In this document: one piece after another, positions 1 through 29,527 of the stretch
How positions within the stretch are numbered: position 1 is the first letter of the stretch
How the letters are laid out: the number at the start of each line of letters is the position of its first letter
Source of the DNA: an uncultured Clostridium sp.
Lineage (GTDB): Bacteria > Bacillota > Clostridia > TANB77 > CAG-508
NCBI GenBank assembly: GCA_947087745.1
Contig: CAMUDX010000022.1
Span: 1 to 29,527, forward strand
Direction: 5' to 3'
Length of the DNA stretch: 29,527 bases
Translations under genes and position numbers: made by a program
Notes under the pieces: model-generated
The model's input: the letters and a program-made list of their open reading frames with translations, nothing else
Databases searched by the model: none
Told to the model about the DNA's origin: nothing

Positions 1-81
1 AAAATAAAAAAAGATGATATATATTTAAAAAAGGAGTATAAAAATATAATAAAAAAAATAATATAAAAAGGAGAATTAAAA

Positions 82-810
82 ATGAATATAGAAAGAGAAT
101 TAAATAACGAAAAAAATTTAGAAATAAATAATGAAATTGAAAAAGAACAAAAAAGTTTTTTGGATACGACCTTTGGAAAAATAATAAATAATGCAACAGA
201 TGTTGGAATAAGATATTTGTTACCAGACATTATTGAAGATGAAGTTATAGAAATAAAAGATTCATTATTAAAAAGTGGATTTAAAGCAGCTATCAGCACA
301 GCAGTAAATAAAGCAATTGATTTTGGAAAAAGTGCAATAGGAATAATAACAGGTAATTTTGAAAATGCCACTCAAATACAAAAGGCTGTTGAAAGTGGAG
401 GAATAATAGATTCGGTATCAGATGCATTAGACACAGTTATAAATAAAGCGAAAGAAAAAGAATTATTAGATAAAAGTATAGCAAATGTTATCAAAACTGG
501 AAAGAATACAATATTAGATAATGTATCTAAAAATATTAAAGATACTTTAAATGAGCAAGTAAAAGGAGTAGAAGCTTTAGATAAATATGCAGATAGTTGG
601 AGACAATTCTATAATAATCAAAATTTTAAAGGAATGGAAAAGGAATATAAAAAAATGCAAGAAAAATTAAAAATATTAGTTCCTTTAGAAAATACTATTA
701 AACTGTCAAGGCAAATTGAAACAATACATAATTTGATAAAGAATAATGGGCAAAATTTTAATTTAAGCCAAGAAGAAATGAAATTAGTAGATAATTTTAA
801 TAATTTTTGA
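82..810 (+). CDS. hypothetical protein, 242 aa, K/E/N-rich and probably helical
   Basis: Long ORF in stop-rich AT-rich DNA. AAAGGAGAA Shine-Dalgarno lies about 8 nt before the ATG at 82. No family motif recognised. Confidence 0.6.
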   Translation: MNIERELNNEKNLEINNEIEKEQKSFLDTTFGKIINNATDVGIRYLLPDIIEDEVIEIKDSLLKSGFKAAISTAVNKAIDFGKSAIGIITGNFENATQIQKAVESGGIIDSVSDALDTVINKAKEKELLDKSIANVIKTGKNTILDNVSKNIKDTLNEQVKGVEALDKYADSWRQFYNNQNFKGMEKEYKKMQEKLKILVPLENTIKLSRQIETIHNLIKNNGQNFNLSQEEMKLVDNFNNF

Positions 811-863
811 CAAAAAATACAAAATACTGCAGGAACTTAAAAGTCAATATATTTAGAAACCTA

Positions 864-898
864 GAAGTCACTATCTAGTAGTAACTTCATATGTTTTT
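864..898 (+). terminator. possible intrinsic terminator after the 242-aa ORF
   Basis: Imperfect hairpin GAAGTCACTA / TAGTAACTTC (9 of 10 bp), followed by ATATGTTTTT. Confidence 0.35.
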
Positions 899-960
899 GA
901 GAACATAATTTCTTAAAAAGAATATTAGTAAAAATAAAGAAAAAATTTAGTCAAAAAACC

Positions 961-989
961 TTGCAAAACCTGTATCCGTATAATATAAT
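961..989 (+). promoter_or_regulatory. sigma-A type promoter for gyrA
   Basis: TTGCAA (961-966), 17-bp spacer, TATAAT (984-989), about 35 nt upstream of the gyrA start. Confidence 0.55.
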
Positions 990-1024
990 ACACATATAAA
1001 AGAAAGAAGAAAGAGGGATAAACA

Positions 1025-3475
1025 ATGGATGAAGAAAAACAAGAGGGAATTATAATACAAAGAGATATTGATGAAGAAATGAAGACCTCATATATTGACT
1101 ATGCTATGAGTGTTATAGTACAACGTGCTTTACCAGATGTAAGAGATGGCCTAAAGCCAGTACATAGAAGAATATTATATGCTATGCACGAAGATGGAAT
1201 AACATCAGACAAGCCATATAGGAAATGTGCTAATACAGTAGGTTCTGTGTTAGGAAGATACCATCCTCATGGAGATAGTTCTGTATATGATGCAATGGTA
1301 AGAATGGCACAAGACTTTTCAATGAGATACATGTTAATTGATGGTCATGGAAATTTCGGATCAATAGATGGTGATGGGGCAGCAGCAATGAGGTATACAG
1401 AAGCAAGAATGTCAAAAATATCAGAATTTATGTTGACAGACATAGAAAAAAATACAGTAGATTTCATGCCAAACTATGATGATAGATTACAAGAACCAAC
1501 AGTATTACCAGCACAAATTCCAGCATTGCTAGTAAATGGGTCATCTGGTATAGCCGTAGGAATGGCAACAAATATACCACCACATAATTTAACAGAAGTT
1601 ATAAATGGTATAATAAAAATAATAGATGAAGATCAAGTAACAGATGAAGACTTAATGGCTGTTATAAAAGGACCAGATTTTCCTACGGAAGGAATAATTT
1701 TAGGAATTGAAGGTATAAAAGAAGCATATAAAACAGGAAGAGGAAAAATTACTGTTAGAGCAGAAGCAGAAATAGAAGAAATGCAAGGAAATAGGCAAAG
1801 AATAGTAGTTTCATCATTACCATATCAAGTTAATAAAGCAAAATTAATAGAAAATATTGCTCATTTAGCTAGGGAAAAACGCATTGAGGGAATTTCAGAA
1901 ATGCGTGATGAATCAGATAGAAATGATAGAGTAAGAATTGTAATTGAGTTAAAAAGAGATTCTAATCCACAAGTTGTATTAAATCAATTATATAAAAATA
2001 CACAAATGCAAGATACATTTGGAATAATAATGCTAGCATTAGTTAATGGAGAGCCTCAAATATTAACTCTAAGACAATGTTTAGATTGTTATATAGACCA
2101 TAGAAAAGATGTAATACTAAGAAGAACACAATTTGAATTAGATAAAGCATTAGCAAGAGCCCATATATTAGAGGGGTTAAAAATTGCATTAGACAATATA
2201 GATGAAGTAATTAATATAATACGTAATTCATATGATGATGCGAAAGAGAAATTAATGGAAAGATTTGGACTTTCTGAAATACAAGCACAAGCTATATTAG
2301 ATATGAGGCTAAAAACATTATCAGGATTACAAAGAGAGAAAATAGAAGAAGAATATAAACAGTTAATGGAATTAATAGCACATTTAAGAGAGATTCTAAA
2401 TAGTGAAAAATTAGTATTTGAAATCATAAAAGAAGAACTTATTGCAATAAGAGATAAATTTGGAGATGAAAGAAAGACAAAAATCGTTGCAGCTGAAGGA
2501 GAAATTGATGTTGAAGATTTAATAAAAGAAGAACAAACAGTAATTGCATTAACACACTTCGGATACATAAAAAGAATGCCAGTAGATACATATAGAAGTC
2601 AAAAACGCGGAGGAAAAGGAATAACAGGAATTGAAACAAGAGAAGAAGACTTTGTAAAACAAATATTTACAGCATCAACACATGATACTATATTATTCTT
2701 TACAAATAAAGGAAAACTATATAGATTAAGAGGATATGAAGTACCTGAAGCAGGAAGAACTGCAAAAGGAACGGCAATTGTAAATCTATTAAGTTTAGAT
2801 TCAGGAGAAAAAGTATCTGCTATAATACCAATACAAAACTTTGCAGAAGGTAAGTACTTATTAATGGCAACAAAAAATGGATTAATAAAGAAAACAGCAT
2901 TGGGAGAATATAATTCATCTCGTAAAACAGGATTACAAGGAATAACATTAAAAGAAGATGACGAATTAATATCTGTTAGACTTACGGATGGTGAGGATAA
3001 TGTTGTTTTAGTTACAAGAAATGGTATGTGTATAACATTTGATGAAAAAGATGTACGACCAATAGGTAGAGTGTCACAAGGTGTTATAGGAATAAGATTA
3101 GATGAAGATGATGAAGTAATTGGAATGGAATCTATAATTGCAGGAAGTAAGTCAACTCTTCTTACAATAACTGAAAACGGATTTGGAAAAAGAACAGAAT
3201 TAGATGAATATAGAGTTCAAATAAGAGGAGGAAAAGGAGTTATTACATATAAAATAACACCAAAAACAGGAAAATTAGTTGGAGCAAAAGTAGCAAGCGA
3301 AGATGAAGATGTAATGCTAATAACAGATAGCGGAACAATTATAAGATTAAATGTTAATGACATAAGTGTTTTAGGAAGATCAACACAAGGTGTAACTCTT
3401 ATGAGAACATCAGATGGTGGAAAAGTTGTAAGCATTGAAACTATTTTACCTGAAGAAGTAAAATCAGAAGAATAG
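1025..3475 (+). CDS. gyrA: DNA gyrase subunit A
   Basis: 816 aa. N-terminal hallmark [29 protein letters not shown], the active-site region [10 protein letters not shown], and a C-terminal beta-pinwheel repeat region. SD AAGAGGGA upstream. Confidence 0.97.
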
Positions 3476-3487
3476 GATTCATAAAAT

Positions 3488-3520
3488 AAAAAGAAGAAAT
3501 TGGATTTCTTCTTTTTATTT
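3488..3520. terminator. bidirectional intrinsic terminator between gyrA and the convergent loader gene
   Basis: Hairpin AAGAAGAAAT-TGG-ATTTCTTCTT, flanked by an A-run and a T-run. Confidence 0.75.
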
Positions 3521-3550
3521 TACATATAAATAATTAATGTATAAAGAATT

Positions 3551-4552
3551 TTATTTAAATCTTATATCTTCTCCAAAGAAGTAATAAATATCATAGTATC
3601 CACCAATTCTAGAACATATGCGTTCTTCATATTTTCTTAGAATATCATTCATACTTAGATTTGTAGAAATAATTGTTTTAGTACATTTTGAATTTAAATT
3701 TAATAAACGAGCATTTAAAATAGTAAATAATTCACTTAGTTTCATAGTATTAATAAATTCAGTGCCTAAATCATCAATTATTAACAAATCAACATCTAAA
3801 ATACTCTTGTAAAATAAGTCTTGCTCAGAATTATTATATTTATTAAATTTATTATCAATAAGGGTTTCTAATAAAACAGGTGCTGTTTGATAAAGAACAC
3901 TATATCCCTTATTTAATATTTCTTTAGCAATACAATTAGTCATAAATGTTTTACCTAAACCAGTATTACCAGTGAATAATAAATTTTTATAGTCAGGATT
4001 ATTAAAGTTATCTACAAATTCTATACATTTATTCTTTATATTTAAAATGTTTGTTCTAGGTGATATATTTTGTTTATATTTAGCTAGATTTACTTCATTC
4101 GAAAACTTATTTTCATTAAAAGTAGAAAAGTTTTCTTTTTCTAGATTTGACATATTAGATTTATTATATGATATATTTAATAATTTTTGCTTTAAACAGT
4201 TACACATCTGAGTTCTATTATTTTCAAGAGTTATATATCCAGTATCATGACATACATTACATTCATATAATGGTCTTAAATATGATTCAGGTATATTATT
4301 ATCTAATAAAACTTGTTTCTTTCTGTTTTTTAGTTCTTGAATTTTTAAATTTATGTTGTTTAAGTTGTTAGAAGAATTAAGCAAAATATCTTTTGCAGAT
4401 TGTATAGAATAGCTGGTTAATTCTTCTTCAATTCGTTGTAATTCTGGTAAAGATTTATATAAATTATTTTTTCGTTTTTCTAAACCTAATTCTGATTTCA
4501 TTTTTTTTCGTTCGTATTCTTGTAACAAAGAATCTAAAACTTCATTAGCCAT
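3551..4552 (-). CDS. DnaI/DnaC-type replicative helicase loader (AAA+ ATPase with N-terminal zinc ribbon)
   Basis: Walker A GNTGLGKTF, Walker B LLIIDDLG and Cys cluster CNVCHDTGY...MCNC. The likely true start is the ATG at 4552 (MANEVLDS...), preceded by TGGAGGT; this is 27 nt inside the listed ORF. It overlaps the upstream gene's stop by 8 nt. Confidence 0.8.
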   Translation of the reverse strand: MANEVLDSLLQEYERKKMKSELGLEKRKNNLYKSLPELQRIEEELTSYSIQSAKDILLNSSNNLNNINLKIQELKNRKKQVLLDNNIPESYLRPLYECNVCHDTGYITLENNRTQMCNCLKQKLLNISYNKSNMSNLEKENFSTFNENKFSNEVNLAKYKQNISPRTNILNIKNKCIEFVDNFNNPDYKNLLFTGNTGLGKTFMTNCIAKEILNKGYSVLYQTAPVLLETLIDNKFNKYNNSEQDLFYKSILDVDLLIIDDLGTEFINTMKLSELFTILNARLLNLNSKCTKTIISTNLSMNDILRKYEERICSRIGGYYDIYYFFGEDIRFK

Positions 4553-5528
4553 TAGTACCTCCATTTTGTAAATTAGCATATAAGAAACTTAAATCATCAT
4601 AATGTCTTTGTTCAAAAGAAGCTTGCGATACCTGCTGATGTAATTTTTTCTCTTCCTGTTTTTGCTTTTTGCGTTGTTCTAAGAACGACTCAATTTCTTG
4701 AGGATTTTTTAAGTTTCTATCATGCCAGTCGCTAATAACATTATTCAAGTACTCAAATGTTGGAGCAGATTTTAAAGTTGTTCTTCTTAATGCTATTTCT
4801 ATACAACTCATATCATAGTTATATTCAAATAGCCACTTTTCAATATATGCTTCTTCATATTGAGTAAGAGAAGTATGTCTTCCTAATTTTTTTGCAATAT
4901 CTTTTTTTATTTTAACAAGTTTATCTTGTTTTTGATAATATATATCTAAATCATTCCAAGTCTGGATTTTGCTATTTCCCCAAGCTTCAGCCACTGCTTG
5001 TACATAATTTTTATGTAATGCTGAACGGTTAAAACAATAGTCAAATAATGCTATCATTACTTGGTCTTCAAAATTATATTTTTTAAACCATAAATCGATA
5101 TCACTATACCAAATAGGACTCATTATACCTTGGAAATATTTATTATTTATGCATTCTATAACTTTTGCCCTTGATTTATTTTTAGAAATTTCTTCAACTC
5201 TATTTGAATCAGTTTTTAAATTAGGGGAGTATAATCTATGCAATGTTAGTTCTTGTAAATCTGTTATTATATATCCATGTTCTTTTTTTGTAATTAAATT
5301 GTTTTCTTCTAAAAATGTTGTAGCTTCATTGATTGTTTTTAATGGTAATGACAATTTTTTTGATAAATCATTTAATTTAATATCTTTTTTATACTTAGCT
5401 AAAAATACTAGATATAGATATACTTTTGAATAATCACCTGGTAATTGTGATAAAAAATCTACAAAAAAAACATCTGGCAAAGCTGTTTGAGAAAAGAGAA
5501 ATGATTTCTCAGTGTTTTCTAATTTCAT
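4545..5528 (-). CDS. DnaD/DnaB-like replication initiation and helicase-loading protein (two DnaD C-terminal-type repeats)
   Basis: 327 aa. Two repeats of the W...Y...A...W pattern (IDLWFKKYNFEDQVMIALFDYC...AVAEAW and YIEKWLFEYNYDMSCIEIAL...YLNNVISDWHDRNL). It is translationally coupled to the loader ATPase, as in the B. subtilis dnaB-dnaI pair. SD TAGGGGGAA upstream. Confidence 0.75.
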   Translation of the reverse strand: MKLENTEKSFLFSQTALPDVFFVDFLSQLPGDYSKVYLYLVFLAKYKKDIKLNDLSKKLSLPLKTINEATTFLEENNLITKKEHGYIITDLQELTLHRLYSPNLKTDSNRVEEISKNKSRAKVIECINNKYFQGIMSPIWYSDIDLWFKKYNFEDQVMIALFDYCFNRSALHKNYVQAVAEAWGNSKIQTWNDLDIYYQKQDKLVKIKKDIAKKLGRHTSLTQYEEAYIEKWLFEYNYDMSCIEIALRRTTLKSAPTFEYLNNVISDWHDRNLKNPQEIESFLEQRKKQKQEEKKLHQQVSQASFEQRHYDDLSFLYANLQNGGTNG

Positions 5529-5554
5529 ATTTATTCCCCCTACTATTTTGTCAA

Positions 5555-5583
5555 ATTATATCATTTTTAGGGAATTAAAACAA
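5555..5583 (-). promoter_or_regulatory. strong sigma-A promoter with extended -10 for the loader operon
   Basis: The bottom strand reads TTGTTT, a 17-bp spacer ending in TGA, then TATAAT. It sits in the 59-bp gap after the PrgI-like gene. Confidence 0.6.
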
Positions 5584-5587
5584 GAGA

Positions 5588-5887
5588 TTATAAAATTTTT
5601 CTAGGGACTTTCTTAAACACATATATTTTAGGTCTTGTAATATATCTAAACATATATTTTATTATATGTAATATGTTTTCTCCATTAAATCCAACTATAC
5701 TAAATATGAGAAGTGGAAAACATAACAGTATAAATAAAAATATTTTTATATTCAAATTTATTGATAATAAAGTTAAAATCAATAAAACAATAGAGTACCA
5801 TATAATATTTAAGATTGCAGTAGAATAATCGATAGTTCCTAGTAATTTAGTTTTAAAATTATAGTTTTGTGGAAATATAAATTTCAA
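5588..5887 (-). CDS. PrgI/TcpE-family (VirB3-like) small membrane protein
   Basis: 99 aa. N-terminal FP..Y.FKTKLLG segment, two adjacent TM helices and a basic tail GENILHIIKYMFRYITRPKIYVFKK, as in Gram-positive T4SS PrgI-family proteins. TTG start 7 nt after AGGAGGTGAT, which lies within the end of the upstream gene. Confidence 0.55.
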   Translation of the reverse strand: MKFIFPQNYNFKTKLLGTIDYSTAILNIIWYSIVLLILTLLSINLNIKIFLFILLCFPLLIFSIVGFNGENILHIIKYMFRYITRPKIYVFKKVPRKIL

Positions 5888-5891
5888 TATA

Positions 5892-6758
5892 TCACCTCCT
5901 AATTCCCACAGATTGTGAAATAGTTGTGGATATTCCTCCTATAAATTCACGAACAAAGGAGTTAGCTTTTATTAATGCATAAATTGCACCTATATATAGG
6001 AATTTTACCAATAGATTACCTGATGAGTAATCCATTGAAAATATTATTAATAAAACTAATGATACTATTATTTGTATAAAAAGTAATGAAAATAGATTTT
6101 TAATCCAGGACTTGAAAAACCAAGATGTAGAAGACAGTGATAATGATAATATTGCAAAGGGTGTAATTAATATAAAAATTTTTATCATAATAAATCTAAA
6201 AGAGTAAGAAAATATTAGGGATAGTAGAGATATAGAAAGAGTGGACTTTATTATTCCATCTAATGAGAATATATTTAATGTGCTAGAATCGATAGAAATA
6301 GTAGAGTTTATTTCATTTATTAAAGTAGAAAAACAAATTTGGGTATTAAATAAAGCTTCTCCTAAACTTCTTATTGATAATGTTATAGTAGAAAATAAGG
6401 ATAAGAATTGTTCAATTATAAAATATGAAAAGTTCATACATGTTCCACATATAACTAATTTAAATATAAATTGATAAGGTGACTCTAGCTGTAAGAAAGT
6501 AAGGTGTGCCATTAAATATTTTATAGAGTAATATAGTAAGAATCCTAATAAAAGTGAGTTGGAAATTAATAGTATTCCATCAGATACAGAAGGTCCAAAT
6601 ATTTTTTCAAAGTATTTATCTGTTAAAATATCTTCACTTATAAAAGTTATATCATCTAAAATATCATATAGGTTATTATCTATTGATGCAAATAGATTTT
6701 GAAGTATAGTGTTTATTGTATTTATAATGGTATCAGTTATATTAATTGAATCTTCCAA
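5892..6758 (-). CDS. VirB6/TrbL-like polytopic membrane protein
   Basis: 288 aa. Soluble acidic N-terminus followed by about 6 hydrophobic helices. Assigned from its position between the pilin-like and PrgI-like genes. TTG start just after GGAGGG. Confidence 0.5.
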   Translation of the reverse strand: MEDSINITDTIINTINTILQNLFASIDNNLYDILDDITFISEDILTDKYFEKIFGPSVSDGILLISNSLLLGFLLYYSIKYLMAHLTFLQLESPYQFIFKLVICGTCMNFSYFIIEQFLSLFSTITLSIRSLGEALFNTQICFSTLINEINSTISIDSSTLNIFSLDGIIKSTLSISLLSLIFSYSFRFIMIKIFILITPFAILSLSLSSTSWFFKSWIKNLFSLLFIQIIVSLVLLIIFSMDYSSGNLLVKFLYIGAIYALIKANSFVREFIGGISTTISQSVGIRR

Positions 6759-6766
6759 AAGCCCTC

Positions 6767-7096
6767 CTATGATATTAATGATTTTATTGTTGATAGAATT
6801 AAATCAGTAGCTAAAATAAAACCATAAGAAAATAAGGATCCTCTTATAATCTTTTTTCCTGTTTTAATTTTTTCTTCATCTCCAAAACTAAATTTTTTAA
6901 TAAATATACCTGAGCCGACAGCTACTGCTGCCGCAGGAGTAGCTAAATTTATAAGCCAACTAGAAATGTTTTCAAAGGCATTATTTATTTTTAATACTAA
7001 TTTGGGTGTAGCTGCTTGAACAGAAGAGCTTAGAAAAAATATAAGCAAAATAGAAATTATTACCATTTGTATAAAAAAATATTTCTTATTTTTCAT
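6767..7096 (-). CDS. VirB2/TrbC-like prepilin-type protein
   Basis: 109 aa. Signal peptide ending SSSVQA/AT, then a mature ~80-aa part with two hydrophobic helices separated by a charged loop (KKFSFGDEEKIKTGKK). ATG overlaps the upstream gene's end by 11 nt; SD AAAGGAGAA. Confidence 0.45.
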   Translation of the reverse strand: MKNKKYFFIQMVIISILLIFFLSSSVQAATPKLVLKINNAFENISSWLINLATPAAAVAVGSGIFIKKFSFGDEEKIKTGKKIIRGSLFSYGFILATDLILSTIKSLIS

Positions 7097-8801
7097 TATT
7101 TTCTCCTTTCGTTTTTATAAAGTATGGAAACATTTTTATTGTACAGGGCTTTAATATTTTTGTTCCATTTGATAAAAATGCAAGGCAATGAAATGTTTCT
7201 AAATTTTGAGAAAAATAGTTAGTATCATATATAAAATCATTTTGTGTATATGTGTTATAACTTTCTGATACATTAGAGTCTTGAGAATTGAATGTATTTG
7301 TTATATAACTAAATTTTGTGGTTTTTGCACTTTCAGAAATACTTTGTGAAATCTTTTCTTTTTCTTCTTTCCCTAGTTGTTTTTGTGCTTCTTCGATAGT
7401 AAAAATGTCATCTGTTCTAAACCAAATTTTGTTTATTAGATTTTGAATGATTACTTTTGTAGAGGTATCATCATGTAATGTATTTTTTAGAGATGAATAG
7501 CTTTGAGTACTTACAATGTTGATACATTTTGCTTCCCTACTTAAAGAAAAAAATTGACTATCTGATTTTGTAGCATATTCTGCATATTCATCACATATAA
7601 AAGCTGTTTTCTTTCGTATATTTTTTGATAAACTTGAAAGAATTTCTGTTTGAAAATCTAGTTTTAGATATGCAGCTATTATTTTAGACAAATTTTTATA
7701 TTCTGATATATTCATATTTAATATTACAATTTTGCCATTTTTAATAGTATCTTCGAAACCTGTAAATGTTAGGTCCTCTTCTTGCGGGCAGAAGGCTTTG
7801 GAGATATCATAATCTGAAATAAATACATTTGTTATTCTACTAATTTCTGATTTTAGAATAGATAAAGTTCTTTGGTCTAATGAGAATAATTCTCTTTGAA
7901 AGAATTCTAAAGATGAATTCAAATTATATACATCTTGAACAGAAAATTTGGACTGAATAAATAAGTTCCTTAATTTTTCTATTTGCTCTTTATAGTAGTT
8001 TGGTAATGTTACTAATTTGTGAATTTCAGTAAAATTTACATATCCATTATTATATAATCTACATAGTTTTATACATTCTGTTAATATTTGTTCTGCTTTA
8101 TCTAACCAATAGGATTCTTGATTATTTTCTGAAAATAATTCTAATATAGTTCTAAGCCTATTTGCTAAGACTTGAGGCCTTAAATGAGGTTTGTGTAAAG
8201 GGTTATAACATACATTAGAATGTAATTCTATTATTATTAAATCATCTGTTAAATTAAAGTTTTTTGCATATTTTTTAACTTGTTCATAGTAATTTCCTTT
8301 TACATCTAGTATAAGCATTCCTATTTTGTCATTTGGATTATTAGAGTTATATTCTAATAATTGTTCTGTAAATGGGTACATGGCAGAACTTGTTTTACCT
8401 GAGCCTATTGTTCCTGTGATTAAAAAATTTTGATATAAACCTGATTCAGGGATATAAATTTTTGATTTAGATTTAATTTCGTCTCCAATTAATAAATTTA
8501 ATTTAGTTTGAGGGGTATTATTAATGATTTTTTTATAAGAATTTTTGTTGAATTTTTTAAATATACTATTATAAATAAAATTTGATATTATTGTGTTAGA
8601 AAATATAAAAGTAATTATAAAAGTTTTTTTAATTATATTCCATAATGTTGGATTTGTATCACATATATTAAATGGATGGATACCATAGGTTATAATAATT
8701 TGTTTTGCTTTAAAAATAGGTAAAAATGTAATAATCCCTAATAAAAAACATATTATTAGAAATACTAATATAAAAGTGAGTCTTTTTAGATGACTTTTTA
8801 T
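7086..8801 (-). CDS. type IV coupling protein (VirD4/TraG/TraD family ATPase), extended N-terminus, probable ATA start
   Basis: The listed ORF (7086-8381) starts at an internal Met. The same frame stays open up to 8846 and encodes two TM helices (LTFILVFLIICFLLGIITFLPIF and FIITFIFSNTIISNFIY) plus Walker A LITGTIGSGKTSSAM. Downstream are Walker B AFICDEYAEY and the REAKCINIVSTQSYSSL motif. There is no ATG/GTG/TTG in frame between 8382 and 8846. AAGGAGG sits 8 nt before the ATA at 8801-8799. Confidence 0.75.
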   Translation of the reverse strand: MKSHLKRLTFILVFLIICFLLGIITFLPIFKAKQIIITYGIHPFNICDTNPTLWNIIKKTFIITFIFSNTIISNFIYNSIFKKFNKNSYKKIINNTPQTKLNLLIGDEIKSKSKIYIPESGLYQNFLITGTIGSGKTSSAMYPFTEQLLEYNSNNPNDKIGMLILDVKGNYYEQVKKYAKNFNLTDDLIIIELHSNVCYNPLHKPHLRPQVLANRLRTILELFSENNQESYWLDKAEQILTECIKLCRLYNNGYVNFTEIHKLVTLPNYYKEQIEKLRNLFIQSKFSVQDVYNLNSSLEFFQRELFSLDQRTLSILKSEISRITNVFISDYDISKAFCPQEEDLTFTGFEDTIKNGKIVILNMNISEYKNLSKIIAAYLKLDFQTEILSSLSKNIRKKTAFICDEYAEYATKSDSQFFSLSREAKCINIVSTQSYSSLKNTLHDDTSTKVIIQNLINKIWFRTDDIFTIEEAQKQLGKEEKEKISQSISESAKTTKFSYITNTFNSQDSNVSESYNTYTQNDFIYDTNYFSQNLETFHCLAFLSNGTKILKPCTIKMFPYFIKTKGENNEK

Positions 8802-8947
8802 TGAGTAAACCTCCTTATCTTTAATTTTAATTTTGAACCTTGTTGGTTATGGAAAATTTTTATTTCAAAAAATGTATAAATTGAATATAAAGTTATTAGA
8901 ATATTAATAAAATAGACTATAAAAAATATATCGACTAATTTAAAAAT
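8798..8947 (-). CDS. small single-pass membrane protein (49 codons), probable ATT start
   Basis: Not in the ORF track. AAGGTGGTGA (one mismatch to AAGGAGGTGA) lies 7 nt before the ATT at 8947-8945. Translation: (M)FKLVDIFFIVYFINILITLYSIYTFFEIKIFHNQQGSKLKLKIRRFTQ. Its TAA overlaps the ATA of the coupling-protein gene, forming ATAA. Confidence 0.35.
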   Translation of the reverse strand: MFKLVDIFFIVYFINILITLYSIYTFFEIKIFHNQQGSKLKLKIRRFTQ

Positions 8948-8970
8948 GTTTTCACCACCTTGCTTTTTGG

Positions 8971-8999
8971 ATAATATAACAATTTTTTTTATTTGTCTA
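8971..8999 (-). promoter_or_regulatory. candidate sigma-A promoter for the T4SS-like operon
   Basis: The bottom strand reads TAGACA (8999-8994), a 17-bp spacer, then TATTAT (8976-8971), about 10-20 nt upstream of the SD at 8951-8960. Confidence 0.45.
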
Positions 9000-9038
9000 T
9001 ACTTTTTATAAAAAATATGATAAAATATGTTAAAACTC

Positions 9039-9055
9039 TACGACACAATTCGACA
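9039..9055 (-). promoter_or_regulatory. tandem Spo0A-box-like operator
   Basis: The bottom strand reads TGTCGAA-TTG-TGTCGTA: one exact 0A box (TGNCGAA consensus) plus a 6/7 box at a 10-bp period. It lies between the divergent T4SS-like operon and the DUF1858 gene, immediately upstream of the TATAAT at 9058-9063. Confidence 0.45.
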
Positions 9056-9093
9056 ATTATAATATTTTATAAGATTTGAAAGGGGATGAAAGT

Positions 9094-9279
9094 ATGAAAT
9101 TTAACAAAGATACACAAATCGGAGAATTATTAGAAGTTGCTCCAGAAAAGGCAGAAATATTATTAGAAGCTGGAATGCATTGCCTAGGATGTCCTGCCTC
9201 ACAAATGGAAACATTAGAGGAAGCATGTGAAGTACATGAAATAGATGTAAACGAGTTATTAAAAAAGCTAAATGCGTAA
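9094..9279 (+). CDS. DUF1858 / hybrid-cluster-protein-associated redox disulfide domain protein
   Basis: 61 aa with the GMHCLGCP motif. The ATG at 9094 follows AAAGGGGA by 7 nt, so the listed TTG at 9076 is unlikely to be the start. Confidence 0.7.
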   Translation: MKFNKDTQIGELLEVAPEKAEILLEAGMHCLGCPASQMETLEEACEVHEIDVNELLKKLNA

Positions 9280-9351
9280 TTAATTAAAATGCAAATTTAT
9301 ATTCAATATAGAAAAAACTTACAAAAAGACAAAAATTTTGAAAAAAACCTA

Positions 9352-9380
9352 TTGACATTATAACGAAAATGTAGTAACAT
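9352..9380 (+). promoter_or_regulatory. promoter of the tRNA cluster
   Basis: TTGACA (9352-9357), 17-bp spacer, TAACAT (9375-9380), about 35 nt upstream of the first tRNA. Confidence 0.5.
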
Positions 9381-9413
9381 ATAAGGGTGTTGTTTAAATA
9401 CACACAAGGTGAT

Positions 9414-9489
9414 GGGCTATTAGCTCAGGTGGTAGAGCACTTGACTTTTAATCAAGTTGTCCCGCGTTCGAGTCGCGGATAGCTCACCA
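9414..9489 (+). tRNA. tRNA-Lys (anticodon UUU)
   Basis: 76 nt cloverleaf. Acceptor GGGCTAT/ATAGCTC, anticodon loop CTTTTAA, T-arm CCGCG-TTCGAGT-CGCGG, encoded CCA. Confidence 0.95.
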
Positions 9490-9492
9490 AAA

Positions 9493-9518
9493 TGAATATT
9501 GATGTACATCAATATTCA
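9493..9518. repeat. 26-bp perfect palindrome in the tRNA-Lys/tRNA-Glu spacer
   Basis: TGAATATTGATGT|ACATCAATATTCA is its own reverse complement. Confidence 0.9.
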
Positions 9519-9526
9519 CTATATAA

Positions 9527-9601
9527 GGCCCCTTGGTCAAGCGGTTAAGACATCGCCCTTTCACGGCGGAGACATGGGTTCGATTCCCGTAGGGGTCACC
9601 A
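9527..9601 (+). tRNA. tRNA-Glu (anticodon UUC)
   Basis: 75 nt. Acceptor GGCCCCT/AGGGGTC, anticodon loop CTTTCAC, T-loop TTCGATT, encoded CCA. Confidence 0.95.
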
Positions 9602-9605
9602 AAAT

Positions 9606-9681
<76 letters not shown>

Positions 9682-9685
9682 AGCT

Positions 9686-9721
9686 AAAACCTAGACTTTC
9701 TAAGAATTGTCTAGGTTTTTT
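9686..9721. terminator. bidirectional intrinsic terminator after the tRNA cluster
   Basis: Stem AACCTAGAC / GTCTAGGTT (9 bp), with an A-run before and a TTTTTT run after. Confidence 0.8.
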
Positions 9722-9775
9722 GTTTGCCTATTTTGCATTAAATATAATCAATATTTTAAACATTTTCAATAGTTT

Positions 9776-9796
9776 AGTGTGTCAAAAAGTGTGTCA
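9776..9796 (+). repeat. tandem direct 9-mer AGTGTGTCA-AAA-AGTGTGTCA
   Basis: Exact 9-nt direct repeat at a 12-nt period. It shares the TGTGTC core with the boxes at 9039-9055 and 10010-10026. Confidence 0.85.
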
Positions 9797-9827
9797 GGTT
9801 TTTAGTAAATCGTTAAGTTTATTTGGC

Positions 9828-9980
9828 TCAATGCACAACTTCTTTTGTTAAAACTATACCATACTCCATATCATTACTTGTTATAGGAACATGATATTTT
9901 GAGCTTATTTTATTTCCATCGCCTTCAATAGGCAAGACATTAACTTTATCTGCATGCATACTTTGAGATTGATTTTGCAT
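9828..9980 (-). CDS. hypothetical small protein (50 aa if started at the ATG at 9980)
   Basis: Open frame MQNQSQSMHADKVNVLPIEGDGNKISSKYHVPITSNDMEYGIVLTKEVVH. No convincing SD and no family motif recognised. The longer listed version (to 10040) would run through the operator-like repeats. Confidence 0.25.
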   Translation of the reverse strand: MQNQSQSMHADKVNVLPIEGDGNKISSKYHVPITSNDMEYGIVLTKEVVH

Positions 9981-10009
9981 ATTACAGTATAATTTACTAA
10001 AATATGTGT

Positions 10010-10026
10010 ATTGACACATTTCGACA
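10010..10026 (-). promoter_or_regulatory. tandem Spo0A-box-like operator
   Basis: The bottom strand reads TGTCGAA-ATG-TGTCAAT: an exact 0A box plus a 5/7 box at a 10-bp period. It lies between the divergent small ORFs at 9828-9980 and 10086-10259. Confidence 0.45.
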
Positions 10027-10085
10027 CAATTAATTTGCAAAATATGTTAAAATATAAAAAAATATAAAAAGTAGGGAGAGATAAT

Positions 10086-10259
10086 ATGGAAGAATATTAT
10101 TTAAAATCTCTACAAATGATAAAAATATTAAATATACAAAAAGAAAAAGAATATAATGAACTATTAGAAGACTATAAATTGTTATCGCTAGAAAGTTTAA
10201 AATACATGGCAAAAACGAGAAGTTTTAGAAAAATAAAAAAGCTTGCGGAAGACTTATAA
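10086..10259 (+). CDS. small hypothetical protein, 57 aa, partial paralog of the downstream Spo0E-like protein's C-terminus
   Basis: Below the ORF-track cutoff. GTAGGGAGAG SD lies 5-6 nt before the ATG. Translation: MEEYYLKSLQMIKILNIQKEKEYNELLEDYKLLSLESLKYMAKTRSFRKIKKLAEDL. It shares LL.S.ESLKY with residues DLLCSESLKYI of the next gene. Confidence 0.45.
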   Translation: MEEYYLKSLQMIKILNIQKEKEYNELLEDYKLLSLESLKYMAKTRSFRKIKKLAEDL

Positions 10260-10374
10260 ATTCGCTTCTACAATTTAAAAATGCAATTAAATCGTATGAA
10301 GTAATATAAGACATGTATACTAAAATATAATATGTTAAAATATTTAAAACAGAAGATAAATGAGGAGTAATAAA

Positions 10375-10719
10375 ATGCCAGACAGATTTGAAATATTAAG
10401 AAAGAGATTACATGAATCAATTAAAAAGAATGGAATAAGTTTTGAAAAAACAAGAAGAATAAGTGCAAAATTTGACGCATTAGTAAATTCATATTATACA
10501 GATGAAATACAATTTCATAGAGATAGTATAATGTATACAAAATATAAAGAGTCAATAAATACTCTAAGAAAATTGACTCGAGAATATAGAAAATTTCCCA
10601 CAACAGATTTTTGGGACAAATATGCCAAAGAAAAAGACTTATTATGTTCAGAGAGTTTAAAATATATCACTGGACTGAATTGGCATAATCCTAGAAACAG
10701 AACACTTTTAGAGAAGTGA
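10375..10719 (+). CDS. Spo0E-family-like (aspartyl-phosphate phosphatase-like) N-terminal domain fused to an extra C-terminal helical domain
   Basis: The ATG at 10375 follows TGAGGAG by 7 nt. The N-terminus FEILRKRLHESIKKNGISFEKTRRISAKFDALVNSYY parallels the Spo0E/YisI/YnzD pattern (I..KR..L...G......SQELD.L.N.Y). The C-terminal FPTTDFWDKYAKEKDLLCSESLKYITGLNW resembles homing-endonuclease-associated repeats. Confidence 0.5.
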   Translation: MPDRFEILRKRLHESIKKNGISFEKTRRISAKFDALVNSYYTDEIQFHRDSIMYTKYKESINTLRKLTREYRKFPTTDFWDKYAKEKDLLCSESLKYITGLNWHNPRNRTLLEK

Positions 10720-10741
10720 AAAAAATCTTAAAAAATTTTTA

Positions 10742-10780
10742 AAATAAGTTTGTAGTATTTTCAATACTACAGACTTATTT
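10742..10780. terminator. long hairpin terminator after the Spo0E-like gene
   Basis: About 18-bp stem AAATAAGTTTGTAGTATT / AATACTACAGACTTATTT with a 3-nt loop. Confidence 0.6.
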
Positions 10781-10786
10781 GTCGAA
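10780..10786 (+). promoter_or_regulatory. exact Spo0A box TGTCGAA
   Basis: Exact heptamer on the top strand, abutting the terminator hairpin. Confidence 0.35.
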
Positions 10787-10823
10787 AATGGGTTTTAATT
10801 TTTCGTTCTATATATTATATAAA

Positions 10824-10830
10824 TGTCGAA
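10824..10830 (+). promoter_or_regulatory. exact Spo0A box TGTCGAA
   Basis: Exact heptamer in the same orientation, 44 bp downstream of the box at 10780, immediately before an AGAGGGGA SD-like element. Confidence 0.35.
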
Positions 10831-11016
10831 AGAGGGGATTATTATATAAAAAATGAAAAATTAAAACAAATAAAGAAGGATGAAGATAGTTTATCGAAAA
10901 GATTGCAAAAAAATATGGACAAAGTAGAAAAGTTAGTATATTATTAATAAAAATATGTAAAGATAACGAAGTAGATGACATTGATAGTGTTTTAGAAAGT
11001 TTTAAGAGGTAAAAAG

Positions 11017-11748
11017 TTGAAAAAAGTAATAATAATCACAGGAGCATCTAGGGGAATAGGAAGAGAAGTCTCAAAATATTTAGCAAGAGAGGGAAATATA
11101 GTAATAGCAAATTATAATAAGTCAGAAAAGCAGGCTATAGAATTGAAGGAAGAGCTAAAAAAAGAAAACATAAAAATAGATATTTTTAAGGCAGATGTTT
11201 CAAAACGAGAAGAAGTTAAAGAAATGATAAAATTTGTTATAAGTAAATTTGGTAAAATAGATGTATTAATAAATAATGCTGGTATATCAGAAGTTAAGAT
11301 GTTCACAGATGTAACAGATGAAGATTGGAATAGAATAATAAATACAAATTTATATTCAGCTTTTTGCATGACTCAAGAAGTCTTAGAAAATATGGTACAT
11401 AATAAAAAAGGATGTATTATTAATATCTCATCAATTTGGGGAATGGTAGGTTCTTCATGTGAAGCAATTTATTCTATTTCAAAAGCAGGGATAGATGCAC
11501 TTACAAAATCTCTTGCGAAAGAATTAGGACCAAGTAATATTAGGGTTAATTCTATAGCACCAGGGATAATTGATACAACTATGAATAATATGCTTTCGGA
11601 AGAAGATATTAATGATATAACAAGTAATATTCCACTTGGGAAAATAGGTAGCACACTAGATATTGCAAAATGTATAAAATGGATAATTGAAGATGAATAT
11701 ACAACAGGTCAAATAATTTCAGTAAATGGTGGTTGGGTAATTACCTAA
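11017..11748 (+). CDS. short-chain dehydrogenase/reductase, 3-oxoacyl-ACP reductase (FabG)-like
   Basis: TGASRGIG cofactor motif, NNAG, and the catalytic S...YSISKAG triad region. TTG start after AAGAGGT. Confidence 0.85.
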   Translation: MKKVIIITGASRGIGREVSKYLAREGNIVIANYNKSEKQAIELKEELKKENIKIDIFKADVSKREEVKEMIKFVISKFGKIDVLINNAGISEVKMFTDVTDEDWNRIINTNLYSAFCMTQEVLENMVHNKKGCIINISSIWGMVGSSCEAIYSISKAGIDALTKSLAKELGPSNIRVNSIAPGIIDTTMNNMLSEEDINDITSNIPLGKIGSTLDIAKCIKWIIEDEYTTGQIISVNGGWVIT

Positions 11749-11751
11749 AAT

Positions 11752-11780
11752 AAAAAACCTTATTTTTATAAGGTTTTTAT
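11752..11780. terminator. bidirectional intrinsic terminator
   Basis: AAAAACCTTA-loop-TAAGGTTTTT between convergent genes. Confidence 0.75.
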
Positions 11781-12241
11781 TCTGATACTTTTCTTCTATA
11801 ATTTCCAGATATAATTTTTGGTAGATAAGTTATTATTTTATATACTGCTAATCTAATTTTTTTATTCCATATATATGATTTTCTTAATTTTCTAGCATTT
11901 CCAATTGAAATAGAATTGGTATTTAATGCTACTAATTCAGTAGGGGCTTTTTCAATATTAAATACATAATTATTTCCATTGTTGTTATCCCATTTATTTT
12001 CACCATTTTTAAAGCAGAAGTTAAATGTTCCTACATTTAATAAAGTTATTTCACATTGATATCCTAATTCAGTTTTTTCCATCTTTTTTTCGTTGATGTT
12101 TTCCCAATTAATTCCAAAACCATAATGAATAAAAACTTCATTAGATCCATCTTGGAATAGTTCTCCAGTATAAGATAATTTAACTACACTATTTTCAATT
12201 AATTTGTCAGTATTAAAAAATATATTTTTGATTAGTTCCAT
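11777..12241 (-). CDS. carbohydrate-binding-module-like protein (CBM25/CBM53 starch-binding type) with a basic C-terminal tail
   Basis: 154 aa. Pattern VFIHYGFG..W........GYQCEI......FNFCFKNGENKWDNNNGNNYVF is typical of the WDNN-containing starch-binding modules. SD AAGGAG upstream. Confidence 0.5.
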   Translation of the reverse strand: MELIKNIFFNTDKLIENSVVKLSYTGELFQDGSNEVFIHYGFGINWENINEKKMEKTELGYQCEITLLNVGTFNFCFKNGENKWDNNNGNNYVFNIEKAPTELVALNTNSISIGNARKLRKSYIWNKKIRLAVYKIITYLPKIISGNYRRKVSE

Positions 12242-12330
12242 TTTTAAAACTCCTTATTTATCTTTTGCTGGGTACATTATAATATTATTTTCTACATTAT
12301 TCAAGTATTTTTATAAAAATTTTTTAAAAT

Positions 12331-12534
12331 TTAACCTTTTTTGCATTCTATTAATTCAGATAAATCACATTCAAAAATATAACATAAAGTGTCTAGCTCT
12401 TTTACATTTATACTAACTACTTTATTGAAATAGTATGCATTTATTCTTTTATAATTCCATTTTGTTAGTTGTTGTAATCTGTATCTAGAAATATTTTGTT
12501 TTTCCATTAATTCTTTCACTTTTAATATAATCAT
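12331..12534 (-). CDS. XRE/Cro-C1 family helix-turn-helix transcriptional regulator
   Basis: 67 aa. LMEKQNISRYRLQQLTKWNYKRINAYY...VKELDTLCYIFECDLSELI matches the short HTH_3/HTH_26 layout. SD GAGGTG upstream. Confidence 0.8.
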   Translation of the reverse strand: MIILKVKELMEKQNISRYRLQQLTKWNYKRINAYYFNKVVSINVKELDTLCYIFECDLSELIECKKG

Positions 12535-12769
12535 AATAACACCTCAATTAATATTATATTTGAAAATATTAAATTTATGTAGTACAATATTACATAGTAG
12601 TATATTATATAAAGTACGAAAGGTGAAATATTAATAGTGTACAATAATAAAATATCATAGAGATTTAAATTTTGCAATATAAGTAGAAATAATATTAGAA
12701 ACATAAACTTTTAAAGAAAAGAACAATTTTAAATAAAAGTTTAAGTTGCTATAAAATAATATGAGGGTA

Positions 12770-12799
12770 TTGACAAAGAGACTAAAAAGGTATTATAAT
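12770..12799 (+). promoter_or_regulatory. consensus sigma-A promoter for tRNA-Lys(CUU)
   Basis: TTGACA (12770-12775), 18-bp spacer, TATAAT (12794-12799). Confidence 0.65.
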
Positions 12800-12812
12800 A
12801 TCAAACAGTAAT

Positions 12813-12888
12813 GGCTCATTAGCTCAGCTGGTAGAGCAACAGACTCTTAATCTGGAGGTCCTCGGTTCGAACCCGAGATGAGTCACCA
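12813..12888 (+). tRNA. tRNA-Lys (anticodon CUU)
   Basis: 76 nt. Acceptor GGCTCAT/ATGAGTC, anticodon loop CTCTTAA, T-arm CTCGG-TTCGAAC-CCGAG, encoded CCA. Confidence 0.93.
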
Positions 12889-12893
12889 TACAG

Positions 12894-12932
12894 AACAACT
12901 TGCGAACTTATAAGGTTTGCAAGTTGTTTTTT
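12894..12932 (+). terminator. intrinsic terminator after tRNA-Lys(CUU)
   Basis: 14-bp stem AACAACTTGCGAAC / GTTTGCAAGTTGTT, followed by TTTT. Confidence 0.8.
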
Positions 12933-13021
12933 ACAAAATATAAGAGTATATTCTTACTTTTTAGTATATGTTTTCAACAAATTTATCCAATTTCTTCGAA
13001 TATACATTGTTCTAACAATTT

Positions 13022-13120
13022 TTATATATTATTTTTTATTCTATAAAAAACAATATAATTATCTACAATTAATTTTCTGATTTCTAATTTTTTTATCAAA
13101 TCATCATCTATAATTGAAAA
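13022..13120 (-). pseudogene. C-terminal fragment of a RelE/ParE-family toxin (degenerate)
   Basis: The bottom-strand frame reads IFSIIDDDLIKKLEIRKLIVDNYIVFYRIKNNI-stop. The R.LIV.NYIVFYRI block is the hallmark core of ParE/RelE toxins. There is no start codon, in-frame stops lie just upstream, and no antitoxin ORF is present. Confidence 0.35.
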
Positions 13121-13328
13121 TATTTATAGTCAATGCTTTTAAAATTATTTATATAGACTTCAATTTGAATTTTAAATAAAAAATAGAAAATTTAAAGACA
13201 AATGTTAACCTTTATGATATAATAAAAATTAGAATAATTGGGAATATATTATAGTTAATTAATTGCAGGAGAATATAATAATAATGGTTTTAACAAAATA
13301 TATAAATAGAGAGAAATGGAGATAAGTC

Positions 13329-13928
13329 ATGAAAATAGGAATTGATATTGATGATACAACATTTTTAACTGTAAAAGCAATGTTAAAATATGCTGATATA
13401 TTTGAAGAAGAAATATCTGGAATACCAACTAATAGAGATGGTTTTGGACTTATTAAAAATAGATATTACTTAAAGGCTTTATATGGATGGGATGAAAAGA
13501 CAAAATTTGCTTTTTTTGATAAATATTATAAAAATGTATTAGAAGAATGTATAATACTTCCTAATGCAAATAAAATAATACAAAAATTAAAAAAAGAAGG
13601 ACACGAAATACACTTTATTACAGCTAGATTGATGAATATAAAAAATTGTGATACTGAAACAATAACTAAAAATAGTTTAGATAGATTCAACATACCGTAT
13701 AATTCTTTAAATTTACATATTAATGATAAATTAACATTTTGTAAGAATAATGGAATTGAGTTACTGATTGAAGATAGTTATGAAACTTGTAAAGAATTAA
13801 CAGATAATGGAATTAAATCAATTTTAATGGCAACAAAAATGAATGCTAATATAGAAGATGGGAACATAGTTAGAGTAAATAATTGGGATGAAATATATGA
13901 AAAAATAATATATAATAATAAAATATGA
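13329..13928 (+). CDS. HAD-superfamily hydrolase, 5'(3')-deoxyribonucleotidase-like
   Basis: The N-terminal IGIDIDDTTF carries the DxDxT nucleophile motif. About 200 aa, the size typical of NT5C/YorS-like nucleotidases. Confidence 0.6.
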   Translation: MKIGIDIDDTTFLTVKAMLKYADIFEEEISGIPTNRDGFGLIKNRYYLKALYGWDEKTKFAFFDKYYKNVLEECIILPNANKIIQKLKKEGHEIHFITARLMNIKNCDTETITKNSLDRFNIPYNSLNLHINDKLTFCKNNGIELLIEDSYETCKELTDNGIKSILMATKMNANIEDGNIVRVNNWDEIYEKIIYNNKI

Positions 13929-14054
13929 GAAGGAATACTTGATGAAATGTAATTTTAAAGAACTAGAATGTGAAAGCTAAAATTTATAAAACAAAATACA
14001 TACAATGACAATATTGAGTTTTTGTAATAAAATAAGATAAGGGGGGCATGAAAA

Positions 14055-15014
14055 ATGATTAAAATATATAACACAGACATGATAGATGGAAAATTAAAAG
14101 AAATAAAAAATATAGAAGAAGCACAAAAAGGAGCATGGATTAATTTAACATCGCCCACGGAGACAGAGATAAAGAAAGTATGTGAAAATGTAAAAATACA
14201 AGAAGATTTTATAAGATATGCATTAGATAGTGAGGAAAAGGCCAGAATAGACCAAGAGGAAGATGACGGAACAATATTATTTATAGTAGATGTTCCCGTA
14301 GAAGATAAAACTGATGAAAATGTACTATACACAACAATGCCAATAGGTGTAATAATAGTTAGAGACGAATATATGATAACAGTATCATTAGTAAAAAACA
14401 AAATAATTGAAGCATTCGAAAAAGGAAAAATAAAAACATTTGCAACATACAAAAAAAGTAGATTTATTTTTCAAATTTTATATCAAATATCACTTAATTA
14501 TTTGGATTGTCTAAAAAAGATAAGTAAAGAAACTGAAATAGCAGAAAATGTATTACAAAAAACGATGAAAAATAAAGAACTACTAAAAATGTTAGGACTA
14601 GAAAAATCACTAGTATATTTTACAACTTCGCTAAAATCAAATGAGTTAGTAATGGAAAGAACAGCAAAAGGAAAGATAATGAAGCTATATGAGGAAGATG
14701 AAGATATATTAGATGATGCAATAGTAGAAAATAGACAAGCGATAGAAATGAGTAGAATATATAGTGATATTTTAAAAACAACTAGAGATGCATTTTCATC
14801 TATAATATCAAACAATCTAAATGGTGTAATGAAGTTCCTAACAGCCATGACAATTGTATTAGCAATACCTACTATGATATCTAGTTTTTGGGGAATGAAT
14901 GTTGGATTACCATTTCAAAATGCAAGATATGGATTTGCAATTATGTTAGGAATCTCAGTAGTAATAACATTATTAGTAACATATTGGTTGTACAAGAGGG
15001 ATATGTTGAAATAA
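14055..15014 (+). CDS. corA: CorA-family magnesium/cobalt transporter
   Basis: 319 aa. Signature FWGMNVGLPF (GMN motif) between two C-terminal TM helices. SD AAGGGGGG upstream. Confidence 0.9.
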   Translation: MIKIYNTDMIDGKLKEIKNIEEAQKGAWINLTSPTETEIKKVCENVKIQEDFIRYALDSEEKARIDQEEDDGTILFIVDVPVEDKTDENVLYTTMPIGVIIVRDEYMITVSLVKNKIIEAFEKGKIKTFATYKKSRFIFQILYQISLNYLDCLKKISKETEIAENVLQKTMKNKELLKMLGLEKSLVYFTTSLKSNELVMERTAKGKIMKLYEEDEDILDDAIVENRQAIEMSRIYSDILKTTRDAFSSIISNNLNGVMKFLTAMTIVLAIPTMISSFWGMNVGLPFQNARYGFAIMLGISVVITLLVTYWLYKRDMLK

Positions 15015-15033
15015 AATTTATATAGTAAAAGAA

Positions 15034-15072
15034 AAAGTTAAGACTATTAAAAATAATCTTAACTTTATTTTA
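15034..15072. terminator. possible bidirectional terminator after corA
   Basis: 10-bp stem AAAGTTAAGA / TCTTAACTTT with a large 13-nt loop, then ATTTTA. Confidence 0.35.
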
Positions 15073-16297
15073 TTTCTTCTCCTAATATTTTTTTAGTTAG
15101 AGTTAATGCATTTTTTAAATTATTATAAGCATTTGGACCAATAGAAGTATTCTCGCCTGATTCAAAATTAACAATAGACATTTCTGTTACCAATAATTTA
15201 TATCGTTGAATGCTAGTCGAAAATGATTTATACATATAAACTGGAATATATGATGTATTATCGATAGACATTTTACCAGTTCTTCCATTTTTAGTAAATG
15301 TTAAATTTAAAATTGCAGATGTTTTTGTATTTTCTTTAGTTTGACCTGATATAAAGTTACCTAAAGAATAAACAATAAATCCATCCTTTGTAGAGCCATC
15401 AGGTAGTGTAACTGTTCTTTTTTCCATAGGTTGCAATACATGAGGATGTCCTCCTAAAACAACATCTACACCGTTCTCAAAAAGAAAATCAGCTAATTCT
15501 TCTTGTGCTGAATTTTGTTTTGTAACATATTAAACACCCCAATGCATAAAAACACATATTAAATCAGGTTGTTTTTCTTGAGCAAGATTAATTTGCCTTT
15601 TTATTAAGTCTTTATCAATTAAATTTATACAATACTCTTTACCAGATGGAATTCTAATTCCGTTTGTTCCGTAAGTAAAACTTAAAAATGCTATCTTAAC
15701 TCCTTTTACATTTTGAATTAAAATTTGATTTTGGTCTTCTGCTGATGCATATGTCCCAGTATGTGCTATACCTGCATCATCTAAAAAGTTTAAAGTGCTT
15801 ACTAAACCTTTATATCCTTTATCAAGACTATGATTATTTGCAGTTGATAACACATCTATTCCTAATTTTTTTAAATCATATCCTAATGCTTCGGGTGTAT
15901 TGAAAGTTGGGTAGTTACTGTAGCCAACTTCTTTACCAGCAAAAGTAGTTTCTAAATTTCCTACAGTTATGTCGGCTGTTTGTAAGTAATATTCTACATC
16001 AGAAAATACATATGAGAAATCATATTCTTTTGTAGTAGAATTATATGCATCTTTGTACTGGGTATCATGACACATAATATCTCCAACTACACTCATAGTA
16101 ATTGTTGTATCTTTAGGAGGATCTTCTTTAGGTTTTTCTGTATTATCAGAAGAAGTGGGTATTGTATTAGAATTTGTTGGGACATCAGTCCTAGAATGAT
16201 AAATGATAAGATAAATTCCCACTATCAATAATAAGAAAAATGAAAATGTTATAAAAACCTTTTTCTTATTTAACTTTTTTCCTTTTATTTTATCCAT
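15065..16297 (-). pseudogene. CapA/PGA_cap-family metallophosphoesterase-like membrane-anchored protein, interrupted by one in-frame TAA
   Basis: The listed ORFs 15530-16342 and 15065-15436 are in the same frame. Read-through gives ...FMHWGV-stop-YVTKQNSAQEELADFLFENGVDVVLGGHPHVLQP... The motifs MSVVGDIMCHD, ANNHSLDKG, HWG.(E)Y and GGHPHV are contiguous family motifs. The stop lies at 15532-15530. The likely start is the ATG at 16297, after AGGGTGA. Confidence 0.75.
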
Positions 16298-16362
16298 ATA
16301 TATCACCCTAAATAAGATATCACATTCTAGCTGTTTTTTCAATAAAATCTTAGTGTTATATA

Positions 16363-16542
16363 CTAACCTTTATTATTACTATTATGATTATTTGAATAAT
16401 TATTTAAAATGTCTTCAATTTGTTGGTTTCTTGTCTCTAAATCTGTTTCCAAAATTTGGTTTTTTAATCCTCTGAAATCTTTTTGTTGCATATATTGATT
16501 TTTGTTGTTATTATTAGTTTTATTATTTTTGTGATTTTCCAT
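16363..16542 (-). CDS. small Asn-rich hypothetical protein (59 aa)
   Basis: GGAGGTG lies 6 nt before the ATG at 16542. Low-complexity N/Q-rich sequence; function unknown. Confidence 0.45.
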   Translation of the reverse strand: MENHKNNKTNNNNKNQYMQQKDFRGLKNQILETDLETRNQQIEDILNNYSNNHNSNNKG

Positions 16543-16604
16543 TAAAAACACCTCCATAGAGGTATTATTTGAATTTAGGAATAAAAATATTACAAAAATA
16601 TAAA

Positions 16605-17021
16605 TTATTTCATACTCATTTCACAATACTTACATCTATATACCTTATTTTCTGTATCGGTTAAACAGAAGATTTGATCTAGGGATTTTTCTACTGATGT
16701 TATACATCTTGGGTTTTGACATCTAACAATGTTTACTACTTGTTTAGGAAGTTCTACATGAAACTTTCGTGTAAGTTCGTTTTCTTTTACTATGTTTATC
16801 GTAATATTTGGGTCTATAAATCCTAAAATATCTAAGTTTATATCCATAGATTTATCTATTTTTATTATATCTTTTCTCACCATTTTTTGGCTTTTGGCAT
16901 TTGTAATTAAGGCAACAGAGCAGTCTAATTCATCTAATTTTAAAGCTTTATATATCTCCATTCCTTTTTTTGCTTTAATATGGTCTATTACAATTCCATT
17001 TTTTATACTATCTATATTCAT
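16605..17021 (-). CDS. pyrI: aspartate carbamoyltransferase regulatory subunit
   Basis: 138 aa. N-terminal IKNGIVIDHI and the C-terminal zinc cluster CQNPRC...CKYC. Located downstream of pyrB. Confidence 0.93.
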   Translation of the reverse strand: MNIDSIKNGIVIDHIKAKKGMEIYKALKLDELDCSVALITNAKSQKMVRKDIIKIDKSMDINLDILGFIDPNITINIVKENELTRKFHVELPKQVVNIVRCQNPRCITSVEKSLDQIFCLTDTENKVYRCKYCEMSMK

Positions 17022-17128
17022 TATATTATTCCTTCCTTTTTACTACCACTATAAAAATAAATAGTTTTGCACATTAAATTTACGAAATGTGGATAGCTTT
17101 AATATATTTTAATGTTTTATAATTATTA

Positions 17129-18046
17129 TTAAGATTTTATTTCTAATAATTTTAATATTAGAGCCATTCTTATGTATTTACCATAATTTGCCTGTCTAAA
17201 GTAGCAAGCTCTTTCATCATCATCTACATCTGTTGATATTTCATTTACTCTTGGTAATGGATGCATTATACATAAATCTTTTTTAGCTTTTTCCAATTTT
17301 TCTTTATTTAAAATATAATAATCTTTTAGTCTTACATAATCATCTTCATTAAAAAATCTTTCTTTTTGAACTCTTGTCATATATAGAATATCTAATTCTC
17401 CCATATATTCTTCTATATCATGTGTTTCTATATATTCAATATTGTTCTTATCTAAAACTTCTTTTTTTAGATATTCAGGAATTGTTAATTCTTTTGGTGA
17501 AATTAAAATAAATTTTATATTTTTATATCTTGACATAGCAGTAATTAAAGAATGAACAGTTCTACCAAATTTTAAGTCTCCACAAAGACCAATTGTTAGA
17601 TTATCTAGTCTATTTTTTTCACATTCTATTGTTAGTAAATCTGTTAATGTTTGTGTTGGGTGATTATGACCACCATCTCCAGCATTAATTATTGGGACAT
17701 CTGATTTTAGAGATGCAACTAATGGAGCTCCTTCTTTTGGATGTCTCATTGCAATTATATCTGCATAATATCCTACAACTTTTATTGTGTCTGATACACT
17801 TTCTCCTTTTGCTGTAGAACTAGAATCGGCTGATGAAAATCCTAAAATATTTCCACCTAATTCCATCATTGCTGCTTCAAAGCTTAGCCTTGTTCTTGTA
17901 CTAGGCTCGAAGAAAAGTGCTGCGAGTTTTTTTCCTTTGCATTTTTCTGAGTATTTTTCTTTGTTTTTTATTATATCTCTTGCTGTTAGTATTAATTCAT
18001 CAATTTCTTTTACTGATAAATCTTTAATATCGATTAAGTTTTTCAT
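17129..18046 (-). CDS. pyrB: aspartate carbamoyltransferase catalytic subunit
   Basis: 305 aa with the STRTR, HPTQ and HPLPR signature motifs. SD TGGAGGA upstream. Confidence 0.96.
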
Positions 18047-18277
18047 TTTTTATTTTTCCTCCATTTGAATTTTTTTTATTATACTATAACTTTTTATAAT
18101 AAGCAAAAAATTTTTGAGGTGTATATAGTTAAAAAATATTTAGTCATATATTTGTTTTTTATAATTTTGCCATGTTAATTACCCTGATATAGTCAATAAT
18201 ACTATTGTAATATAAAGAAAAATATTATATAATATACAATAAATTAATGAAACCCAATAAAAATAAGGAGGAAGGAT

Positions 18278-19858
18278 ATGTTAACAGCAAATGGAGTAAC
18301 CATACGATTTGGCAAAAGAGTATTATTCGAAGATGTAAATATAAAATTCGCAAAGGGAAATTGCTATGGAATAATAGGAGCAAATGGTGCAGGAAAATCA
18401 ACATTTTTAAAGGTATTATCAGGAGAAATTGAGCCAAGCAAGGGAGATGTATCATTAGAAAAAAATGAAAGAATATCAGTATTAAAGCAAGACCACTTTG
18501 CATTCGAAGAATACACAGTATTAGATACAGTAATAATGGGAAATAAAGAATTATATAATATAATGAAGGAAAAGGAAGAAATATATGCAAAACCTGACTT
18601 CTCAGAAGAAGATGGAATGAAGGCAGCAAAATTAGAAGAAAAGTTTGCAGAGTTAGATGGATGGAATGCAGAAGCGGATGCAGAAAAATTACTAAACGAT
18701 TTGGGAATAATACCAGAAAAACATTATAAGCTAATGAGTGAATTAGAGGCAAGAGAAAAAGTAAAAGTATTATTAGCACAAAGTTTATTTGGAAATCCTG
18801 ATGTATTATTACTAGATGAGCCTACAAATGACTTGGATTTAAAAAGCATAAATTGGCTACAAGAATTCTTAATAAATTTTGAAAATACTGTAATAGTAGT
18901 ATCACATGATAGATACTTCTTAAATAAAGTATGTACACACATAGCAGATGTTGATTTTGGAAAGATAAAAGTATATCCAGGAAATTATGATTTCTGGTAC
19001 GAATCAAGTCAATTAGCACTAAGACAAATGAAAGAACAAAACAAAAAGAAAGAAGAAAAGATAAAAGAATTACAAGAATTTATTGCTAGATTTAGTGCAA
19101 ATGCATCAAAATCAAAACAAGCAACATCAAGAAAGAAAACGTTAGAAAAAATAGAATTAGATGAAATAAAACCATCTAACAGAAAATATCCATATGTAGA
19201 TTTTAAGCCTGATAGAGAGCCAGGAAAAGAAATTTTACAAGTCAAAAATATATCTAAGACAATAAATGGAGAAAAGATATTAAATAATATAACATTTACA
19301 GTAAAACCAAATGATAAAATTGCATTTTTGGCAGATAATGAAATTGCTAAGACAGTACTATTTCAAATAATATCAGGCGAAATAGAGCCTGATGAAGGAG
19401 AACTAATATGGGGAACAACAATTACAAAAGATTATTTCCCAAAAGATAATAATTATTTATTTGAGACAGATGAAAATTTAACAGACTGGCTAAGAAAGTA
19501 TTCAAAAGAGCCAGATGAAACATATGTAAGAGGTTTTCTAGGCAGAATGTTATTTTCAGGAGATGAATCACTAAAAAAAGTAAATGTATTATCAGGAGGA
19601 GAAAAGGTAAGGTGTGTACTTTCAAAAATGATGTTATCAGGAGCAAATTTATTAATATTTGATGAGCCTACTAATCATTTAGATATGGAAAGTATTACTT
19701 CTGTAAATGAAGGAATGACAAAGTTTAAAGGAAATATATTATTTACATCTCATGACCACCAATTAACTCAGACAGTTGCAAATAGGATAATTGAGATAAA
19801 AGAAGATAAAATTATAGATAGAGAAGTAACATACAATGAATATTTAGGAATTGAATAA
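18278..19858 (+). CDS. ABC-F family ATPase (YbiT/YkpA-like, two ABC domains, no TM domain)
   Basis: 526 aa. Two Walker A sites (GANGAGKST, and a degenerate second site), two LSGGE signatures and two DEPTN Walker B sites. The N-terminus closely parallels the YbiT pattern ...GANG.GKSTF.K.L.G..EP..G.VS......I..L.QD.FAFEE.TVLDTVIMG. Confidence 0.88.
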   Translation: MLTANGVTIRFGKRVLFEDVNIKFAKGNCYGIIGANGAGKSTFLKVLSGEIEPSKGDVSLEKNERISVLKQDHFAFEEYTVLDTVIMGNKELYNIMKEKEEIYAKPDFSEEDGMKAAKLEEKFAELDGWNAEADAEKLLNDLGIIPEKHYKLMSELEAREKVKVLLAQSLFGNPDVLLLDEPTNDLDLKSINWLQEFLINFENTVIVVSHDRYFLNKVCTHIADVDFGKIKVYPGNYDFWYESSQLALRQMKEQNKKKEEKIKELQEFIARFSANASKSKQATSRKKTLEKIELDEIKPSNRKYPYVDFKPDREPGKEILQVKNISKTINGEKILNNITFTVKPNDKIAFLADNEIAKTVLFQIISGEIEPDEGELIWGTTITKDYFPKDNNYLFETDENLTDWLRKYSKEPDETYVRGFLGRMLFSGDESLKKVNVLSGGEKVRCVLSKMMLSGANLLIFDEPTNHLDMESITSVNEGMTKFKGNILFTSHDHQLTQTVANRIIEIKEDKIIDREVTYNEYLGIE

Positions 19859-19860
19859 AT

Positions 19861-19886
19861 AAAAAACAGGATATTCCTGTTTTTTA
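19861..19886. terminator. bidirectional intrinsic terminator
   Basis: AAAAAACAGGA-TAT-TCCTGTTTTTT between convergent genes. Confidence 0.8.
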
Positions 19887-19887
19887 T

Positions 19888-20517
19888 TTATATATTATGA
19901 ATTAAAGAATACAGAAAATAATTATAAAGCAAACTAATAATTCCAACAACTCCAAAAGTTATAAAAATAAGATTTGAAAAAACCTTTATACTATGTTCAG
20001 AGAATTTTTTACCAAGTAATTTACCAAAGAAAATAGCAATAGAATTACTCAAAACCATACCTAAAATAGAGCCCAAAATCAAAGGGAGTTTACAATTTGG
20101 ATAATCAATACCAAGACCAATAGAAGCTAGAAGAGTCTTATCTCCAAGTTCTCCAACTGCAATACTAATTGCTACCATAAATACACAATTTAAGCACAAT
20201 TTATTAAGTCTTTTAAGAAAAGGATTATGATGTTCTTTTTCTTTTTTCGATTCAGGTAAAAATCCAATAATACCAAAAAGCAAGAAAGAGAGATATGTTA
20301 TTATTTTTAAAGTAAGAGGATTTCCGAATAGACCAATTTGGCTACCCAACAAAATAGCAATACCGTGACTTAAAAAAGTACCAAGTGCTACACCTAATAG
20401 AACGCTAACCGCTTTATTCTGGGTAGAGAAAGACAAAACTAAAATTTGAGTTTTATCTCCAAGTTCAGAGAAGAATATAATAGTAAAAGCAATAAAAAAA
20501 GGGTAAATAAATTCCAT
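19888..20517 (-). CDS. GDT1/TMEM165 (UPF0016) family cation (Mn2+/Ca2+) transporter
   Basis: 209 aa, about 6 TM helices, with the duplicated signature E-x-G-D-K-T (SELGDKTQ and GELGDKTL). Confidence 0.85.
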   Translation of the reverse strand: MEFIYPFFIAFTIIFFSELGDKTQILVLSFSTQNKAVSVLLGVALGTFLSHGIAILLGSQIGLFGNPLTLKIITYLSFLLFGIIGFLPESKKEKEHHNPFLKRLNKLCLNCVFMVAISIAVGELGDKTLLASIGLGIDYPNCKLPLILGSILGMVLSNSIAIFFGKLLGKKFSEHSIKVFSNLIFITFGVVGIISLLYNYFLYSLIHNI

Positions 20518-20519
20518 AA

Positions 20520-20535
20520 TAGCCCAGTCCTTTCA
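20520..20535. repeat. copy 1 of an exact 16-nt G+C-rich repeat TAGCCCAGTCCTTTCA
   Basis: Identical to 22320-22335 on the same strand. On the minus strand it spans the SD-to-start region of the GDT1-family gene (TGAAAGGACTGGGCTA-TT-ATG). Confidence 0.9.
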
Positions 20536-20772
20536 TAAAGAAAAAATAGTAAAATGTAAAATGTGTTTTTTAATACATATGAACAAAAAAACAAAATATG
20601 AAAATAAATCGGTAAAAATGAAATAGCCGTAAGAAAAATGTGAATTTTTTGTGAAGAATATTTACAATCATGGAAATAAATGGTAGTATTTTCCTATAAA
20701 TTAAAAACGGATTAAGAATTCTTATATTCTAAGTAAAAAAACTTATCCGTAAAAATTAAGGAGGAAACTTTC

Positions 20773-21792
20773 GTGATAAAATTAAAAAATGTTACTAAGA
20801 AATATGGAAACGTTTTGGCATTAGATAATGTAAGTTTTGAAATAAACGAAGGAGAAGTCGTAGGATTATTAGGACCAAATGGGGCAGGAAAAAGTACAAC
20901 AATGAATATAATAACAGGTTTTATAGAACAAACGGCAGGAGAAGTAATAATAGACGGATATAATACAATAAAAAAACCACAAAAAGCAAAAAAGCAGATA
21001 GGATATATGCCAGAAGGGGTACCATTATATGGTGATTTAACAGTTAAAGAATTCGTTACGTATATGGCAGAATTAAGAGGAGTAAAAAGAAAAGAGAAAA
21101 AGGAGAAAGTACAAAATGCACTACAAGATGCAGGATTAGAAAATGTACAAAACAAATTAACAAGAAACTTGTCAAGAGGATATAAACAAAGAGTAAGCTT
21201 AGCAGGGACACTAGTTTCTGAGCCAAAAGTAATAATATTAGATGAGCCGACGGTTGGTTTAGACCCTAAACAAGTAACAGAAATAAGAGAACTAATAAAA
21301 AGGTTAGGAAAAAAACATACAGTTATATTAAGTTCACACATATTATCAGAGGTTAGTCAAATATGTAATAAGGTAATAATAATAAATAAGGGAAAGATAG
21401 TAGCAATAGATACACCAGAAAATTTAGAGAACAGAGTATCAAGTAAAAATGTAATTTATGTAACAGTTGAGGACACAGAAAATAAGATTAACATGATGAA
21501 TAACAAAATAAGTGAAATAAAGGAAATTAAGTTAATAAAAGAAAATGAAGATAAGACTAAGCAATATGCTATAGAAGCGGAGGGAAATACAGATTTAAGA
21601 AAGCAAATATTTGAAAATTTTGCAAAGGAAAACATAACAATATTTGAAATGAAAAAAGCTGATACATCATTAGAAGACGCATTTATGCAACTAATAGATA
21701 AAAATACATCCACAGAAAGTATAAATAATGTGGAAAACAATTCAGAAAATAAATTAGAAAGTGAAAAAGATAATGAAGGAGGAGAAAAATAG
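20773..21792 (+). CDS. ABC-2 type exporter ATP-binding protein (GldA-like)
   Basis: Walker A GPNGAGKST, signature LSRGYKQR, Walker B IILDEPT and H-loop SSH. GTG start 8 nt after AAGGAGG. Acidic C-terminal extension. Confidence 0.9.
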   Translation: MIKLKNVTKKYGNVLALDNVSFEINEGEVVGLLGPNGAGKSTTMNIITGFIEQTAGEVIIDGYNTIKKPQKAKKQIGYMPEGVPLYGDLTVKEFVTYMAELRGVKRKEKKEKVQNALQDAGLENVQNKLTRNLSRGYKQRVSLAGTLVSEPKVIILDEPTVGLDPKQVTEIRELIKRLGKKHTVILSSHILSEVSQICNKVIIINKGKIVAIDTPENLENRVSSKNVIYVTVEDTENKINMMNNKISEIKEIKLIKENEDKTKQYAIEAEGNTDLRKQIFENFAKENITIFEMKKADTSLEDAFMQLIDKNTSTESINNVENNSENKLESEKDNEGGEK

Positions 21793-22476
21793 ATGACAGC
21801 TATATTAAAAAAAGAATTAAAAAGCTATTTTTTATCCCCAATAGGATATGTAGTAATGGCAATATTTTTATTATGTTTTAGTGTGTTTTTTTACTTAACA
21901 ACATTTACTTCAGCTAGTGTAGATTTAGGGGGAGTTTACTATTATACAGCATTATATGGATTAATAATAATAGCCCCAATATTAACAATGCGAATGTTTG
22001 CAGAAGAGAGAAAAACAGGTACAGAACAATTATTATTAACATCACCAGTAGGAATATTTAAAATAGTTATTGGGAAATTTCTAGCAGCCTTAGTAGTAAT
22101 ATTATTAACATTGATTATATCATTAATGTTTTTTGCAATTACAAGTTATTTTGGAAAACCAAATATAATGTCTGTATTATCAGCAATGATTGGATTTGTA
22201 TTTATAAGTATGTCAGCAATATCAATAGGAATGTTTGCATCAAGTTTAACAGAAAACCAAATAATTGCTGGAGTATTAACAGTAGGTTTTTTAGTAATTT
22301 CTCTATTTGCAGGGTCAATTAGCCCAGTCCTTTCAGGATTAACTCTAATTGAATATTATTTGCAATTTGCACAAGGAGTAATATCACTTGAAAATACAAT
22401 ATCATTGTTGTTATTTACATTTGTGTTTATAAGTTTAACAATGATAGTAATGCAAAGAAGAAAATTAGTAAAGTAA
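21793..22476 (+). CDS. ABC-2 family permease (GldF-like)
   Basis: 227 aa, 6 predicted TM helices, with the FAEERKTGTEQLLLTSP motif typical of ABC-2 permeases. Abuts the ATPase gene. Confidence 0.85.
   Translation: MTAILKKELKSYFLSPIGYVVMAIFLLCFSVFFYLTTFTSASVDLGGVYYYTALYGLIIIAPILTMRMFAEERKTGTEQLLLTSPVGIFKIVIGKFLAALVVILLTLIISLMFFAITSYFGKPNIMSVLSAMIGFVFISMSAISIGMFASSLTENQIIAGVLTVGFLVISLFAGSISPVLSGLTLIEYYLQFAQGVISLENTISLLLFTFVFISLTMIVMQRRKLVK
22320..22335. repeat. copy 2 of the exact 16-nt repeat TAGCCCAGTCCTTTCA
   Basis: Lies inside the permease coding sequence (codons for ISPVLSG). The sense mRNA here is perfectly complementary to the translation-initiation region of the GDT1-family mRNA. Confidence 0.9.
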
Positions 22477-22479
22477 GGA

Positions 22480-23988
22480 GTGAGAAGATTGAAGAATAAT
22501 AAAGAAAATTTGCCAATAGAGAAACAAGAAGAAAAAGAAGGAATAATTCGCAAATTTATAAATATTCTAAATACTAGATGGCTACAAAGTGGATTGACCA
22601 CAATAATGTTGATTTTAATTATATTTGCTATATATTTAGGAGTAAATATAATATTAGATAAAGTAATTCTACCTGATATAGATTTAACAGAAAATAAAAT
22701 ATATTCGTTGTCTGAAGAGACAAATACTAAATTGAAGAATATTAATAAAGAAGTAAAAATAACATTAATTAATTATGGCGATTATGAAAGTTTTATAAAA
22801 ATAGTAGAAAAATATACAACCGTAAACAAATTAATAACTTTAGAAAGAATTGATGATTTGGCATCCAGAACAGATATAATGCAAAAGTATTCATTGGGAA
22901 CTACAGATAAGTTAATATTAATATCATCTGAGAATAAAGAGAAAACTATAGCAGAATATGATTTATATACATATGATTATTCAACATATGAAGAAATTGA
23001 CTTAACAGAAGAAACAATTACAAATGCAATTATAGATATAACAACTGAAAATAGACCAATTATTTACTTTATGAATAATCATATAATGTATAGCGAAGCA
23101 TATTATACAACAATACTAAATGCACTAAAAAATGAGGCTAATGAAGTAAAAACATTGGATTTACTAACACAAGGAGAAGTACCAAGTGATTGTGATACAT
23201 TAATTATTACAACTCTTAAAGAAGATATTACTGAAGGTGAAAGAGATAAAATAATTGAGTATATTAATAGAGGTGGAGATTTATTACTACTATGTGGCTC
23301 TAATTTACTAGATGTTCCATTAACTAATTTTGATTTAGTGCTAAGTCAATTTGGAATGCGAATTGGAAATGGAGTAATATTTGAAGGAAGTTCTTCTAAT
23401 ATGTTATCAGGTTATCCAGATTTTATAGTTGAAGAAGTACAAAGTAACAGCATAACTAAACAAATTAATATGTCAATAAATGCATGTTTTGCAGATGCTG
23501 CACCAATTATTGTTTATGAAGAAAAGTTAGATGAATTAGGCGTAGAGTACGAAACTTTAATAACTACTACAAATAAAGCATTTATAAGAACTGACCTATC
23601 ACAACAATCAGCAGTTAGAACATCACAAGATAGTGAAGCAGGAGAGCAAATTGTAGGAGTTCTTGCAACTAAAAAGATTAATGATAATGCTTCTTCTAAG
23701 TTAGTTCTATATTCAAATGAGTTATTTGCAACAAGCACAGCTGTTCAATTAATGGGATATAGATATGAAATTGTTGATTTATATAATAATAAAGATATTG
23801 TATTAAATTCGATAGCATATTTAAATGAGAGAGAAGATATTATAACAATCAGAAAAAATTATGATAGTGTTTCTTATACAGTTACAGAACTTCAAAACAA
23901 TGTAATTATGGCTATTATATTTATAACACCAGTCATTGTCCTTGCTATTGGTATAGTCGTTTGGCAAGTTAGAAGAAGAAAAAAATAA
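22480..23988 (+). CDS. GldG-like ABC transporter auxiliary component
   Basis: 502 aa. N-terminal TM anchor, large extracytoplasmic domain and a C-terminal TM followed by RRRKK. Third gene of the GldA/F/G-type trio. The start could instead be the TTG at 22489, 8 nt after AAGGAG. Confidence 0.7.
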   Translation: MRRLKNNKENLPIEKQEEKEGIIRKFINILNTRWLQSGLTTIMLILIIFAIYLGVNIILDKVILPDIDLTENKIYSLSEETNTKLKNINKEVKITLINYGDYESFIKIVEKYTTVNKLITLERIDDLASRTDIMQKYSLGTTDKLILISSENKEKTIAEYDLYTYDYSTYEEIDLTEETITNAIIDITTENRPIIYFMNNHIMYSEAYYTTILNALKNEANEVKTLDLLTQGEVPSDCDTLIITTLKEDITEGERDKIIEYINRGGDLLLLCGSNLLDVPLTNFDLVLSQFGMRIGNGVIFEGSSSNMLSGYPDFIVEEVQSNSITKQINMSINACFADAAPIIVYEEKLDELGVEYETLITTTNKAFIRTDLSQQSAVRTSQDSEAGEQIVGVLATKKINDNASSKLVLYSNELFATSTAVQLMGYRYEIVDLYNNKDIVLNSIAYLNEREDIITIRKNYDSVSYTVTELQNNVIMAIIFITPVIVLAIGIVVWQVRRRKK

Positions 23989-24098
23989 AAGATTTTTAGT
24001 ACAAAGAGACTACGGTAAAACTTTGAATTTAACGATGAAAAAAAGAAATAATATTAATTTAGTTATATATATGTTTTTCAAATTATAGCTGATTTTCT

Positions 24099-24122
24099 AG
24101 TGAGCGGGAATTCCCGCTCACT
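24099..24122. repeat. 24-bp perfect G+C-rich palindrome AGTGAGCGGGAATTCCCGCTCACT
   Basis: Self-complementary with GAATTC at its centre. The T-run lies 12 nt downstream rather than adjacent to the stem. Confidence 0.9.
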
Positions 24123-24359
24123 GGGAAATTAGTTCTTTTTTTTAAAATATATTTAATCCATGCTCTAAAAGCATAACTTATTTTTGACATGTTATACATA
24201 AGATATTAAAATAAATATGCAAAAAATTAATATATATGTAGAGAAAAAATATTAAAAATTGTAAAAAAATGATTTGTTTGCTTGAATTTTAGAAACAAAT
24301 ATTATATAGTAGATTACAATAAATAAGAGAAATAAAAAGGGAAACAAGTGGTGAAATAG

Positions 24360-27300
24360 ATGTATTTAAAAAGGTTAGAATTACAAGGATTCAAGTCATT
24401 TGCAGACAAAACAGTATTAGAATTTATGCCAGGAATAACAACTGTAATAGGACCGAACGGATCAGGAAAAAGTAATATATCTGATAGTATAAGATGGGTA
24501 TTAGGGGAGCAAAGCATAAAATCATTAAGAGGGTCAAAAGCGCTAGATATAATATTTGCTGGAACAGAAAACAGGAAATCCCTAGGGTTTGCGGAAGCAT
24601 CATTAATATTTGACAATACAGATGGGACATTACCAATAGAATACCAAGAAGTAATAGTAACTAGAAAGATATATAGAAGCGGAGAAACTGGATACTATAT
24701 AAACAAAACTCCATGCAGATTAAAAGATGTATTGGAGTTATTCATGGATACAGGAATAGGAAGAGATGGCTATTCAATAATAGGACAAGGAAAAATAGAT
24801 GAAATATTAAGCAATAAATCAGAAGACAGAAGACATATATTCGAAGAAGCAGCAGGAATAGTAAAATATAGAGCAAGAAAAGAAGAGACAGAAAAGAAAC
24901 TAGAACATACAAAACTAAACTTATTAAGAATAAATGATATATTATCAGAAATAGAGCAAAATATAGAGCCATTAAGAATACAATCAGACAAAGCAAAACA
25001 ATTTTTAAATTTGAGAGAAGAACTAAAAAGCATTGAAATAGGTTTATTTATATATAACATAGAAAAATATAAAGAAGAATTAAAAAAAATAACAGAAGAT
25101 GAAGAAATAATGAGAGACACATTAAACCAAGAAGAAGGAAAATTAGAAAGAATAAATGCGTTAAAAGAAGAACTAAAAACACAAATAGAAGAAATAACTA
25201 ACAAAATAGAAGAGGCACAGAATATAGGATTTGAAAGCAAAAATGAAATAGAAAAAGCAAATTCAGATATAAATGTAGCACAGACGAAAATACAAAATAA
25301 CAATGAAAATAGCAAGAGATATGAAGAAGATATAGAAGAATACAAACAAAAAATAGACGATTTAAAAGAAGAAATAGAACAGAAAAAATCAAGAAAAGAC
25401 AATTTAAAAAAGAATAAAGAAAAATTTGAAAATGAGCTAAAAGAAAAAGAAGAAGAGTTATCAAAAGTAACAAGTAAATTAACCCAAAAAGAATTAGAAT
25501 ATGAGAGCAAAAAGAAAAATGTTGAAGAAAACACAGAAAAAAAATATGAATTACAAACACAAATAGGAACAGATAAAGCAAATTTAGAAAATCTAAAAAA
25601 GAGAAAAGAACAATTAAAACAAGAAATTGAAAACAATATATCAGATTTAGATAGTACAAGAATAAAAAAAGAAGAAATAACAAATGAATTTCAAAAAATA
25701 GAGACAGAAAAAAACCAGTTATCAAAAGAATTAGAAGAAATATCTAGCAAGAGAGAAGAAGCGAATGAAAAAATAAAACAATTTGAAAATGAGATAAATA
25801 CATTATCAAATGAAATGAGAATAAAAGACTCAAGACTAAAATTTTTAATAGAAACAGAAAAAGAAAGAGAAGGATATACCAAAAGTGTAAAAGAACTATT
25901 AAAAGCGTGTGATAATGTAAAAGACTTAGGGAAAGGAATCCACGGAGTACTTGCAAATGTAATAACAGTACCAAAAGAATATGAAGTTGCAATTGAAATG
26001 TGCTTAGGAGCAAGCTTACAAAATATAGTAACAGACTCTGAAGAAGATGCAGAAAGATTAATACAATATTTAAAGGCTAATAATTTAGGAAGAGCATCAT
26101 TTTTACCATTAGTCTCAATAAAAGGCAAAAAATTAGAAAGAATTAGAAGTCATGCAAATGGAATTGTAGGAATTGCATCAGATTTAGTAGAGTATGATAA
26201 AAAGTATGAACAAATAATGCTAAATTTACTTGGAAGAACAGTAATAGTAGATACAATGCAAACAGCTATAGCCCTAGCAAGAACAGAAAACTACTTATAT
26301 AGAGTTATAACATTGCAAGGAGATGTAATTAATCCATCAGGATTAATTACAGGAGGATCTGTAGCAAAGAAAACTGTAAATATTCTAGGTAGAAGTAGGG
26401 AAATTGAGAGTTTAGAAAAGGAACTTAAAAAATTAAAAGCTAAAATAGAAAAATTAGAACAAGAAAAACAAGATTATATATCATCAAACGAAAATATAAT
26501 AGAAGCAACAGAAAATTTAGAAAAAATGCTACAAGAAACAGATATAACATATGCAACAGAAAAACAAAGAGTAATATCAATAGAAGAAAATGTTGAAAGA
26601 TTGTCAAATAGATTAACAAAGTCAAGAGAAGAAGTTACAGAAATAGAAAAACAAATGACAGAAGTTGAGGAACAAAGAAATAAAAAAGAACAAGAGATAA
26701 CGGAGTTAAATAATAAAAATAGCATTTTACAAGATGAAATAAATAAATTTGCTGAAGCAAATAAAGAAGAACAAAAATACATAGATGACTTAAATTTTGA
26801 TATAACAAATTTAAAAATTTCTGTATCATCTTTTGATGAAAGTGAAAGTTCAATTGTTGAAATGGAAGAAAGAATAAAGCAGGATATTGAGAACAATGAA
26901 AAAGGTTTAAGAGTAAAACAAGAACAAATAGAACAAACTAAAACAGATAATATTAATTTAGAACAGGAGATAGAAAATTTAAATAACAAAATAAAAGACA
27001 TAGAAGAAAAAGTTAAAAATAGTGGAAAAGCTATAGAGGAATTGAGGAATCAAAGACAAGAGAAAAGTGAAAAATTAACTAAAAAAGAAGAAGAACAAGT
27101 TTCACAATTCAAAACCATTGAAGACTTAAAGTCACAAAATATCAAGATTGAAGTTAAGAAAAACAAGATACAAGAAGATTGTAATAACATTATAAATAAA
27201 ATGTGGGAAGAATATGAATTGACTCCAAATGCAGTAACAGATTATAAAGAGCCAGAAAATATTGCAAATACACAGAAGAAGGTAAATAACCTAAGAGCAG

Positions 27301-27905
27301 ACATAAATAATCTAGGTAGTGTTAATATAGACTCTATAAAAGAATACGAAAATTTAAAAAGTAGATATGACTTTATGTGTGAGCAGAGATTAGATTTAGA
27401 AAACACAATGTCTAAATTGCAAAATGTAATTCAAGATATGACAAAGACCATGAAGGAACAATTTAAAGAACAATTTGAAATAATTAATAAGAACTTTGGA
27501 GAAGTATTTAGAGAACTTTTTGGTGGAGGAAAGGCAGAAGTTATATTAACTGATGAAAATAATATTTTAGAGTGTGGAATAGATATAGAAGTGCAACCAC
27601 CAGGTAAGAAACTTCAAAATATGATGTTGCTATCAGGAGGAGAAAGAGCATTTACAGCAATTGCATTACTATTTGCAATATTAAAGATAAATCCAGCACC
27701 TTTCTGTGTATTAGATGAAATAGAAGCAGCACTAGATGATGTTAATGTTTATAGATATGCAGATTATTTAAAGAAATTCTCAAAAGATACACAATTCTTA
27801 ATTATTACACATAGAAAAGGAACTATGGAGGTTGCAGATACAGTTTATGGTGTTACTATGGAAGAAAAAGGTATTTCTAAATTATTATCTATGAAATTAA
27901 AATAA
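24360..27905 (+). CDS. smc: chromosome segregation protein SMC
   Basis: 1181 aa. N-terminal LELQGFKSF...GPNGSGKSN Walker A, long K/E-rich coiled coils, a central hinge (GIHGVLANVI...) and a C-terminal LSGGERAFTAIALLFA plus VLDEIEAALD. Confidence 0.97.
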   Translation: MYLKRLELQGFKSFADKTVLEFMPGITTVIGPNGSGKSNISDSIRWVLGEQSIKSLRGSKALDIIFAGTENRKSLGFAEASLIFDNTDGTLPIEYQEVIVTRKIYRSGETGYYINKTPCRLKDVLELFMDTGIGRDGYSIIGQGKIDEILSNKSEDRRHIFEEAAGIVKYRARKEETEKKLEHTKLNLLRINDILSEIEQNIEPLRIQSDKAKQFLNLREELKSIEIGLFIYNIEKYKEELKKITEDEEIMRDTLNQEEGKLERINALKEELKTQIEEITNKIEEAQNIGFESKNEIEKANSDINVAQTKIQNNNENSKRYEEDIEEYKQKIDDLKEEIEQKKSRKDNLKKNKEKFENELKEKEEELSKVTSKLTQKELEYESKKKNVEENTEKKYELQTQIGTDKANLENLKKRKEQLKQEIENNISDLDSTRIKKEEITNEFQKIETEKNQLSKELEEISSKREEANEKIKQFENEINTLSNEMRIKDSRLKFLIETEKEREGYTKSVKELLKACDNVKDLGKGIHGVLANVITVPKEYEVAIEMCLGASLQNIVTDSEEDAERLIQYLKANNLGRASFLPLVSIKGKKLERIRSHANGIVGIASDLVEYDKKYEQIMLNLLGRTVIVDTMQTAIALARTENYLYRVITLQGDVINPSGLITGGSVAKKTVNILGRSREIESLEKELKKLKAKIEKLEQEKQDYISSNENIIEATENLEKMLQETDITYATEKQRVISIEENVERLSNRLTKSREEVTEIEKQMTEVEEQRNKKEQEITELNNKNSILQDEINKFAEANKEEQKYIDDLNFDITNLKISVSSFDESESSIVEMEERIKQDIENNEKGLRVKQEQIEQTKTDNINLEQEIENLNNKIKDIEEKVKNSGKAIEELRNQRQEKSEKLTKKEEEQVSQFKTIEDLKSQNIKIEVKKNKIQEDCNNIINKMWEEYELTPNAVTDYKEPENIANTQKKVNNLRADINNLGSVNIDSIKEYENLKSRYDFMCEQRLDLENTMSKLQNVIQDMTKTMKEQFKEQFEIINKNFGEVFRELFGGGKAEVILTDENNILECGIDIEVQPPGKKLQNMMLLSGGERAFTAIALLFAILKINPAPFCVLDEIEAALDDVNVYRYADYLKKFSKDTQFLIITHRKGTMEVADTVYGVTMEEKGISKLLSMKLK

Positions 27906-27910
27906 AATAA

Positions 27911-27946
27911 AAATTGAACTGTAGATTAAGAACAGTTCAATTTTTT
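27911..27946. terminator. bidirectional intrinsic terminator between smc and htpX
   Basis: 12-bp stem AAATTGAACTGT / ACAGTTCAATTT, followed by TTT. Confidence 0.8.
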
Positions 27947-27974
27947 AATATTTACAATTTAATAAAAAATTTAA

Positions 27975-28874
27975 TTATTGTATATTTCTTAAAGCTTCTA
28001 CTCTATCTTCAATACTAGGGTGTGTAGACCATAATGAAGAATGTTTTTTTGACCCTTTGGCATTTGCTTTAAAAGGATTAACAATATACATATGTGCTGT
28101 ACTACTATTAGCAGTAGAAAGTTCATTAGAATCTGCATCTAATTTTTGCAAAGCAGAAATTAAACCATCAGGATTTCTAGTAAATTCTATTGCAGTAGCA
28201 TCTGCCAAAAACTCTCTTTTTCTTGAAATTGCCAATTGCATAAGTGAGCCAAAGATAGGTGATAGAATTAAAAGTACTAAGCCAATAATCATTAAAATTC
28301 CATTTCCTTTAGAGTCACTATCACGGTCTTTCATACCGCCCCAAAATAGTCTTCTTGAGAAAATATCAGAAAGAATAACTACGAAACCAACCATAACAGT
28401 TACTATTGCTGAAAGTCTAATATCATAGTTTTTTATATGTGATAGTTCATGTGCAATAACACCTTCTAATTCATAATATTCCATTTTCTCTAATAGACCT
28501 GTTGTAACACAGATAACAGCATGTTCTGGGTCTCTACCTGTTGCAAAAGCATTAGGTTGAGAATCTTCAACAACATATAAGCTAGGTTTGTATTGTAATC
28601 CAGAAGAAACCATTAAGCTATCTAATATATTAACAAGTTTCAAGTCCTCTTCATGGGTAGCAGGTCTAGCTTTGTGCATTTTTAATATGATTTGGTCACT
28701 GTAATAATATGACCCCCATGCAGAGCCAACAGAAAACACCAAGGCTAAGATTATTGCAAATATTCCCATATCTAAAGCCATAAACACATAATATAAAATT
28801 AATGTGATAGCTATAATAAATATAGAAACAATTAATATAGATTCTCTTTTATTTTTTGATATATTATCAAACAT
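27975..28874 (-). CDS. htpX: HtpX-type M48 zinc metalloprotease
   Basis: HELSHIKNYD zinc motif (HExxH) and four TM segments. The likely start is the ATG at 28874, 6 nt after GAAAGGA, rather than the listed 28898. Confidence 0.88.
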   Translation of the reverse strand: MFDNISKNKRESILIVSIFIIAITLILYYVFMALDMGIFAIILALVFSVGSAWGSYYYSDQIILKMHKARPATHEEDLKLVNILDSLMVSSGLQYKPSLYVVEDSQPNAFATGRDPEHAVICVTTGLLEKMEYYELEGVIAHELSHIKNYDIRLSAIVTVMVGFVVILSDIFSRRLFWGGMKDRDSDSKGNGILMIIGLVLLILSPIFGSLMQLAISRKREFLADATAIEFTRNPDGLISALQKLDADSNELSTANSSTAHMYIVNPFKANAKGSKKHSSLWSTHPSIEDRVEALRNIQ

Positions 28875-28969
28875 AGAAACTCCTTTCTTGTATAACATTA
28901 GTTATAAAATATAGTATTTATTGTATATAAATGCATAAAAGAGGCTAGAACTAGCTAACCTCTTTATTA

Positions 28970-29527
28970 TTAAGCACCAAAATCAACTTTTACATTTTTT
29001 CTAGCTTCATCACTCTCAGCTCTGAATAAATCACATGGTTTAAAATTAAACATATTAGCTACAATATTGCTAGGAAATAATTCTAATTTTGTGTTATATT
29101 TTGTTGCTGTGTCATTATAAAATTGTCTTGAAAAAGAAATTTTATTTTCTGTATTTCGAAGTTCTTCAGATAACTCAGAAAAATTTTGATTAGCTTTTAA
29201 TTCTGGATAATTTTCTGATACTGCCATAATTGTTTTTAAAGCACCTGATAATTGATTATCGATTTGAGCTTTATCTGCTATTGTTTGGCTGTTTGCCCAA
29301 GAAGTTCTTAGTGCAGTAACTTTTTCTAAAGTTTCAGATTCATGTTTCATATAACCTTTTACTGTTTCAACAAAGTTAGGAATTAAATCGAATCTTCTTT
29401 GAAGTTGAACATCGATTTGGCTCCATCCGTTACCTACACGTTTTTCAAGAGTTTTTAATCCATTATAAGTAGAAATTATATAAAGTACAATTACTACAAC
29501 AACTGCGAGTATAATCCATCCTATCAT
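28970..29527 (-). CDS. lemA: LemA family protein
   Basis: 185 aa. N-terminal TM anchor followed by the LemA pattern YN.L......V...WSQIDVQLQRR.DLIPN.V..VKGY..HE...L..V...R. The candidate ATG is the last 3 nt of the window, so the true start may lie beyond the edge. Confidence 0.85.
   Translation of the reverse strand: MIGWIILAVVVVIVLYIISTYNGLKTLEKRVGNGWSQIDVQLQRRFDLIPNFVETVKGYMKHESETLEKVTALRTSWANSQTIADKAQIDNQLSGALKTIMAVSENYPELKANQNFSELSEELRNTENKISFSRQFYNDTATKYNTKLELFPSNIVANMFNFKPCDLFRAESDEARKNVKVDFGA

Follow-up and report, generated by a model that had tools for sequence, protein, structure and literature searches.

A conserved five-gene operon near the replication origin of uncultured gut Clostridia as the probable half of a chromosomal type IV secretion system

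The chromosomal type IV secretion systems (T4SS) of Patescibacteria (CPR), exemplified by Ca. Southlakia epibionticum SEML1_0006-0019, provide the closest described analogue of the locus analysed here (Quinonero-Coronel et al. 2025, PMC12102498; Wang et al. 2023, PMC10633639). Both are chromosomal and origin-proximal (the patescibacterial genes adjoin dnaA/dnaN/rnpA/rpmH), have no relaxase nearby, occur in monoderm hosts with small genomes, are lineage-wide rather than patchy, and share five widespread parts: VirB4, a TrsD-like protein, PrgI/VirB3, VirB6, and a VirB2-like pilin (PF18895). However, the present host belongs to Bacillota (dnaD and dnaI are present, with a contig of 1.9 Mb), and a single pilin gene replaces the array found in Patescibacteria. 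In addition, the coupling ATPase heads the pilin operon here, whereas the CPR systems usually encode it at a distance and it was not essential there; the genes form two convergent units around gyrA-dnaI-dnaD; and a ParA-like ATPase and non-AUG start codons are further points of difference.

Three other groups of systems bear comparison. The conjugative MPF-FATA systems (pGO1/pSK41 Trs, pIP501 Tra, pCF10 Prg/Pcf, and the C. difficile CD1110/CD1115 type) share the CD1110 family of VirB4, a TrsD-like N-terminal piece encoded separately, as in pGO1, and PrgI-like, VirB6-like and coupling ATPase components. Unlike these, the present locus lacks a relaxase, cell-wall hydrolase, VirB8-like protein and adhesin, does not lie on a mobile element, possesses a VirB2-like pilin, and encodes a coupling ATPase that is not of the CD1115/PcfC type. 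The archaeal Ced/Ted DNA import systems (Beltran et al. 2023, PMC9905601) are likewise conjugation-derived and chromosomally domesticated, with VirB2-like and VirB6-like proteins, a VirB4-like ATPase and no relaxase, but they have no coupling protein, and it is for them that import has been demonstrated experimentally. Finally, the T4SS cluster of Vescimonas fastidiosa pMM35_02 (NZ_AP023417, locus L094) contains the closest VirB4 in the plasmid collection (37% identity) and a 106-aa ‘fimbrial protein’, with a signal peptide and two helices, that resembles P3 (hhalign E 0.0035); it differs in its fusion of PrgI to VirB4, its CD1115-type coupling protein, C39 peptidase and sortase pili, and its location on a secondary replicon rather than at the origin. 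A comparable T4SS in Bacillota was not found in the literature.

The window, by which we mean the whole 29,527-nucleotide stretch of uncultured Clostridium sp. DNA that was analysed, carries five co-directional minus-strand genes at 5588-8947, as an earlier note on this DNA had described (Table 1). The note had read them as the membrane core of a T4SS, and the assignments of P2 to P5 are now supported by profile and fold evidence; P1 is the exception, with no family match in Pfam, other profile searches or PADLOC, and identities of 43-88% across 83 loci.

Table 1. Positions of the genes and leader DNA of the locus within the window
Feature	Position	Strand	Description
ParA/MinD-like ATPase gene, 3′ end (last 21 codons and stop)	1-66	+	Receiver-like N-terminus; frame 1 compared with L005
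w242	82-810	+	Soluble helical protein of 242 aa, conserved; closes the TrsD-like/VirB4/ParA-like unit
gyrA	1025-3475	+	Housekeeping gene between the two T4SS units, context only; Pfam DNA_topoisoIV (2.4e-169) and DNA_gyraseA_C
dnaI-like loader gene	3551-4579	-	Context; orthologues match Pfam IstB_IS21/Bac_DnaA
dnaD/dnaB-like loader gene	4545-5528	-	Context; orthologues match Pfam DnaB_2
P5	5588-5887	-	99-aa two-helix membrane hairpin with basic tail, possibly PrgI/VirB3-like
P4	5892-6758	-	288-aa polytopic membrane protein, TrbL/VirB6-like
P3	6767-7096	-	VirB2/TrbC-like pilin precursor of 109 aa: signal peptide, then two helices with a charged loop between them
P2	7086-8801	-	VirD4-type coupling ATPase of 571 aa, anchored in the membrane at its N-terminus; starts at ATA
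P1	8798-8947	-	49-aa single-helix membrane peptide with basic tail; ATT start; stop overlaps P2 start
Non-coding leader	8948-9075	-	Conserved; common to the P1 operon and a divergent DUF1858 gene

The coupling ATPase P2 contains the sequence motifs quoted previously (GTIGSGKTS at residues 130-138, FICDEY at 401-406 and IVSTQSYSSL at 429-438), and hydropathy agrees with the topologies proposed for the operon's proteins. P2 exceeds the gathering score of both Pfam TrwB_AAD_bind (1.3e-12) and TraG-D_C (5.8e-7). In structure prediction with Foldseek searching, which the earlier note had recommended, the AF2 model of this protein (pLDDT 73.5) is most similar to Cagbeta (8dol, 6e-9), followed by DotL and TrwB. 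P2 nevertheless represents an unusual coupling-protein subfamily, whose few relatives on plasmids do not exceed 30% identity and occur mainly on non-mobilizable plasmids without a T4SS, and only the Walker A region was aligned with PcfC by hhalign.

Neither P1 nor P2 has an ATG, GTG or TTG start, and a mechanical ORF list consequently shortens P2 to 431 aa, with a start beyond Walker A; the public record P0004 does likewise. The P1 start lies 7 nt 3′ of a Shine-Dalgarno sequence, AAGGTGGTGA, at 8961-8952 (-), and the P2 start lies 8 nt 3′ of GGAGG, overlapping the P1 stop within ATAA. The aligned first residue of P1 is encoded by ATT, ATA or ATC in all 73 loci compared, and a canonical P2 start before residue 12 is absent from 57 of 81. 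Given that the N-terminal helices and Walker A of P2 are retained in relatives, the long forms of P1 and P2 are, on this comparative evidence, the real ones.

The remaining three proteins were assigned largely through their relatives. P3 has a signal peptide ending in VQA/A, as previously noted, and itself matches Pfam T4SS_pilin (7e-5) and TrbC (2.4e-4) below the gathering score, while T4SS_pilin is matched by 42 of 43 relatives (best 1.7e-6); across relatives the mature part is nearly invariant and the signal peptide is variable. P4 has at least five hydrophobic segments by hydropathy, and matches to Pfam TrbL/VirB6 occur in 20 of 38 close (best 2.3e-4) and 11 of 31 distant relatives (best 6.1e-7), with PF04610 also precomputed on relatives P0209 and P0233; its AF2 model was poor (pLDDT 50) and unusable. 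P5 contains hydrophobic segments at residues 25-43 and 49-67 and is kept in at least 73 loci. PrgI is weakly matched by 11 of 41 P5 relatives (best E 0.013) and VirB3 by one, and P5 itself faintly resembles the N-terminal part of a VirB3-VirB4 fusion model, such that its PrgI/VirB3-like assignment is weak. Profiles of P3, P4 and P5 gave no match to solved T4SS structures, and hhalign gave none to single pCF10 and pCW3 proteins.

The locus had been described as an orphan lacking VirB4, which is true of the window only. A split VirB4, matched in tblastn by pCF10 PrgJ and pCW3 TcpF, is encoded in 21 loci of relatives, including all 12 that retain at least 2.5 kb upstream of w242, at a distance of a few kb from the five genes, beyond dnaD-dnaI-gyrA. 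This second unit comprises, in order, a TrsD-like piece equivalent to the VirB4 N-terminus, a CD1110-family VirB4, a ParA/MinD-like ATPase directly 3′ of it, and w242. The VirB4 matches Pfam P-loop_TraG, AAA_10, DUF87 and CagE_TrbE_VirB, and covers model positions 187-730 of the NCBIfam CD1110-family VirB4 (1.5e-89); the 185-aa ORF upstream covers positions 1-158 of the same model (2e-9) and matches TrsD (2.7e-4). The ParA-like proteins of L005 and L087 match Pfam CbiA/AAA_31/ParA and NCBIfam MinD. For w242, which adjoins the VirB4 unit and gyrA in 42 loci, Pfam, NCBIfam and PADLOC returned no match and hydropathy revealed no hydrophobic segment. In most relatives examined, the unit lies between gyrB and gyrA and converges on the five-gene unit across gyrA-dnaI-dnaD; in L087-L090 the order is dnaA-dnaN-recF-gyrB-[T4SS unit 2]-gyrA, then dnaI, dnaD and P5 to P1 on the opposite strand. 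The full two-unit arrangement is present in three near relatives with gyrA DNA 90-93% identical.

Of this second unit, the window itself holds only w242 and a 66-base ParA-like tail, which reads KIKKDDIYLKKEYKNIIKKII in frame 1, compared with KMKKDNLYLKRIYKNAIKKII in L005. Given these positions, VirB4 should start approximately 1 kb left of the window's left edge. Because the contig ends before this point, we infer VirB4 in this exact genome from synteny, and by the same comparison the reported lack of VirB4 is an artefact of the window edge. The data thus favour one of the readings offered previously, in which the module works with a VirB4 encoded elsewhere.

About 80 species-level genomes retain all five ORFs, conserved in protein sequence and in unchanged order. 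A one-genome-per-species collection yielded 541 matching stretches, with 80 loci of the same synteny at 63-86% identity, and conservation of the five genes and their order is far beyond chance; the matches show the locus to be conserved across hundreds of species of uncultured gut Clostridia. The earlier note had asked whether a VirB4-less five-gene set is conserved beside the loader genes: the set is, and every relative with sufficient flank also encodes VirB4 nearby. Values of dN/dS against the nearest relative are 0.06-0.20 for P1 to P5 (P1 0.20, P4 0.06, P5 0.17), comparable to dnaI, with 0.15 for w242. The locus is situated some 10 kb from dnaA, its two units at about 10-20 kb, and gyrA, dnaD and dnaI are interspersed with them. 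These observations support a maintained resident module under purifying selection, as had been proposed, rather than junk. A decaying or truncated ICE that landed by chance beside the tRNA cluster would be in keeping with the tRNA genes near the operon, with the missing relaxase and hydrolase, and with a handful of disruptions among otherwise intact ORFs of relatives (IS240 in L004, a P2 stop in L027, a P4 frameshift in L018). However, gene set and position are constant across the 80 genomes, selection is purifying, the upstream regulatory DNA is conserved, GC content equals that of the flanks (as noted earlier), and the window contains neither an integrase nor a meaningful flanking repeat; this reading was rejected as extremely improbable. 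The reported absence of relaxase, hydrolase, VirB8-like protein, integrase and flanking repeats held within the window; for the relaxase it extends to the ~10 kb visible on each side of the locus, and for VirB1-like hydrolase and VirB8-like protein it reflects low-sensitivity tblastn of the locus only.

We therefore consider it probable (about 0.8) that the five genes, encoding P1, a VirD4-type coupling ATPase, a VirB2-like pilin, and VirB6-like and PrgI/VirB3-like proteins, form one transcription unit of a single chromosomally fixed T4SS that has two such units and no relaxase nearby. The operon would then be half of a secretion machine that hundreds of uncultured gut Clostridia species carry at a fixed site near the replication origin. 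The atypical P2, the weak P5 match and the unusable P4 model were counted against this assignment. It is also conceivable that the coupling ATPase is the sole motor of a pilin/VirB6/VirB3 channel and that the VirB4 unit is a separate system: the two units are transcribed separately, from opposite strands, and housekeeping genes intervene, P5 does not adjoin VirB4 as in classical loci, and P2 is of an unusual subfamily. Yet the units are complementary, the VirB4 unit having no membrane components by hydropathy and the five-gene unit no VirB4; they co-occur in every testable locus over the whole identity range and are adjacent and co-directional in L013; and coupling-protein genes are frequently encoded away from virB4 (PMC12102498). 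With a VirB4 nearby, such a VirB4-independent minimal device becomes unnecessary, and we regard it as very unlikely. Foldseek also matched P2 to the DndH/DptH and HerA defence ATPases, its profile matches DptH in the PDB, and PADLOC reported mad8, as might be expected of a HerA/FtsK-type ATPase with unrelated membrane proteins in a defence or DNA-processing module. But mad8 also matches VirB4 and the ParA-like protein and is thus a generic P-loop match, the best P2 fold match is a coupling protein, and four independent neighbours indicate VirB2, VirB6, VirB3 and VirB4/TrsD, leaving a non-secretion role hardly credible.

Established T4SS knowledge suggests how the two-unit machine might operate. 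The VirB6-like and VirB3-like proteins and split VirB4 would form a membrane translocon; the pilin would be exported by Sec, cleaved after VQA and held in the membrane, from which VirB4 may polymerise it, with VirB6 as the platform, into a pilus or a stalk that spans the wall. The coupling ATPase, anchored in the membrane, would recruit a cytoplasmic substrate, and the ParA-like ATPase may position the machine or its cargo. DNA-uptake-only systems such as ComB and Ced/Ted have no coupling protein, and here no other gene at the locus is as tightly linked or as well conserved as that for the coupling ATPase. Our best guess, at roughly even odds, is that the machine exports protein or nucleoprotein to neighbouring cells on contact, as a lineage housekeeping trait and not as mobile-element transfer. 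Use of the same machine for import of DNA or nutrients from other cells, as in Ced/Ted, H. pylori ComB and the proposal for Patescibacteria, would fit a chromosomal, lineage-core system with a VirB2-like pilin and no relaxase nearby (PMC9905601, PMC12102498, PMC12857230), and small, AT-rich genomes, but appears unlikely given a highly conserved coupling-protein gene as the first large gene of the operon.

The leader DNA contains a promoter-like TAGACA-17-TATTAT at 8999-8971 (-), although a promoter scan alone is uninformative in such AT-rich DNA, and an upstream TTTTATCAT element at about 9026-9017 (-). Both AAAAAGTATAGACAAA and TTTTATCAY show conservation of at least 90% among 73 species in which synonymous sites are near saturation; the leader had no Rfam match. 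The weak AUU/AUA/UUG starts may hold expression at a low level or make it depend on initiation-factor levels. At the other end of the operon, a search between P5 and dnaD revealed no terminator-like site, and the two loader genes follow directly downstream in the same direction, in synteny in nearly all loci; the five-gene unit reads into dnaD-dnaI.

Five tightly packed minus-strand ORFs (P1–P5) had been claimed as the membrane core of an orphan type IV secretion system (T4SS), and all five were found, at 5588–8947, with every motif quoted in the earlier note present in the window and hydropathy concordant with its membrane topologies. Profile matches to a coupling protein, a pilin, TrbL and PrgI support the T4SS identity of the operon; the description of it as orphan and VirB4-less is an artefact of the window end, VirB4 lying just past the window edge in relatives. 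On sequence grounds, this is a T4SS laid out in two units that flank the origin region, with a VirB2-like pilin and no relaxase nearby, and conserved in a large uncultured gut lineage.

Features of the secretion locus, with positions in the window
Feature	Position	Strand	Remarks
ParA-like gene, 3′ end	1-66		bases read KIKKDDIYLKKEYKNIIKKII* = C-terminus of ParA-like protein
w242 (242-aa protein gene)	82-810		
gyrA	1025-3475		
P5 (PrgI/VirB3-like)	5588-5887	minus	99 aa; 4 nt after P4
P4 (VirB6/TrbL-like)	5892-6758	minus	288 aa; 8 nt after P3
P3 (VirB2-like)	6767-7096	minus	109 aa; 11-nt overlap with P2
P2 (VirD4-type ATPase)	7086-8801	minus	571 aa; ATA start 8 nt after GGAGG; start overlaps P1 stop
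P1 (peptide)	8798-8947	minus	49 aa; ATT start 7 nt after AAGGTGGTGA
Non-AUG start codons	P1 8945-8947; P2 8799-8801	minus	aligned codon 1 across loci
P1/DUF1858 intergenic DNA	8948-9075		non-coding; conservation across 73 species

The P2 protein matched the Pfam coupling-protein families TrwB_AAD_bind (1.3e-12, 47.7 bits against a cut-off of 20.5) and TraG-D_C (5.8e-7, 29.9 bits against a cut-off of 22), both of which were also matched above cut-offs by 12/12 P2 relatives tested. Its AlphaFold (AF2) model (pLDDT 73.5, pTM 0.65) contains helices at residues 2–31 and 51–92 and a helical block at 209–337 inside the nucleotide-binding domain, and the best Foldseek match was H. pylori Cagbeta (8dol, E 6e-9), followed by DotL and TrwB in a list that also holds the related HerA and VirB4 folds. 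With a predicted membrane anchor, a P-loop domain with an all-alpha insertion and profiles above threshold, P2 has the domain layout of a VirD4/TraG/TraD coupling protein (T4CP). A P2 profile searched against PDB sequences matched only the Walker A region of DptH, and hhalign of the family alignment against pCF10 PcfC gave no significant alignment, a single-sequence target being too thin. Close relatives of P2 number in the thousands in metagenome-assembled genomes (MAGs) of uncultured Clostridia; only 30 plasmid-borne relatives were found, none above 30% identity and most of them on non-mobilizable plasmids, and the neighbourhood of the best of these (Agarilytica pSU3) was uninformative.

The proposed profile checks supported P2 directly and P3–P5, less firmly, through their relatives, with P1 having no family match. 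Window P3 falls just below the Pfam cut-offs for T4SS_pilin and TrbC (23.2 versus 26.6 and 21.7 versus 27.9, respectively), and T4SS_pilin was matched at E<=0.01 by 42/43 of its orthologues (best 1.7e-6). As in VirB2/TrbC pilins, a cleavable signal peptide precedes two hydrophobic helices split by a charged loop; the signal peptide varies across orthologues and the mature two-helix part is almost invariant. The P4 protein has at least five hydrophobic segments and no family match of its own, and TrbL/VirB6 was matched by 20/38 P4 orthologues, with TrbL also matched by 11 of 31 distant relatives (22–48% identity, best E 6.1e-7) obtained by searching 1.84 billion representatives exhaustively. 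The structural check was informative for P2, as set out for Cagbeta, and failed for P4, whose AF2 model (pLDDT 50) was too poor for a fold search. PrgI was matched weakly by 11/41 P5 orthologues (best E 0.013), and the size (~100 aa) and two-helix hairpin topology of P5 fit VirB3/PrgI/TcpE, although its gene is not adjacent to VirB4; taken alone, this is not strong evidence that P5 is PrgI/VirB3-like. Profile searches of P3, P4, P5 and the distant P4 relatives against all PDB sequences returned nothing relevant, and hhalign of the family alignments against pCF10 PrgI and PrgH and pCW3 TcpE gave no significant alignment with these single-sequence targets, which are too thin. Nevertheless, four neighbouring proteins point independently to four parts of one machine, which in combination argues strongly for a T4SS.

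The search for VirB4 extended past the window edge. A tblastn with pCF10 PrgJ and pCW3 TcpF gave no match within the window, but the same search matched a ~605–625-aa ORF near the edge of many related loci. This ORF matched Pfam P-loop_TraG (6e-20), AAA_10, DUF87 and CagE_TrbE_VirB, together with the NCBIfam CD1110-family VirB4 model (1.5e-89) at model positions 187–730 only, while positions 1–158 of that model are covered by a 185-aa ORF directly upstream (2e-9), which is also a match to the TrsD family (2.7e-4). Because the two ORFs cover complementary parts of the model, VirB4 is split into a TrsD-like piece and an ATPase, as it likewise is in pGO1-type systems. In Pfam-labelled contexts of most relatives examined, the forward strand reads jag-yidC-rnpA-rpmH, dnaA-dnaN-recF-gyrB, TrsD-like, VirB4, ParA/MinD-like ATPase, w242, gyrA, with dnaI, dnaD, P5, P4, P3, P2 and P1 on the opposite strand converging on gyrA. 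Where gyrA and the operon could both be placed, gyrA is downstream and on the other strand in 59/62 loci. In relatives, VirB4 is 5–7 kb from P5; in one locus (L013), the VirB4 unit stands directly upstream of P1 and co-directional with it. The operon beside the loader genes dnaD and dnaI is conserved, as the earlier note had asked, but not as a VirB4-less set: every locus that extends 2.5 kb or more upstream of w242 has VirB4 (12/12), as do 21 loci in total, spanning the whole identity range. Three near relatives with gyrA DNA 90–93% identical carry VirB4-ParA-w242-gyrA, and synteny strongly suggests that the window's own genome does too, this being an extrapolation because its contig ends ~100 bases beyond the window. 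The VirB4 that defines a T4SS in the CONJScan/TXSScan sense is accordingly found in the relatives' loci rather than within the window, and further candidate mating-pair-formation proteins (TrbL, PrgI, TrsD, T4SS_pilin) are found nearby, through matches that are individually weak and all concordant. The w242 product, always encoded last in the VirB4 unit, is conserved, soluble and helical; it matched nothing in Pfam, NCBIfam or PADLOC, and may act as an accessory factor or be a substrate. In locus L089, gyrB is separated from the TrsD-like gene by a ~750-bp AT-rich spacer without an ORF (8640–9390), and the gyrB-to-TrsD spacer had no Rfam match.

The operon begins with unusual start codons. Aligned residue 1 is ATT, ATA or ATC for P1 in 73/73 loci and ATT or ATA for P2 in 22/24, compared with mostly TTG for P4, mostly ATG for P5 and ATG in 72/72 loci for dnaD; P2 lacks a canonical start before residue 12 in 57/81 loci, and the TrsD-like gene has an ATA start after a strong Shine-Dalgarno sequence, GGAGG, in L087–L090. 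For window P1, we considered a GTG start followed by a 1-nt frameshift and rejected it, the non-AUG start being the simpler reading because ATT/ATA occupies the same aligned codon in 73/73 loci. Since neither P1 nor P2 starts with ATG, GTG or TTG, P2 has been called short: the start in a mechanical ORF list and in the public record (P0004, 431 aa) falls after Walker A, and public calls shorten P2 to 431–500 aa. The N-terminal helices and Walker A are kept in the family alignment, and the long form is therefore the real gene. Because of the conserved AUU/AUA starts, gene callers shorten or overlook P1, P2 and the TrsD-like gene.

Upstream of P1, AAAAAGTATAGACAAA, a gap of ~17 nt, TATTAT and a TTTTATCAY element are at least 90% conserved in 73 species, with synonymous sites heavily diverged even in the nearest pair (dS up to ~1.1). 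This intergenic DNA is probably a promoter plus operator, which we infer to be coupled to deliberately weak translation initiation. Conservation across species was used here because a sigma-70 promoter scan (58 sites versus 52.5 expected in shuffles) is uninformative in AT-rich DNA. The P1 leader had no Rfam match. Nearly all loci have a small DUF1858 (redox disulfide) gene, at 9076–9279 in the window, that is paired divergently with P1.

The conservation of the locus bears on whether it is resident or mobile. A scan with one genome per species gave at least 541 matching stretches, of which the best 80 came from gut MAGs of humans, rabbits, goats and mice (63–86% identity). By tblastn, essentially every long-enough locus carries DUF1858 (divergent) and P1-P2-P3-P4-P5-dnaD-dnaI, so that the position of the operon is fixed in 80 species-level genomes. 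Against the nearest relative, dN/dS was 0.20 for P1, 0.11 for P2, 0.10 for P3, 0.06 for P4 and 0.17 for P5, with 0.08 for dnaI and 0.02 for gyrA as comparison. Nearly all apparent internal stops in relatives were natural stop codons past which the alignment had run, and true disruptions are rare (a P2 stop in L027, a P4 frameshift in L018 and an IS240 element after P2 in L004). In L004, the IS240 transposase (11845–13275) stands in place of P3–P5; in L087, an rve transposase (18821–19804) lies between dnaD and P5.

A decaying ICE had been offered as one reading of the incomplete gene set. No relaxase was seen among Pfam-labelled genes within ~10 kb to either side of the locus in L001 and L087–L090, and tblastn with PcfG and TcpM, a search of low sensitivity, matched nothing in 1.2 Mb of loci. 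No VirB1-like hydrolase or VirB8-like protein was seen within ~10 kb on each side, no integrase was found at the locus, and direct repeats around the operon were AT-rich chance matches, none significant; the reported absence of relaxase, integrase and meaningful flanking repeats at the locus therefore stands. With these and attachment repeats absent at the locus and a distribution that is not patchy, the locus lacks the marks of a conjugative element (ICE or plasmid). Decay is likewise contradicted by the shared order and fixed position, the low dN/dS (0.06–0.20), the absence of integrase, relaxase and repeats, and a GC content of the operon equal to that of its flanks; the view of a maintained, resident module with flank-like composition is upheld instead. 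A hint of a defence module from PADLOC reduced to a generic P-loop match.

Neither unit is complete alone, because the VirB4 unit encodes no membrane proteins by hydropathy and VirB4 is absent from the window operon. Together, the parts would comprise VirB4 with its TrsD-like piece, the coupling ATPase, VirB6-like and VirB3-like proteins, a VirB2-like pilin, a ParA-like ATPase, P1 and w242. By extension from established T4SSs, P4, P5 and VirB4 would form the membrane translocon, the pilin would be exported by Sec and then polymerised by VirB4 on the VirB6 platform, the substrate would be recruited by the coupling ATPase, and the ParA-like protein would provide spatial control. The uptake-only systems known to us so far have no coupling protein, and we therefore incline to the view, at a probability of about 50%, that protein or nucleoprotein is exported to neighbouring cells, with import as the main alternative.

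In component set and origin-proximal position, the closest described system appears to be the Patescibacteria T4SS, which is chromosomal, lies near dnaA, dnaN, rnpA and rpmH and is usually without a relaxase, its widespread parts being VirB4, TrsD, PrgI/VirB3, VirB6 and VirB2-like pilins found with PF18895 (PMC12102498). Ca. Southlakia cannot grow epibiotically without that system (PMC10633639). The predicted parts and the chromosomal address of the Clostridial system are the same; however, its host belongs to Bacillota, its coupling ATPase heads the pilin operon, it has one pilin gene at the locus, its layout is split in two units, and it has a ParA-like ATPase and non-AUG start codons. By sequence, its VirB4 is of the ordinary MPF-FATA type, and the best relative in the plasmid collection belongs to a Vescimonas T4SS cluster (37% identity). 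A 2025 review names Patescibacteria as the sole monoderm exception having VirB2 pilins (PMC12857230). Reviews may understate how common pilin-like genes are in Clostridia, because the Vescimonas cluster also has a P3-like gene: on pMM35_02 of Vescimonas fastidiosa, a cultured Oscillospiraceae (L094, 7571–7891), a 106-aa 'fimbrial protein' has the signal-peptide and two-helix layout of P3 (hhalign E 0.0035). This gene adjoins a PrgI-VirB4 fusion and a CD1115-type coupling protein. Full-text literature searches found no description of the present Clostridial T4SS.

The same predicted component set and the same chromosomal position thus occur in Bacillota, in hundreds of uncultured gut species, offering a second, independent lineage in which to study the role of a domesticated T4SS that bears a pilin and has no relaxase nearby, and a candidate relative from which to trace how the Patescibacteria T4SS arose. 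A bolder and rather unlikely reading is that this very large uncultured gut Clostridia lineage has, as a core organelle linked to the origin, a T4SS that forms pili and has no relaxase nearby, tied evolutionarily to the Patescibacteria T4SS as sister or donor lineage. If true, this would imply an obligate cell-to-cell lifestyle, i.e. epibiosis or chromosomal DNA/protein exchange, which could account for these bacteria resisting cultivation. The split layout also means that scans based on windows or operons would report the system as "VirB4-less".

Elsewhere in the window, a PGA_cap (CapA-like) gene has an in-frame TAA at 15530–15532 on the minus strand (MHWGV*YVTKQ), giving ORFs of 270 and 123 aa; its orthologue in L001 has 442 aa, and the interruption reflects a nonsense mutation or else a mistake in the assembly. 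An ABC transporter set (ATPase, ABC-2 permease and ABC_transp_aux with a GIFT-like domain) occurs at 20773–23988 of the window and at 717–3890 of L013, and recurs near the T4SS region in some relatives.

Follow-up and report, generated by a model that had tools for sequence, protein, structure and literature searches.

Probable initiation at AUU and AUA codons in the first two genes of a conserved T4SS-like operon of uncultured gut Clostridia

The first two genes of a T4SS-like operon on the reverse strand of the 29.5-kb stretch of DNA analysed here (the window) have ATT and ATA where translation probably begins. The features that bear on these starts, and the genes that follow them, are:

8971-8999, reverse strand: promoter-like element, TAGACA, 17 nt, TATTAT (score 10/12)
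8952-8961, reverse strand: Shine-Dalgarno (SD) site of the small ORF, AAGGTGGTGA, matching AAGGAGGTGA at 9/10 positions
8798-8947, reverse strand: small ORF, 49 codons and TAA, probable start ATT at 8947-8945, no canonical start in frame
8809-8816, reverse strand: SD site of the ATPase gene, AAGGAGGT, within the 3' end of the small ORF
7086-8801, reverse strand: T4SS coupling-protein-like ATPase gene, 571 codons and a stop, probable start ATA at 8801-8799
8570-8798, reverse strand: N-terminal membrane hairpin of the ATPase, from the translation and from AlphaFold helices at residues 2-30 and 50-87
8385-8414, reverse strand: Walker A loop GTIGSGKTSS, from the translation, 5' of the mis-called Met 8381
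6767-7096, reverse strand: VirB2/T4SS-pilin-like membrane protein, 109 aa, ATG start (Pfam T4SS_pilin, TrbC)
5892-6758, reverse strand: VirB6/TrbL-like polytopic protein, 288 aa, TTG start (Pfam TrbL)
5588-5887, reverse strand: PrgI/VirB3-like protein, 99 aa, TTG start (Pfam PrgI)
3551-5528, reverse strand: DnaD-like (5528-4545) and DnaC/DnaI-like (4579-3551) genes, directly downstream of the module

The ATPase shares an N-terminal membrane hairpin and a P-loop domain with the coupling proteins of T4SSs (TrwB, VirD4/Cag-beta, DotL and TraD), and its Pfam scores, its fold matches and its VirB2-, VirB6- and VirB3-like neighbours agree with this assignment. It scores above the cut-offs for TrwB_AAD_bind (47.7 bits, cut-off 20.5) and TraG-D_C (29.9, cut-off 22), and Foldseek matches its predicted structure (pLDDT 67) to Cag-beta, TrwB and DotL with E of 1e-7 to 1e-6 and TM of 0.4-0.5. 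Sequence matches in the PDB included no T4CP, either with the ATPase alone or with a 13-sequence profile, and gave only a weak match to DptH. The neighbouring families were recognized in part of their orthologues and always under the gathering score: T4SS_pilin in 30/31 (best E 8e-6) and TrbC in 14/31 orthologues of the 109-aa protein, TrbL in 18/31 of the 288-aa protein (best E 3.8e-5) and PrgI in 12/29 of the 99-aa protein (best E 6e-4). Neither a relaxase nor VirB4 was found in the operon or the window, and with VirB4 missing and only sub-gathering VirB2-, VirB3- and VirB6-like matches the locus does not amount to a complete conjugative or effector T4SS. The description 'T4SS-like operon' given in an earlier note, made from the sequence without database searches, is a fair label, but the operon is missing VirB4 and relaxase. 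Unlike T4SS coupling proteins, the ATPase is encoded by a core chromosomal gene whose synteny is kept in about 80 species, in an operon without relaxase or VirB4 and followed by DnaD/DnaI-like replication genes, which are syntenic with the module in approximately 65-69 of 80 species. Megablast returned no plasmid match for the operon, which lends no support to its being a mobile element.

The ATPase frame (8846-7086, reverse strand) contains 155 sense codons 5' of the ATG at 8381-8379, none of which is ATG, GTG or TTG, and the first in-frame stop beyond them is the TAA at 8849-8847. The earlier note had said as much, and had also warned that a start at Met 8381 would delete both transmembrane helices and the Walker A loop; the translation of the region 5' of this codon does contain all of them, the hairpin being predicted as two long helices (approximately residues 2-30 and 50-87), while the Walker A loop is invariant across the alignment of ATPase homologues. 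The AAGGAGG placed in that note 8 nt ahead of the ATA lies at 8816-8810 (AAGGAGGT extending to 8809), and the spacer, TTTACTCA, is indeed 8 nt long. Canonical start codons make up 3.2% of the window's coding regions, and the chance of finding none over 140 codons is about 0.01; the comparative evidence described below weighs far more than this estimate.

The frame of the small ORF is open from 9037 (reverse strand) with no canonical start, a circumstance with a chance of about 0.2 over 49 codons, and its product has one hydrophobic helix followed by a basic tail. Its TAA (8800-8798) shares a 4-nt ATAA overlap with the ATA of the ATPase gene, so that the proposal of an overlapping, hydrophobic 49-codon ORF without a canonical start holds in each part on checking the frame. 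The SD site proposed at 7 nt before the ATT also holds when measured from the GGTGG core of AAGGTGGTGA; from the end of the 10-mer the distance is 4 nt. About 75 loci have kept the protein (...LINIFFIxxIINxFITLYSIYTFFDxKIFHNxQGSKLK...) under purifying selection, with dN/dS values of 0.09-0.47. The species also share AAGG(T/C)GGTGA(T) ahead of its ATA or ATT, at a distance of 7-8 nt when counted from the GGTGG core. Further upstream, a promoter-like block (TATAGACAAA...TGTTGTATTAT) is kept in most related loci. A promoter and terminator scan gave matches not above chance in DNA this rich in AT, and the weight of the TAGACA/TATTAT element as a candidate promoter comes only from its conservation across species.

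Comparison of 79 species-level relatives gives strong support to initiation at the near-cognate codons, adding homology to the argument from SD spacing. The ATPase start is ATA in 39 species, ATT in 25, ATG in nine and TTG in six, so that 64/79 (81%) have a near-cognate codon, and the ATA or ATT occupies exactly the aligned position of the ATG or TTG of basal relatives, with N-termini of the form MKKR... or LKKL... in the canonical species and (I)KRF... or (I)KKL... in those with ATA or ATT. About 60 other species have the arrangement of an SD site and ATA/ATT at the homologous position, and most ATPase orthologues have a strong SD at 6-9 nt from the in-frame ATA or ATT. In several species (L002, L005 and L009) a stop lies in frame directly 5' of the ATA, so that no further-upstream start is possible, and 13 of the 64 near-cognate orthologues are without any canonical codon ahead of Walker A; use of the first downstream canonical codon would cost the near-cognate orthologues a median of 48 codons.

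The evidence for the start of the small ORF is less clean than that for the ATPase, as 65/77 loci have an in-frame canonical codon upstream, often GTG GTG within the SD-like AAGGTGGTGA or an SD-less TTG or ATG six codons up. Around 60% of species have a near-cognate start here: ATA or ATT stands at the homologous codon in 45/76 loci, the codon at -35 from the conserved QG being ATA in 29, ATT in 16 and ATG or TTG in eight, with the start left unassigned in one sub-clade (L054, L055, L060, L064, L065, L067, L069, L077, L079 and L080). Stops occur just 5' of the ATT in L001, L004, L010 and L044. The GTG codons within AAGGTGGTGA were rejected as a general start, because their frame relative to the ORF shifts among species (the SD spacing being 7 nt in some and 8 nt in others) and no SD precedes them; they may serve as starts in individual species.

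The start-codon history, obtained by parsimony on a simple, midpoint-rooted neighbour-joining tree, comprises one large ATA/ATT clade, about ten switches between ATA and ATT, and two reversions to ATG (L033 and L037), in both of which the SD is weak or absent. Over all ATPase orthologues the predicted anti-SD duplexes have a median energy of -12.2 kcal/mol at near-cognate and -5.9 kcal/mol at canonical starts (Mann-Whitney p = 6e-7, ignoring phylogeny, and with start picks that were partly SD-guided). The corresponding median for the small ORF is -13.1 kcal/mol; at random positions, the reference for both genes, it is -1.3 kcal/mol.

These comparisons bear directly on whether the missing start codons are an artefact or a sign of decay, whether through assembly error, a pseudogene that has recently lost its start, a soluble ATPase made from Met 8381, or the joining of the two ORFs by a frameshift. 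Nothing favours such an account except the missing canonical start itself and an ATPase orthologue, in L043, that appears disrupted. The ATT and ATA are identical in independent assemblies from four other samples, which refutes assembly error at the starts, and the ATA/ATT state is ancient and clade-wide, which refutes the recent start-codon loss that the earlier note had entertained. The feature is kept in about 60 species under purifying selection (dN/dS of 0.08-0.43 for the N-terminal region of the ATPase), and the invariant Walker A loop lies 5' of Met 8381. A -1 frameshift fusion was rejected in its turn: no slippery heptamer of the form X XXY YYZ precedes the TAA, several relatives have in-frame stops 5' of the ATA, and the spacers between the ORFs vary and are long in some species. 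Artefact or decay is thus extremely improbable.

The near-cognate state is largely particular to these two genes. Every other gene in the window has a canonical start, including the remaining genes of the operon, for which rechecking returned the ATG, TTG and TTG originally listed, and the downstream operon genes mostly start with ATG or TTG across loci. Among other long ORFs in 80 loci whose SD spans 6 nt or more we counted 86 ATG, 19 TTG and four GTG starts and just two or three credible near-cognate ones; DnaD starts with ATG in 65/68 loci. Sporadic ATA or ATT codons with strong SDs were seen in g109 (L007, L015, L016 and L022) and g99 (L003, L005 and L037), and likewise in the L013 homologue of window positions 82-810 and in a sortase-like gene of L032 and L039. 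Such cases would be expected if start choice were relaxed throughout the lineage, through an altered IF3, initiator tRNA or ribosome, and ATA and ATT were ordinary starts genome-wide; this is very unlikely given the canonical starts of all other genes in the window and the overwhelming use of ATG, TTG and GTG by strong-SD ORFs in relatives.

The same sporadic cases imply that the lineage tolerates ATA and ATT starts, and weak starts might accordingly be tolerated rather than selected, with AT-biased mutation in a lineage of 25% GC decaying ATG to ATA or ATT almost neutrally while a strong SD rescues initiation and expression is under weak selection. The two reversions to ATG also fit such an account. 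Against it, the near-cognate state is fixed clade-wide in exactly two adjacent genes, while other genes with equally strong SDs are near-cognate at a few percent or less, and SD strength tracks start-codon identity, both revertants included, which looks like stabilizing selection on the initiation rate. We therefore regard tolerance as an unlikely explanation.

A further possibility is that the ATPase is made mainly by termination-reinitiation at the ATAA, in which case the identity of its start codon would matter little. The 4-nt stop/start overlap resembles ATGA- and TAATG-type coupling, and a similar layout is found in many relatives, the stop of the small ORF lying within 8 nt of the ATPase start in about 50/77 loci and with the same +1 overlap in 13. 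Unlike in those systems, the start is ATA instead of ATG, and conservation of the overlap does not extend through the clade: from species to species the distance between stop and start varies from +2 to about -80 nt, and some 25 species have a 12-80 nt gap yet retain ATT or ATA with its own strong SD, which the ATPase keeps everywhere. Moreover, the small ORF, first on the mRNA, uses ATT or ATA with nothing to couple to, and reinitiation is itself IF3-sensitive (PMC2268962). The lack of conservation of the overlap suggests that coupling is optional; of the coupling suggested in the earlier note what survives is an optional contribution at most, not a requirement, and reinitiation as the main route to the ATPase is quite unlikely.

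The closest parallels come from other Firmicutes. Ribo-RET in S. aureus identified conserved AUU (cvfC1) and AUA (ccpN, infC, citZ) starts, all with an extended SD and with an output of about 10%, and up to 30%, of that of AUG; ccpN output varies over this range with the growth medium (PMC13009471). In E. coli, infC (AUU, IF3 autoregulation) and pcnB (AUU, translationally limited) are cited as genes whose near-cognate start limits expression and is subject to IF3 discrimination (PMC2268962, PMC13009471). IF3 discriminates against AUU and AUA, and excess IF3 inhibits non-canonical starts (PMC2268962). The genes described here resemble S. aureus/B. subtilis ccpN and S. aureus cvfC1 in their long, well-spaced SDs and in a non-canonical identity kept across species, and the small ORF, like cvfC1, encodes a small protein and is the first gene of its operon. 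With the whole class (infC, pcnB, ccpN and cvfC1) they share the lack of a canonical start that would preserve the conserved N-terminus, a near-cognate codon placed where relatives have a canonical one, a strong or extended SD at 5-10 nt and a non-canonical identity kept across species. They differ from ccpN and cvfC1 in being two consecutive genes and in the far greater depth of the clade that keeps the feature, within which ATPase identity falls to about 55% and ATA and ATT have replaced one another repeatedly. Their products are membrane proteins belonging to a T4SS-like module, not regulators. The likeness to E. coli infC and pcnB lies in the near-cognate start class and, presumably, IF3 discrimination; AUA is used here besides AUU, and the SD sites are much stronger and of Gram-positive type. 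As neither product is IF3, an autoregulatory loop of the infC type does not arise.

We conclude that both genes are probably real, with SD-directed initiation at AUU for the 49-aa membrane protein and at AUA for the ATPase setting a low level of expression. A strong and well-spaced SD (AAGGTGGTGA, or AAGGAGGT at 8 nt upstream) would position the 30S subunit, and initiator fMet-tRNA would then pair with two of the three bases of the start codon, so that each protein would begin with Met and not Ile. The combination of a weak start codon and a strong SD would make initiation precise but attenuated, so that the operon's first two products would be scarcer than those of the downstream genes on the same strand. 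Translational coupling through the window's ATAA overlap may contribute but is not required. The arrangement probably became fixed in the common ancestor of a large clade of gut Clostridia with reduced genomes and has been kept since, ATA and ATT replacing each other repeatedly and ATG returning only rarely. Of the explanations offered at the outset, built-in low or IF3-sensitive expression is the best supported, by analogy with the published cases. The analysis itself shows where the starts lie, that they are conserved, that strong SDs compensate for them and that the coding sequence is under purifying selection; reduced expression, IF3 discrimination and an adaptive value are inferred. That the starts act as an IF3-sensing switch, with more of both proteins made under reduced IF3 activity or altered growth conditions, as with infC and ccpN, would agree with the IF3 discrimination (PMC2268962) and medium-dependent output (PMC13009471) described above and with a feature common to two consecutive genes. 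The sequence offers nothing that separates a switch from constitutive attenuation, however, and four tRNAs were the only Rfam matches in the window, with no regulatory RNA, leader or riboswitch near the starts; we consider a switch rather doubtful.

It is also conceivable, although we hold it to be a speculative and rather unlikely proposal, that the paired AUU and AUA codons represent selected, IF3-responsive dosage control of an undescribed core-genome orphan VirD4-VirB2-VirB6-VirB3-like module that has a 49-aa partner of its own, inherited vertically in every species of the clade, lying directly upstream of the DnaD/DnaI initiators and having a role other than conjugation (e.g. DNA uptake, DNA export or chromosome handling). 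A literature search on TANB77 together with T4SSs, or on ATT/ATA starts in Clostridia, returned nothing specific.

The consequences for annotation are immediate. Prodigal-type gene callers cannot use ATA or ATT, so that public entries of this abundant ATPase family are N-terminally truncated by 3 to 180 residues. The prediction that such callers would mis-annotate this gene is confirmed by the public call on the organism's own contig, where the ATPase is a 431-aa truncation, the small ORF is uncalled and about 700 nt are left unannotated. In 13/64 species the called ATPase is left with neither Walker A nor its membrane anchor. Most calls miss the conserved 49-aa gene, and predictions of domains, topology and structure from the truncated entries are wrong. 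More generally, these genes provide a clean natural case of long-kept weak starts, in two adjacent genes and about 60 species, with toggling between ATA and ATT and a rare return to ATG. They carry the recently described Firmicute rule, by which an extended SD goes with a non-canonical start, over to gut Clostridia that are uncultured and to proteins of membranes and secretion, and draw attention to a conserved chromosomal T4SS-like module in common gut bacteria of humans and animals.

Neither of the first two genes of the operon has a canonical start codon (ATG, GTG or TTG) in the window. A script found none in the 155 codons of the coupling-protein-like ATPase frame between the upstream stop (8849-8847) and Met 8381, and likewise none in the frame of the small ORF, open from 9037; translation upstream of Met 8381 gives two hydrophobic helices and the Walker A loop GTIGSGKTSS, all of which a start at that methionine would delete. 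The Shine-Dalgarno (SD) sites ahead of ATT and ATA and the ATAA overlap are also present, so the observation in the earlier note is correct in every detail. From codon usage, 140 coding codons would lack a canonical start by chance with P ~0.01 and 49 codons with ~0.2, values by themselves only suggestive. The region, of 21-25% GC, is laid out as follows.

8999-8971, minus strand: promoter-like TAGACA-17-TATTAT (promoter scan)
8961-8952, minus strand: SD-like AAGGTGGTGA, upstream of the small ORF
ATT 8947-8945 to TAA 8800-8798, minus strand: small hydrophobic ORF, 49 codons (sequence reading)
8816-8809, minus strand: AAGGAGG(T), SD of the ATPase, within the 3' end of the small ORF
8801-8799, minus strand: ATA, very probable ATPase start, 8 nt after the SD, overlapping the small-ORF TAA (ATAA)
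8801-7086, minus strand: ATPase frame, 571 codons, opening at ATA; T4SS coupling-protein-like (Pfam TrwB_AAD_bind and TraG-D_C, both above gathering scores)
7096-6767, minus strand: T4SS-pilin/VirB2-like (match in 30/31 orthologs, below curated cut-offs)
6758-5892, minus strand: TrbL/VirB6-like (match in 18/31 orthologs, below curated cut-offs)
5887-5588, minus strand: PrgI/VirB3-like (match in 12/29 orthologs, below curated cut-offs)
5528-4545, minus strand: DnaD-like
4579-3551, minus strand: DnaC/DnaI-like

The AlphaFold model of the ATPase (pLDDT 67) has two long N-terminal helices, and Cag-beta, TrwB and DotL are among its best fold matches, with HerA and VirB4 next. The operon has neither VirB4 nor a relaxase; 'T4SS-like operon' is a fair label for it, but it does not amount to a full secretion or conjugation system. 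Homologs number in the thousands in uncultured gut 'Clostridia bacterium' genomes (protein search), and a single scan of a species-representative genome collection supplied 80 loci, one per species (L001-L080), the complete chromosomes among them being ~1.55 Mb. Gene order is almost invariant (DUF1858 gene on the opposite strand, small ORF, ATPase, g109, g288 and g99 (VirB2-, VirB6- and PrgI/VirB3-like), DnaD, DnaC, gyrA-like). The operon is chromosomal and vertically inherited, not a mobile element; a plasmid collection gave no match to it. The module at 5588-8947 (minus strand; small ORF with VirD4-, VirB2-, VirB6- and PrgI/VirB3-like genes, without VirB4 or relaxase) forms a core chromosomal unit whose synteny is kept in ~75-80 species with roughly 1.5-Mb genomes, DnaD/DnaI-like genes usually lying next downstream. 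The listed start of the DnaC/DnaI-like ORF, ATG 4579 (minus strand), gives a 35-nt overlap with DnaD; an ATG at ~4552 (MANEV...) with GGAGGT 5 nt upstream (minus strand, region 4545-4588) is the more likely start. Just past the DUF1858 gene, which is divergent (9076-9279, plus strand), tRNA-Lys(UUU), tRNA-Glu and tRNA-Thr form a cluster (9414-9681) and tRNA-Lys(CUU) stands apart (12813-12888); nothing at these tRNAs points to an integrated element.

Most loci have an in-frame ATA or ATT 6-9 nt after a strong SD of the ATPase, followed by AAA in 48/64. It aligns with the start codon of relatives using ATG or TTG (MKKRLLF..., LKKLLF... and MKKRFLF... against (I)KRFIF... and (I)KKLFF...); the start across 79 species is ATA in 39, ATT in 25, ATG in nine and TTG in six. 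L002, L005 and L009 carry an in-frame stop immediately before the ATA, which leaves no possible start further upstream; 13 species have no canonical codon ahead of Walker A, and use of the first downstream one would cost a median of 48 residues. A dN/dS of 0.08-0.43 between start and Walker A (13 species pairs) indicates that this region is translated. Initiation at ATT and ATA, the interpretation originally proposed, thus gains support from the homologous-codon alignment, SD strength and dN/dS, and ATA is very likely the true ATPase start. Annotated lengths in close relatives (419, 431, 452, 471, 500 and 565 aa) show the spread typical of start-site mis-calling, as had been anticipated. In L043 (4001-5596), where no small ORF was found, the ATPase frame stays open for just 98 codons ahead of Walker A; this genome may have a frameshift or a pseudogene here, or an error in its assembly.

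Assembly error at the window's start codons is contradicted by contigs from four other samples (one ENA and three Logan assemblies; ATPase 93-100% identical), which carry the same ATT, ATA and SD sites. Recent start-codon loss, a suggestion of the earlier note, is refuted by the neighbour-joining tree, in which canonical-start species are mostly basal and a single large clade has ATA/ATT starts throughout; by parsimony, these two codons were exchanged ~10 times and ATG was regained only twice (L033, L037). As to termination-reinitiation, the small-ORF stop lies <=8 nt from the ATPase start in ~50/77 loci and the ATAA overlap may add coupling in the window, but coupling leaves the start codon unexplained, as ~25 loci with the stop 12-80 nt upstream keep ATT/ATA and their own SD. 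Frameshift fusion of the two ORFs was rejected because there is no slippery site and relatives have stops and spacers between them.

The small-ORF protein is kept in ~75 loci (dN/dS 0.09-0.47). The codon 35 positions before a conserved QG is ATA in 29 loci, ATT in 16 and ATG/TTG in eight; ten more have ATG two codons upstream, and the start is unclear in 13. Twelve species, the window's included, wholly lack an in-frame canonical codon, and L001, L004, L010 and L044 have a stop just 5' of the ATT/ATA. In many species, SD-like AAGGTGGTGA is in frame, giving GTG GTG, and a TTG/ATG without SD sometimes lies six codons 5' of the start; we read these as incidental because the reading frame there is not conserved; they make the case weaker than that for the ATPase. 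We consider ATT likely to be the true small-ORF start in the window. In a sub-clade of ten loci (L054, L055, L060, L064, L065, L067, L069, L077, L079, L080) the homologous codon is AAA or GTT, and the sole nearby candidates are the GTG GTG of the SD-like motif. Three strains 93% identical to the window (L082-L084) have an in-frame ATG six codons (~20 nt) before the ATT, directly after a -10-like box and without SD, from which gene callers give a 55-aa ORF; this ATG may act as a leaderless-type start or be incidental. A block TATAGACAAA...TGTTGTATTAT, resembling -35/-10 promoter elements, is conserved 5' of the small ORF (8971-8999, minus strand; most loci), and as a promoter would leave a very short leader ahead of the SD.

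Clade-wide ATA/ATT starts are confined to these two genes. All other credible window genes start with ATG, TTG or GTG, usually with an SD, and among 283 other long ORFs from the 80 loci, starts behind an SD of 6 nt or more were ATG (86), TTG (19) or GTG (4), with 20 near-cognate picks, mostly artefacts, of which two or three look real. Starts of the downstream operon genes are for the most part canonical: ATG (59) or TTG (11) in g109, TTG (36) or ATG (29) in g288, and ATG in g99 (59) and DnaD (65). Sporadic ATA/ATT codons behind strong SDs occur in g109 (L007:2109, L015:5695, L016:2842, L022:4990), g99 (L003:3405, L005:3651, L037:6946), a homolog of window 82-810 (L013:2620) and a sortase-like gene (L032:463, L039:464), one such case reading IKFIFPQNYNF against MKFIFPQNYNF in relatives; these cases, each in single species or small clades, suggest a low background of near-cognate starts that is tolerated in the lineage.

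Median predicted anti-SD duplex energy is -12.2 kcal/mol in ATA/ATT ATPase orthologs against -5.9 in ATG/TTG orthologs (p = 6e-7, a statistic ignoring phylogeny), -10.6 in other operon genes and -1.3 at random positions, and in both ATG revertants the SD is weak or absent. As SD energy tracks the start codon, the pattern fits selection on overall initiation rate; a weak codon paired with a strong SD, and a strong codon paired with a weak one, seem to be two ways of reaching a modest output. We lean towards the view that the ATT/ATA starts serve to hold expression low, the main alternative being simple tolerance of weak codons under AT-biased mutation.

The classic AUU starts are those of E. 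coli infC and pcnB. Start-site profiling of S. aureus (2026) found conserved AUU and AUA starts, each preceded by an extended SD: AUU in cvfC1, a small gene that opens its operon, and AUA in ccpN, infC and citZ. They yield about 10%, up to 30%, of AUG expression (PMC13009471); non-canonical starts are suppressed by excess IF3 (PMC2268962). With the same architecture, an AUU/AUA start behind a strong SD, the small ORF and ATPase would be new members of this known class, the mechanism itself being already known. They differ from the S. aureus and E. coli cases in that two adjacent genes are affected, conservation is much deeper, the genes encode membrane components of an orphan T4SS-like module, and they are known from sequence alone. 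What is of note is the depth of conservation, the pairing of the genes, the consequences for annotation and the core T4SS-like operon itself.
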